Shown: positions 1 to 48,888 of the stretch, piece by piece
Position numbering within the stretch: the stretch's first letter is position 1
How the letters are laid out: every line of letters begins with the position of its first letter
Assembly (NCBI GenBank): GCA_018714785.1
Contig: DVMV01000024.1
Coordinates: forward strand, 1-48,888
DNA length: 48,888 bases
Reading direction: 5' to 3'
Source: Candidatus Alloenteromonas pullicola
Lineage (GTDB): Bacteria; Bacillota_I; Bacilli_A; RFN20; CAG-826
Notes under the pieces: generated by a model
The model's database searches: none
Told to the model about the DNA's origin: nothing
Seen by the model: the letters and a program-made list of their open reading frames with translations, nothing else
Made by a program: the position numbers and the translations under genes

Positions 1-1
1 C

Positions 2-133
2 TGGGCCTTGTGCCGGCAGAAGGAGACCGGACACGGAAAAGACATAGCCCGGGCGAAACTGAGGCGGTTATATAGAGGATGGGCCGTCATAAAGGCACGG
101 CTTGATTATTACGCCGGCCTCATCGGCTGCTGA
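2..133 (+). CDS. 3' end of an unidentified CDS entering from the left edge
   Basis: Frame 2 is open from base 2 to TGA at 131-133 (WALCRQKETGHGKDIARAKLRRLYRGWAVIKARLDYYAGLIGC*). It would overlap the convergent ppa 3' end by 14 nt. No family recognised. Confidence 0.4.
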   Translation, partial: WALCRQKETGHGKDIARAKLRRLYRGWAVIKARLDYYAGLIGC

Positions 134-656
134 AGGTCAGGTCGTATTGGGCAAGGCCTTCTTCTATCGCCCTCTTAGCCGCATCGGCGTTTTCATATCC
201 TAGCACCTCGGTGTCCTTCCCCTCCTCAAGCTGCTTATAAACCTTGAAGAAGTGGTCGATCTCCTTCGCGACGTGCTCTGGCAGGTCGGATAGGGAATGG
301 AAGGCGTTGTAGAAGGGGTCGTTGAAGGGTATGGCGATTATCTTGTAGTCCTTCCGCCCGCCGTCTTTCATGACCAGCATCCCGATTGGGTAGCACTTAA
401 CGAGCGCCAGCGGGATTATCGGGCCCGAGGAAAGTATCAAAACGTCGAGCGGGTCGCCGTCGTCGGCCCAGGTCTTGGGGATGAAGCCGTAGTTGTGCGG
501 GTAATGGGTCGAGGTGAACAGGAACCGGTCGAGGATCAGGGCCCCCGACTCGTGGTCGATCTCGTATTTGGCCGAGCTTCCGGCGCTTATCTCGACGCAG
601 GCATAGAAGGCCTCCGGGGTCTGCGCGTCGCGCTTCACGGAATGTATTAGGTTCAT
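120..656 (-). CDS. ppa: Soluble inorganic pyrophosphatase (family I)
   Basis: Motifs KYE..LDR..YPHNYGFIP, DDGDPLDVL, D-K-IIA and FFKVYK match family I PPases. Confidence 0.96.
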   Translation of the reverse strand: MNLIHSVKRDAQTPEAFYACVEISAGSSAKYEIDHESGALILDRFLFTSTHYPHNYGFIPKTWADDGDPLDVLILSSGPIIPLALVKCYPIGMLVMKDGGRKDYKIIAIPFNDPFYNAFHSLSDLPEHVAKEIDHFFKVYKQLEEGKDTEVLGYENADAAKRAIEEGLAQYDLTFSSR

Positions 657-662
657 ATCTCA

Positions 663-690
663 ATTAAACCATGCCGCCGAGCATAAGCAA
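663..690 (-). promoter_or_regulatory. Sigma-70-type promoter of ppa, probably leaderless
   Basis: Minus strand TTGCTT-16 nt-TTTAAT with an extended TG, 6 nt before the ATG; no SD sequence. Confidence 0.55.
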
Positions 691-830
691 GCAAGAAGGC
701 GATGGAAGGTTTTGCGATGACGTCGAAGCAAACGCGTACGCTTATACCATTTTTGCAACATTTGTGTAAAATGTAGGCAAAATACGATAGGCGCAATCGG
801 CTTTTTGGGTGCGGAGACGGCAATTGATTG

Positions 831-858
831 TTGACGATTGGCGACCGACCACTAAAAT
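831..858 (+). promoter_or_regulatory. Sigma-70-type promoter of the LacI regulator, probably leaderless
   Basis: TTGACG (831-836)-16 nt-TAAAAT (853-858), 6 nt before ATG 865. Confidence 0.6.
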
Positions 859-864
859 TTCTTC

Positions 865-1800
865 ATGGTTACTTTGCTAGACGTCGCCCGGAAGGCGAAG
901 GTATCGGTCGCCACGGTCTCCCGCGTCATCAACGGCAAGCCTTTCGTCAAGCAAGAGGTCCGCGAGCGGGTGAACAAGGCCTGCGAGGAGCTGGGGTACA
1001 TGAAGGACCTCAACGCCGAGCGGCTTCGGCGCGGCGTTCACTCAGACATCGGCATCATCGCCTCCTACCCGGATTGGCCGGTAGTCGCTTCGGTCTACAG
1101 CGGCCTCTACCGCGCCTCGGCCATCGCCGGGGCGTCCATCGTATTGACCTACTCCTTCTCCGATCCGGCGAAGGAAAGGGAATGCTTCGCCTCGCTTTTG
1201 GCATCTAAGGTAAAGGCGATAATCTTCTCGCCCTCGACCGCGGAAAACGCCGAGGCGGTCGCCCTTTGCCGCCGCAATGGGGTGAAGGCGATCCAGGTAA
1301 TGCGCAAGGCCTACGAGCAAGTCCCGACCGTCTGCCTGGACGTCGACGCCGCGGTCGACATGGCGTGCTCCTTGCTGAAGCAATCTGGGGTTAGGCGCCC
1401 CTTGTTCGTCGACTCATCGCTGCGCTTCCTCTCCTGCAGCCAGGCCAAGCCCCGCTTCTATGAGAACATGGGCGAGGAAAGCGCACTGTGCATCGACGAG
1501 GACAAGGTGAGCAACGAGCCGGAATCGATCGGGAAGGCCATCGAGCTCTACGCCCCAGACGGCATCTTATGCGGCTCCGACGCCTCCTGCGCCGCGGCCT
1601 ACCATTACCTGATGTCGGCCAATAGGAAGATCCCGCTGATCGGGTTCGGCAACGACGAGTGGAAGAAGACGCTGGGGATAACCGCGGTCGACTTCGAGAG
1701 CGAGGAATTCGCCTTGGCGCTTCTTTCGGCGCTGCAGGAGGAGGAGCCGACCGACAAGAAGGTGCCGCCCTTGCTGCACCGCCGGTCATTCGGGTTCTAG
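865..1800 (+). CDS. LacI/GalR-family transcriptional regulator
   Basis: N-terminal HTH TLLDVARKAKVSVATVSRVIN, hinge ELGY..A..L, and a periplasmic-binding-protein-like C-terminal domain. Confidence 0.93.
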   Translation: MVTLLDVARKAKVSVATVSRVINGKPFVKQEVRERVNKACEELGYMKDLNAERLRRGVHSDIGIIASYPDWPVVASVYSGLYRASAIAGASIVLTYSFSDPAKERECFASLLASKVKAIIFSPSTAENAEAVALCRRNGVKAIQVMRKAYEQVPTVCLDVDAAVDMACSLLKQSGVRRPLFVDSSLRFLSCSQAKPRFYENMGEESALCIDEDKVSNEPESIGKAIELYAPDGILCGSDASCAAAYHYLMSANRKIPLIGFGNDEWKKTLGITAVDFESEEFALALLSALQEEEPTDKKVPPLLHRRSFGF

Positions 1801-1821
1801 ATTTGGGGTATAATCAAGGCG

Positions 1822-2592
1822 ATGAGGAAGATCGCCTTTTTTCTTGTATTGCCCCTATTGGCCGGTTGCGGGGCCAAGCCGTCTTTCGATATGTCCAAAG
1901 GCGACGGATACCCCTATTACCTAAGGTCGGTCGTCTCCGGGAATAGATTCGATGAGGCCTTAATCGACTTCTCCTTCGAGGAGATCGACCCATTGCTGGA
2001 AGCGGGCGGGTCGGCCATCGTGCTCTTCCACACCTCCGCGTGCAGCCATTGCCAGGTCTTAGAGCCCAACCTATGCGAGGCGATACAGGAGGCGCGGGCC
2101 GCCGTCTACTCCGCCGGCGACGAGAACATAATCCAGGTATATCAAGAGCTGCGCGACCGCTGCCCAGAGCAGATCGACGAGGCCTTCCCCGATGGACTGG
2201 TGACCCCGACCCTGATCTCGATCGATGCCCCAAACCGCATCTCGAAGATCGAGATAAGCGGCCTCTACCGCAACCCCGGGCGCCTCGCCCAAGCCCTATC
2301 CAGGGCCGGCAACTACACCAACGTCTACCTAGTGGACGGCTATGATGATTACCAAGGCCTTGAGATAGGCGGGCTATCCTACCTCTATGAGGGCGAGGCG
2401 ATGCTGGACGGCTTTTACGAGGCGGTCTTCCCGCTGGCCAAGGCTTCGGATAAAACCACATACCTGGTCGACGTGGCGGGCTGGAGCGAGGAGGAAAGGC
2501 GATCCGCCGGATATAGCGAGGAATCGCCGATAAGGCTGCAGAACTCATCCTATTCGATCGGTTCTTCGGAGATCAGCGAGTATTACCAATAG
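1822..2592 (+). CDS. Lipoprotein with thioredoxin-like CxxC fold
   Basis: Lipobox LLAG-C; motif IVLFHTSA-CSHC; later TPT resembling the cis-Pro loop. Confidence 0.75.
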   Translation: MRKIAFFLVLPLLAGCGAKPSFDMSKGDGYPYYLRSVVSGNRFDEALIDFSFEEIDPLLEAGGSAIVLFHTSACSHCQVLEPNLCEAIQEARAAVYSAGDENIIQVYQELRDRCPEQIDEAFPDGLVTPTLISIDAPNRISKIEISGLYRNPGRLAQALSRAGNYTNVYLVDGYDDYQGLEIGGLSYLYEGEAMLDGFYEAVFPLAKASDKTTYLVDVAGWSEEERRSAGYSEESPIRLQNSSYSIGSSEISEYYQ

Positions 2593-2622
2593 AAAAAGGC
2601 CGGCTTGCCGGCCCTTTGTTTT
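2593..2622. terminator. Bidirectional intrinsic terminator
   Basis: AAAAA-GGCCGG-cttg-CCGGCC-CTTTGTTTT between convergent genes. Confidence 0.75.
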
Positions 2623-2629
2623 GCTTTGC

Positions 2630-3895
2630 CTATTCCGCCGCCTCGGCCTTCGGCTTGGGCTTGGTGGCGAGCTTGGCGAAGATCGACAGCCCAAGCGCTA
2701 TCGCACCTATGACGATGACCACGATGGCGTTGGTGACCACGACCTTCCCGGTTTCGCTGCTCTCCCCGATGTAGAGGCCGAGCACGACGTCCTGGATGAG
2801 CCGCAGCACCCCGAAACCGACCGTGAGCCCGGAGATCGTCAGGCAGATGTTCGGCAGGCGGAGGCGGGCTTTCTCGCTATCCGAGAGGGCGCTGACGGCG
2901 GTGTAGCCGACCAGCCCCATCGCCGACAAGGCGGCGAGCCACATGAAGACGGTCAGCAGCAGCGAGACATAGAAGTAGATATTGAACTCGGCGAACCGCT
3001 CGCTCGACAGGTAGCTGCTCACGGCCAGGTTGTAAAGCACGTCGGTGAACAATCCGCTGATGCCGGTGTTGGCCACGGTGCCGAAGTTCCCGGAGGAGTC
3101 CCCGAAGGAGAACGCGCCGAGCGACATCATGCCGGCGCATAGCAGCAATAGCGAGAGCATCGCCAGCCCGATGACCGTGAACTTGGCCCGAGCGGCGAGC
3201 TCCTGCGCTTTGAAATTGGCTAGCAGGTCCAAGGCGAAGATGATCAATATCAGCACCGCCCCGGTGGCGAGCATGGCGATGGTCGCCCCGTTGAGCGATA
3301 AGGCGATCGTGGCCCGCTCGCTGGTATACCCCTGCCCGCCCATAAGCAGGAAGGCGCAGGCGAACAAAACGAAGGTGACGTAGCTCAGGGTCGCGGGTCC
3401 CAATAGGCGCAGCCTCTTCCCCTTCACGGCCTTGTAGGCGGAATAGGCGAAATAGGCCGCGGCCCCGACGCTGGCGAGCAGCCCCAGCACCATGGTGATG
3501 CTGGCCATGATCGGCCCGGCGAGCCCATAGCCCCGCACCTGTTCGACCTCCAGCACGTCGTAGACGTCCCCGAGGAAGAAGTAGATGTCGAAGCCGGCGC
3601 TTTGTCCCGCGGCGCTCACCTCGCCCCCGACGAGGAAAGCGAAGATGAGGCAGAGCAAGGCCAGCACGCAGCTAAGGCCGAAGCCGACGTAGGACAATGT
3701 CCTCCGGGCCGGCTCGACGAGGTCAGGCCCCGCCGCCTGCTGCAGCTTTGCCCCGCAATAGGAGCAATAGGAGGATCCCTCCTTCATCATATGCCCGCAT
3801 TTGGGACAGTCGACGTTGCCGTCTAGCCGCTTCCCGCAGGCGCAGCAATAGACGGCGTCCTCGGCGTTATCGGCTCCGCAATGGATGCATTTCAT
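2630..3895 (-). CDS. Double zinc-ribbon domain multi-pass membrane protein
   Basis: Four CxxC pairs in the first 50 aa (CIHC, CCAC, CPKC, CSYC), followed by about 8 hydrophobic segments. Confidence 0.8.
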   Translation of the reverse strand: MKCIHCGADNAEDAVYCCACGKRLDGNVDCPKCGHMMKEGSSYCSYCGAKLQQAAGPDLVEPARRTLSYVGFGLSCVLALLCLIFAFLVGGEVSAAGQSAGFDIYFFLGDVYDVLEVEQVRGYGLAGPIMASITMVLGLLASVGAAAYFAYSAYKAVKGKRLRLLGPATLSYVTFVLFACAFLLMGGQGYTSERATIALSLNGATIAMLATGAVLILIIFALDLLANFKAQELAARAKFTVIGLAMLSLLLLCAGMMSLGAFSFGDSSGNFGTVANTGISGLFTDVLYNLAVSSYLSSERFAEFNIYFYVSLLLTVFMWLAALSAMGLVGYTAVSALSDSEKARLRLPNICLTISGLTVGFGVLRLIQDVVLGLYIGESSETGKVVVTNAIVVIVIGAIALGLSIFAKLATKPKPKAEAAE

Positions 3896-3968
3896 GGGTT
3901 TTCCCTCTCTTTCCCTATTAGTAAGCCCTAGTTTCGGCCTTTAGTCAACCAAGCGAGAGAGGGCGAAG

Positions 3969-3990
3969 AAAAAAGGGGCTTATGCCCCTT
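3969..3990 (-). terminator. Intrinsic terminator after the ATP-grasp gene
   Basis: GGGGC-ttat-GCCCC hairpin with a T-run on the minus strand. Confidence 0.7.
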
Positions 3991-5212
3991 ATTGTTTCGC
4001 TCTGGTCCGAACGAAGGCGTCGAATCGCTGGCCTTCCTCGAAGGAATCGAACTTGGCGTAGTAGAAGCTGTCCCCCATCGCCACCGCCATGTGGGCCGGG
4101 TAGCGGCCATGCAGGCAGAGGTTGTCCTTATAGGAATCGAGTATCTCCTGCTCGCTGTGCAGGTAATCGATGCCATCCCGCCTGGCCGAGGCGAAGGCGT
4201 AGTACTTCGGAAGCGTCATGTCCTGCCGGTTCTCGTCGAAGCAGATCACGTCGGCGTAGATGTCGTAGACCGAGACCGAGTTGGCGAAGTCGATGAGGTC
4301 GGGCGTGTAGCCGCCGGCCGGGCGCATGTTGCATTCAAGGGCCACGAACTCGCCTTTCTTGGCTAGCCCGGGCTTGTCCTTGGTGAGCACGAAGAACTCG
4401 ATGTGGAAGAAGCGCTTCTTTATGCCGAACGACTTCACGACCGCGCGCCCCACCTTCCGGAACGCCTCCTTGTCGAGGTCGAAGAAAGGCAGGTCGAAGG
4501 GGGCGTTGTAGTAATAGTAGTCCTCCTTCTGGTTGACCACGTCGGCGATCGGGGTCAGGAAGTGGTGGGTGGTGTCGAAGACGACGTTGGAATGGGAGTC
4601 GCAGATTCCGTCGTAGCTGACGATGAAGCCCTCGATGTACTCCTCCATGATGTAGGTCTCGGGGAGCTTGTGGGAGAAGAACTCGTCGAACTCTCTATCG
4701 TCGTGGAGGGCGTAGGAAGAGGCGGCCCCGACCCCGACGTTGGGCTTAACGAAGAGGGGATATCCGACCTTGGAGCGGAACTCCTCGGCCTTCTGCTTGT
4801 CCTCTGGCCCATCGACCAGGATGTAGCGCATCGTCTTGGCCCCGCCGCGGTTGAAGTACTCCTTCATGGCGCTCTTGGCCTTGATCTTGCTCATCTCCTC
4901 GGGGTGGAAGCCGGTATTCACGCCGAACTTCTCGCGCAGCACGGCGTCGGAGTAGAGCCACCACTCGTTGTCGCTTTCGATGTAGTCGATCTTGCCGTAC
5001 TTGTCCTGATAGTATTCGACGGCCTTGGTCAGCTCGTCCATGTTGGATAGGTCGGCGCAGTAATACTCGGTAAGGGAGTCCTTTAGCCGCTGCTGCAGGT
5101 CCCAATAGGGGGAATCGCCGATCCCCAGGACGTTGACCCCATGCCTTTTCAGGCCCTCTACCCAGAGGTAGTAGTTGGTCGGGAAATTAGGTGATATGAA
5201 TACGAAGTTCAT
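3989..5212 (-). CDS. ATP-grasp domain protein (carbamoyl-phosphate-synthase-like short family)
   Basis: GYPLFVKPNVGVGA, IMEEYIEG, FFHIEFF and LECNMRPAGG are ATP-grasp motifs. Confidence 0.85.
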   Translation of the reverse strand: MNFVFISPNFPTNYYLWVEGLKRHGVNVLGIGDSPYWDLQQRLKDSLTEYYCADLSNMDELTKAVEYYQDKYGKIDYIESDNEWWLYSDAVLREKFGVNTGFHPEEMSKIKAKSAMKEYFNRGGAKTMRYILVDGPEDKQKAEEFRSKVGYPLFVKPNVGVGAASSYALHDDREFDEFFSHKLPETYIMEEYIEGFIVSYDGICDSHSNVVFDTTHHFLTPIADVVNQKEDYYYYNAPFDLPFFDLDKEAFRKVGRAVVKSFGIKKRFFHIEFFVLTKDKPGLAKKGEFVALECNMRPAGGYTPDLIDFANSVSVYDIYADVICFDENRQDMTLPKYYAFASARRDGIDYLHSEQEILDSYKDNLCLHGRYPAHMAVAMGDSFYYAKFDSFEEGQRFDAFVRTRAKQ

Positions 5213-5323
5213 CGGAATTGCCTCAACGTAGAGAATTCTACACTTTTGGGCCGCATAAGTGCACAGATGGTTGCCGTAAGGTTGACGGGCAAAAGAAAAA
5301 GCCCTCTTCTAGAGGTCCCCCTT

Positions 5324-6388
5324 CTATTGCTTGCCCGCGAGCAGCTGCCGGATGGGCAGGTGCTGGGGGCATGCCGATTCGCAGGCCCCGCAGCGGAGGC
5401 ACTCATCGGCTTTGCCGAGCAGGTTTTGGTCGATCTCCCCCACCCCGGCCCGGTGGGCGTTGAGCATCTTGAAGATGTCGGGGATCGGCATCTTGACCGG
5501 GCAGAGGGGCGTGCAATAGGAGCACCCGGTGCAGCCGATCAGCCCCTGTTTGCGGAGCAAGGCGGCGAGCAGCTTGGCCTGTTTGCGGTATTCCTCGGGG
5601 AAGCAGAGGTCGTGGAGGGCGGCGCAGTTGTCCTCCATCTGCTCATAGGATCCCATTCCGGAGAGGACCATCTTCACGCCGGGCAGGCTCGCGGCGTACT
5701 TGATGGCGAAGGAGGCCGGGGAGCCCTTGTAGACGCCCCGTAGGGACGAGAGGGCCGCCGGGGTAAGGTTGGCCAGCCGCCCGCCTTTCACCGGCTCCAT
5801 GACGATGACGTCCTTGCCGAAGGAGCTCGCGACCTCTAGGCAGGCAAGGCTCTGCACCACCTCGTCGTCGGCGTCGAGGTAGTTTATCTGCAGCTGGACC
5901 GCCTCGATTTCGGGGTGCTCTTCAAGGATGTGGCGCAGGAAGTCCGCTGAGTCGTGGAAGGAGATGCCGATGTGGCGGACTAGCCCCATCGATTTGAGCT
6001 CCTTGGCCTTCTGGTAGGCCTGACAACCCATGTAGTGGTCGTAGTTGTTCCGCCCCTGGGCGTGCATGAGGAGATAGTCGAAGTATTCGACGCCGCAGCA
6101 TTGGAGCTCCTTCCTCACCATCGGGATCACGTCCTCGGGGGAGGAGAAGTAGTTGGAGCTGAGCTTGTCGGTGAGCATGTAGGCGTCGCGGGGGTAGCGC
6201 GAGGTGAGGCATTTCCTCACCGCGACCTCGCTTTGCTCGTTGAGGTAGCCATGTGCGGTGTCGAAGTAGTTGTAGCCCTCCTTCAGGAAACGGTCGACCA
6301 TCCGGCTCACCAAATCGAAGTCGATCTGCCCGTCCTTATAAGGCAGCCTCATCATCCCGAACCCGAGCTTTCCCTTTGCGCGTTCCAT
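5324..6388 (-). CDS. Aldo/keto reductase with C-terminal 4Fe-4S dicluster domain
   Basis: LGFGMMRLP, YFDTAHGY, IGISFH and VMEPVKGG; C-terminal CxxCxxCxxxCP twice. Confidence 0.92.
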   Translation of the reverse strand: MERAKGKLGFGMMRLPYKDGQIDFDLVSRMVDRFLKEGYNYFDTAHGYLNEQSEVAVRKCLTSRYPRDAYMLTDKLSSNYFSSPEDVIPMVRKELQCCGVEYFDYLLMHAQGRNNYDHYMGCQAYQKAKELKSMGLVRHIGISFHDSADFLRHILEEHPEIEAVQLQINYLDADDEVVQSLACLEVASSFGKDVIVMEPVKGGRLANLTPAALSSLRGVYKGSPASFAIKYAASLPGVKMVLSGMGSYEQMEDNCAALHDLCFPEEYRKQAKLLAALLRKQGLIGCTGCSYCTPLCPVKMPIPDIFKMLNAHRAGVGEIDQNLLGKADECLRCGACESACPQHLPIRQLLAGKQ

Positions 6389-6404
6389 GTTTTTTCTCCT
6401 TTAT

Positions 6405-6431
6405 TCAACAAAAGCCCGCAGAACGCGGGCT
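6405..6431 (-). terminator. Intrinsic terminator of the atp operon
   Basis: Minus strand AGCCCGC-gttct-GCGGGCT-TTTGTTG just after the atpC stop. Confidence 0.7.
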
Positions 6432-6437
6432 CATCGT

Positions 6438-8275
<1,838 letters not shown>

Positions 8276-9094
8276 CTATCTTGAGCCGGATACGACTTCG
8301 GTTATCTCTTGGGTGATGGCCGCCTGACGGGCCTTGTTGTACTCAATGTTGAGCTTCTCGAGCAGCTCGTCGGCGTTGGTGTTGGCGGCGTCCATGGCGT
8401 TGCGCCGGCTGGATTGCTCGCAAAGCGAGCACTCCTCCTTAAGCTCCAATAGCCTGAGGCTAAGCCAGGTTGCAAGCGCCTCGTCGCGGACCCGCTCCTC
8501 GCTTGGCTCGATTATCGGCTTGACCTCGAAGGGGGCCTCCAGCTTGGGAAGCGGGAGCAGCACCTCCTCGTAAGGGTCGAAGCGGAGCGAGTTGATGTAT
8601 TTGGTGTAGATGACGCGAAGCGATGATATCCTCCCCTCGCGCTTCATCCGCAGCAGGCGCTTGGCGGATTCTAATAGGCCCCGCGGCGAGTCGAACATGG
8701 ATAGCTCGCCCTCCAGCAGGGGGTAGCCTTTGCCTTTCCCATACCGCGCCTTGGCCTTGGCCCCGATGGGTATCAATAGGTCGCCTTCGTGGTATTTGGA
8801 GCTTAGCAGACGGAACATGCCCTGGTTGTAGGCACCGCAGAGCCCGAGGTCGCTCGAGAACACGATGTAGGCCCGCTTGCCCTCGCCCTCCTTTAGGAGC
8901 GACTCATCAAGGCTATATGCCCTCACGGCGTCTAGGAAAGCGCGGCTCTCGGCGGAGGCGAAGCGGGCGAACTCGATCGCCTTCTTCTCCCGGAGCAGCT
9001 TGACCGAGGCGATCATCCCCATCGCGGAGGTGATCTTCTTGGTCGCGGCGATCGAGGCGATCCGCCGCTTTGTCTTGACTAGGTTCCCGGCCAT
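8276..9094 (-). CDS. atpG: F1 ATP synthase gamma subunit
   Basis: KKITSAM, SDLGLCGAYN and YNKARQAAITQEITEVV. ATG at 9094 overlaps the atpA stop (TGATG). Confidence 0.97.
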   Translation of the reverse strand: MAGNLVKTKRRIASIAATKKITSAMGMIASVKLLREKKAIEFARFASAESRAFLDAVRAYSLDESLLKEGEGKRAYIVFSSDLGLCGAYNQGMFRLLSSKYHEGDLLIPIGAKAKARYGKGKGYPLLEGELSMFDSPRGLLESAKRLLRMKREGRISSLRVIYTKYINSLRFDPYEEVLLPLPKLEAPFEVKPIIEPSEERVRDEALATWLSLRLLELKEECSLCEQSSRRNAMDAANTNADELLEKLNIEYNKARQAAITQEITEVVSGSR

Positions 9095-10602
9095 CAATCG
9101 ACCTTCATGGCGAGGAACTCATCGAGGGAGGCGAGTATGGAATCGCTGTCGTCTTTGGACAGGTCCTTGCTCGAGTCGATGCGCTCGATGACCTCTTTCT
9201 TGGAAGAGAGCAATTTGGCGTAGAAGTCGGATAGGAAGGCGCTTAGCTTCTCGACCGGGTAGGAGTCGAGCTTGCCGGATTTGACGGAAAGCAGCTCCAC
9301 AACCTGGCGGGAGAGGCAATACGGGCTGTACTGGGCCTGCTTGAGCGTCTCCATAAGCACGGCGCCGTGGGCGAGGATCTTCTTGGTCGACTCGTCGAGG
9401 TCGGAGCCGAACTGGGAGAAGGAAAGCATCTCGCGGTAGTTGGCGAGCTCGATCTTGAGCGACCCCGCCACCTTCTTCATCGCCTTGAACTGGGCGCTGG
9501 AGCCGACGCGGGACACGGAGAAGCCCGAGTCGATGGCCGGGCGCTGGCCGGCGTTGAAGTAGTCGGTGAGGAGGAATATCTGCCCGTCGGTGATCGAGAT
9601 GATGTTGGTCGGGATGTAGGCGGAGATGTCGCCGGCCTGCGTCTCGACGATCGGGAGGGCGGTTATCGAGCCCCCGCCGTATTCCTCGCTCAATCGGCAC
9701 GCCCTTTCGAGCAATCTCGAATGCAGGTAGAAGATGTCGCCCGGATAGGCCTCGCGGCCCGGGGAGCGCTTTAGAAGCAACGAAAGGGTGCGGTAGGCGA
9801 CTGCGTGCTTGGACAGATCGTCGAAGACGATGAGCACGTCCTGGCCTTGCTCCATCCATTCCTCGGCCATCGCCATGGCGGCGAAGGGGGCGATGTAAAG
9901 CAAAGGCGCCGGCTCGGCGGAGGAGGCGTTGACCACGGTCACGTAGTCCATGCACCCGAGCTGGTGGAGCCGCTCAACCAAAGCGGCCACCGAGGAGTTC
10001 TTCTGCCCGACGGCGCAGTAGACGCACTTCACGCCCTTGCCCTTCTGGTTGATTATGGCGTCTAAGGCGATGGCGGTCTTGCCGGTCTGCCTATCGCCGA
10101 TGATGAGCTCGCGCTGCCCGCGGCCGATCGGGATCATGGCGTCTATTGCCTTGATGCCGGTCTCAAGCGGGGTGTCGACCGATTTCCTGGTCATGACCCC
10201 CGGGGCGATGCGCTCTATGGGCCTGGTTTTCTTGGTCTCGATCGGCCCCTTCTCGTCGATGGGGAGCCCGAGCGCGTTGACCACGCGGCCGAGCAATTCG
10301 TCGCCGACCCCGACCTCGGCGACCTTGCCGGTCCGCCGCACCTCGTCGCCTTCCTTGATCAGGTCGTCCTCGCCGAGCAATACGGCCCCGACGTCGTCCT
10401 CGTTGAGGTTCATCGCGAGGCCATAGACCCCGTGCGGGAAAAGCAGCAGCTCGCCGAGCATGGCTTTCTCTAATCCGTAAACTGTGGCGATGCCGTCGCC
10501 AACCGAGACCACGGTCCCGACGTCGTCTTGGTCCAGTTTGCTTCCATAGCCCTCGATCTGCTTCCGGAGCAGTGCCGAGAGCCCTTCGGTGTCTATCTTC
10601 AT
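9094..10602 (-). CDS. atpA: F1 ATP synthase alpha subunit
   Basis: [17 protein letters not shown] and SITDGQI. Confidence 0.99.
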
Positions 10603-11135
10603 TTGGCGATGCCTCCTTCAAGTTTTGCCCGCAGCGATTCAAGCTGCCGGGCGAGGGTGTAGTCGAAGGTCTTGCCGTCGATAGCGACCTTTGCCCCGCC
10701 CAATAGCCGCGAGTCGGCGATGTTCTTCAGCTTCGCCTTGCAGCCGATCCGCCGCCCGATGGCCGCCTCGAGCCTAGAAAGCGACTCGGGGTCGAGCGGC
10801 TTGGCCGAATAGGCGATGCCCTCCTTGACCCCCAGCGCCCCCCTTAAGAGGGACAAAAGGGCCTGAAGGAAGCCGGGCAGCTTCCCGCCATAGCCCTTCT
10901 TGGCGAGCAATTTGACGGCGATCTGCAGAGTTTCGGGCAAAAACCCCAGGGCTTCGCCGATGGCCTTATCCTTCTTGGCGAAGGCGATGTTCGGCGAGGC
11001 GAGGAAGACGGCGAACGAATCGTCGCTCCCAAGCGCGGACAGCAGCGCCTCCGACCCTTGCTCGGCCGAGGTCAGGCTATCCTTGGGCAGCGATTCAAAC
11101 GCGGCCTGGGCGAAGGCGAAGCAGACGCTATCCAT
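10599..11135 (-). CDS. atpH: F1 ATP synthase delta subunit
   Basis: Position in operon; FL.SP.I motif and C-terminal D..LLGG..V....DYTL..QL. Confidence 0.92.
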
Positions 11136-11706
11136 TGTTGTCTCCGAGCTTATCGATCATCTCATCGAGCAGCTTCTGCTGATCGACGTCGGTCACCTCG
11201 CGGCCGAGGATGGCGCTGCTGGCGGCGATGGCGAGGTCGATGGCCTTCTTCCCGACCTCCTTCTCGGCCTGGCGCTTGCTGGCCTCTATCTCGGCGTCGG
11301 CGTCCTTCTTGGCCTTCTCGATGGCCTCCGCGGTGGCCTGCTTGCTGGCTATGGCCTCCCGGTTGGCCTGCTCCCTGGCCTCCGCGACGATGCGGGCGGC
11401 CTCCTTCTTGCCCTGCAGGATGGTCTCCTCCTTGTGGCTTTCGGCTTCCCTGGCCTTGGCCAGCGAGGCCTCCGACTCCCGGAGGTTGCCCTCGATGTAG
11501 TCGCGGCGCCGCTTGATGAGGTTGTGGACCGGCTTGTAGGCGATGAAGAAGACGATGAGCAAAAGCACGACGAAGCCGAGCAGCTGGATCACGAAGTCGA
11601 TCATCCCGTTGGGGAAGATCTTCGCGATGAAGTCGTCTTTGTCGAAGGGGGTTGAGTCGACCCCGGAGTCGCTCAATATGGCGAGGGATGCGAAAAGAAG
11701 TCTCAT
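11128..11706 (-). CDS. atpF: F0 ATP synthase b subunit with N-terminal extension
   Basis: One TM helix followed by YKPV..L..R and a long Ala/Glu/Lys coiled coil; position in operon. Confidence 0.93.
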   Translation of the reverse strand: MRLLFASLAILSDSGVDSTPFDKDDFIAKIFPNGMIDFVIQLLGFVVLLLIVFFIAYKPVHNLIKRRRDYIEGNLRESEASLAKAREAESHKEETILQGKKEAARIVAEAREQANREAIASKQATAEAIEKAKKDADAEIEASKRQAEKEVGKKAIDLAIAASSAILGREVTDVDQQKLLDEMIDKLGDNNG

Positions 11707-11716
11707 CTTCGCTCCT

Positions 11717-11998
11717 TTAGAACATGCTGGGCAGGACGAAGATGATCAATATGGCGACGATCAAGGCGTAGATGGCGGTCGACTCGTCGAGGGCGACGGC
11801 CAATATCATGGTCGAGCGCAGCTTGCCGTACATCTCCGGGTTGCGGGCGATGCCGTCGATCGCGTGGGAGCAGATCCAGGCCTCGCCGATCGCGGAGAAG
11901 GTGCCGGTGCAGCAGCAGATGCCGGCCGCGAGGGCGACCAGCCCCATCTGGCTCGGGTCAGCGGCCAGGATGGACACCATGTTTGCTAGAAATCCCAT
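11717..11998 (-). CDS. atpE: F0 ATP synthase c subunit, Na+-type signature
   Basis: ARNPE loop; ESTAIY in helix 2; GE in helix 1. Confidence 0.96.
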   Translation of the reverse strand: MGFLANMVSILAADPSQMGLVALAAGICCCTGTFSAIGEAWICSHAIDGIARNPEMYGKLRSTMILAVALDESTAIYALIVAILIIFVLPSMF

Positions 11999-12009
11999 TT
12001 TCTTTCCTC

Positions 12010-12819
12010 CTATTGGGCTATGGGCGCTTCGCTATTCCCGCGGGCCAGCTGCCCAGAGGTACCCATTATGTCCTCGTCCTCAGGCATCTCGGCGCCGATC
12101 CAAACGGCGTTGAGCGAGGCGAAGACCAGGGTCTGGACGAACCCGGAGAATAGGCTGAAGTAAAGGTTTAGGACCCCGATCGCGAAGGGGGCGAGGAATA
12201 TCTGGCCCCAGGGGCCGATGGCGCCGAAGATGGCCATCGAGGCCGACTTGAGGGCCCAGTTGACGATGCCGATGATGACCGAGCCGGAGATGCAGTTGCC
12301 GAACATACGCAGCGACGTGGAGACGATCGGGGTCCACATGGTCACCAGATTGATCGGCAGCCAGATCTTGAGCGGCTCGATGTAGCGATGGAAGTATCCG
12401 AGGTGCTGGTAGCGCAGCGCGGTCACCTGGATCAGGACGAACATCACCAGGGATAGGGTGAACGGAACGAGCAGGTAGTCGATGATCGAAGGCAATCCGA
12501 GCAGCGACCAGTTGAACGAGATGAACAGGTAAACCCAAAGCCCGGCGAAGTAGCCCGGCCAGTTGCCGACGTTGCGGTGCCCCATCATCTCCGAGGTCCA
12601 ATTGTCGAGGGAGGAGACGCCCATCTCGGCGAGCAGCAATATCCCGCGGGGCGCGACCTTGGGGTCGGCGCGCCTTGCCTTGATGCCGACCACTATGGCC
12701 AGGATGGCGATGAGGGCCATCACCGTCAATGACGAGATCACAGCGCCGGAGACGTCTAGGTCCCACCAGCGGTCGATCATCTGGGAGATCGGCGATGATG
12801 AATCAAGCAGCATGCCCAT
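12010..12819 (-). CDS. atpB: F0 ATP synthase a subunit
   Basis: SLRMFGN with the essential Arg; FSGFVQTLVFASL. Confidence 0.95.
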   Translation of the reverse strand: MGMLLDSSSPISQMIDRWWDLDVSGAVISSLTVMALIAILAIVVGIKARRADPKVAPRGILLLAEMGVSSLDNWTSEMMGHRNVGNWPGYFAGLWVYLFISFNWSLLGLPSIIDYLLVPFTLSLVMFVLIQVTALRYQHLGYFHRYIEPLKIWLPINLVTMWTPIVSTSLRMFGNCISGSVIIGIVNWALKSASMAIFGAIGPWGQIFLAPFAIGVLNLYFSLFSGFVQTLVFASLNAVWIGAEMPEDEDIMGTSGQLARGNSEAPIAQ

Positions 12820-13255
12820 CGTCTTCGCCTTCTTTCCGGGATGGCTTTATCTTTCTGCAAAGCCCGATGGCGGCCGAGGCCAAAGGCAGCGGGAGGTATC
12901 CCCCGATGACGCCCCAGACGTTGAGGTAAGGCCATTCGTATATGTAGGTAAGCAAAGCCGCCACGACCACCGCGGCGACCAGCAGCAGGAAGCGCAATAC
13001 GACGAAGACGACGGACAGGGCCATCTTGCCCGCCTTCTGCTCCCCGGGCTTAAGCAAGGCCGAGGACGTCGCCACTATCGACCAGTAGGTGAAGATGGCG
13101 ACCGCTATCCCGAGCAGCCATCCCAGCGGGACGCCGGGGTTGCCCAGGAAGAAGAAGCAGGAAAGCGCGAGAAAGCCCACAAGCCCGATGGCGGCGATGC
13201 AGAGCCCGGTCATCCAGTACTCGCTCTTCCTTATCTTCTCCAGCGCCTTTCCCAT
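12803..13255 (-). CDS. atpI: ATP synthase I-like membrane protein
   Basis: Four TM segments with an LRF motif; first gene of the atp operon, overlapping atpB. Confidence 0.65.
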   Translation of the reverse strand: MGKALEKIRKSEYWMTGLCIAAIGLVGFLALSCFFFLGNPGVPLGWLLGIAVAIFTYWSIVATSSALLKPGEQKAGKMALSVVFVVLRFLLLVAAVVVAALLTYIYEWPYLNVWGVIGGYLPLPLASAAIGLCRKIKPSRKEGEDDGHAA

Positions 13256-13322
13256 AACGGGGATATGTTAGGCACAGCGAAAGGAAAAAAGCAAACAAAA
13301 TGGGAGGCTTACCTTATAGGTA

Positions 13323-14522
13323 CTAGTCGCGGAGAAGGCGGAGCGAGGCGACTTTGTATATGCCGTCCTCGTAACCGACATCGACCTCCCCTTGGACTAG
13401 CGGGCGGAGGTAGTCGCGGAAGGATTGACTGAGCCCGTGGACGTTATGCAGGAACTCCGGCGGGATCTTCTTCTCGACGTTGGCGATGCCCTCGACCGAT
13501 TTGAGCTCATAGGCCACCTGGTATGGCTGACTGCTTATCCGGCGGATGGACACCATCTTGCCCGACTCCCCCGCCACGGCCGCCCTGCAGGCGACCCGGG
13601 CGCATTCAACCGCCTCGTCGCGGTCGACCTTCGAGACCAGTATCGGGAAGGCGCGCTGCGGGAGGGATAGCTCAATCGAGCGGGTGGGGAGCCCAAGGTT
13701 CTGCTCCACCCGGCGAGATAGCGCGTCGGCCGCCCCGCCGAGCTGGATGTGGCCGAAGGCGTCGACCCGGGCCGAGGAGGTGTCGCGGGGGAAGACGATG
13801 CCCTCGCTTATGGCGACGACGCAGTGGCCCTTGGCGTCGTGGACCTTCTTGACCTCCTTGTAGAACTCATCGAGGTCGAAGGCGTCCTCCGGCAGGTAGA
13901 TCAGGTCGGGGCGGTATGGCGCGGGGAGGATGTCCACCGAGGCGGTCAGCCAGCCGGCGTTGCGCCCCATCACCTCGACGACGAACACTTTGCCCTTCTT
14001 GTAGCAGGAGGCGTCGACGCACACCGACTTTACGGTGTTGATGACGTATTTCGCGGCCGAGCCGTAGCCGATGCAGTGGTCGGTCGCGGACAGGTCGTTG
14101 TCGACCGTCTTGGGGACCCCGATGACCTTGACGTCCATGCCCTTGGAGGCGAATAGGCGCGAGAGCTTGGAGCAGGTGTCCATCGAGTCGTTGCCCCCGT
14201 TGACGAGGATGTAGCCTATGTCGTGCTTCCTCACGGTCTTGATTATCGATTGGTAGCGCTCATCCTCGAGATCCGAGGGCAATTTGTAGCGGGTCGAGCC
14301 CAGGGCCGCCCCGGGGGTCTGCAGCAGCAATTCGATCTGCTCGGGGTCCTCCTTGCTTAGGTCGGCGAGGTCGTCGAAAAGCAGTCCCTCGATCCCGTGG
14401 AGGCTCCCGAGGACCTTGCTTATCTCCTTATGCTCCCCCGCCTCCCTTATCGCCCCGTATAGGGACGAGTTTATGACCGCGGTCGGTCCGCCCGACTGCA
14501 GGTACGCCAATGCTTTAGCCAT
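13323..14522 (-). CDS. pfp: Phosphofructokinase, PPi-dependent type
   Basis: QSGGPTAVIN, GGNDS (Asp at the position equivalent to E. coli G104), PKTVDND and EVMGRNAGW. Confidence 0.85.
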   Translation of the reverse strand: MAKALAYLQSGGPTAVINSSLYGAIREAGEHKEISKVLGSLHGIEGLLFDDLADLSKEDPEQIELLLQTPGAALGSTRYKLPSDLEDERYQSIIKTVRKHDIGYILVNGGNDSMDTCSKLSRLFASKGMDVKVIGVPKTVDNDLSATDHCIGYGSAAKYVINTVKSVCVDASCYKKGKVFVVEVMGRNAGWLTASVDILPAPYRPDLIYLPEDAFDLDEFYKEVKKVHDAKGHCVVAISEGIVFPRDTSSARVDAFGHIQLGGAADALSRRVEQNLGLPTRSIELSLPQRAFPILVSKVDRDEAVECARVACRAAVAGESGKMVSIRRISSQPYQVAYELKSVEGIANVEKKIPPEFLHNVHGLSQSFRDYLRPLVQGEVDVGYEDGIYKVASLRLLRD

Positions 14523-14578
14523 GTCTGACTCCTTGTTTTACCAAAGCAGTATACACTAGAAACAAATTCGATAAATGC

Positions 14579-14607
14579 TTGCTTTGTAAGCGGTTACATA
14601 TTATTAT
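14579..14607 (+). promoter_or_regulatory. Promoter of the nucleoside kinase gene with a cre-like palindrome in its spacer
   Basis: TTGCTT (14579-14584)-17 nt-TATTAT (14602-14607). The spacer contains TGTAAGCGGTTACA (14585-14598), which fits the CcpA cre consensus TGWNANCGNTNWCA. Confidence 0.7.
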
Positions 14608-14634
14608 AGTCGGCCAGGGGTCATAGGAGGTCCT

Positions 14635-16284
14635 ATGCCATTTTCCGTCACCATCGGCAACAACAAGACAACGTATCAGAAGAAGATGAGCCTGCTTGAG
14701 ATACTAAACGGCTCCAACGAGGACAAATCGATCATCGCCGCCCGGGTCAACAACCGGGTCAGGGAATTGACCTACGAGGTCAACTACGACTGCGAGATAC
14801 AGTGGCTCACCGTCAAGGACGGGGATGCCACCAAGACCTACGAGGCATCGCTGCGCTTCATCACCGCGATGGCCTTCCGCCGCGCCTACCCCGATCTGAA
14901 GATCAGGTTCGCCTACAACGTCTCCCGCTGCGTCTCGATCCACCTGCTCACCCCGGGCTACACCGCCAACACGGCGATGCTGCTCAAGGTCAGCCACGAG
15001 ATGGAGCGCATCATCGCCGCCGACTACCCGCTGAACCGGATGGTCGTTCCCCTCGATAAGGCGCGCGAGGTGTATGAGCGGCTAGGCGACGAGGACAAAC
15101 TCGCCCTGCTCCCATACCGCCCCGAGAAGACCGCCCACCTCTATGAGTGCGACGGCTTCTACGACTATATGTACTCCCACATGGTCCCCTCGACCGGCTA
15201 CATCAAGAAGTACAAGCTCCGCCTCTACGCGCCAAGTTTCCTGCTTCAGTACCCGCGCGCCGAAGCCGACGGCGAGATCCCGCCGTTCAAGGATGCCCCG
15301 ACATTCGGCCGGGTGCTCAAGGAATCCCACGACTGGGCCAAGATCGTCGGCTCCGACACGGTGGCCGGCATCAACAAGTCCATCGAGAAGCGCGGCCCCA
15401 TCGAGTTCATCAACCTCTGCGAGGCGCGCCACAACCGGATGCTCTGCGAGCTCGGGCAGATGATCGAGGATTCCATAGACGAGGTGAGCCTGATCTGCAT
15501 CGCCGGCCCCTCGAGCTCTGGCAAGACCACCTTCGCCAACCGCCTCCGCATCGAATTGCTCGCCCGGGGCATCAACCCGATCCGCATCTCTATCGACGAC
15601 TACTACCTCGAGAAGGACAAGATCCCAAAGGGGGAGAACGGGGAGATCGACCTCGAGTCCATCGAGGCGCTCAACATCCCGCTTTTCAACCAGAACATGG
15701 TCGACCTCATCGCCGGGGAGACCGTCACCTTGCCGAAGTTCGACTTCCAGTCCGGCAAGTCCATCCCGGGGAGGACGCTCCACGTCGAGCATGGGCAGCC
15801 CATCATCATCGAGGGGATCCACGCCCTCAACGACCGGATGACCGTCGACATCCCGAAGTCGGCCAAGTTCAAGATCTTCATCGCCCCCCAGGCTCAGATC
15901 AACCTCGACGACCACACCCCGCTATCGCTCACCGACCTGCGCCTCATCCGCCGGATCGTGCGCGACTACAAATTCCGCAACGCCTCGGCCGAGGAGACCA
16001 TCGGCATGTGGCCAAGCGTCAGGGCGGGCGAGTTCAAGTGGATCTACGACACCCAGGAGGGCTCCGACTACGTCTACAACTCGATGCTCAGCTACGAGCT
16101 CCCGGTCATGAAGAAATACGCCTTGCCGCTGCTTAAGGGGATCGAGGAGACATCTCCCTGCTTCCCCACCGCCATGCGGCTGGTGAGGATGCTCAAGTTC
16201 TTCGTCGACATGGACGACCAGTGGGTACCATCGAACTCGCTGATGAGGGAATTCATCGGCGGCTCGTGCTACGAGGACGTGTGA
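14635..16284 (+). CDS. Nucleoside (uridine) kinase with N-terminal TGS/ThrRS-N-like domain
   Basis: N-terminal AARVNN..REL TGS-like region; C-terminal IAGPSSSGKTT, ISIDDYY, IIEGIHALN and RLIRRIVRD. SD AGGAGG. Confidence 0.9.
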   Translation: MPFSVTIGNNKTTYQKKMSLLEILNGSNEDKSIIAARVNNRVRELTYEVNYDCEIQWLTVKDGDATKTYEASLRFITAMAFRRAYPDLKIRFAYNVSRCVSIHLLTPGYTANTAMLLKVSHEMERIIAADYPLNRMVVPLDKAREVYERLGDEDKLALLPYRPEKTAHLYECDGFYDYMYSHMVPSTGYIKKYKLRLYAPSFLLQYPRAEADGEIPPFKDAPTFGRVLKESHDWAKIVGSDTVAGINKSIEKRGPIEFINLCEARHNRMLCELGQMIEDSIDEVSLICIAGPSSSGKTTFANRLRIELLARGINPIRISIDDYYLEKDKIPKGENGEIDLESIEALNIPLFNQNMVDLIAGETVTLPKFDFQSGKSIPGRTLHVEHGQPIIIEGIHALNDRMTVDIPKSAKFKIFIAPQAQINLDDHTPLSLTDLRLIRRIVRDYKFRNASAEETIGMWPSVRAGEFKWIYDTQEGSDYVYNSMLSYELPVMKKYALPLLKGIEETSPCFPTAMRLVRMLKFFVDMDDQWVPSNSLMREFIGGSCYEDV

Positions 16285-16304
16285 TCTAGCGCCCGTCCAA
16301 AGAC

Positions 16305-16335
16305 AAAAGCGGGGACTTAGCCCCGCTTTTCTTTT
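16305..16335 (+). terminator. Intrinsic terminator, possibly bidirectional
   Basis: AAAAGCGGGG-acttag-CCCCGCTTTT-CTTTT. Confidence 0.8.
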
Positions 16336-16392
16336 GCCCGCAAAAAGCGCATATCAGCCAATTTAATTGCAAAGATATCGGCTTTCTGCACG

Positions 16393-16424
16393 AAAAAAGG
16401 CCTTCCCCGAAGGGAGGGCCTTTT
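16393..16424 (-). terminator. Intrinsic terminator of the lipoprotein operon
   Basis: AAAAAA-GGCCTTCCC-cgaa-GGGAGGGCC-TTTT, 8 nt after the stop at 16433. Confidence 0.75.
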
Positions 16425-16432
16425 GGCTTAGT

Positions 16433-17884
16433 TCACTCGGCGGCGTAGCTAGGCAAAGTCGTCGAGTTTATGTCGGAGAGGGTGAAGCGGATGAAATATT
16501 CCTTTCCCTGAATCGAGAAGCTGGCCAAGACGGTTTCGATCGCTGTTTTCTCCTCGTTGAGGGTGACGACCAGGCGGTCGGTCGAGCCATCAAGAGCGCC
16601 CGACTGCACGCCTAGCATCCCGTTGTCAAAATAGATTCCAAGGTTTGGGACGATAAGGGTCTCCGCTTCGTACGTCCTGTCGCCCGTCTTTTTGAAAAGC
16701 GCGGGATTGACCGAAGAGAAATCGGGCCCAAGGCCTTCGAAGGAGTCGATGGTGTAGACCGTGGATGACGAGAGGGTCACAACGCTCCAATCCCATCCGA
16801 GATTGCCGTAATCGTACTGATACACATGGTATAGCCCGTCGGCAGGATCATAGACAGCCTTGTAGTCGTAATCGTCGCCGCCCTGATACGGATGCTCGTC
16901 AGAAGCGGCAGAACGCTGGGAGTAATAGGCCATGTCGTCGCGGACGAAGTAGCCGGTGGTCCAGGTGGTGCGCTCGCCATCCCAAGAGGAGAGGAACTCC
17001 TTGTTGTAGGTGTAGGAGTCGACGCCGTCGAGGCAGTGCAGGGCCGCGGCGAGGTCGGGGTTGTCGTGGCTATAGGGCTGCAGGTGGGCGACCGGCTGCT
17101 CGCCGAGGCTGCGGTCGTAGGTGACGGTGAGCTCGTTGGTCCTGGTGTAGCGGCCCTCCTCGCGGAGCTCGGAGATGTCGAAGGTCAATGAGTCGATCCC
17201 GCCATCGGCGCCGAGGTTGAGGGCGATGTCGTCGACGTAGTTGATCGAGGTCCCGCCATAGCAGGTGACCACGAACTGGGCTTTCGCGCCCTGCAGGTGG
17301 AGGCTGCCGTCCTCTTCCTCGATGATGTCGCTGGCCCGGATGTAGTCCCAGGGGTTGCGGAACAGCGAATCGAAGGCATAGGGGCGGTAGGCCCCGGTGG
17401 TGTCGTTGTAGTCGGAGAGGTAGGAGCTGTTGACCGTGTTGTCGATGGTGATCGACTCCTTGATCGCGAGCCCGGTCTCCTCATCGCGGAAGTAATAGGC
17501 CTGCGGGTCGGTGTAGCCCCACTCGGTCGAATCGACCTTGTCGGTGAGCTTGTAGTCGTAGGCGTTGTAGCTGTACTTCTCGGTGTAGGCACGCACCGCG
17601 CCGTACTGGTGGACGATGTCGTAGGTCTTGCCCTGGTGGATGCCGACCTCCAGCGGGTCGTCGCGGTAGACGTCGGTGGCCATCTCGATGAGGGCGCCAT
17701 GCGTCTTGTGCGCGAGCGAGGCGAGGGCCCTCTGGGCCTTTTCCGTCCCCACCGGAAGCGTCGGCAGGGTCACTTCATCGCCGTCGGCGGAGGAGGATTC
17801 CTGCATCGAGGAGGAGCCGGTCCCCCCGCAGGCGACGAGGGAGAGGGCCAACAAAGGGGCCAATATGAGCAATTTAGCGTTCAT
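16433..17884 (-). CDS. Uncharacterised lipoprotein (two-domain family member)
   Basis: Lipobox SLVA-C, Ser-rich linker, acidic and Tyr-rich body; motifs shared with the two upstream genes; SD AGGAGG. Confidence 0.85.
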   Translation of the reverse strand: MNAKLLILAPLLALSLVACGGTGSSSMQESSSADGDEVTLPTLPVGTEKAQRALASLAHKTHGALIEMATDVYRDDPLEVGIHQGKTYDIVHQYGAVRAYTEKYSYNAYDYKLTDKVDSTEWGYTDPQAYYFRDEETGLAIKESITIDNTVNSSYLSDYNDTTGAYRPYAFDSLFRNPWDYIRASDIIEEEDGSLHLQGAKAQFVVTCYGGTSINYVDDIALNLGADGGIDSLTFDISELREEGRYTRTNELTVTYDRSLGEQPVAHLQPYSHDNPDLAAALHCLDGVDSYTYNKEFLSSWDGERTTWTTGYFVRDDMAYYSQRSAASDEHPYQGGDDYDYKAVYDPADGLYHVYQYDYGNLGWDWSVVTLSSSTVYTIDSFEGLGPDFSSVNPALFKKTGDRTYEAETLIVPNLGIYFDNGMLGVQSGALDGSTDRLVVTLNEEKTAIETVLASFSIQGKEYFIRFTLSDINSTTLPSYAAE

Positions 17885-17896
17885 TTTCTTTCCTCC

Positions 17897-19156
17897 TTAT
17901 TCAGCGAAGCTGGTGTCGAGCCAGCTCGGCATCGCGGTCGAGCCGACCTCGGAGAAGCTCGCGGTGATCGAATACGGGCCGTATTGGAAGTCGTAGTAGC
18001 CGATGCTAACCTCAGACATGGTCTCGCCGTCTAGGCTAACGTAAGCATAGAAGGGCTCGACCGAGGAGACCGAGAAGGCGGAGGGCACGAGGTCGCGGCT
18101 AAGCAGCGGCACCGCGTCGGGTAGGAAGGCGTAGACGCCCTCGGACTGCTTCTGGAGCACCTCCGGCGCGATCTTGGAGTAGTTCGGCAGGTAGTTGGCG
18201 ATCTGGTAGTTGATGCCCGTGGTCGACCAAGAAGCGGTCGCGGCGGAGTAGCGGTAGCCGGTCGCCCTGCTTCCGGCGCCCTGGACGTAGTAGGTGTCGC
18301 CGTCCACCGGGTAGGGGAGGCTCGGGTCGCCGTGGATGTAGAGGCTATCGCCGGAATAGTAATAGGTATAGCCGAGGCGGAGGTCGTTCTCCGCGACGGT
18401 CACGGTGTAGTTGGTGCCAAGCCCCTGCAAGGCGGACTTCAGCTCGGGGTTGTCCTCGGCGCCGACCGAGATGCGGCCGAAGCTCTCCTTGAGGATCCCG
18501 AAGGAGAGGTCGACGGTCAGGGTGGACTCGCCGATGAACATGCCCGAGGTGCTCTCGATGGCGTCGGGGCGGACCGGGCAGGTGAACTCCAGGGTGACCT
18601 TGGAATCGGCCGGGTTCTCCAGGTCATAGCCGGAGAAGGTGGCCGCGGTCACCGGGAAGTCGAGCCCGAAGTAGGCGTTGAGCATGAGCTCGGCCTTCTG
18701 GCTGGAGAGGCTCGAGCCCTCTATGTCGGATGGGTTGATGTAGTCGAAGGGGTCGTAATAGGCCGAGGCGTAGACCAGGTCCATGCCGAAGTCCTCGTCG
18801 ACGACCGACTCGAGCTGGTTCTGGTAGTTGAGGGTGTCGTGGTAGGAATACCCGTCGCTCCCCTCGTAGTGGATGGTGTCGGAGGCCGGCCCGTGGTCGC
18901 GGATGGCCTCGTGCTCCTCATCGTCGAAGGTCACGGCGCCGTAGTCGCGGTCGACGGAGTAGGTGGCTATGGAGTTCAGCGACTCCAATCCCTCGCCGTA
19001 GTCGGTGGTGAGGACGGCGCTGCCCTTAACGTTGTAAGGCAGCTGGAACAGCCGCAGGTACTCCGGCCCTTCCTCGGCGGAGGAGGGGAGGGCGGCGGAG
19101 GTCGCGGCTAGGGGCAATAGAAGCGGCAGCCCCAATGCCAGATATGTCTTTCTCAT
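17897..19156 (-). CDS. Uncharacterised secreted protein (same family, no lipobox)
   Basis: Sec-type signal MRK..LALGLPLLLPLAATSA without Cys; ATGA overlap with the upstream gene; shared motifs. Confidence 0.83.
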   Translation of the reverse strand: MRKTYLALGLPLLLPLAATSAALPSSAEEGPEYLRLFQLPYNVKGSAVLTTDYGEGLESLNSIATYSVDRDYGAVTFDDEEHEAIRDHGPASDTIHYEGSDGYSYHDTLNYQNQLESVVDEDFGMDLVYASAYYDPFDYINPSDIEGSSLSSQKAELMLNAYFGLDFPVTAATFSGYDLENPADSKVTLEFTCPVRPDAIESTSGMFIGESTLTVDLSFGILKESFGRISVGAEDNPELKSALQGLGTNYTVTVAENDLRLGYTYYYSGDSLYIHGDPSLPYPVDGDTYYVQGAGSRATGYRYSAATASWSTTGINYQIANYLPNYSKIAPEVLQKQSEGVYAFLPDAVPLLSRDLVPSAFSVSSVEPFYAYVSLDGETMSEVSIGYYDFQYGPYSITASFSEVGSTAMPSWLDTSFAE

Positions 19157-20652
19157 CCTTGGTAGCTCCCTAGATATAGATCGAAGGTGTCGAGGACGCC
19201 GTCGAGGTTGTGGGCGGTGATGTCGGTGGTCCCGAAGTCGGAGTAGGACACGGTGGTCACGCAGTCGCCGCCGAAGGCCTCGGAGGCGAAGTAGAGCTTG
19301 AAGACCGGGTAGCCCGCCTCGTCGATGCTGACCTCAAGCCGGTCGAAGCCGAAGGTGAAGCTGGTCGTCGACTCGACGTACCAGCCGCTCATGCGGGTCG
19401 GGTAGTCGCCGACGCCGAAGACGGCGGCCATGATGTCGAAGCAGAGGCTGTAGTCGAGGTACGGGAAGTCGGTCAGGTCGAAGACGTAGCCCTCGCCGTC
19501 CTTCTCGAAGAAGGCGGTCGAAAGCGACTGGATGAACGGCACGGCCCCGTCATCGACGGTGTAGGCGTCGGCCGATAGCGTCGCGGCGTAGCCGTTTGAG
19601 CCCGCGGTTCCAGGAGTGACCCCGATCTGGTAGTAGCCGTCCTTCCCCGCCGCTTCGGCGGTGAAGTAGGCCAGCCCGGTGTAGGTCGTGCCATAGGAGG
19701 CATCGGTCAAGGGCATGTCGGTGATCATGAGCTTGCGGCCCCCGAACTTGCCAGCCAGGTCGTAGTAGGACTTGTACTCGCCATGAGTCGGGACCTCGGT
19801 TCCGTCGACCAAGGTGGTCTTGACGTTGGTGGTGAAGTTCAGCCCCTGGACGCCTTCGTAGAGCTTCTGGAAGGAAGCGGTGAGGCGGGAGAGGTCCGCC
19901 TCATCAAGCGATGAGGTATACGGGGTGAGAGGGGTCACCGCGTCGATGGCGGAGAGCTCGACGACGTAGTCCTCGGCCATGTAGCCGTAGGCGTCGGCGA
20001 GGACGTTGGCGAACTTCGCTTGCTTCGGGGTGCCGGCCGAATCGACGGTCAGCTCGAAGTCCTCGATCAGCTGATAGGAGGTGAGGTAGTCGAAGCTATA
20101 CGGGTTGATGGTGTAGAGGAACCTCGACATCGCCGGGGAGATGAGGGCGGTCAGCAGATCGGTCCCCTTGAGGGTGTAGCCGCCTTCCGCGGTCTCCACG
20201 GTGAAGTAGCGCGAGAAGTTGGACGCGTTGATGCCAGAGAGGGCCTTGTAGCCGGAGTCGTAGTTGCCGGCGAAGGCGATCGGGAGGTTGGAGTCGTCGG
20301 TGACCTCGGTCGACTCGACGACGTTGTCGAGCCCGAGGGTGTTGAGCATGACGTAGCCCTCGCTTGAGGCGGTCACGTCGGACTGCAATAGCGGCATCCT
20401 GGTGCCGGTGAGGCAGAGGTCGCTATGGCGGGCGGTGGAGCTCACCTCGTCGGTCGCGGTGAAGGTCGCGCCCCCGAAGGCGGCGTAGCGCGGGGTGATG
20501 GTCGCCACCGACTTGATCGGGGCGGCGAAGAAGGAGGCGATGCTGCTTATCTGCGCATCGGTCAGCCCCACTTCCTCGGCTGTCGCGCCGGTGGCGGAGC
20601 AGCCGCAGAGGGCTAGCCCGCAAAGGGCGATGGCGGAATTTATCTTCTTCAT
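19153..20652 (-). CDS. Uncharacterised lipoprotein (same family, more divergent)
   Basis: Lipobox ALCG-C; TGATG coupling to the upstream gene; C-terminal VSYSDFGTT. Confidence 0.83.
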   Translation of the reverse strand: MKKINSAIALCGLALCGCSATGATAEEVGLTDAQISSIASFFAAPIKSVATITPRYAAFGGATFTATDEVSSTARHSDLCLTGTRMPLLQSDVTASSEGYVMLNTLGLDNVVESTEVTDDSNLPIAFAGNYDSGYKALSGINASNFSRYFTVETAEGGYTLKGTDLLTALISPAMSRFLYTINPYSFDYLTSYQLIEDFELTVDSAGTPKQAKFANVLADAYGYMAEDYVVELSAIDAVTPLTPYTSSLDEADLSRLTASFQKLYEGVQGLNFTTNVKTTLVDGTEVPTHGEYKSYYDLAGKFGGRKLMITDMPLTDASYGTTYTGLAYFTAEAAGKDGYYQIGVTPGTAGSNGYAATLSADAYTVDDGAVPFIQSLSTAFFEKDGEGYVFDLTDFPYLDYSLCFDIMAAVFGVGDYPTRMSGWYVESTTSFTFGFDRLEVSIDEAGYPVFKLYFASEAFGGDCVTTVSYSDFGTTDITAHNLDGVLDTFDLYLGSYQG

Positions 20653-22127
20653 CAGTTGGCCCTCCTTACGGTGATGGTGGCGCCTTCATCGGTGAGCTTG
20701 CCGACCTCGAAGGTCAACCCGAGCTCGGGGCGGACGGCCCCATTGCCGTCGAAGCGGAAGTCGTGGTAGAAGCCATCGACCAGCGATTCCTTGCCGAAGA
20801 CGTCGCCCTCATGCCAGAGGTTGTCGTCGGTGATGTACATCGGGTTGGTCATCTGGCGGTTGGCGCCGGTGCTGTCGAGCAGCTGGACGAGGGCGTAGTT
20901 GCCCGCGATGCCGTAGACCGCGTTCACGTTGCGGCCGGAGTTGGTGTAGGCGAAGTCGTAGGCCAGGTCGGAGTTGAAATCCGGCTCGCCATAATATGGG
21001 TAGAACCCGTCGTCTCCGCCGGCGACTAAGCGGGAATCGACTTTGTAGACCCTGACGGCCGGCTCGGTCAAAGAGGAGCCGGAGTTAAGCCCGGTCGGGG
21101 TGAAGTAGTCGATGAGCAGGTACTCGCCGAAGAACCCGGTGTCCTCGTTGGACAGAAGCAGGCTCTCGCCCGGGGCGATGGTGTAGGTCGCCTCGCCCTC
21201 AAGCGAGGAGGCGATGACCTTGGTCGGCTCGGTCCAGCCTAGCAGGTACTTGGTAAAGGGATTGTGGTCGGAGATGCCCTCCTCGGTGACGTCGGTGTAG
21301 CCAAGCGGGGCGCGGACGTTGCCCTGCAGGTCGCCGGTCTGGTCGGAGTATTCCGGCACGCCGAGCAGGTCGGCGATGGCCTTGATGAAGCGGACGTTCA
21401 TCGGGTCCTGGGTGCCGAAGTTGGTCCCAAGCGACCCGCACATCCACTCGGCGGCGTTGGCCTTCTCGGCGGAGACCAGCTGATCGCGCATGAAGGAGGC
21501 GACCAGCTGGTCCATGGTCTCGTCGCCGTAGGTCCAGGTTCCGTTGTAGGCCGGGAAGGGGTTGGCGACGATGAGGTTGTCGATCTTCCCGTCGCCGTCC
21601 TGGTCGTAGTCGGCTATTGAGTTGCCCTCCGCGACCCAGGCGTCGATCGCCTCATCCAATGCGGAGGCGATGACCGGGGAGGAGCCGGTGCTGGCTAGGT
21701 TGTTGATGAAGTCCTCGAAGGTGGTCGAGATGGTGACCGGGGCCTCGACCGAGCCCGAGAGGCTTAGCTTGCCGCCGCTGGATTGCTGGTAGTAGCTGAG
21801 GGCGGTGTAGCCGACGGGGCTCGACTCGAATCCGGAATCGAGGGCCAGGATGTCCGAGGCGGTAATCTTGAAGATGTCATCGCTGAAGCTGAAGGGGATG
21901 ACCAATACCTTCTGGTCGCCCTCGCTTCCCATCGCCCCGCTGCCCTGCGATTGGCGCAGCAGCGAAAGCGGCGATCCCTGCTTCTCGGTCTGGGAGGTGC
22001 CAGACGAGTCGGTTTCCTCGCCATCCCCCAGGGACGAGGTCCCCGCGGGTTCGCAAGCGGCCAATAGGAGGGCGGATAGGGCTAGCGGGAATATTGCCCG
22101 CGTTAACCTTTCCTTTTTCTTTGACAT
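20652..22127 (-). CDS. M6 (immune inhibitor A-like) metalloprotease-fold lipoprotein lacking HExxH
   Basis: Lipobox LLAA-C; GDQKVLVIPFSFSD, SYYQQSSGGKLSLSG, YDQDGDGKID, DHNPFTKYLLGW..P, EYLLIDYFTPTGLN and VRVYKVDSRL. The expected HExxH position reads KAIAD. Confidence 0.78.
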   Translation of the reverse strand: MSKKKERLTRAIFPLALSALLLAACEPAGTSSLGDGEETDSSGTSQTEKQGSPLSLLRQSQGSGAMGSEGDQKVLVIPFSFSDDIFKITASDILALDSGFESSPVGYTALSYYQQSSGGKLSLSGSVEAPVTISTTFEDFINNLASTGSSPVIASALDEAIDAWVAEGNSIADYDQDGDGKIDNLIVANPFPAYNGTWTYGDETMDQLVASFMRDQLVSAEKANAAEWMCGSLGTNFGTQDPMNVRFIKAIADLLGVPEYSDQTGDLQGNVRAPLGYTDVTEEGISDHNPFTKYLLGWTEPTKVIASSLEGEATYTIAPGESLLLSNEDTGFFGEYLLIDYFTPTGLNSGSSLTEPAVRVYKVDSRLVAGGDDGFYPYYGEPDFNSDLAYDFAYTNSGRNVNAVYGIAGNYALVQLLDSTGANRQMTNPMYITDDNLWHEGDVFGKESLVDGFYHDFRFDGNGAVRPELGLTFEVGKLTDEGATITVRRAN

Positions 22128-22209
22128 GTGTTTCTCCTGTTAGCTTTCCTTTTTTTGTAAAAGCGTATTAAAGATATAACAAAGCGAAAAAATGTGTATC
22201 CCCAAATTT

Positions 22210-22223
22210 TGTAAGCGCTTCCA
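22210..22223. promoter_or_regulatory. cre-like LacI-family operator
   Basis: TGTAAGCGCTTCCA in the AT-rich divergent intergenic region; 12/14 identical to the site at 14585. Confidence 0.6.
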
Positions 22224-22289
22224 GAAAAAAATCTTGCACTTTTTATAAATCAATCTTTAATAGTCGTGGACGAAAGGAAATAGCAAATA

Positions 22290-23906
22290 ATGAAAAACAA
22301 AGGAAAAATTCTGCTGGCGGCGGTCCTCAGCGGCGCCCTTATGTCGGGCTGCGGTGGGAACGTGTCCAGCAGCGGGTCCATCGACGGCGGAGGAACCGGT
22401 TCATCGACTGAATCTTCCACCGCCACATCGACCTCGGAAACCTCTTCCGAGGATTTGGCCGAGGAGCTGTCGGACTCCGCCAAGCTCAAGCAGAGGCTGC
22501 TTCTGGCCTCCGACAGGGTCGTCACCTCGCGCCGTCTGTCGGTCGACCTGTCCGGCACAATCTATGACGACGGCAAGACCGAGTCGGTCTCATTGGCCAC
22601 CGCGACCGAAGGGCTCCGCACCTACACCGAGACCCCAGCCGGCGGGACCACGCGCACCTACGTCAGCTACGACGGCATCCTCGGCAGCGACTACTACAGC
22701 GTCGATTCGGACACCTATGGCTATTCGATCCGATATAAGGTCGGCGATGGCGGCACCTACGACGAGGAAAGCGCCGCGGCGACCATCGAGCTCGAGCACC
22801 AGGAGACCGGTCTGAAGGGCGCCTTGGCCTACGACGAGGCCCTGCTCGGGATGCGGTTCCTCGAAGGCGGGGACGTCGAGTCCACCGACCCCTGCCTTCA
22901 CGAGGTCGAATACACCGTCACCGCCACCGAGGGCGGATACGAAGCGGTCTGGGAGTCCTACTACGAGAACACCGAGACCAGCTCAGAGTACTACTACAAC
23001 GGCAACTTCCTGATCATCGCCTCCTTCGACGAGGATCTCAACCTGGTGGGGCTGCAGTCGGACGTCACCATCGTCTTCCCCGGCGAATGGGACGCCTCGA
23101 TCCACGCGCCGCTATCCACCGCCACCCCGATCCACCGGCTCTATGAGCTAAGCGACATCGTCTACGCCGAATCCTACCCGGCGACCGATCCCGCCCACCC
23201 GATACTCACCAACCTCGACGATTACTTCGTGAGCGAGGTCACCTCGGCCTCGTTGGTCAGCTGGAACGCCACCGGCCCCGGCGGAGCCTTCCAGGTCGGC
23301 GACACCGTAAAGCTCGACGACTCGAGCATCGAATACGCCCCCTCGACCGCGCTCAACGCCAACTACCTCACCATCACCGGAGCCTCGGAGGATGGGGTCT
23401 TGGTCGAAGCCGAGAAGATGGGCATGACCGCCACCGTCTTCGGCAAGGCCGGAACCTTCGAGCTCTACGTCGGGGATGAGGTCAGCCCGAGGCTCGGCAC
23501 CATCACCGTCACCGTCTCCGAGGTCGACACCTCCGGCGGCTCCAACGTCTCCTCGATCGATTGGACCGGATACGAGCATTCCGAGGACGCCACCTGGACC
23601 GAGACCAACCCGGTTTACAACGTCACTGTCCCCTTCAACTTCAACTGGAACCAGGTTTGGGTGCGCGTCGACGACGGGACCCAGGCGATGCTCGACAGGA
23701 TAATCCCGTCCTTCACCAACTCCAGCGTCATGCAGGTCCACTTCCTGGAGGATCCTTCCATGGCCTCGGCCGGATACGCCATCATGGAATTCTACCCGGT
23801 CATGAACAACACCACCACTACCATGACCATCACCAACCCCGATCCCAGCAAAGCCTGGGGCGTCGAGACCATCACGGTCAACTTCACCGTCGTTCCCAAC
23901 GCCTAA
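22290..23906 (+). CDS. Uncharacterised lipoprotein with probable C-terminal beta-rich (Ig-like) domains
   Basis: Lipobox LMSG-C, Ser/Thr/Gly linker, beta-rich C-terminal half ending ETITVNFTVV. Confidence 0.85.
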   Translation: MKNKGKILLAAVLSGALMSGCGGNVSSSGSIDGGGTGSSTESSTATSTSETSSEDLAEELSDSAKLKQRLLLASDRVVTSRRLSVDLSGTIYDDGKTESVSLATATEGLRTYTETPAGGTTRTYVSYDGILGSDYYSVDSDTYGYSIRYKVGDGGTYDEESAAATIELEHQETGLKGALAYDEALLGMRFLEGGDVESTDPCLHEVEYTVTATEGGYEAVWESYYENTETSSEYYYNGNFLIIASFDEDLNLVGLQSDVTIVFPGEWDASIHAPLSTATPIHRLYELSDIVYAESYPATDPAHPILTNLDDYFVSEVTSASLVSWNATGPGGAFQVGDTVKLDDSSIEYAPSTALNANYLTITGASEDGVLVEAEKMGMTATVFGKAGTFELYVGDEVSPRLGTITVTVSEVDTSGGSNVSSIDWTGYEHSEDATWTETNPVYNVTVPFNFNWNQVWVRVDDGTQAMLDRIIPSFTNSSVMQVHFLEDPSMASAGYAIMEFYPVMNNTTTTMTITNPDPSKAWGVETITVNFTVVPNA

Positions 23907-23924
23907 AGGGCGAAAGGCAAAACG

Positions 23925-23956
23925 AAAACCCAGGAGCGATCCTGGGTTTTATTTTT
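23925..23956. terminator. Bidirectional intrinsic terminator
   Basis: AAAACCCAGGA-gcga-TCCTGGGTTTT-ATTTTT between convergent genes. Confidence 0.85.
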
Positions 23957-24839
23957 GTCTTAGGAAGCTTAACGCCTCATCTAGCCAGCCTTCCGCCGAG
24001 GTGCCTTCGCCCATCCCCCATCCATGCCCATCTCCGGGATAGACGCGGTAGAGGTGCCTTACCCCGCGCTGGGACAGTGCCCTGTCGAAGGCGTCGGAGT
24101 TTATCGGCGGGACGACGTCGTCGGACTCGGCCCGCCAGAGGTAGGTTGGCGGATAATCGGGGTCGACGTGCCCCTCGGCGGAGAGGAAATCGAATAGGTC
24201 GCCCCTGCCGCCGGTGAACCACCGCTTGCTCGGCTCATGGGTCGGGAGGGAGAAGCTTATCACGGGATAGCCGAGTATCAGTGCTTGCGGCCTGGGGTAA
24301 TCGAAGGCCTCGGTCATGTCCTTGCGGCAAATGGTCGCCGATAGGTGCCCTCCGGCGGAGAAGCCTAAGAGCAAAGTCGGCAGCCTGCCGGCCTCCCGGA
24401 GGCATTCCGCCACCTGGATGACCGGCTTGGGGAAGCAGGCGTCGTCCTTGATCCCGTATCCGGCGATGTAGACCGAATAGCCCGCCTCCTGCAGCGGCCT
24501 GACGAAATCCAGCCCCTCGTTGGCCGATGCGATCATCTCATATCCCCCGCCGGGGACGACGACGGCGTTGGCCTTGGGGTTCCCTATGGGGAAACTGAGG
24601 TACCCGTATTCGATCGACTTGCGGTATGGATGGAAGCAGCCCGGATGGTCCATGATCAGCCCAACCAGCCCCGCGAAGGAAGGGTAGCCTTCCCCCAGGC
24701 AGGCGTCGGTCGCCTCCCGAAGGGTGACGTCGGGCCGCGCGGCGTAGAAAGCGTCTTCCAGGGGCAGGATCAGTTTCCTCGCCCCATGGACGTCTTGGTT
24801 CTCAAACAGCATCCGCACGGGGGTCTCGTCAATTCCCAT
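23949..24839 (-). CDS. Alpha/beta hydrolase (esterase/lipase)
   Basis: PGGGY, GFSAGGHL nucleophile motif, ILGYPVIS, D..VP and HG. Start moved to ATG 24839, which has an AGGAG SD. Confidence 0.9.
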   Translation of the reverse strand: MGIDETPVRMLFENQDVHGARKLILPLEDAFYAARPDVTLREATDACLGEGYPSFAGLVGLIMDHPGCFHPYRKSIEYGYLSFPIGNPKANAVVVPGGGYEMIASANEGLDFVRPLQEAGYSVYIAGYGIKDDACFPKPVIQVAECLREAGRLPTLLLGFSAGGHLSATICRKDMTEAFDYPRPQALILGYPVISFSLPTHEPSKRWFTGGRGDLFDFLSAEGHVDPDYPPTYLWRAESDDVVPPINSDAFDRALSQRGVRHLYRVYPGDGHGWGMGEGTSAEGWLDEALSFLRQK

Positions 24840-25959
24840 TGGACGGCTCCTGCTTCCTCGAGGAGGCGGCGAACCGCTGCTTCTGCAGCCCATAGGCCTC
24901 CAGCAGCTGGTGGTAATACAGCTTCCTCATCGTGACGTAGCGCTCCCGCTCCTGCTCGGAGACGGTCGACATGTAGAGGCTGGTGAAGACCTTCTCCAGC
25001 CGGAAGAAGGACTCATATAGCGAAAGAAGGGTCAGCGAGAAGAAGTAGTTCTTGCTCGAGTAGATGAGCAGCGGCGAGGAATGGGCGATCTCCGAGCTCA
25101 TCTCGTAGACCTTGGAGTAGGAGGAGAGGCCCGCCATCCGCTGGACCCCATCGCGGAAGTTCAGCTTGAAGCCGTCCTGCTTCTCCACCCCGTCGATCGC
25201 ATACAGCCAGCCGTATTCGATGAAGCGCTTCATGTCCTTGCTCTTTAGGTCGTGGCTTCTCATCTCGGACTTGATCTTGACGAACTCCTCGTCGGTCTCC
25301 TCCTTGGTCTTTAGCCCCCCGCGGAAGGCGAGGGCGTAGCGCATGTGGACCAGGTAGCGCTCGATGATCGGCTTGCCATATTTAAGCAGGCAATGGAGGA
25401 TGCACTCGTTCTCATGCAGCGTCCTCCAGGTCGAGAAGGCCTCGGTCTCGAAGCCGTTCTCCAATAGCGAGGTGACGCATTTGGCCATCTGGAAGCCCTT
25501 GTTCATAACGTCGACCACCAAGGTCTGCTGGGGGTCGTTCTTCTTGTAGCGGGATAGCATCCCCAGTATGAAGTTGAGGTAGAGGTCGAGGGTCGACATC
25601 ATCGGCGAGAAGCGCGAGGTCAAAGACCCCATCCGGTAGGCCAGGTGCTCATTGGTGAAGTATTTGTCCAGCGACACCGACGCTAGGAACCCCAGGTATT
25701 CCTGATTGTCCTTAAGCGTCTCGGGCTTGGTGGCGGTATGGGCGGCCAGATAGAAGGCATGCTCTGAGCAGATGTAAAGCGTGAGCGAGGCGAAGTTGAT
25801 GCCAAAACGCGAGATGACCGGGCTCTCCTCGCGCAGCTCGGTCGTCGCCTGCAGCGCGGCCTCGAAAGCCTCCTGGATCAGACCGTAGTCGAGCGATTCG
25901 GGGACCTTGAGGGCGGTTAGGAACGCCTTATAGTCTTTTATCGGGTTTTGGCTGGCCAT
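24829..25959 (-). CDS. DUF5677-like helical protein
   Basis: A...WRTLHE, YGW and Y..SS..AHSS motifs recalled as typical of DUF5677; not verified by a search. Confidence 0.65.
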   Translation of the reverse strand: MASQNPIKDYKAFLTALKVPESLDYGLIQEAFEAALQATTELREESPVISRFGINFASLTLYICSEHAFYLAAHTATKPETLKDNQEYLGFLASVSLDKYFTNEHLAYRMGSLTSRFSPMMSTLDLYLNFILGMLSRYKKNDPQQTLVVDVMNKGFQMAKCVTSLLENGFETEAFSTWRTLHENECILHCLLKYGKPIIERYLVHMRYALAFRGGLKTKEETDEEFVKIKSEMRSHDLKSKDMKRFIEYGWLYAIDGVEKQDGFKLNFRDGVQRMAGLSSYSKVYEMSSEIAHSSPLLIYSSKNYFFSLTLLSLYESFFRLEKVFTSLYMSTVSEQERERYVTMRKLYYHQLLEAYGLQKQRFAASSRKQEPSNGN

Positions 25960-25977
25960 AGGGGCATTTTACCCCCT

Positions 25978-28900
25978 TCAGGAGACCTTTTTCACTACCC
26001 CGCGCTCAACCGAGAGCAGATAGGCCTCCACTTTCTTGCCGAAAATGCGCTCGATCGACTTCTTATAGCCCAGCACCTGGGCGATGTAGGCCTCGTCGTC
26101 GAGGCTATACGACTTGAAGTCGAACAGGTCGATATGGTCGGGGTAGTCTAGGAACATGTCCACCACCCCCGAGTTGCCGTCTTGATCCTTGAAGCGGTAT
26201 TCGTGGTATTCCTCCGCTTCGCTCGAGCGATCGAAGATGGGCAGGCGAAGCACGGTTTCTATCTTCCGCCTCATGGACTCGGATATCCCTTCCGCGGGCG
26301 CTTTGCGGGTGAAGCTCGTCAGCTCGAGCGCCTTGTGGAGGTCGGTGCCGGAAAGCAAGGTGGCGAAGCTCTTCTCGGCTTGGCCGCGGGAATAGGAAGC
26401 CCGGGGCTCAGAAACCTTCATGTTGAGATTGGGCAGCTGGCGGAAGAACCCATTGGGGTCGATGCGCTTGGCTAAGGCGCCGCTTGCGGTCCCTTGGGAT
26501 GAAGGGAACGGCGGAAGGAAGCGGAATTTGGCGGCCATCAGGTCTACGATGTCGGCGTCGGACTTGGCGAAGCGGGCGAGGCCGCCATAGGGGCCTTTGC
26601 CCTCCGGCTTGGCCCTTACGAAGGTGAGCCGCTCCTTGGCCCGGGTTATGGCGACGTAAAGGAGCCTTATCTTCTCCGAGATGGCCTTTTTCCTCTCTGT
26701 GTCCTCGGTCAAGGTCTGCAGGAAGGTCGCCGAGCCGAATGGCTTGGAGGGCAATAGGCCATACTCTTCGGAGGAGACGATCTTCGCCCCGCCGCCGCCT
26801 TTGGCGTAGCTCCGCTCGAGGTCGGCGAGGTAGACATAGGTGAACTCCAGGCCCTTCGAGGCATGGACCGACATCCCCTTCACGCAGGGGAATAGCTTCT
26901 CCGAGGGCGAGGAGACCTTGACCTTGGCTTCGGACTTATCGGAGTCGCGCAGGAAGGCGGCGAATTCGGAAAAGCCTTGCAGCGATGAGTCGAACGAGGA
27001 GGCGAGGCTTAGCAGGAAGCTGAGGGCCTGCAGGTTCTCTCGGCGCTTGTCGACGTAGGCGAGGTTGTCGTAGAAGCCGAGCCAATCGAAGGCGTTCTGG
27101 AGGGCATCCTGGACTGGCAAACCCCGCAAAGCGGGCATTATCGATTTGATTCTGGCGACGATCGGAAGCGATTTCAGGTCGTTTTTGCGGGCTAGCTCGT
27201 GGATTGCCTCGTCGTCGAAATCGGGGCAGAGGTAGCTCCGCTGCAACCCCAACGCGCTGGACTTGAAGGCGAATGACGACTCATCCCCGCGGGCTAGGCA
27301 ATCCAATAGCTCGACCAGGCTGCAGGCGGAAAGAAACGACTCCGTGCCGCTGGTCGAGCTATCGATGGTCGGGGAGAAGGGGATGTGCATCTTGGAGAAC
27401 ACCTTCATGATGACCGGCAGCGAGTTCTTCCGGCTGACCAATATGGCGAAGTCGGAGTAGTCGGCGTCCCTGGTGGCGGGCTGCCCGTCCTTGAAGCAGG
27501 CGACCTGGGCCTTGGAGGCGACGATGCTCTTTATGTCCTCCCCGATGGCGCGCGCCATCTCCTCGAATTGGTTCCCGATCGATGGGTCGTACTCCATCAA
27601 GGCAAACCCGTGGATTGGGGAAGAGGAGGCGTCGTAATAGGCCGCCCCGGGGTTGAGGGCTTGGCCATTGGAGTAGTCCACCCCGCCGAAGTCCTTGCTC
27701 ATGAAGGAGGAGAACATGGCGTTGAGGCCATTGATTATCTGAGGCCTGGAGCGGAAGTTGTCGTCAAGCGAGATGAGCGTCCCATTGCCCTGCTCGCAAT
27801 CCTCCATCATCGAGAGGAACAGGTCGGGGTTGGCGTTGCGGAAGCGGTATATCGACTGCTTGATGTCGCCGACGCAGAAGAGGTTGTCGTGGGCGATCTC
27901 CTTCAGCAATTCCATCTGAAGGTTTGAGGTGTCCTGGAACTCGTCGACCATGATGAAGCGGTATTTATCCTGCAGCTGCTTCTTTATTTCGGGGATGCTC
28001 GCGACCTTCCTCGCGAAATAGGCGACGTCGGAGAAGGTGAAGGCGGAGTTCTCCCGCTTGTAGGAGTCGAGGCGATCATTGAGTTCCTCAGTGAGCTCAA
28101 GCACCGGGCGCATCAAGGCAAGCGCCTCAAGCTGCTGCTTGACGAGGTCCTCGTCGGAACCGGAAAGCAAGGCGCAGGCCTGCTTGTACTCGGCGCTGAC
28201 CACGGAGCGGATGGCCTTGTCCTCTGGGTTGAGCTCCTTGGGGGTCGCCCTCCTTAGGCCGGTGAAGAACCCGACCGACTCGCCCGGCTTTAGCGACTCG
28301 AAGGTATCAAGAACCTTCTTAATGTCCTCTACGTCGCGGTCGGAGGTCGAGGAGCCGTTCATGTTGGCGTATAGCGGCGCGAGGCTAAGGCAGTCGCGGA
28401 GCAGCGACTTCCCGTATTCGCGGTAGTCCTTGACCTTCGATGCCACGAAGCCCTCGCTCAGGTATTTTTCCCCGTAGGTTGCCAAAAAGGCGTCCTTGTC
28501 GCCTGAAAGCTCGCCGAGGGAGAGCAGGGCATTTACGTAGCGGTATAGGGTGTCGAAGCTGCTCCGGCAATAGATCGAGCAGAAGTCGCGGAATCCATCC
28601 GCCTCCCCGCCGATGGCCTTCTTCGACAATCGCTCCACGAGCTCGTCGAATATCCTCCGCTCCTCCGTCTTGAACAGGAACTCGTCCTGGATGGAGGGCG
28701 GCAAAGGCAGCCCCGCTTCCTCGTAATGCTCCATGAGCAAGGAGTTGGCGAAGGAGTCGAAGGTGCAGATCGACGCCTGCTCGACCTCATCGGCCATGGC
28801 CCTGACCTCGGGATGGGAAGAGGAGGCGATCTTGCCTCGGATGCGCTCCTTCATCTCGGCGGCGGCCTTCTCGGTGAAGGTGAGCACCAAAAGCTGCTTG

Positions 28901-29040
28901 GGGGTGCAGTGCTTCCCCTCGACTAGGTGCAGGGCCCGCTCGGAAAGGGTCTCGGTCTTCCCGCTGCCGGCCCCGGCGGAAACCAGGCAATTGCCATAGA
29001 CGAAATCTATGGCTTCCTGCTGCTTGCTAGTCGGCTTCAT
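25978..29040 (-). CDS. addA: AddA/RexA-like UvrD helicase-nuclease
   Basis: SAGAGSGKT, LTFT.KAA.EM, VDEFQDT, VGDIKQSIYRFR, NFRS, HASKGLEF and LLYVAITRAKE; C-terminal G.VD..DFKS nuclease motif. Start moved to ATG 29040 (GAGGAGG SD). Confidence 0.9.
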   Translation of the reverse strand: MKPTSKQQEAIDFVYGNCLVSAGAGSGKTETLSERALHLVEGKHCTPKQLLVLTFTEKAAAEMKERIRGKIASSSHPEVRAMADEVEQASICTFDSFANSLLMEHYEEAGLPLPPSIQDEFLFKTEERRIFDELVERLSKKAIGGEADGFRDFCSIYCRSSFDTLYRYVNALLSLGELSGDKDAFLATYGEKYLSEGFVASKVKDYREYGKSLLRDCLSLAPLYANMNGSSTSDRDVEDIKKVLDTFESLKPGESVGFFTGLRRATPKELNPEDKAIRSVVSAEYKQACALLSGSDEDLVKQQLEALALMRPVLELTEELNDRLDSYKRENSAFTFSDVAYFARKVASIPEIKKQLQDKYRFIMVDEFQDTSNLQMELLKEIAHDNLFCVGDIKQSIYRFRNANPDLFLSMMEDCEQGNGTLISLDDNFRSRPQIINGLNAMFSSFMSKDFGGVDYSNGQALNPGAAYYDASSSPIHGFALMEYDPSIGNQFEEMARAIGEDIKSIVASKAQVACFKDGQPATRDADYSDFAILVSRKNSLPVIMKVFSKMHIPFSPTIDSSTSGTESFLSACSLVELLDCLARGDESSFAFKSSALGLQRSYLCPDFDDEAIHELARKNDLKSLPIVARIKSIMPALRGLPVQDALQNAFDWLGFYDNLAYVDKRRENLQALSFLLSLASSFDSSLQGFSEFAAFLRDSDKSEAKVKVSSPSEKLFPCVKGMSVHASKGLEFTYVYLADLERSYAKGGGGAKIVSSEEYGLLPSKPFGSATFLQTLTEDTERKKAISEKIRLLYVAITRAKERLTFVRAKPEGKGPYGGLARFAKSDADIVDLMAAKFRFLPPFPSSQGTASGALAKRIDPNGFFRQLPNLNMKVSEPRASYSRGQAEKSFATLLSGTDLHKALELTSFTRKAPAEGISESMRRKIETVLRLPIFDRSSEAEEYHEYRFKDQDGNSGVVDMFLDYPDHIDLFDFKSYSLDDEAYIAQVLGYKKSIERIFGKKVEAYLLSVERGVVKKVS

Positions 29041-31447
29041 CCTCATCGTCCTCCTCGTATTCGAATTTCCCAATCTGCTCGTATGAGACGGCTCCGTCCT
29101 CGCCCTCGCGCTTCCTATAGTAGCGGGCGAAGTCCGGGTCGGCGTGGCAGATGATGGAGAAGCTGCAGTATTTGCAGCCGTCCTCCCCGTTTTTGACCTT
29201 GATGGGCGAGATCGGGAACTTCGATTCCTCGATGGCATCCATCTCCTGCTCCGCCTTTCCCTTGGCCTGCTCGATTATCCGCTTGAGGGATTCGGCGTCG
29301 AAGGCGCCTTTCACCTCGCCTTTGGCGGAGTGGCTTATTATCTCCAGGTCGGGATCGAACTTCCCCAGCAACGAGGGATCGGATTTGACGAACCCCTCCA
29401 GCGCGGCGGGGGAATCGGCTACCTCGGCATGGTCCTTGATGTTGCATTTGATCGAGGCGATGAAGGCCCCATAGACCTCTTTGCCCAAGGTGGAGGAGGC
29501 CAATAGGCTGTATAGCGGAAGCTGCATCGATAGCCCAAGCGGTATCTTGGGCAGCTCGAACCGGTGGTTCCAGCCGCTCGTCTTGTAGTCGACGACGAAC
29601 ACCTCATCGCCGATTTCGCCGACGAGGTCGCTCCGGCCATAGAGCTTCCGCCCGCCTAGGTCGGCCTGCAGCTTGATCTCGGGGCGCAGGGGGAAAAGAC
29701 GGAGCCGCTTGGCGTAGTTGTCCGCGCTCACCCGCGCCTCCTCCTCGGTGAAGGAAAGCAGCAGCCGCTCCGAATAGGAGAACGACTCCCCGCCTTCCCC
29801 TATTATCCTCTCGGCCTCCTGCTTGCCCGATTCGAAGAAGGAGGTGTCGTAGCCATGCCGGCCTATCTCCTCGAAGATCGCGTGGAAATAGGTCCCCTGC
29901 AAGGCCGGGAAGGAATGGGAATCGTCGCGCAGCCCCAGGATGTACTGCAGATAGTACATATATGGGCATTTTGCGTAGGTTTCCAATGCCGTATAGGACG
30001 CCTTTGGCAGCTTTTCCGCCGCAAAGGCCCGGTTGTTTTTGTCGAATCGCGGATCGTAAAGGGCAAAGCCCGGCAGCATCTCGGCCAAGGCGTCCTGCCT
30101 CGGCGATTTGCTTAGGAACTTCTTCTCCGACTCGAGGTCGTCGCCATACTCGATGCGGGCGAACCCCTTGGAGTATTCGTAGTCCAGCGGCCCCTCGTCG
30201 TGGGCGATGGAAACGCCATGGGAGGCGGCTTTCGCCATCTCGTCGGCCATCAGGAACGACTCGTGGCGCGGCCTATCGTCGGTCCCCTGCATGTAGAAGA
30301 AGGCGTCCTTGATGTAGCCATGGCGCAGGGCGGAAAGCAAATCGCAGGCGTCTAGGTGCCCCGCTTCCTGCGGGGTCATTAGCCCCGCGGCCTCGTAGTC
30401 TTCCTCTTCCAATAGGAATGGGTTGTCCGCCCCGGGCTTTGGGGCGTGGGAGCTGGAGAAGTCGAGCAAGATGCCATATTGGCCCGGCTCGCAGAAATAT
30501 CCCCGCGCGACGTTGATGCCCTCTTCGTAAGTCACCCCGCCGGTCAATTTCTCCTTCAGGCAGAGGTAGCAGGCGCGCCTGATGTCGCTCAGCTTGGAGT
30601 TTCGGCAAAGCGGGGACAAGGCCTCGACTATCATCCCCACCTTGTCGGAGTTCGGGAATTCGCTGTTCAGCTCTTCCTCTAACGAAAGCAGCCCTTCCCT
30701 ACCGGATAGACCGCAAGCAGCGATGAACTTCAGCGCGGCCTTCCCTTCGTCTAGATAGGCTAGCGGAATCGAAGGGGGCAGATTTATCGGGAGGCCATAT
30801 AGGCGCGAGATCTCCAGCAGGGCGCGGCGGTCGCCGTCCTCGTAGTTGCATAGGCAGATGCCGCTGGGCTTGATCCCTTGCTCGGCGATGAGACGGCAGA
30901 GCAGGTTGCCAAGGTAATGGAACCCCTCGATGTAGGTCGGGAAACGGTGCAGCGAATAGCCGAATGCCGCCTTGGGATCGGGAAGATCGTCCCCCAGCCC
31001 CTCGCCGAGGTCGAAGCCCATCGCGATGTTGGGGAGCTCTTTGACCAAGCCCGACACCCTGACCCCCGAGCCGTAGCCGGAGATGATGATGTTCCTTCCC
31101 TTCAGCCTGGCCCCAGGCAGGAAGGGCTCATGGATGTAGCCTTCGCTTTTCAGCAGGTCGAACAATCGGCAGACCTCATTCAGGCTCTGCGCTTTCCTGG
31201 CCTTCTTCTCATCCAATAAGGGGAGGCAATCAAGCAGGGCTTTCGCCTTTCTATAGGATATTCCTTCGTCCAAAAGCCGCCCGATCGCGCTTGGGTCTAT
31301 CCGGCGGGAAAACTCATCCTGCAGCGATGATAGATCGAATAGCTTGATGTCTAGGCCCGGCTGGCTCGCCATCATGTCGAGGTAGCGCCCCCAAAGGGCG
31401 CGCGGGGCGATGATGGCGGAGTTGGAATAGAGGGTGTCTTTTTGCAT
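29027..31447 (-). CDS. addB: AddB/RexB-like PD-(D/E)XK nuclease subunit
   Basis: C-terminal SYTALETYAKCP..YY, GRSD, VVDYKT, QLPLY and CKYC..IC (Fe-S staple cysteines); directly upstream of addA. Confidence 0.8.
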   Translation of the reverse strand: MQKDTLYSNSAIIAPRALWGRYLDMMASQPGLDIKLFDLSSLQDEFSRRIDPSAIGRLLDEGISYRKAKALLDCLPLLDEKKARKAQSLNEVCRLFDLLKSEGYIHEPFLPGARLKGRNIIISGYGSGVRVSGLVKELPNIAMGFDLGEGLGDDLPDPKAAFGYSLHRFPTYIEGFHYLGNLLCRLIAEQGIKPSGICLCNYEDGDRRALLEISRLYGLPINLPPSIPLAYLDEGKAALKFIAACGLSGREGLLSLEEELNSEFPNSDKVGMIVEALSPLCRNSKLSDIRRACYLCLKEKLTGGVTYEEGINVARGYFCEPGQYGILLDFSSSHAPKPGADNPFLLEEEDYEAAGLMTPQEAGHLDACDLLSALRHGYIKDAFFYMQGTDDRPRHESFLMADEMAKAASHGVSIAHDEGPLDYEYSKGFARIEYGDDLESEKKFLSKSPRQDALAEMLPGFALYDPRFDKNNRAFAAEKLPKASYTALETYAKCPYMYYLQYILGLRDDSHSFPALQGTYFHAIFEEIGRHGYDTSFFESGKQEAERIIGEGGESFSYSERLLLSFTEEEARVSADNYAKRLRLFPLRPEIKLQADLGGRKLYGRSDLVGEIGDEVFVVDYKTSGWNHRFELPKIPLGLSMQLPLYSLLASSTLGKEVYGAFIASIKCNIKDHAEVADSPAALEGFVKSDPSLLGKFDPDLEIISHSAKGEVKGAFDAESLKRIIEQAKGKAEQEMDAIEESKFPISPIKVKNGEDGCKYCSFSIICHADPDFARYYRKREGEDGAVSYEQIGKFEYEEDDEDEAD

Positions 31448-31530
31448 AGATTGATTCTATACCCGCACGGGGGCCGACTCTAGAAGCGGCTGCGGAGAAT
31501 ACCGGACGGACATTGTGCTTTAATATTGTT

Positions 31531-32486
31531 ATGCCGAGCAAGACGCAGACATTGGAGGAAATAGTCGATGGCTTTGGGGCCCAGCAGGCGCGCTCGCTTT
31601 TCCTGCGCCTAGCCAAGAGGGCCTCGGAAAGCGAATACGGCGAGGAGTTCCGCTCGGTGGCCAAGGCCGTCGAGGGGGAGGCTGGCAAGCTGACCGACCT
31701 CGAGCTCGCCGAGGCCTTGCTCTATTTCGGCAGGGCGCTTTCGGCCGATCCGTCCGGGGAGGAGGCTTTCCGCGACGGCGTGGCCTCGATCGCCTACGCC
31801 TATCGCCTGACCGAGGGGATGGCCGACCGGGAGCATCAGAAGGAGCAGTCGCGCATCCACGCCATATCCGCCCTGCACCTGGGGTTCCTCTCGCTGTTCG
31901 AGCAGGATGGAGGGGAGCTGGTCTTCGGGGCCTCGCCCTACGCCAACATGGCGGTCAGGTATTCCTTGCCGCCCAACCTCAAGCGGGGGCTCGCCTACCT
32001 CGAGGACGCCCGGGGCGACCGAGGCCTAGCCAACGACGCCAACGCCCTGCTGGGCCTTTATTACATGCACCGCGGGGACGGGAAGGGGATCGCCAAGGAC
32101 GACCTGAAGCGGGCCGTCTACCACTTCATGCTGCTTAAGGCGCCGAGCCGGAAAAGGGAGGGCGCCTCCTGCTGCCGCTATCTGCCGTTCTTCTCCTCAT
32201 CGCTGGCCATGGAGGCCAAGAGGCTCATCGATTTCGGGTGCCTGAAGCCGGGTTTTGCGCTGCTTTCGCACTCCCTCGATCTCGAAAAGGGCCTGAAAGA
32301 CAGCCAAAGGAACCCGTATATACCATACAACCTGGCGCTATGCTGCCTATATGGGGTCGGCACGCCGATCGACCGGGTCAAGGCCAACGAATACAAGGGG
32401 ATGGTCGAGTCGCTGGCATCATCCCTGCCGCTGGCCGAGAAGCTATTGCTTTCCCTGGCCCGGGCCGACTTCTCGTTGCCTAGGGC

Positions 32487-32490
<4 letters not shown>
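31531..32490 (+). CDS. Helical protein with Sel1-like repeats
   Basis: YNLALCCLYGVGTPIDRVKANEY and LLGLYY..G...D.KRAVYHF resemble SLR repeats. Start moved to ATG 31531, 6 nt after TGnTTTAAT. Confidence 0.6.
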
Positions 32491-33962
<1,472 letters not shown>

Positions 33963-33978
33963 GCTTAGATAGTAAACG

Positions 33979-34005
33979 AAAAAAGGGATGGTGGCCAGCC
34001 ATCCC
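33979..34005 (-). terminator. Intrinsic terminator between the PTS IIC gene and glpK
   Basis: Minus strand GGGATGG-7 nt-CCATCCC-TTTTTT. Confidence 0.75.
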
Positions 34006-34022
34006 AATAGATAGTGGACAGT

Positions 34023-35132
34023 TCAGGCGGCGATGTCGTTGGACAGGGAGAAATCGCCCTTCTTTATCCAGCCGAGCTTCCGGAAGAGGAAGTCGATGGC
34101 CAGGGTCAAGGCGATCGGGGCCAGGACGCAGATGCCGATTATCCACAGGGCCAGCTGCCATGAATACCCGGTGGCCCCGAGGAAGTTCAGCGGCCCGACC
34201 AGGCCGCTGGTCCCCATGCCGGCGCCGACGCTGAGCAGGCTCTCGCTAAGCTCGCCCGTAAGCGGGAAAAGCATGGCGAAGGGCCCCAATATGGCCGAGC
34301 AGATGCAGGTCGGCAGCCAGATCAGCGGCTTCCTGACGATGTTCTTGAACTCGAGCATCGAGGTCCCGATGCCGATGGCGAGCACCGAGCCCCACTTGTT
34401 GTCGTAGGCGGCCTCGGCGGCGAAGCCGACCATCTGGGTGCAGGTGCCGATCAAGGCGGCCGCGGCGGCCATCGGGACGTTGCCGATGGAGATGGCGACG
34501 CAAAGGGCCACCGAGGATATCGGGGCGGTGAGGACCATCCCGACTATGACCGAGACGAAGATGCACATGAAGAAGCTGACGACGACGTTCCTGAAGCAGA
34601 GCTCGACCAATAGGCCCAGCCCGACGGTGATGTAGTGCACGTAGGCGGCGAGCAGGAAGGAGTAAAGCACCGCGGCGCCGATGCCGACCAGCGGGATCAA
34701 TATGAGATCCACCGGGGTCTTGCGCTTGTTCCAAAGCTTCAGAACCAATAGGCAGATGATGACGGCGACGTAGCAGGAAAGCGGGTCGCTGATGAGGTTG
34801 ACCGCCCCGGAGGAGAAGTCGAAGGCGAAGTTCCCGATGGCGCCCGCCACCAGGCAGGCGACCAAGGCGACGCCCTGCTTCTTCTTCGACAATCCGACCC
34901 CGAGGCCGATGCCGGCCCCCATCAGCCCCTTGATGGTGTCGGCCCAGTCGCCGATCGCCTCCATGTGGGGGATCTGGGCGAACAGCCCGAGTATCGTCCC
35001 GATGATCAATGTCCCGAAAAGCCCAATGGCCATCCCGTTGGTGGTGACCATCAGGTTGTTCTGGATGTATTTCAGCGCTTTCTTAAATCTGCCAGGCTCT
35101 TTCCTTGGCTCTTCGATTTGTTCCGTATCCAT
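34023..35132 (-). CDS. PTS IIC-like membrane protein (PTS_EIIC_2/PfoR-like)
   Basis: NGMAIGLF.TL, TP.DLIL.P, LTAPISS, GT.MLE..NI and GAGMGTSGLVGP; about 10 TM segments. Confidence 0.85.
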   Translation of the reverse strand: MDTEQIEEPRKEPGRFKKALKYIQNNLMVTTNGMAIGLFGTLIIGTILGLFAQIPHMEAIGDWADTIKGLMGAGIGLGVGLSKKKQGVALVACLVAGAIGNFAFDFSSGAVNLISDPLSCYVAVIICLLVLKLWNKRKTPVDLILIPLVGIGAAVLYSFLLAAYVHYITVGLGLLVELCFRNVVVSFFMCIFVSVIVGMVLTAPISSVALCVAISIGNVPMAAAAALIGTCTQMVGFAAEAAYDNKWGSVLAIGIGTSMLEFKNIVRKPLIWLPTCICSAILGPFAMLFPLTGELSESLLSVGAGMGTSGLVGPLNFLGATGYSWQLALWIIGICVLAPIALTLAIDFLFRKLGWIKKGDFSLSNDIAA

Positions 35133-36398
35133 TTATCTCCCCGCGGCGAAGTAATGCTCTATCTCCTCGATCTCCTTCGGTATGAACGACGACAGGTTCT
35201 TGGCCCCGCGGTCGGTGATGAGGAGGTCGTCCTCGATCCGGATCCCGATGCCCTCCTCCTTTATGTAGAGGCCGGGCTCGTCCGATATGACGTTGCCCTC
35301 CTCCAACGGCTTGTCGCGGTCCATCGGGTCGTGGTCGTCGAGCCCGATGTGGTGGCTCACCGAATGGAAGTATATCCGGTCGATGTCGTCGTAGCTCGAT
35401 ATGACCCCTTCCTCGAGGCAGCGCTGGGCCAGGTAGTCCCGGGCGAAGGCGTTGAGCTCGCGCAGCGTGATGCCGGGCTTGGCGAAGCCGATGACGGCCT
35501 TGTTGCAGCCGAGGACGATCTCGTAAAGCTGCCTTTGCCGAGGCGAGTAGACGCCGTCGACGGGGATGGTGCGGGAGATGTCGCCGCAATAGCCTTCCTC
35601 CTTCGCGCCGACGTCGAACAGCACCAGCGTCCCCTCCTTCAGCTTGCTCTGCGGGTTGGGGTAATGCAGCGTCGTCCCGTTCTCGCCCGAGGCGACGATC
35701 GAGGGGAAGCTCAGCCCCCCTAGGGCGTTGGACGACTGCGAGGCCTGGAAGAATCCGAGCGAGAGCTCATACTCATAGGCCCCGGGGGCGATGAGGCTGT
35801 AGGCCCGGAGCAGCCCGGCCTTGGTGTGCTCTATGGCCCTCTTGATGCAGCCGACCTCGGCCTCCGATTTCTTGGCCCGGAGGTCGAAGACCATCGGGGC
35901 GAGGTCGACGACCCGCAGCCCCGGGTAGATGGCGTGGAGGGAGCCCACGAAGGCCTTGACGTCGAGCTCCTCCTCGATCTTTAGCTCCGGGGAGAGGTCG
36001 AAGTACCCGAGCCCCATCGGCGCCTCCTCGTCTATCCCCTGGCGCAGGAGGCGGTCAAGCCTCGAGGTCAGATAGGGGGTCAGCAGCACGTTGTTGACCC
36101 CGGAGACGAGCTTCGCCTCCTCGGGGGTGAGCTTCTTGCCGTACCACTTCTCCTTGGTCTCGTCGTAGGGCGAGATGAAGAGGAACTCCCGGCATTCGGC
36201 GCCCCGCTTGATCAGCAGCAGCGACGACCCCTCCTGGTTTATCCCGGTGAGGTAGAAGAAGTTGCGGTTGGATTCGAAAGGGTAGTCCTGATCGGCCGAG
36301 AGGCATTTGGGCTTGCCGGCGAAAACAAGGGCGAAGCTCTCGTCCTCCATCTTGTCGAATAGCGCGGCGCGGCGCGACTGCAGTTCATTGATGTGCAT
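35133..36398 (-). CDS. pepP: Xaa-Pro aminopeptidase (aminopeptidase P)
   Basis: AMP_N-type N-terminus (NRNFFYLTG); metal ligands in DVG, GDISRT, HHIGLDDHD, EPGLY and GIRIEDD. Confidence 0.9.
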   Translation of the reverse strand: MHINELQSRRAALFDKMEDESFALVFAGKPKCLSADQDYPFESNRNFFYLTGINQEGSSLLLIKRGAECREFLFISPYDETKEKWYGKKLTPEEAKLVSGVNNVLLTPYLTSRLDRLLRQGIDEEAPMGLGYFDLSPELKIEEELDVKAFVGSLHAIYPGLRVVDLAPMVFDLRAKKSEAEVGCIKRAIEHTKAGLLRAYSLIAPGAYEYELSLGFFQASQSSNALGGLSFPSIVASGENGTTLHYPNPQSKLKEGTLVLFDVGAKEEGYCGDISRTIPVDGVYSPRQRQLYEIVLGCNKAVIGFAKPGITLRELNAFARDYLAQRCLEEGVISSYDDIDRIYFHSVSHHIGLDDHDPMDRDKPLEEGNVISDEPGLYIKEEGIGIRIEDDLLITDRGAKNLSSFIPKEIEEIEHYFAAGR

Positions 36399-36999
36399 CG
36401 GCGACCTCCTGTAGCGAGCTTATCTGCTCCTTCTCGCCCAGCCTCCCCCTAAGCGGGGGGAAGGCGATGGCTGGGTCTATCATACCATCGCTTATAAGAC
36501 GGAAGGAAACCTCTTCCCCATAGGTAGCGCTTTCTATGCTAAGCCCCAGCCTAGACGCCAAGCGGGAAAGCTGCTCGAACTCGGAGTATGGCAGGCTGCA
36601 GGACTGGGAATAGCGGACCGACATCACGGCGTAGCGGCAGCTAGACAAGGCGGCTTTGGCCGCCTCCACCACCTTCCGGCGGAGGTTGCCGACCCCGAGC
36701 TTCCTCCCGCCAAAATACCTAGCCACGGCCACCAGTCCGCATATGCCCTCGCCCCGAAGCAGGTCGAGCAAGGGGCGGCCGCTGGAATTGGCGGGCTCGC
36801 CATCCTCCGAATAGGCCTCCTTGTCAGGGCCGAGGTAGCCATATGGGATGTGGGCGGCCTTCTTGTTGGCCTCCACCACCTCCTCTAGAAGCCCCTTGGC
36901 TTCCTCGAAGGACTGGCAGGGGAAGGCGTAGGCGAGGAACCTCGAGCCGAGCATCTCCGATTCCCCGTTTGAGGGGGAATAGATATAGCGCTCGCTCAT
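36385..36999 (-). CDS. yigZ: YigZ/IMPACT family protein
   Basis: SRFLAY, A.H..YGY, EDGEP..SSG.P and RYFGG.KLG.G.L. Confidence 0.88.
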   Translation of the reverse strand: MSERYIYSPSNGESEMLGSRFLAYAFPCQSFEEAKGLLEEVVEANKKAAHIPYGYLGPDKEAYSEDGEPANSSGRPLLDLLRGEGICGLVAVARYFGGRKLGVGNLRRKVVEAAKAALSSCRYAVMSVRYSQSCSLPYSEFEQLSRLASRLGLSIESATYGEEVSFRLISDGMIDPAIAFPPLRGRLGEKEQISSLQEVADAHQ

Positions 37000-39900
37000 A
37001 TTAGCAGGCCCGCGGCCGCCTCGTAGGAGAATAGCGCCGGCGTCCCGGCGATGGCGTTGAGCATGTCGCTGCCCTCAAGATTGGTGACGTAGGCCATGAA
37101 GTCGTCCTGATCATGGGCGGTGGAGTCGTAGACCAAGCCGAGGTAGAGCATGTCGGCGAGGATCCGCCGCTCGCCGGCGTAGTCGCCGAAGGACCTTAGG
37201 GCGTCCTGGCGTGAGGATAGCGGGTTGCCGTCGCTCTTCCCATAGGCCAGGCAGGCCTTGTGGAAGGGATCGGCGTAGGTTCCGTCGATGACTTTCCCCA
37301 GGTCGTCGATCGCGGTGAGGAAGGACGCGTCTTGCCCCCCGAAGGCCTCGATTCGATAGGGGCCGCTGGGCATCTCGATCCCGTCGAATGAGGTCGAGAA
37401 CAGCTGCGAGCAATCCAGGTAGGAGAGCGTGTTCGCGGCGATCGACTCGATCTCCCCGGCGAGGATGTACTGGAAGAAGGCCGGCTTTCGCTCCGCCCAA
37501 AGCGAGGAGACGTCGAAGGCCGAGGCGACGGTGGTGAAGCCGACGTTTTGCCCCGCGACCTCGACGTTGGGCGACTGGAAGGAGGAGTTGATGGCCTTTA
37601 TCGCGGAGGCGGCGAGATGCCCGGAGGAGGCGGAGAGCACGGTGGAGACCGCCTTGGCGTACCCCTCGAGGGCTATGATCGACACCAGGTTGCCATCAAG
37701 GTAAGCGGCGTCGCCGGATAGGTCGGGGTAGCTTCCGTCGCCCCTACGCCCGATGAGGCTATTCAACGTCACCAATGACCCAGCCATCCCGCTGCCGTCG
37801 AGGTCGAGGTGGGAGAAAAGCGACGCCTGGACCGGGATCAGCAGCCCGGATCCGAAGTCGATGCTCTGGTTGACGGTGAAGATGCTGTAGAGCGCGTATT
37901 CGCGGGCCTCGATTGGGGAATCGGGGGCGATCTCGGATGGCAGCAGCCCGGAGGCGGAGTATTCCTTATCGAAGATGGTCGACTGCTGGTAGAACTCCAG
38001 CAGCGAGAGGCTTTCCAGCCCGGCGTCAAGCAGGTTCTTAAGCGGGGTGTCGCCCTCGAAGCTAACGTAGGCGCCATTCTGCTCGTCGTAGATGGAGTAT
38101 AGGAGGTTCCTGATCAGGTCGAGGTCGACCTCGCGCAGGTCAGTTTGGGAGAAGTGGTAGTCGGAGAGGTCGTAGGCCAAGGTGAGCTCCTCGTTCGGGG
38201 ATAGCTTTATCCTCGAGGGCGAGGCGAAGTTGGAAAGATCCGCCGCGTTGCCCTCGACCAGGCCCTGCGCGGAGAGGTCGATCGGCTCATCGAGCCCGTC
38301 GACGTAAAGCAATGGCGCGGTCTGGCCTATCGAATCGGCGGTGAGGCTTATCGCCCGGCCGCCCCCGGTGAGAAACGGCGTCAGATCGAAATAGCCTTCC
38401 CCGTCGGCGAAGAAGGTCCCGGTCACGGTCGTGAACCTGCCGAGGTCGACCTGCTCGAATACCTGCCCGAGCTTGTTCGGCAGCAGGTTGGGGACGACCT
38501 CAAGCCGGGCCGCCCTTTCCATGAAGCCGGAAAGCGTGTCGGGCTCGATGGAGGTGAGGCTATCGAGGCTGAGGTTGCCGTCTTGGTCGACGAGGTCGCT
38601 GTTGAGCACGAGGTCGAGCAATCCCCCTTTCCGCCCGTCGGTGGTTAGGGAGTTGATCTCCTCGCCCCAGCTATGGGTCGCCGAGTCGCGGAAGGAGAGG
38701 ATCGAGTCGTGGAGCATCTGCTTATACCCGTCCTGCGGGTGATCGAGGTAGATCTGCAGGTAATCCCTCATGGAGAAGGAGTTGGAGGCGAGGCCGGTGT
38801 CGTCGTAGATGAGGTACATCAGCTGCTCAAACACCGTGAGGTCGTTAAAGGCGTAGCCATCGCTCCCCCAGCCGGCTTGCAGGCTTATCCCGGCGTCGGA
38901 TAGGTAGGAGGAAGAGAAAGGCAGGTTGAAGACGTAGCTGTTCTCCATGTCCACCAAGATCGAGCGGAGGACCATCGGGTCGAGGGTCGAGAGGTCGGCG
39001 AGGCCGGAGGAGGAGAACAGGTCGGAGTTGCGCCCGATGTAGGAAAGGGCGGAGCTGAGCAGATAGATCTCGGAATCGTCGTACCTCGCGTTCCAGTCGG
39101 GGCCGCCGACGCGGGATTTGCCATCCTGCTGGTAGTACTGGTAGAAGACGTTGGCGGAGGAGAAGTCGATGCCCTCGATGGCGAACGACTCCCCGGAGTT
39201 GACCATGGTGTGGATTATGTTTGGCACGAGGTCGTAGAAAAGCGGCGAGTCGTTGAGCGTGGTCAGCAACGAGGCGAAGACGCTCGGCCGGATGGCGTTG
39301 ACGTCGAGGACGCCGTCGGAGAGGATCGAGTACATATCGTCAGACTGCAAAAGCGAGAGCACCTCGCCCAGCGAGGCGATGGCTTCGCCCCCCTGCCGCA
39401 TAGAGGCTTCGGAAGCCCCGCCCGGCTGGATGCTCGGCATGACGGTCGCGACCAAATAGCGGGCCTTGGCGCGGACGTCGGCATCGGCCTCCCCGGCCTT
39501 TTCGTAGGATGCGTATTCGCTATCCAGCGCCCGATCCTTCGGGCTTTCCTCAAAGTAAAGGTAGCCCTTGATGGCGTCGAAGCAAAGCAGGTCCGAGACG
39601 AGGTATTGGAAGGAGGTGACGCCGTCCTCGCCTACCGTCTGGTTGAAGACGTGGCTCTGCATCATCTTCTGCAAGGCGTCGGTTATGGCGGCTGAGTCGA
39701 TGGTCGAGAGGTCGTTGAGGGTGAAGTCGGAGCACTCGGCCAGGTCGGCGAGCATGTCGACCAGGTTGTCGGTCTCGCCGTCAGGGTACATCCCATAGTC
39801 ATCCCCGCCCTCCTGGGCGTCGAAGTACGGATCGGCATAGTTGAGGAAGTTGTTGGCGAAGCTCGCGTCCCCGAACAGGTGGTTGTGGCCGTTGTTTTCG

Positions 39901-42900
39901 CCCTTGAAGGCTTTCTCGAGCATCGTCGGTATGGCGCGGTAGAAAAGGGAGGACGAATTCAGATCGTTGAAGATGGACTTCAGGCCGTCCACCTTCCCCT
40001 GCTTCTGCGCCCCGGTCCCGAAGAAGGTGGCCGGATCGGAGACCGAGTCGAGGTTCAGCCCGCCGTCGGAGCCGACCAGCCCGGATTTCTGGGCCGAGTC
40101 GACGATGTCGCAGATAATCGAGATCTCGAGGTCCCATTCGCCATCGTCCACCCCGTCGACGATCGTGCGGATCGACTTCTTGGTGTACTCGTTTATCGGC
40201 GAGGCGATGAACTCCTGATAGTCCTGCCCGGATTCCCGCTCCCCGTAGATCGTCGAGGTGGCCAGGACGTAGTCGACCAGCTGCTTGAACACCGGCCGCT
40301 TGCCCTCCTCGGCGGTGGATAGAAGCTTCGAGGAGGAGGCGCTCTCCAGCAGCGGGCGGAGCTGGAACTCGCTGTTTATCGTGCCGAGGTTGATGTCATC
40401 CAAGTTGACCTGCCCGTCCTTGTAGATTCCGTAGGATGGGTCGAATATCACGTCGAGGGCGGCGAAAAGGGTCGCGACCTCCTCTTGGTTGGCCGCCATA
40501 TCCCCGTCGGTTAGGCTCGGGTAGCCAAGGCTCAGGTCCTCGCCGTCGAAGTGCAGGAAGAAGGCGCTGTTGATGCAGGAGAAGTCGATCTCCGGGGTCG
40601 AGGCCTCGTCGCTTAGTCCCCCGATCGCGGCGTGCAGGCCGTTGTAGAGGACGACCCGGCCGAGCGACCTCGAGGTGGCGAGGGCGCCCATCGCCTTCTC
40701 CATCCCGGGCAGCGATTCGTAGGAGAAGCTGGATATCGCGCTGAGCCCGCCGATCGACGATATGGCGTCGAGGATGTCGCTGACCTTCGATATCTCGCCT
40801 TCCGCGCCGGTCCAATCCCCGCGCTCGCTGAGCGACTCGACCATGTCGTGGTAGAGCAGCTCGGTGTGCTCCTTCTTCTGCTCAAGCGTGGTCAGGCTGG
40901 CTGGGTCGACCTGGTCGTTCGGGTCCAGGAAATAGGAAAGCGCGTCGCCGCTGAGGGAGCCGACGAGCTTGTTGTAGAGGAACTTGGGGAAGAGGTATTC
41001 CCCATCGCGGGAGGTGAATATCCCCGAGTCGGCGAGCCGGGTCAGCAGCTCCCCGACGTTGGGGCCGATGGCGAAGAAATCGAGGTTCGACAGGTCGATG
41101 CCCTTCGCGGCCAAGGCGATGATCGACTCGATGGCCTCCCCCTCCGCCTTCCAATCGGTGATGTTGGTGAAGGAGACGCCCTCCGTGTCATCTCCGAACA
41201 GGGGCTTGATGATGTAGCCGTCCAAGGCCTGCCCCGCCATCTTCGAAAGCAGCTGCGAATTCCCTATCGACTCGAACACCGAGGCGATGTCGACCCGGGA
41301 TAGGGCCGAGACGGCCTGGTTGGCGTCCCCGCCGGTGATCGAGGAGAGGTTCTCGACCAATCCGGAGCTCACGACGCTGCATAGCGCGTCCACAAGGAAG
41401 TAGGTCTCGCCCTTGACCGTTATGTTCCCATCGTCGTCGTATTCCGAGGTGAGGTTGCTGGGCAGATCCTCGGGGGTCAGGGGCTCGAAGGACACCGCGT
41501 CCCCCACTTTCTCCATGAGCGTGTTGACAAGGTTGCAGAAGTTCACGTTTTGCTTCCCGTCGATGACCGGGTTGATGATCTTCGAGGAGAGGATGGCGTC
41601 TAGGATGTAGGCGAACTCGTCTTCGGCCTCGACGATCAGCGAGGTCATGGTCGAGGTGCCCATCGATTCGAACTTGGCGAAGCTGCTGACAAGCACCGGG
41701 CAGTATTTGGCGATCTTGAGGAGCTTGGAGATCTCCGAGCCGAGCGAATCGCATTCGAAGTCGAGGTGCTCGATGCCATATTCCTGAAGGGGGACGTTCT
41801 TCAAAGCCCCCTCGGCGATCGTCGGAAGGTTGGAGGAGAGGATGACCGACCTGTCGGCGTTTGGCAGGCAATCGATGAGGGCGTCAAGCAGGCCCTCGTC
41901 GATGGAATAGAGCTTCCCATCGGGGTCGAAGTTGATGCCCTCCAGCCCCTTTACGTCGAGCAGGAAAGCCTTGCCCGATTCGGTTGAGGCGAAGTCGGAG
42001 ACTAGGTCGAGTATCGAGCCGAGCTCGCGCTTGAAGTTGATGCGGGTGGCCCCGGAGTCGTAGCTCACAAGCTCGGACTCGGCCTCGGATAGGTCGAGGT
42101 CAAAAGGCAGGTTGGCGGCGTCTAGCTGCTTCTGGGCGAACGGGAGCAGGTCGTCGAGGGCGTTGCCGATCAGCTGCGAATCCAGAAGGCTCTTCTTCGA
42201 GGTGGATATCCCGTCTTCCCCTACCTCGACCGGGTTGCCCGAGGCATCGCGCTTGCCGACTATGACCTCGACTATCTCGGCGGAGTGGTCCACGACGAAA
42301 TTAAGCGCCTTGTCGAGGATGGTCCCGGATTGGCCTTCGCCGCTTTTTTTGGCGGCCTTGGGCGAGCTGCTGCCCCCGATGGTCGGCAATTCGTCGAATA
42401 GGCCTTCCATCTGCTCCTTGTCGATGCCGACGAGCGAATAGAACGCGTCGTAGACAAGGCCGAGCTCATCGAACCACTTCGTCTGGGCGACCTTCTTATA
42501 GGAGATCGACCCATCGGGTTCGCTGGGTAGGAAGCTGGCGAGGCTCAGCTCGCCTTCCCCCGGGGTAGATCCATCCTTGGTGGCCATGGTGTAGACCGCC
42601 CCGGCCAGCAGGTGGTTGATGAAATCGCTGTCGGCCTTGGAGAGGGCGCTGTGGAATGCGTCGTAGGCCTCCTGGTCCTTGAAGATCGAGAATAGCTGCC
42701 TGAGGTCGATGATCGGGGTCTTCGATACCTCGTCGACGATCACGTCGAAGAATCCGGAATCGAGCAAATCAACATAGAAATCGGATAGGTTCTCGAGCTC
42801 GTCGGCGTAATCGTAGTTGGCCGAGCTGATATAGGATACGGCATCCTCGCCGAGTATCGATTTGACCTGATCGATGTTCAGGGCGATCGAGACGGCAATC

Positions 42901-43961
42901 GGAAGGGCGACCCGCACCAGCTCCACCGAGGCGACCTGCTGCAGCAGGGTTGGGATTAGGGTCGAGGCGATGAGGGTGCTCCATTTGGTGCCGTCAGCGG
43001 AGAACATCGACAGCAATCCCGAGTTGATGACGCTGGTTCCGACCTCGGCGATCGAGGCGAGCTCGCTCAAGACATCAATCTTGATGTCGCCGCTGTTGGT
43101 GCTGGTGAGGAAGGATATGAGCTGCGAATCGATGGTCTGGGTCCCGTCTTGGCCCTCAACCGAGAAGAAAACCTTGGCGAAGATCGAGTTCTCATAGGCG
43201 TCAAGGCAGTCATAGACCAGCCCCACCGTCTCATCCTGCTCAGAGGCCCCTTTGTCGACTTCAAGGTTCTTGGAGATGGTGTTGACCACCGAGCTGAGGG
43301 GGGCGACGATCATGGCCATGCACACCGTGGCCACCGCAAGCTGCTCCACGCCGGAGAGCAGGCGCAGCCTGCGCTTGGGGCGCCGCTTGACGATCACCGG
43401 TTCGGAGGTATCGCCGCTTGGATAGGTCTCGACTGGGCGCTTCCTGGCGAATAGGAACTTGAAGCAGATATGCCAGAGTATCCAGACCAGCAGCGACCCG
43501 AGGATGGCGATGATGATGCCCTCGGCGAAAATCAGCACCAGCTTCAGGACCGAGCCGGCGAGGGCTTGGGAATAGGCGACGATGTCATCGCTTGAGGCCG
43601 CCACCCCATAGGCCCGCAGAAGCTGGTCGAAAAACGACGTCAGGGTGTCGGATATCGTGGTGACGTTGACGGTAATCGAGTGCCCTTGGATCTGAACGGT
43701 TATCGGATTGGTGATGATTCCGGATAGGTCGTAGCCGGAGATGGCGTCCACCACCGGTCCGAGGGTGACCAGGCCAAGCGCCACCAATACTCCGATGAAC
43801 ACCATGTGGTAGGTGCCGTATCGCCAGCCCTGCAGCAGCCCCCATAGGAAGGCGATCACCAAGATCCCGAGGATGGAATAGAAGGCGATGTTGGCGGCCA
43901 GCTGGATTATAGAAACTATCTGCTCACCGTTGATGGCAGATCCCAACAGATTAATATCCAT
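36996..43961 (-). CDS. Giant membrane-anchored acidic helical-repeat protein (CvpA-like N-terminus)
   Basis: Uninterrupted 2321-aa ORF; about 4 N-terminal TM segments, then about 2100 aa rich in L/D/S with recurring (W)xxE[IL]xx[IL]xx[IL] motifs; ATGA overlap with yigZ. Confidence 0.85.
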   Translation of the reverse strand: MDINLLGSAINGEQIVSIIQLAANIAFYSILGILVIAFLWGLLQGWRYGTYHMVFIGVLVALGLVTLGPVVDAISGYDLSGIITNPITVQIQGHSITVNVTTISDTLTSFFDQLLRAYGVAASSDDIVAYSQALAGSVLKLVLIFAEGIIIAILGSLLVWILWHICFKFLFARKRPVETYPSGDTSEPVIVKRRPKRRLRLLSGVEQLAVATVCMAMIVAPLSSVVNTISKNLEVDKGASEQDETVGLVYDCLDAYENSIFAKVFFSVEGQDGTQTIDSQLISFLTSTNSGDIKIDVLSELASIAEVGTSVINSGLLSMFSADGTKWSTLIASTLIPTLLQQVASVELVRVALPIAVSIALNIDQVKSILGEDAVSYISSANYDYADELENLSDFYVDLLDSGFFDVIVDEVSKTPIIDLRQLFSIFKDQEAYDAFHSALSKADSDFINHLLAGAVYTMATKDGSTPGEGELSLASFLPSEPDGSISYKKVAQTKWFDELGLVYDAFYSLVGIDKEQMEGLFDELPTIGGSSSPKAAKKSGEGQSGTILDKALNFVVDHSAEIVEVIVGKRDASGNPVEVGEDGISTSKKSLLDSQLIGNALDDLLPFAQKQLDAANLPFDLDLSEAESELVSYDSGATRINFKRELGSILDLVSDFASTESGKAFLLDVKGLEGINFDPDGKLYSIDEGLLDALIDCLPNADRSVILSSNLPTIAEGALKNVPLQEYGIEHLDFECDSLGSEISKLLKIAKYCPVLVSSFAKFESMGTSTMTSLIVEAEDEFAYILDAILSSKIINPVIDGKQNVNFCNLVNTLMEKVGDAVSFEPLTPEDLPSNLTSEYDDDGNITVKGETYFLVDALCSVVSSGLVENLSSITGGDANQAVSALSRVDIASVFESIGNSQLLSKMAGQALDGYIIKPLFGDDTEGVSFTNITDWKAEGEAIESIIALAAKGIDLSNLDFFAIGPNVGELLTRLADSGIFTSRDGEYLFPKFLYNKLVGSLSGDALSYFLDPNDQVDPASLTTLEQKKEHTELLYHDMVESLSERGDWTGAEGEISKVSDILDAISSIGGLSAISSFSYESLPGMEKAMGALATSRSLGRVVLYNGLHAAIGGLSDEASTPEIDFSCINSAFFLHFDGEDLSLGYPSLTDGDMAANQEEVATLFAALDVIFDPSYGIYKDGQVNLDDINLGTINSEFQLRPLLESASSSKLLSTAEEGKRPVFKQLVDYVLATSTIYGERESGQDYQEFIASPINEYTKKSIRTIVDGVDDGEWDLEISIICDIVDSAQKSGLVGSDGGLNLDSVSDPATFFGTGAQKQGKVDGLKSIFNDLNSSSLFYRAIPTMLEKAFKGENNGHNHLFGDASFANNFLNYADPYFDAQEGGDDYGMYPDGETDNLVDMLADLAECSDFTLNDLSTIDSAAITDALQKMMQSHVFNQTVGEDGVTSFQYLVSDLLCFDAIKGYLYFEESPKDRALDSEYASYEKAGEADADVRAKARYLVATVMPSIQPGGASEASMRQGGEAIASLGEVLSLLQSDDMYSILSDGVLDVNAIRPSVFASLLTTLNDSPLFYDLVPNIIHTMVNSGESFAIEGIDFSSANVFYQYYQQDGKSRVGGPDWNARYDDSEIYLLSSALSYIGRNSDLFSSSGLADLSTLDPMVLRSILVDMENSYVFNLPFSSSYLSDAGISLQAGWGSDGYAFNDLTVFEQLMYLIYDDTGLASNSFSMRDYLQIYLDHPQDGYKQMLHDSILSFRDSATHSWGEEINSLTTDGRKGGLLDLVLNSDLVDQDGNLSLDSLTSIEPDTLSGFMERAARLEVVPNLLPNKLGQVFEQVDLGRFTTVTGTFFADGEGYFDLTPFLTGGGRAISLTADSIGQTAPLLYVDGLDEPIDLSAQGLVEGNAADLSNFASPSRIKLSPNEELTLAYDLSDYHFSQTDLREVDLDLIRNLLYSIYDEQNGAYVSFEGDTPLKNLLDAGLESLSLLEFYQQSTIFDKEYSASGLLPSEIAPDSPIEAREYALYSIFTVNQSIDFGSGLLIPVQASLFSHLDLDGSGMAGSLVTLNSLIGRRGDGSYPDLSGDAAYLDGNLVSIIALEGYAKAVSTVLSASSGHLAASAIKAINSSFQSPNVEVAGQNVGFTTVASAFDVSSLWAERKPAFFQYILAGEIESIAANTLSYLDCSQLFSTSFDGIEMPSGPYRIEAFGGQDASFLTAIDDLGKVIDGTYADPFHKACLAYGKSDGNPLSSRQDALRSFGDYAGERRILADMLYLGLVYDSTAHDQDDFMAYVTNLEGSDMLNAIAGTPALFSYEAAAGLLI

Positions 43962-44180
43962 ACAAGAGCATTATCCGCCATCAGGCGGAAAACAAAAAGC
44001 ATTTTCGCGCGTGTTTGTTGACGGATTTCGCGCTCGCAGCCGATGGTTGACCGTTACCCAAAGCGGACTTCGGTCCATAGTCCAGCTCCATCGCGCGGTT
44101 GGAAAGGCGGCGGATTGGCCATATTCCCCGCAAAAGGCCGCTGCGTTGATCGATTACCCGGCCCGGGGCCGAAAGACGAT

Positions 44181-44209
44181 TTGGCCGCATAGCCCGCGCG
44201 TGCTAGTAT
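44181..44209 (+). promoter_or_regulatory. Promoter of the CPBP-traX-trxA unit, probably leaderless
   Basis: TTGGCC-17 nt-TAGTAT with an extended TG, 7 nt before ATG 44217. Confidence 0.55.
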
Positions 44210-44216
44210 ATCGCGC

Positions 44217-45071
44217 ATGAAGACATATTTCGGATACCACCGCTGCGAGCGCTGCGGCGAGTCGATGGATAACCAATTCGCGGCCTGCCCCAACTGCGGG
44301 CGCGAATCGGATTTCGCCGAGGCGGGGAGGTCGTTCCGCAACTTCCTGATGCTTAGCATGCAGAAGCAGGCCGGGCTGATGGCCCTTTCGCTGGTTGGGC
44401 TGACCGTGCTCTCGCTGATAGTCTCGGTTCTGGCGCTATCGATCCACGCCGGGGATGACGAGGCCTTCGCCAAGACCCCCGGCTACCTGATGCTCTCAAA
44501 CGGTATCCCCTATACGCTGCTGCTCGCCGGCATGCTGCTGTTGCTCTGGGGGTCGTGCAAAGACCTGCTGCTCTGCTTCAAAAAATGGAAGCACGTCCTG
44601 ATGGGGCTGGCCTTCGCCGCCATCATGGTCGTGGCCGCGATCGGGTATTACTCCCTGGTTATCATCCCGGTCTACGCCGCGCTTGGAATCGAAGCCGGCA
44701 CGACCAACGCCAACCAGTCCGCGCTCAACCAGATGATCCTCGCCTACCCAGCGGTTGGGTTCATAGTGTTCGCCTTGATCGGCCCGCTGACCGAGGAGCT
44801 CGGCTACCGGGTCGGACTATTTGGCCTCAGCTCGAGGTTTGGAAAGCCGATCGGATACGCGGTCACCATCGTGGTCTTTGCCCTGATACATTTCGGGTTC
44901 GACAAGCTCGGGACCGCCGAACCGGCGATAATCGAGCTGGTCAATCTCCCTTCCTACCTCATCGGCGGCGTCTGCCTAACCATCGCCTACGACAAATTCG
45001 GCATCGAATGCTCGACCACCGCCCACATCCTGTATAATTCCTTCGCCTTGCTTACGGAGGTACTGCCCTGA
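44217..45071 (+). CDS. CPBP (CAAX/Abi) intramembrane glutamic protease with N-terminal zinc ribbon
   Basis: CERC..CPNC N-terminus; PLTEELGYR (EExxxR), FALIH (FxxxH) and HILYN (HxxxN). Confidence 0.9.
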   Translation: MKTYFGYHRCERCGESMDNQFAACPNCGRESDFAEAGRSFRNFLMLSMQKQAGLMALSLVGLTVLSLIVSVLALSIHAGDDEAFAKTPGYLMLSNGIPYTLLLAGMLLLLWGSCKDLLLCFKKWKHVLMGLAFAAIMVVAAIGYYSLVIIPVYAALGIEAGTTNANQSALNQMILAYPAVGFIVFALIGPLTEELGYRVGLFGLSSRFGKPIGYAVTIVVFALIHFGFDKLGTAEPAIIELVNLPSYLIGGVCLTIAYDKFGIECSTTAHILYNSFALLTEVLP

Positions 45072-45973
45072 TGGACGAATACGGAAAAAGGCTTCCCCTT
45101 AGCGGGTTCTTCCTCAAGATCTGCGCCTTCCTCTTCATGACCGTCGACCACGTCGGCCTCTTCCTTATGATGTACGCCGGGGCCAACGGGACGCTGGAGA
45201 TGGCGGCGTATGTCTGCCGCTGCATAGGCAGGCTCGCCTTCCCGCTGTTCGCCCTGCTTTTGGCCGAGGGAATCAGGCACAGCCACAACCGGTGGAAGTA
45301 CATGGGGAGGATCGCCATCGTCTTCGCCTTCGTGACCATCGTTCAGACGATACTGATCTACGGGACCAACGGCGTCATCAGCGGGTTGGACGGCGAGGCG
45401 GACCCGCTTACCGACCTATTGCTGTGCGGGATATTCCTTACCTGCCTGACGCTGCCGAAGGCCAAGAAGCTGTACGCCCTGATCCCCCTATCGGTGATTC
45501 TGCTGGCCTACTCGCTCGACGTATACGAGGCCTACTCGGTCAACATCTCGGTCCTCTGGTTCCCCAAGTTCCTCCGCCCCGGATACTCGGTGTACGGGTT
45601 GTTGCTCGCGACCGGGTTCTATTACGCCCGCCCCATCGCCTACGCCCTATCCAAGCCGATGTGCGACCAACTCGGGATCGCGAAGGACGTCTTCCCCGAA
45701 ACCTATCAGGGAAGGAGGACGGAGAACGTCATCGGGTCGCTGTTCTTCTTCGCCGCGACCCTGGCCTTCTGGGGAATAAGCTACCTGGCAGACGGCATCT
45801 TCGACCCTTGGTCGATGTCGGTCCAGTCGTACGGCCTGCTCGCCATCATATTGATCTACTTCTATTCCGGGAAGCGCGGATACGACTCGAAATGGTTCCG
45901 GATTGCGTCCTATTCGTATTTCCCGGTGCATCTTGCTTTGATTTACGCAATATTCTATTTAATATTTCACTGA
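45071..45973 (+). CDS. TraX-family membrane acyltransferase-like protein
   Basis: LK..A...M..DH, GRLAFPLFA.LLAEG..HS.N..KY..R, Y.GKRG and Y.YFPVHL. Confidence 0.88.
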   Translation: MDEYGKRLPLSGFFLKICAFLFMTVDHVGLFLMMYAGANGTLEMAAYVCRCIGRLAFPLFALLLAEGIRHSHNRWKYMGRIAIVFAFVTIVQTILIYGTNGVISGLDGEADPLTDLLLCGIFLTCLTLPKAKKLYALIPLSVILLAYSLDVYEAYSVNISVLWFPKFLRPGYSVYGLLLATGFYYARPIAYALSKPMCDQLGIAKDVFPETYQGRRTENVIGSLFFFAATLAFWGISYLADGIFDPWSMSVQSYGLLAIILIYFYSGKRGYDSKWFRIASYSYFPVHLALIYAIFYLIFH

Positions 45974-45993
45974 ACAAGGAGGAAACAACCCCA

Positions 45994-46299
45994 ATGGAAA
46001 AAGAAATAGCCACCGAAATGGAATACGATGAGCTCACCAAGACCGGCAAGGTCCTGGTCGACTTCTACGCCGACTGGTGCGGGCCGTGCCAGATGCTCAC
46101 CCCGATAATCAAGCAGATCGCCGACGAGCATCCCGAGCTGACCGTCTTGCGCGTCAACGTCGACAAGGTCGGCGGGCCGGCCGCGAGGCTCAACGTCTAC
46201 TCCATCCCCGCCCTATTCGTCTACGAGAACGGGAAGATCGTCGCGACCAGCGTCGGCTACCGCCCGAAGGAATCGCTAGAGAAGTTCCTCGGATATTGA
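45994..46299 (+). CDS. trxA: Thioredoxin
   Basis: VDFYADWCGPC and SIPAL; AAGGAGG SD upstream of ATG 45994. Confidence 0.95.
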   Translation: MEKEIATEMEYDELTKTGKVLVDFYADWCGPCQMLTPIIKQIADEHPELTVLRVNVDKVGGPAARLNVYSIPALFVYENGKIVATSVGYRPKESLEKFLGY

Positions 46300-46305
46300 G
46301 AGAAG

Positions 46306-46332
46306 AAAAGGCCACCTCGCGGTGGCTTTTTT
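46306..46332. terminator. Bidirectional intrinsic terminator
   Basis: AAAAG-GCCACC-tcgc-GGTGGC-TTTTTT between convergent genes. Confidence 0.8.
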
Positions 46333-46337
46333 GCTGC

Positions 46338-47069
46338 CTAAGCGCTTAGCTCCGTCGTTCCGTATTCGGAGAAAGAGCAGGAGACGACGAATCGGTCGAT
46401 TGTGATTACCGGCTCAGGCTCGCCATCTCCGTTCTCAACCGATACGAAGGGGCCGATTATGGACACGAATATCCTGCTCAGGCGGTGGCTCTGGTCGAAC
46501 GTCAGCTGCGCGATCCCCGAAAGACCGCCATCCCCGTCGCCGCTTACCTCCAGCCCAAGGTCCATCCCGACGATCACCTCCAGCGCTTCGGAGGAATCGA
46601 GTTCGTTTTGGTAGATGCCGCCGACGTTCTCGTAAGAGGCATATCCCGATGCGAAGGCGGAGAAAGAAAGTGACGGGTTTGCCGGCCCGGCATGAGGGGC
46701 CTCGGTGGTCTGCCCATCGGAGGTGGTGGTTGCGACATAGCCCCCATTATCGTCCTTCCTGATCTTCGACTCGGTTTGCTTCAGCTTGCCGTCGGTGTTC
46801 TGCTTGGTGGTGATGTCGGCTTCGCCGGAAACGTATTTAGCGCGCGAATCGCCGGTGGCGCTCATGGTTTTCTCATCGGCCTCGCCGCGGATGGTCATCG
46901 CCACCGTCTTGGTCTGGAAGATCGTAACGTTGTCGAGCCCCTCGGCGGAAAACGCCGCCGTCCATTGCTGCTCATCGACGGTCGATCCGCCTTTGGAGAT
47001 GCCGTTGAAGACGATTGAGCAGGAGCATAGCGGTATGGCCAAAAGCGCCACGGGGATTCTTAGGTTCAT
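46338..47069 (-). CDS. Uncharacterised lipoprotein (single-domain family member)
   Basis: Lipobox PLCS-C; EQQWTAAF..NVTI; C-terminal FSEYGTT; GGAGG SD. Confidence 0.82.
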   Translation of the reverse strand: MNLRIPVALLAIPLCSCSIVFNGISKGGSTVDEQQWTAAFSAEGLDNVTIFQTKTVAMTIRGEADEKTMSATGDSRAKYVSGEADITTKQNTDGKLKQTESKIRKDDNGGYVATTTSDGQTTEAPHAGPANPSLSFSAFASGYASYENVGGIYQNELDSSEALEVIVGMDLGLEVSGDGDGGLSGIAQLTFDQSHRLSRIFVSIIGPFVSVENGDGEPEPVITIDRFVVSCSFSEYGTTELSA

Positions 47070-47113
47070 TGATTGCCTCCAAATAAGATATTACACCGCG
47101 CGCCAAGGCAAGG

Positions 47114-47138
47114 AAAAGGGGCGGCAGCAACCCGCCCC
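47114..47138 (-). terminator. Intrinsic terminator
   Basis: Minus strand GGGGCGG-7 nt-CCGCCCC-TTTT after the stop at 47150. Confidence 0.65.
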
Positions 47139-47149
47139 GATGAGTTATC

Positions 47150-47806
47150 TCAATAGTTGCGGTCGAGCACCGTCGAGCCGTAATCGGTGAAGTCGATGGT
47201 GACGGTCAATCCGGCCCCGGACCCCTTGACGTTATCCGTGGAGAGCACGACCTTGCCGATCTTCTTCTGCTCGTTGAAGCGGATCTCGACGTCGATGCTC
47301 GCCCCCGTCCCGAAGAAGGAATCGGAATAATCGGCCCCAGCAAGCGAATATGCCCCATCATCATAATCGAAATCCGAATAAGCCGAGGCCCAAGGAATCA
47401 TGGCCGTCGGGAAGGTGAACGGGTTAGCCGAGGCGACATACTCATTGTACTCGCTAAAGTAGTACATCTTAAATCCATCGCCGGTTTCCCGGTAGTAACG
47501 GCTCTCGACGAGCGGATCGCCGTCGATGACCACGTCGGTTATCGTGTCGGCTTCCCCGGCGGCGAATTTGAGCGTCATGGTGCCGGTGGCTAGGTAATAG
47601 TCGCCGTCGCCGGTCACCTCGCCTACAAGAGCGGCGGTCTCAACCACCGTCACGTTGCGGAAGCTGTTCTCGTCGAATGCGTCCACCCATTCCTGCTCGC
47701 TGACCTCGACCGGGGCTTGGGGCACGTCGCCGCTAGAAGTGCCAAACGCGCAGCCAGAAAGCCCGATGGCAACTATGGCAAATAGAAATATGCAGTTCTT
47801 GTTCAT
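47150..47806 (-). CDS. Uncharacterised lipoprotein (single-domain family member)
   Basis: Lipobox GLSG-C; EQEWVDAF..NVTV; C-terminal FTDYGST; GAGGT SD. Confidence 0.85.
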   Translation of the reverse strand: MNKNCIFLFAIVAIGLSGCAFGTSSGDVPQAPVEVSEQEWVDAFDENSFRNVTVVETAALVGEVTGDGDYYLATGTMTLKFAAGEADTITDVVIDGDPLVESRYYRETGDGFKMYYFSEYNEYVASANPFTFPTAMIPWASAYSDFDYDDGAYSLAGADYSDSFFGTGASIDVEIRFNEQKKIGKVVLSTDNVKGSGAGLTVTIDFTDYGSTVLDRNY

Positions 47807-47914
47807 TCCGTTACCTCACATTGGAATACTTTAATGGGAAGCAACGACGAACGTCAATGCTAAAATATGTCAACCAAACAATTTTGATTGACGTTATTTC
47901 GTTATTCGGCACCA

Positions 47915-48526
47915 CTACTGCAAAGCAGTCGATCCATAGGAGGTGAAGCTAAGGCTAAGCTCCAAAGGCGCGGAAGCGCTCGAGGCCGAATGGTGGCTAT
48001 ATGATCCGCCGCCGAACTTCAAATCGACTTTTGAGACCCGAAGCGCCCCGTCGAAAAGCACCTCGGACTCCACCGAATCGGGCAAGGAAAGGAATTCGAC
48101 GATCCCGCCCAAAGATTCGGCGGCGTCGCAGGCGCGCTCAATCCCCGATTGGGCAAGCGTGGACATATAGGATCCGAAGTAATAGCCATAATCGGAGAAG
48201 CTGTCGGCGAATAGCCCCAATAATGGTCGGAGGTCGACTGTGGCGACTAAAGAAGGGAACAAAGCGCCTTCCTCGATGCTCAAATCATAATAGAAATCCT
48301 CATCCGGATAGCTGACGTTCCAAGAGGCCTGCTCCCCATCGGCAAGCAAAGCGAAGGAGGCAAGCTCCTCACCCGAGGAGGTGAGCTTCCCGTCCAAAGT
48401 GAAATCGACGAACCTGGATGGGTCGAAAGCGCCCTTCCATTGGGCCTCGGTCATCACCGAGTTCAGTATCGAGCAGGAGCATAGCCCAACCGATGCGATT
48501 ATCATGGTCAACCTTGGCATTCTCAT
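47915..48526 (-). CDS. Uncharacterised lipoprotein (single-domain family member)
   Basis: Lipobox GLCS-C; EAQWKGAF..DFTL; C-terminal FTSYGST. Confidence 0.8.
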   Translation of the reverse strand: MRMPRLTMIIASVGLCSCSILNSVMTEAQWKGAFDPSRFVDFTLDGKLTSSGEELASFALLADGEQASWNVSYPDEDFYYDLSIEEGALFPSLVATVDLRPLLGLFADSFSDYGYYFGSYMSTLAQSGIERACDAAESLGGIVEFLSLPDSVESEVLFDGALRVSKVDLKFGGGSYSHHSASSASAPLELSLSFTSYGSTALQ

Positions 48527-48594
48527 ATACGCCGATTTTATATTGATTCGGCGGGCAGATTAAAGGATTCCGCAGCCGGCAAAGCAAATAAAAG

Positions 48595-48623
48595 TTTACC
48601 GCCGCCCCCACTTATGATATATT
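48595..48623 (+). promoter_or_regulatory. tRNA operon promoter
   Basis: TTTACC-17 nt-TATATT with an extended TG, 11 nt before tRNA-Asp. Confidence 0.6.
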
Positions 48624-48634
48624 CTACCCCGCAC

Positions 48635-48711
48635 GGACCATTGGTGTAGCGGCCTAACATGCTTCCCTGTCACGGAAGAGATCGCGGGTTCGAATCCCGC
48701 ATGGTCCGCCA
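48635..48711 (+). tRNA. tRNA-Asp (GTC)
   Basis: Cloverleaf with acceptor GGACCAT/ATGGTCC, anticodon arm CTTCC-CTGTCAC-GGAAG, TTCGAAT loop and encoded CCA. Confidence 0.97.
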
Positions 48712-48713
48712 GC

Positions 48714-48787
48714 GCAGGTGTAGTTCAATGGTAGAGCACCGCCCTTCCAAGGCGGCCACACGGGTTCGATTCCCGCCACCTGCTCCA
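48714..48787 (+). tRNA. tRNA-Gly (TCC)
   Basis: Acceptor GCAGGTG/CACCTGC, anticodon arm CCGCC-CTTCCAA-GGCGG, TTCGATT loop and encoded CCA. There is one A-C mismatch at the base of the T stem. Confidence 0.96.
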
Positions 48788-48795
48788 TTAGCATT

Positions 48796-48828
48796 AAACC
48801 CTCGAATTTATCGAGGGTTTTTGTTTTT
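48796..48828 (+). terminator. Intrinsic terminator after the tRNAs
   Basis: AAACCCTCGA-attta-TCGAGGGTTT-TTGTTTTT. Confidence 0.85.
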
Positions 48829-48831
48829 GAT

Positions 48832-48859
48832 TGTGCCAAAACTGTGCCATTTTGTGCAT
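48832..48859 (+). repeat. Three short direct repeats TGTGC(C/A), resembling integrase arm-type sites
   Basis: TGTGCCA (48832), TGTGCCA (48843) and TGTGCAT (48853), spaced 10-11 bp in AT-rich DNA after tRNA-Gly. Confidence 0.55.
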
Positions 48860-48888
48860 AAATTTTACATCGGGTTTTGAAGGGTATT

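Follow-up and report, generated by a model that had tools for sequence, protein, structure and literature searches.

Our analysis concerns a surface-protein locus in the window, by which we mean the whole 48,888-nucleotide stretch of DNA examined here. Four co-oriented genes lie on its minus strand: P1 (20652-22127), an ORF for a 491-aa lipoprotein; P2 (19153-20652), for a 499-aa lipoprotein; P3 (17897-19156), for a 419-aa exported protein; and P4 (16433-17884), for a 483-aa lipoprotein. A fifth gene, N (22290-23906, plus strand), encodes a 538-aa lipoprotein and diverges from the other four. The genes of the minus-strand series are tightly coupled: the stop of P1 overlaps the start of P2 in cTGATGa (20654-20650), the stop of P2 overlaps the start of P3 in ATGA (19156-19153), and P3 and P4 are separated by a 12-nt gap holding AAGGAGG, the ribosome-binding site of P4 itself. 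The series is closed on the minus strand by an intrinsic terminator (about 16393-16424), in which the hairpin GGCCCUCCC-UUCG-GGGAAGGCC is followed by a U6 tract; its folding energy is -20.2 kcal/mol (48-nt context; z = -2.44), equally good folding being reached in 5 of 200 shuffles. Terminator-like sites inside the operon show no excess (4 versus 4.1 in shuffles), and an Rfam scan of the window returned two tRNAs only. Co-orientation, overlapping or short junctions, a single terminator and a conserved gene order mark P1-P4 as an operon-like unit, for which co-transcription is predicted.

All five products are predicted to be exported or surface-exposed. Using a PROSITE-like lipobox rule, we placed the lipobox cysteine at Cys25 in P1, Cys18 in P2, Cys19 in P4 and Cys21 in N, while P3 carries a signal peptide without a lipobox. 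Across nine genomes the lipobox is found in every N, P1 and P4 (9/9 each), in six of nine P2 proteins and in no P3 (0/9); near-lipoboxes containing proline occur in P2 of the related locus L002 and in P3 of L009. An earlier note on this DNA had read the four minus-strand genes as an operon with these two couplings, the 12-nt gap and the terminator, all with export signals, and with P2 and P4 lipid-anchored and P3 lacking the lipobox cysteine; the ORFs, the sequence and the lipobox rule bear out each of these points.

Conservation and the shared intergenic region

The order P1-P2-P3-P4, whose conservation had been put forward as a check, is kept in all eight full related loci, which come from uncultured Bacilli, despite differing flanking genes in L006, L008 and L009; the intergenic gaps within the operon range from -14 to +18 nt across all nine genomes. 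N lies divergently upstream of P1 in 8/8 full loci, its orthologs having been located by tblastn in L001-L006 and L008 and by profile in L009 (L009:3568-5151, E 1.2e-43). The locus is conserved from family CAG-826 to family CAG-288, and tblastn found nothing useful for P1 or P2 in plasmids or for P4 in phages. The dN/dS of the five-gene locus is 0.17-0.26 (0.25 for P1 against its L001 ortholog), compared with 0.06-0.07 for PFK and a uridine-kinase-like gene, and the locus proteins share 29-58 % identity where the uridine-kinase-like protein retains 84-85 %. All five genes are thus under purifying selection, yet they evolve several times faster than their housekeeping neighbours. The five genes form a surface-protein locus that small-genome RFN20 gut Bacilli inherit vertically; a published report describes small RFN20 genomes in which several amino-acid pathways are missing (PMC7301438).

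The fifth gene has no Pfam or NCBIfam family in the window, and PDB sequence and profile searches with its product were empty. The N orthologs include proteins with a Big_2 domain and with modules repeated at the C-terminus; the one in L003 is longer than the window protein and carries Big_2. Kinship of N with P2-P4, or with the N-terminal parts of long live M6 proteins, was considered and rejected, as profile comparisons revealed no relation.

The spacer between N and P1 contains a cre-like palindrome (22210-22223; minus strand TGGAAGCGCTTACA, plus strand TGTAAGCGCTTCCA) that precedes the start codons (ATG) of both genes, by 82 nt for P1 and by 66 nt for N. The palindrome forms an invariant block in an alignment of six intergenic regions, and such a site lies between N and the operon in 8/9 genomes: it is exact in the N-P1 spacers of L001-L006 and L008, while the L009 spacer lacks it and holds a near-site with two mismatches. 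Measured against the cre consensus TGWAANCGNTNWCA, as given in PMC5263246, the window site matches at 13/14 positions and those of L001-L006 and L008 at 14/14. The pattern TGNAANCGNTNNCA occurs twice in the 48.9-kb window against 0.23 expected, a count reached in 0/100 shuffles, and the other occurrence lies ahead of the glycolytic PFK gene. We consider the palindrome a candidate CcpA/LacI-type operator common to the N and operon promoters. A 14-nt palindrome in a promoter region, with another site before PFK, resembles the CcpA/cre control of Gram-positive nutrient-acquisition genes; the difference is that the LacI/CcpA-like regulator encoded in the window (865-1800) scores 70.7 bits, far under the CcpA cut-off of 442. 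The site might control only N, might mediate activation and not repression, or might be bound by another LacI-family protein. A possible extended -10 element of the operon promoter (TGTTATATC, 22173-22181, minus strand) was picked out by eye, and the pattern T.T..TAT is conserved in the intergenic alignment; a scan with the sigma-70 consensus over 16200-22400 gave no promoter-like site.

P1 and its M6 relatives

The first gene of the operon had been described as a dead M6-like lipoprotein, a description that its family match and its altered zinc site uphold. P1 matches the NCBIfam model TIGR03296 with E 8.9e-13 and 48.8 bits, under the curated cut-off of 110.8, with residues 81-349 aligned to positions 6-275 of the 286-position model. 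The profile built from P1 orthologs matches InhA (4yu5) with E 2.9e-5, and the P1 profile matches live, HExxH-bearing neighbours with E 1.8e-41 to 4.3e-28. Pfam Peptidase_M6 gave no match to P1 at E <= 1, and a single-sequence phmmer search of the PDB found no chain for P1, nor any for a live M6 neighbour.

The remnant of the HExxH zinc site in P1 is KAIAD (codons at 21369-21383, minus strand), placed by translation and alignment. It aligns to HEQGH, HETGH or HEVGH of six live relatives, and also with InhA 4yu5, so that the zinc-site changes are His to Lys, Glu to Ala and His to Asp. HExxH is absent from all nine locus orthologs (0/9) and all eleven database orthologs (0/11) and is present in 6/6 more distant relatives. 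No histidine is conserved at either ligand column among the P1 orthologs, in which the residues of the former zinc site vary. The third zinc ligand of M6 peptidases is an acidic residue a few positions beyond the second histidine (MEROPS); in the stretch where this ligand would lie the clade of the window keeps an acidic residue in GVPEY or GLPDY, L006 has GLDAL and L008 has GLDNL. The loop DxDGDGxID is retained in P1 (residues 175-183). A tree separates the 14 dead from the 6 live sequences by a single branch of support 100, and it looks as if HExxH was lost in a single ancient event, before these lineages split.

P1 is, by these comparisons, an M6 (immune-inhibitor-A)-like pseudo-peptidase without the catalytic HExxH and is predicted to be inactive. 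Its likeness to InhA and MEROPS M6 (TIGR03296, PF05547; structures 4yu5 and 4yu6) lies in homology across the catalytic-domain model, in export, and in the presence of true HExxH members beside the P1 locus in related genomes. It differs from them in falling under the curated cut-offs, in having non-histidine residues in place of HExxH in all 20 orthologs examined, and in being lipid-anchored and only about 490 aa long; three paralogs from an unrelated family follow it in every case. The true members are long live M6 lipoproteins encoded directly after P4 in L006 and L008 and convergently to P4 in L009; in L007 a live M6 paralog is split into two ORFs. There is no live M6 gene within 10 kb of the locus in six of the nine genomes (the window and L001-L005).

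The P2-P4 family

BLASTP detects little among the three downstream proteins (P3-P4, E 1e-4; P2-P3, 0.062; P2-P4, not significant), but profile comparison with hhalign is significant for all three pairs: P4-P3 scores 99.8 % (E 3.4e-30, 312 columns), P2-P3 98.4 % (E 5.1e-15, 305 columns) and P2-P4 98.3 % (E 1.2e-14, 321 columns). As controls, the unrelated N and P1 match the P2 and P4 profiles over the signal peptide only, and N-terminal against C-terminal halves compared between families score 0.3-3.8 %. The proposal that the three are paralogous, made from five sets of motifs aligned by eye, is thereby substantiated, and all five sets sit in the same aligned columns of the profiles. The P2, P3 and P4 clades each have support of 98-100 and share an identical species topology. 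Judged by profile and tree, P2, P3 and P4 are ancient paralogs of about 420-500 aa, with P3 and P4 as sisters. The N- and C-terminal halves are each conserved separately; an internal duplication was considered and rejected, as N-half against C-half comparisons score 27.5 %, 2.9 % and 0.1 % within the families and 18.6 % when these are merged. Three small lipoproteins of about 200 aa, encoded at 46338-48526, share a C-terminal signature with P2-P4; sequence and profile searches of the PDB found nothing for them.

A search of 1.84 billion proteins gave 55 representatives of the P2 family (E <= 1e-3), which comprises at least 55 clusters at 50 % identity, without a Pfam, NCBIfam or PDB relative. 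A Pfam scan of 47/47 family members yielded nothing beyond the lipoprotein signal and scattered single chance matches, and P2-P4 have no match in Pfam, NCBIfam, PDB sequences or profiles, PADLOC or PHROGs. A search for longer fused forms of P2 found none, which is weak evidence, and hydrophobic-moment periodicity, used as a guide to secondary structure, gave values close to those of shuffles. To judge from these searches, P2-P4 constitute a previously undescribed family of exported proteins.

A LolA/LprG/DUF6612-like architecture is the only fold lead for P2-P4, and a weak one. The Atlas model of P2 aligns over residues 25-245 with a cluster of DUF6612 lipoproteins (TM 0.56 by row, 0.32 by query), and the named clusters nearest to P4 by language-model features are LppX_LprAFG (0.88) and DUF6612 (0.87), both below 0.9, the tool's own threshold for more than a lead. 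The families LppX_LprAFG (PF07161) and DUF6612 (PF20316), which we take to share a LolA-like fold, resemble P2-P4 in being exported or lipid-anchored, and their module of about 200-250 aa would correspond to one half of P2-P4. They differ in that P2-P4 are twice as long and give no sequence-profile or PDB match to them: Pfam matches to DUF6612, LolA or LppX number 0/47 in the P2 family (E <= 10) and 0/15 in the P4 family (E <= 0.1), and P2, P3 and P4 have no PDB sequence match to LprG, LppX or LolA. Our literature search found no paper naming DUF6612. A legume-lectin or ConA-like beta-sandwich was also tried and rejected, as the P4-family profile reached near-identical lectin chains at E 0.05-0.46 and the P2 and P3 profiles reached nothing.

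Function of the locus

We hold the anatomy described above with high confidence. The earlier interpretation stands in its operon, its dead M6 homolog, its true paralogs, its export signals and its claim that the architecture is no described system, to which Pfam, NCBIfam, PADLOC, PHROGs, PDB sequences and the searched literature offered no match. It falls short in extent, as the unit is larger than four genes and also takes in the divergent N, the shared cre-like site and, in some lineages, a live M6 gene next door. The fifth conserved gene, the palindrome and the live HExxH paralogs beside the cluster in deeper lineages are newly found here. From the tight gene coupling and the pattern of anchoring we infer, as that interpretation did, that P1-P4 may form a stoichiometric complex with a substrate-binding pseudo-peptidase; as evidence of physical association, gene coupling by itself is weak.

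We propose that the locus may encode an apparatus that captures substrate at the exposed membrane, without catalysis of its own and under catabolite control. In it, P2-P4 and the dead M6 scaffold would bind an extracellular macromolecule, most plausibly a protein, peptide or glycoprotein, which separate live M6 lipoproteins would cleave. P1, P4 and N, anchored in every genome, would keep the products at the cell, while the unanchored P3, and P2 too in some lineages, could be retained by anchored proteins or shuttle ligand to them. Weighing against capture, the fold leads are lipid carriers and not peptide binders, the window's own clade (the window and L001-L005) has no adjacent live M6 gene, and the former zinc-site residues of P1 are not conserved among its orthologs. 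Nutrient or substrate capture as the function is a doubtful assignment, if a possible one.

Many lipoprotein families of the Mollicutes are adhesins or antigenic shield proteins, and the five exported proteins could likewise serve mainly as adhesins or a variable coat, with the dead M6 protein as a binding module. The fast evolution of the locus (the identity gap given above and a dN/dS three to four times that of its neighbours), the Big_2 domain and C-terminal repeats of the N orthologs and the predicted surface exposure of the products agree with such a role; it is nonetheless improbable in view of the strict one-to-one orthology, the constant order, the lack of copy-number variation or phase-variation repeats in nine genomes, and a catabolite-type operator, which suggests a metabolic role. 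A further alternative, which we judge unlikely, is that P2-P4, perhaps together with the small lipoproteins encoded at 46338-48526, are half-barrels of the LolA/LprG/DUF6612 type in tandem that shuttle or scavenge lipids, sterols or lipoglycans for a cell that has no wall and is poor in biosynthesis, with P1 as a docking scaffold. The Atlas alignment of P2 to DUF6612 and the features of P4 point this way, as do the two-half build with separately conserved halves, the C-terminal signature in lipoproteins of about 200 aa, the wall-less state predicted for relatives in the genome survey, and a cardiolipin-synthase-like PLD gene a few genes downstream in L008. Set against these are Atlas scores under 0.9 and the want of any Pfam or PDB match to DUF6612, LolA, LppX or LprG, and the cre-type operator and the adjacency of proteases suit nutrient capture better.

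The live HExxH paralogs beside the operon in L006, L007, L008 and L009, and the sister-group relation of dead and live forms, raise the prospect that the pseudo-peptidase, P2-P4 or both serve the active M6 lipoproteins as decoy, inhibitor, activator or chaperone. Six of the nine genomes (the window and L001-L005) have no live M6 gene within 10 kb, a regulator would hardly need as many parts as three large paralogs, and P2-P4 show no propeptide-like similarity to M6 proteins; we find this role very improbable. As described in published abstracts, the CspC and CspA pseudoproteases of C. difficile offer a likeness, in that a dead protease paralog is kept for binding or regulation beside a live one, and so does GerS-CwlD, in which a lipoprotein partners a hydrolase. 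Both belong to other clans (subtilisin, amidase) and to spores and have no sequence relation to the present locus, and the likeness is by analogy only. In the literature searched, neither a dead M6 operon nor any connection of immune inhibitor A or M6 with these lineages was described.

Taken as a whole, a five-gene surface locus with non-catalytic substrate capture is the best explanation, plausible but tentatively held. A more elaborate version of substrate capture would make the locus a five-protein heteromeric receptor on a naked membrane, with a pseudo-protease scaffold and three diverged copies of a new two-module carrier fold, one of them a released shuttle; under catabolite control the receptor would scavenge from host or diet a macromolecule, lipid-linked or glycosylated, whose synthesis is beyond the reduced genome. 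We think so specific an assembly improbable; if true, the surface capture machines of other phyla would have in it a Gram-positive counterpart of the Mollicute type, and its carrier module would also appear, as lipoproteins of a single domain, at other places in the genome.

RFN20 bacteria are common, uncultured inhabitants of the gut. A published genome survey predicts that the RFN20 families of named relatives lack peptidoglycan, and because related families are predicted to have no cell wall, lipoproteins would form the whole interface with host and diet. The locus, familiar in kind but carrying a new protein family, ranks among the few features of the RFN20 surface that are conserved from CAG-826 to CAG-288. 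Because it joins a long-preserved pseudo-enzyme, an unannotated protein family and a readable regulatory signal, it offers structural work and ligand screens a concrete target, and it could hint at the nutritional dependencies that block cultivation of RFN20 organisms.

Architecture and conservation of the cluster

The operon comprises four minus-strand ORFs, P1 (20652-22127, 491 aa), P2 (19153-20652, 499 aa), P3 (17897-19156, 419 aa) and P4 (16433-17884, 483 aa). The stop of P1 and the start of P2 overlap in cTGATGa (20654-20650), the start of P3 and the stop of P2 overlap in ATGA (19156-19153), and a 12-nt gap containing AAGGAGG precedes P4. The operon ends in a terminator, a GC-rich hairpin followed by a U6 tract (~16393-16424; -20.2 kcal/mol in 48 nt, equalled by 5/200 shuffles), and terminator-like sites are not in excess within the P1-P4 genes (4 vs 4.1 expected from shuffles). 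An earlier note had described a four-gene operon encoding a dead M6-protease-like lipoprotein and three exported paralogs, and each element that it listed (ORFs, overlaps, gap and terminator) lies where it had been placed.

Scanning of genome contigs with the P4 alignment gave 32 pattern matches and nine confirmed loci (L001-L009), all from uncultured Bacilli/Firmicutes MAGs, among them Candidatus Alloenteromonas pullistercoris (L002) and Candidatus Enterosoma merdigallinarum (L009). The conservation of gene order in relatives, which the earlier note had left to be checked, was borne out by tblastn and ORF-level BLASTP, with P1-P2-P3-P4 found in all eight fully flanked loci; L007 is a 4-kb contig with part of P3, then P4 and a live M6 gene. 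Junction gaps within the operon range from -14 to +18 nt across all nine genomes. An ortholog of N (22290-23906, plus strand), a 538-aa lipoprotein of no family that is divergent from the operon, occupies the same divergent position in 8/8 full loci, and the conserved unit is larger than the four genes first described: it includes N. The flanks of L001-L005 are those of the window (phosphofructokinase, uridine-kinase-like gene, S9 esterase, DUF5677 and AddAB) and those of L006, L008 and L009 are not; the cluster has therefore been retained whatever genes surround it. For P1-P4, identity to the window is down to 29-58 %, compared with 84-85 % for the uridine-kinase-like neighbour, and dN/dS is 0.17-0.26 in the locus vs 0.06-0.07 in housekeeping neighbours.

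Lipoprotein calls for P1, P2, P4 and N follow a PROSITE-like lipobox rule. On this rule P1 (Cys25), P2 (Cys18) and P4 (Cys19) are predicted lipoproteins, and P3 has a signal peptide without a lipobox. The lipobox is present in 9/9 genomes for N, P1 and P4, in 6/9 for P2 and in 0/9 for P3, with the P2 of L002 and the P3 of L009 as borderline cases.

Several N orthologs (L003:3012-5627, L004:3055-5655, L005:3343-5688 and L008:2619-5087) are 780-870 aa long vs 538 aa in the window. These longer forms have an additional Big_2 domain (L003) and a C-terminal module that is repeated; in L003 and L004, N profile positions ~415-545 are matched two or three times over. Elsewhere in the window, the S9 esterase-like and DUF5677 ORFs (23949-24893 and 24829-25959) overlap on the same strand by 65 nt from their first start codons, as do the AddAB-like UvrD-type helicase and PD-(D/E)XK nuclease ORFs (25978-29238 and 29027-31447) by 212 nt; the true starts are probably further downstream. 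A 2321-aa minus-strand ORF (36996-43961), with hydrophobic N-terminal segments and rich in Leu, Ser and Asp, could be placed in no family of Pfam or NCBIfam at E <= 1e-5.

The dead M6 homolog and its live relatives

Residues 81-349 of P1 match the M6 domain model TIGR03296 of NCBIfam (E 8.9e-13) with 48.8 bits, well below the curated cut-off of 110.8. Neither Pfam nor a single-sequence search of the PDB gave a match; a profile of nine P1 orthologs matches immune inhibitor A (4yu5, E 2.9e-5), with the zinc-site helix of the enzyme falling over the dead-site stretch of P1. A MAFFT alignment of 11 orthologs with six HExxH-bearing relatives places K-A-I-A-D of the window P1 (codons at 21369-21383, minus strand) under H-E-x-G-H. 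The reading of P1 as a dead M6-protease-like lipoprotein is upheld by this homology, the replaced motif and the lipobox Cys. HExxH is retained in 0/9 locus copies and 0/11 close database homologs (P0065-P0075); the residues in both His columns vary between lineages of P1 orthologs. The motif is kept in 6/6 more distant relatives, namely four long lipoproteins adjoining the cluster in L006, L008 and L009, and the database sequences P0076 and P0077. In a quick maximum-likelihood tree (n=20, near-duplicates, namely L004 and several of P0065-P0072, left out), one branch with SH-aLRT 100 separates 14 dead from 6 live sequences, a split consistent with loss of HExxH in one ancient event. Compared with its L001 ortholog, the P1 gene of the window has a dN/dS of 0.25 and is therefore maintained.

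P4 is followed on the same strand in L006 and L008 by a long lipoprotein (869-889 aa) with an intact HEQGH motif and then by an MFS transporter, and L009 has a convergent 740-aa live copy; for the window and L001-L005, no live M6 gene was found within 10 kb. The long live proteins (740-889 aa, HExxH intact; L006:11436-14045, L006:119-2746, L008:11726-14395 and L009:11410-13632, all minus) mostly have a lipobox-like N-terminus, and their first ~400 residues have no match elsewhere in the loci. The live copy of L007 consists of two ORFs (L007:2487-3440 and L007:3437-4066), which match successive stretches of the single ORF L006:11436-14045 at 87 % and 95 % identity; the split would be due to a frameshift, an error of assembly or decay to a pseudogene.

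The P2-P4 family

BLASTP relates P2, P3 and P4 only marginally (P3-P4 E 1e-4; P2-P3 0.062; P2-P4 not significant). Family alignments were made for P2 (47 of 55 hits, with one near-identical sequence and eight fragments removed), P3 (9 sequences) and P4 (15). Profile-profile comparison gave 98.3 % for P2-P4 (E 1.2e-14, 321 columns), 98.4 % for P2-P3 (E 5.1e-15, 305 columns) and 99.8 % for P4-P3 (E 3.4e-30, 312 columns), and the unrelated N and P1, used as controls, match the P2 and P4 profiles across the signal peptide only. The paralogy proposed by eye is significant in every profile pairing, and its five motif triplets fall in the same profile columns. When the alignments were split, the N-halves of different families matched one another (97.3 %, 97.0 %), as did their C-halves (91.6 %, 94.0 %), and crossed halves between families scored 0.3-3.8 %. 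A tree of 36 sequences (8 orthologs for each of P2, P3 and P4, plus 10 P2 representatives chosen by hand and 2 database homologs of P4) recovers clades for P2 with its representatives (support 100), P3 (98) and P4 (100), with P3 and P4 as sisters (100). Species order is identical within the three clades, and the triplication is therefore older than the lineage split. On these profiles and this tree, P2-P4 are genuine paralogs, and the family that they form is undescribed.

Neither Pfam nor NCBIfam has a family for P2-P4, and PADLOC and PHROGs gave no match. Pfam scans of 47 P2-family (E <= 10) and 15 P4-family members (E <= 0.1) returned lipoprotein-signal and scattered single chance matches only. 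PDB profile searches with all three gave at best E 0.05, to near-identical legume lectins and for the P4 family only. By tblastn, P2 and P1 were not found in plasmids, nor P4 in phages. The P2 family numbers 55 of 1.84 billion cluster representatives at E <= 1e-3 and 50 at <= 1e-10, all <=520 aa, with signal peptides on the full-length ones; a search for longer, fused forms found none, which is weak evidence.

Three tandem small lipoproteins on the minus strand (46338-47069, 47150-47806 and 47915-48526; 243, 218 and 203 aa), paralogs by BLASTP (E 1e-10), end in F/S-S/T-x-Y-G-S/T-T, the C-terminal signature of P2-P4. Searched as a regex, this signature matches 20/336 six-frame ORFs of the window and loci, 3-31 residues from the C-terminus, and 20/20 are P2/P3/P4 members or these lipoproteins. 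They align with the merged C-halves (hhalign 72.6 %, E 3.2e-5, 42 columns; reversed control 0.1 %), match nothing in the PDB or NCBIfam, and may be single-module relatives of the P2-P4 family.

Proposed control and possible function

The 162-nt N-P1 spacer holds a block, TG.AAGCGCTT.CA, invariant in six aligned genomes, which is a cre-type palindrome (22210-22223); the cre consensus is given as TGWAANCGNTNWCA in PMC5263246. Two sites in the window match TGNAANCGNTNNCA vs 0.23 expected, a count reached in 0/100 shuffles. This spacer carries exact sites in L001-L006 and also in L008, where there are two; L009 has only a near-site with two mismatches. The only other such palindrome in the window (TGTAAGCGGTTACA, 14585-14598) lies upstream of the glycolytic PPi-type phosphofructokinase gene (13323-14522), in the spacer that separates it from the divergent uridine-kinase-like gene (14635-16284); the matching region of L001 has two cre-like sites. 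The window also encodes a LacI-family regulator (865-1800), whose score is far below the CcpA cut-off. A sigma-70 scan found no consensus promoter; by eye only, TGnTAT is conserved ~45 nt upstream of the P1 start. We infer that N and the operon would share CcpA/LacI-type control, and this suggests a function linked to carbon or nutrient status.

The named relatives have been placed in GTDB order RFN20, families CAG-826 and CAG-288 (PMC8035907; name correction in PMC12451612). These are the very families for which peptidoglycan deficiency is predicted, and sortases are predicted to be missing from RFN20 (PMC10868615). Small genomes are described, with several amino-acid pathways missing, TGA as a stop codon, and mraY and murG missing from most genomes (PMC7301438). 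The surface proteins of these cells are therefore likely to be mainly lipoproteins.

The pseudo-M6 protein, the three anciently duplicated members of a new family and N are five exported proteins shown to be co-inherited and probably co-regulated. We propose a putative non-catalytic apparatus that would capture an extracellular macromolecule, its unanchored members being either held by the anchored ones or acting as shuttles; the lipobox pattern (always in N, P1 and P4, partly in P2, never in P3) is a suggestive hint of this. Scavenging of protein, peptide or glycoprotein would be favoured jointly by amino-acid auxotrophy, by the proteases encoded nearby and by catabolite control. We hold this capture proposal tentatively as a whole: its anatomy is very probable, its function a doubtful suggestion.

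Carriage of lipids by P2-P4, which is unlikely, is favoured by the fold leads. In an ESM Atlas model of P2 (pTM 0.65), residues 25-245 align with a DUF6612 lipoprotein cluster (TM 0.56 by row, 0.32 by query), and language-model features of P4 lie nearest to LppX_LprAFG (0.88) and DUF6612 (0.87), both below the 0.9 line of the tool. DUF6612 and LppX_LprAFG we take to be related through a LolA/LprG-like clan, and the two leads would converge on such a carrier fold, as leads from models that sequence profiles do not confirm. Somewhat less likely again is a role in adhesion or as a surface coat, and regulation of proteases is the least probable of these. No characterised system matching the locus was found in Pfam, NCBIfam, the PDB, PADLOC, PHROGs or the literature searched, where no paper mentions DUF6612; the earlier note had recognised no such system either. 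A surface-lipoprotein operon with a pseudo-enzyme is of a familiar kind; what is new is an unannotated protein family in a little-studied lineage.

Follow-up and report, generated by a model that had tools for sequence, protein, structure and literature searches.

What do three small lipoproteins, encoded in tandem by an uncultured, apparently wall-less bacterium of the chicken gut, contribute to their host, and do they form one family with three large proteins encoded on the same contig? To our knowledge, the membrane-lipid supply of uncultured, genome-reduced gut bacteria is largely unknown, and the best-studied case, P116, has an unrelated fold. We analysed a window of 48,888 nucleotides, comprising positions 1 to 48,888 of contig DVMV01000024.1.

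The three genes, S1 (46338..47069; 243 aa, lipobox LCSC), S2 (47150..47806; 218 aa, lipobox LSGC) and S3 (47915..48526; 203 aa, lipobox LCSC), all lie on the minus strand, with exactly the ends given in an earlier note on this DNA. That note had also described a common start, E-x-x-W-x-x-A-F followed by [ND]-[VF]-T, and the C-terminal motifs FSEYGTT, FTDYGST and FTSYGST; all of these are present. Each protein carries a signal peptide with its lipobox, and S1 is predicted to contain one LprG/LppX-fold domain. By BLASTP, S2 is a paralogue of S1 (9e-11), and S3 is the most diverged of the trio (4e-4 to S1, 4e-3 to S2). Judged by sequence, the three are true, diverged paralogues. Terminator-like hairpins, located by consensus scan only, lie just 3′ of S1 (46311..46326, minus strand), 3′ of S2 (47118-47138) and 3′ of S3 (47869-47892); the scan returned 7 sites, compared with 3.2 +/- 1.8 in shuffles. 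Given a hairpin after each gene, S1, S2 and S3 may be separate transcription units. The neighbouring genes encode thioredoxin, TraX-like and Rce1-like proteins and two tRNAs (tRNA-Asp/Gly). No transporter gene is found among these neighbours, in contrast to a pairing of the LprG–Rv1410 type.

To place the domain, we compared it with sequences from other organisms. Among 1,835,955,588 representatives, 34 proteins matched at E<=1e-3, carrying the domain singly or as 2-6 tandem units. The domain begins with a short helix, T-x-E-x-W-x-x-A-F, which leads into a first strand with N-V/Y-T, and it ends in a strand bearing F-S/T-D-Y-G-T/S-T. An HMM built from 33 domain units, all from other organisms, recovered S2 (4.5e-20), S1 (8.8e-9) and S3 (2.4e-6) when the genome's 4,633 ORFs were searched, and on this sequence evidence the trio belongs to the unnamed W-x-x-A-F ... 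Y-G-T-T family. Neither Pfam nor NCBIfam holds a model that matches the family at its cut-off, and when 18 family members were used for profile searching of the PDB, no solved structure was found by sequence; the best match (E 0.037) was an unrelated Corynebacterium protein. The domain, of ~180 residues, is an unnamed Bacillota family: a new family of known fold. Its distribution is sparse. Within the order, the trio profile is positive in 3 of 201 genomes, and the family occurs in 12 of 399 genomes of a phylum sample, patchily even among close relatives. Within the same genome, two further ORFs match the small-protein profile: the 262-aa C39:10004-10792 at E 7e-4, and the 716-aa C25:6196-8346 at iE 0.004 over a domain at 387-560. 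A word-indexed search with S2 returned S2 itself only. A six-sequence profile gave 11 weak genome matches (E 6e-4 to 8e-3), and none of the six inspected is a relative: L010, L011, L013, L014 and L015 are unrelated proteins, and L009, a low-complexity lipoprotein, matched through its signal peptide alone.

The trio domain is predicted to fold as an open half-barrel with helices, like LprG, LprF and LppX of the LolA superfamily. The S1 model (pLDDT 79.7, pTM 0.77) matches LprG by Foldseek with E 1.5e-5 and a probability of 1.0, and the ESM Atlas model of S2 matches LppX_LprAFG clusters at TM 0.59-0.61 and DUF6612 at TM 0.64. The predicted models show the open antiparallel beta-sheet with helices that characterizes LolA-like half-barrels. 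A LolA/LppX-like fold, proposed earlier from motif resemblance, therefore holds at the level of structure models (S2, TM 0.59-0.64). Identity to LprG, LprF and LppX (LppX_LprAFG, PF07161; PDB 3mh9, 4qa8, 2byo) is 8-16% in structural alignments. When the three small and three large proteins were compared with Pfam-A by hmmscan (E<=1), none of the six matched PF07161 or the Pfam LolA model; a genome-wide search with PF07161 at E<=10 also gave 0 matches, but the positive control likewise matched nowhere, so we give that search little weight. Like LppX_LprAFG proteins, S1, S2, S3 and the large proteins B1 and B3 have a lipoprotein signal with a lipobox, whereas B2 lacks the cysteine. Unlike the hosts of LprG and LppX, this organism has a single membrane, no outer mycomembrane and no adjoining MFS pump gene, and unlike LprG, LprF and LppX, the present family includes tandem two-domain and multi-domain forms. 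Structural scores for LolA and LolB, the lipoprotein carriers of Gram-negative bacteria, are below those for LprG and LppX; in contrast to the LolA/LolB setting, the present organism has neither a periplasm nor an outer membrane, and the proteins are themselves lipid-anchored. Among named Pfam families, the one that comes closest in Atlas structure is DUF6612 (PF20316), a group of uncharacterized Bacillota lipoproteins. It gave 0 genome matches at E<=10 and none at cut-off among 14 scanned relatives; the best, family member P0009, scored 16.6 bits (E 0.0063) over the C-terminal strands against a cut-off of 23.7 bits. DUF6612 was not mentioned in the literature searched.

The large proteins are encoded on the minus strand in an operon whose first gene specifies an M6-like lipoprotein (20652..22127), followed by B3 (19153..20652; 499-aa lipoprotein, LCGC), B2 (17897..19156; 419 aa, secreted, signal peptide without a lipobox cysteine) and B1 (16433..17884), a lipoprotein of 483 aa with lipobox LVAC that is paralogous to B2. 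The ends quoted previously for these ORFs, LSDINST (B1), FSEVGST (B2) and YSDFGTT (B3), are all present. The M6-like protein matches TIGR03296 with E 8.9e-13, under the model cut-off, and both it and its orthologue in genome G219, where the M6-B3-B2-B1 operon is kept, lack HExxH. The lipobox cysteine is likewise missing from the three orthologues of B2. In the B2 model (pLDDT 77.2), the order helix/six-strand/helix/strand/helix/three-strand occurs twice, and B2 is predicted to consist of two tandem half-barrel domains, at about residues 31-232 and 234-419; its N-half matches DUF6612 in the Atlas (TM 0.53). The top Foldseek matches of the whole B2 model, BFA1 and AttH, were dropped (TM 0.12-0.18). 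Aligned by hhalign, B1 and B2 match as whole proteins (97.1%, E 6e-11, 265 columns) and by their C-halves only (93.4%, E 2.6e-7), and we infer an LprG fold for the C-terminal half of B1 (about 270-483). The C-halves of B3 and B2 match less closely (E 0.0014, 17.8%), so that B3 is included only tentatively as a third member of the large set. Alignments of the N-half with the C-half of the same large protein were not significant (E 0.015-0.5), and an internal duplication is therefore read from predicted structure alone. In their predicted architecture, B1, B2 and probably B3 look like two LolA-like half-barrels in tandem. The earlier note had placed the shared domain in the second half of the large proteins; by the B2 model and the Atlas match, the first half is probably a second LolA-like domain rather than something else. 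Of the two domains, the second appears to resemble the small proteins most.

Do the small and large proteins then share one family? The proposal that a single domain stands alone in the trio and as the second domain of the large proteins draws support from a short shared motif and the predicted fold, but significant sequence homology did not emerge. HMMs of the trio detected all three small proteins and none of the three large ones at E<=0.01, the outcome that the earlier note had named as counting against it, so a shared family is argued from structure and a short motif. BLASTP between the sets reached E 0.03-0.1 only, over the last strands. A 38-unit HMM gave iE 0.022 for B1 (domain 291-477; whole-protein E 1.1), 1.6 for B3 and no match for B2; HMMs from the large-protein halves matched no small protein, and an HMM extended with the C39 and C25 proteins still did not recruit the B proteins. 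When hhalign scores were set against 20 column shuffles per half, the B3 C-half alone exceeded the controls (30.7 for the 38-unit alignment, against a shuffle maximum of 20.1, n=20), over the last 46 columns only. Two further hhalign comparisons were discarded: small trio against large trio (42% probability) aligned the wrong region, and a more global setting (mact 0.05) placed the unit on the N-half of B2 (E 0.2). The six C-terminal motifs can be captured by a regex that finds exactly those six among 4,633 genome ORFs, 3-23 residues from the C-terminus, although its pattern was derived post hoc from the six sequences themselves. The motif is thus present in all six members of the supposed 'six-member family', but the count is inexact, as C39:10004-10792 and C25:6196-8346 also match.

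These results leave room for a possible, if on balance unlikely, alternative, in which the small and the large set belong to different branches of the LolA-like superfamily, their end motifs being convergent or required by the fold, and no six-member family exists. The absence of a significant match between the sets by any sequence method, and the post hoc nature of the regex, speak for this, as does the finding that HMMs of the B halves scarcely detect each other and that B3 finds neither B1 nor B2. Against it, the S1 and B2 models have their three best PDB matches in common, with Z in the same range. The external-only HMM also matches the C-halves of B orthologues in register, although these matches are sub-threshold and not significant (iE 0.051, 0.38 and 1.6 for the orthologues of B3, B1 and B2, respectively); below iE 5 it gives 12 rows, all of which fall on the trio, on C39, on the 771-aa ORF C10:27164-29479 or on B-family C-terminal halves, so that nothing outside the B family or large ORFs of such kind is hit. 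Moreover, C25:6196-8346, which has a B-like helix motif, matches the small-protein HMM over positions 9-179. We infer that the small and large proteins are homologous.

The lipid metabolism of the host provides a context for function. The lack of fab genes raised earlier was confirmed for the ketoacyl synthase (FabF/B; PF00109), which has 0 matches in the genome (86% complete) and in five relatives, of which four are 94-100% complete; the same search matched in 14 of 14 known genomes. Mur_ligase_M also has no match in this 86% complete genome, whereas two DegV genes and Lgt are found. Because fatty-acid synthesis and a wall appear to be lacking, hydrophobic ligands may be held at the outer face. 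Three probably separately transcribed genes would each supply a membrane-anchored single-domain lipoprotein, whose domain would be exposed on the outside of the cell's single membrane. Such domains could take fatty acids, acyl-lipids or sterol-like molecules from gut contents, hold them, and hand them to the membrane or to a fatty-acid kinase (DegV/FakB) route, while their exposed surfaces would change fast under phage or host pressure. Acyl lipids are the cargo of known carriers with this fold, LprG being reported to bind triacylglycerides (PMC4709180, PMC10576003). A cavity, its ligand and a direction of transport are presumed here, and a lipid-scavenging role is plausible. As a whole, the explanation that the LprG-fold trio and the tandem-domain B proteins are outer-face carriers of hydrophobic ligands is the best we have, and we advance it tentatively, at somewhat less than even confidence.

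Several observations count against uptake and bear on other roles. LprG is described as working with an MFS pump encoded alongside it (PMC6519032), and the trio has no transporter neighbour. The patchy distribution of the family is easier to reconcile with a surface protein that cells can do without than with an uptake route that they need. In a variable surface coat, the proteins would be dispensable antigens or phage-receptor decoys, and the LprG-like fold a stable scaffold that transports no ligand. Consistent with this, and with the earlier description of the proteins as rapidly diverging, the trio is 60-70% identical to its counterparts in the same-genus genome G106 (S1 60-62%, S3 70%), compared with 95-97% for the flanking genes (thioredoxin 95%, TraX-like 97%). 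Relative to G106, dS is 1.37 in S1 and 1.03 in S3 against 0.23-0.50 in the flanks, and dN is 0.24 in S1/S3 against 0.02-0.08. At the syntenic locus, G106 lacks S2 (an indel), and contigs from other runs, aligned at 85% likeness, contain equal-length but diverged blocks inside S1 and S3; uncovered parts in run X5 do not indicate a loss of S2 there. However, dN/dS is 0.17-0.23 for S1/S3, and selection is therefore purifying overall; fold and bracket motifs are kept in very distant relatives and multi-domain proteins, and no repeats or switching elements are seen at the locus. A coat would also be compatible with a binding role, neither excluding the other. We regard a coat without transport as unlikely. 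Non-lipid roles of the fold suggest a further alternative: GerS of Clostridioides difficile, a Firmicute lipoprotein reported to have a LolA-like fold without LolA sequence similarity, activates an amidase (10.1101/2025.01.13.632879). By this precedent, the proteins would be protein-binding adaptors like GerS or RseB, with the M6-like lipoprotein, catalytically dead if judged by its missing HExxH, as the partner of the large ones. The conserved operon in G219 agrees with this, and B2, having no lipobox cysteine, may need a partner to be retained on the cell. No conserved partner gene lies near the small trio, however, and we consider adaptors improbable.

Returning to the carrier reading, a functional parallel is the surface protein P116, with which the wall-less, lipid-dependent Mycoplasma pneumoniae is reported to extract environmental lipids (PMC10023570, PMC12487902). 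The fold of P116 is described there as previously unseen rather than LolA-like; we treat it as a functional analogue and claim no homology. A bolder and quite speculative extension, to which we give little credence, is that the expanded, fast-evolving LprG-fold set (the trio and B1-B3) is the lipid-harvesting system of wall-less, fatty-acid-auxotrophic gut Bacilli, an independent counterpart of P116 with a different fold, its surface varied by phage or host immunity and its pocket kept. If the proteins were a variable coat only, the locus would still be useful as a marker of how chicken-gut bacteria diversify at the strain level. The domain itself is a family for protein databases to name, and, with an LprG/LppX fold in 1-6 copies per protein, its members are concrete candidates for lipid-binding assays.

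The three minus-strand ORFs that the earlier note had placed at the end of the window lie exactly there: S1 (46338–47069; 243 aa, lipobox LCSC), S2 (47150–47806; 218 aa, lipobox LSGC) and S3 (47915–48526; 203 aa, lipobox LCSC). All three open with a hydrophobic signal sequence that leads into the lipobox. The quoted bracket motifs are present in all three and at the ends of the large ORFs B1 (16433–17884), B2 (17897–19156, minus strand) and B3 (19153–20652). tRNA-Asp and tRNA-Gly lie upstream of the trio; downstream are a convergently oriented thioredoxin gene and genes encoding TraX-like and Rce1-like proteins. By consensus scan only, a promoter-like site precedes S2 and a terminator-like hairpin follows each gene (7 terminator-like sites observed, compared with 3.2 ± 1.8 in shuffles).

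Judged by sequence, S1, S2 and S3 are mutually related (BLASTP: S1–S2, 9e-11; S1–S3, 4e-4; S2–S3, 4e-3), and phmmer against the 4,633 genome ORFs of at least 60 aa recovered the S1–S2 link as the sole one within the trio. None of S1–S3 or B1–B3 reached a Pfam or NCBIfam cut-off. When 201 genomes of the order were searched with a trio profile, three had matches: this one, the same-genus genome G106 (two genes) and a member of another family, G196, with one 256-aa lipoprotein carrying the same bracket motifs. A six-sequence profile matched 14 of 401 genomes at E ≤ 0.01, 11 of them weakly and doubtfully; none of the six weak matches inspected was a relative, five being unrelated proteins, and the match L009 arose via a signal peptide only.

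An exhaustive HMMER scan of 1,835,955,588 representatives retrieved 34 proteins at E ≤ 1e-3 (nine at E ≤ 1e-10, four at E ≤ 1e-30). Some of these are single-domain lipoproteins of ~190–270 aa; the others are longer and carry between two and six copies of the unit in tandem, examples being P0014 (419 aa, two units), P0007 (605 aa, three) and P0010 (1,139 aa, six). Every unit opens with T-x-E-x-W-x-x-A-F ... N-V/Y-T and closes with F-S/T-D-Y-G-T-T-x-V-x-L-P. No Pfam family covered the unit in any of 14 family proteins scanned; one carried a Big_2 domain and one a sub-threshold match to DUF6612 (E 0.0063), a family of which we found no mention in the literature searched. An HMM of 33 units from other organisms only scored S2 at 4.5e-20, S1 at 8.8e-9 and S3 at 2.4e-6, which makes the trio members of this unnamed family. 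Across a sample of the phylum, with up to seven candidates scored per genome, at least 12 of 399 scored genomes matched at E ≤ 1e-4, all from the class of the present organism and 1.0–2.1 Mb in size. One family member, in Candidatus Scatoplasma merdavium, is annotated solely as 'Lipoprotein'. The proposed count of six members in this genome proved inexact, as at least two further ORFs match the small-protein profile: a 262-aa lipoprotein (C39:10004–10792, plus strand; E 7e-4, and 1.1e-13 with an 18-sequence profile) and a 716-aa lipoprotein (C25:6196–8346, plus strand) with the domain at residues 387–560.

The LolA/LppX-like fold, suggested earlier from motif resemblance, is supported by predicted models. 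An AlphaFold2 model of S1 from a six-sequence alignment (pLDDT 79.7, pTM 0.77) starts with one short helix followed by six long strands, continues through a second helix, a pair of short strands and a third helix, and finishes with three long strands; a Foldseek search with it ranked LprG first (E 1.5e-5, probability 1.0). An independent ESM Atlas model of S2 (pTM 0.72) lay closest to unnamed Bacillota clusters, DUF6612 (TM 0.64) and LppX_LprAFG clusters (0.59–0.61). The family is real and unnamed, and its predicted fold is one already known; we hold family and fold assignment together with high confidence.

Whether the large proteins share this domain was answered differently by sequence and by structure. 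By sequence, the link failed the test set in the earlier note, a match of the large proteins to an HMM of the trio: the trio profiles matched none of the three at E ≤ 0.01, and BLASTP aligned the last strands only (E 0.03–0.1). A 38-unit HMM gave B1 residues 291–477 an iE of 0.022, although B1 as a whole had an E of only 1.1; B3 scored an iE of 1.6 and B2 had no match. Against 20 column shuffles each, only the B3 C-terminal half stood clearly above controls (30.7 versus a shuffle maximum of 20.1, last 46 columns), B1 being marginal (18.1 versus 15.8). HMMs from the large-protein halves matched no small protein, and profile iteration did not improve the link. All sub-threshold rows of the external-only HMM were B-family C-terminal halves or a 771-aa ORF (C10:27164–29479), and a motif regex, fitted after the fact, matched only the trio and B1–B3 (6 of 4,633 ORFs).

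Structural prediction supports the shared domain for B2. Its model (14-sequence alignment; pLDDT 77.2, pTM 0.65) shows the same element order twice, at 34–221 and 237–402; in this model and in that of S1, the bracket corresponds to the opening helix and strand of the domain and to its closing strand. The ESM Atlas model of B2 residues 31–232 resembled unnamed two-domain Bacillota clusters (TM 0.65–0.69), then DUF6612 (0.53), DUF2092 (0.47) and TP_0789-like (0.45), the last three being LolA-like families. By profile comparison, B1 is clearly a paralogue of B2 (hhalign 97.1%, E 6e-11, 265 columns; C-terminal halves alone 93.4%), with B3 weakly linked to the set (E 0.0014, 17.8%). The large proteins would comprise two LolA-like domains in tandem, with moderate confidence for the first. 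B2 has a signal peptide and, like the orthologous proteins of G219, G165 and G357, lacks the lipobox cysteine; if the cell has no wall, a partner would have to hold B2 to prevent its release.

Rapid divergence, also claimed earlier, was borne out at the trio locus. S1 (60–62%) and S3 (70%) are far less identical to their G106 counterparts than the flanking TraX-like (97%), thioredoxin (95%) and Rce1-like (88%) proteins. Their dS values (1.37 and 1.03, versus 0.23–0.50 in the flanks), with dN/dS of 0.17–0.23, indicate that the locus is of far greater age, or has undergone more exchange, than the DNA around it, and the divergence is not simply positive selection. G106 lacks S2 (window 47070–47980 versus L033 6264–6405), with flanks of 90.5% and 80.5% DNA identity. 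Contigs from two other public runs, X4 and X5, matched at 85% likeness and possibly from other organisms, carry equal-length diverged blocks in S1/S3 (46332–46581, 46868–46947 and 48238–48433), which suggests that S1 and S3 are mosaic alleles.

The large-protein operon behaves likewise. B3, B2 and B1 follow, in a conserved operon, a first gene resembling M6-type metalloproteases (20652–22127, minus strand; TIGR03296 E 8.9e-13, below cut-off). Identity to G219 is 55% for B1, 48% for B2, 44% for B3 and 41% for the M6-like protein, versus 84% for a uridine-kinase-like neighbour. HExxH is absent from the M6-like protein and its G219 orthologue; the former reads IKAIADLLGVPEY where the zinc site of M6 proteases should presumably lie. 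Divergent from this operon lies a 538-aa lipoprotein gene without a family (22290–23906, plus strand), its product 29% identical to the G219 counterpart and so also fast-evolving. Elsewhere, a 2,321-aa ORF (36996–43961, minus strand; no Pfam match at E ≤ 0.001), with hydrophobic, membrane-spanning-looking stretches at its N-terminus, may encode a giant surface protein.

Of the fatty-acid synthesis genes, whose absence the earlier note had proposed to check, the ketoacyl synthase PF00109 was not found in this genome (1.05 Mb, 41 contigs, 86% complete) or in five relatives, four of them 94–100% complete, and was detected in 14 of 14 known control genomes. Mur_ligase_M is likewise absent from the 86%-complete assembly, and among the five relatives one match exceeded the cut-off and another fell short of it. 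Together with two DegV genes and Lgt, this gene content fits a fatty-acid auxotroph that has no cell wall and depends on outside fatty acids.

Three readings of function were weighed. A variable surface coat is unlikely. Protein-binding adaptors, with the M6-like protein as partner, are less probable still; the proposed partner has no HExxH and is predicted to be catalytically dead. Hydrophobic-ligand binding is favoured by a predicted fold shared with carriers that, in excerpts of PMC4709180 and PMC10576003, bind acyl lipids, by the missing fatty-acid synthesis and by the DegV genes. Against it stand the lack of a transporter partner gene, the patchy distribution among relatives and LolA-like proteins with other roles, such as GerS as described in an excerpt of 10.1101/2025.01.13.632879. 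Lipid handling as such is somewhat doubtful. Ligand binding appears the most likely mechanism, held tentatively as a whole: the trio and the domains of B1–B3 would bind hydrophobic ligands at the cell surface.
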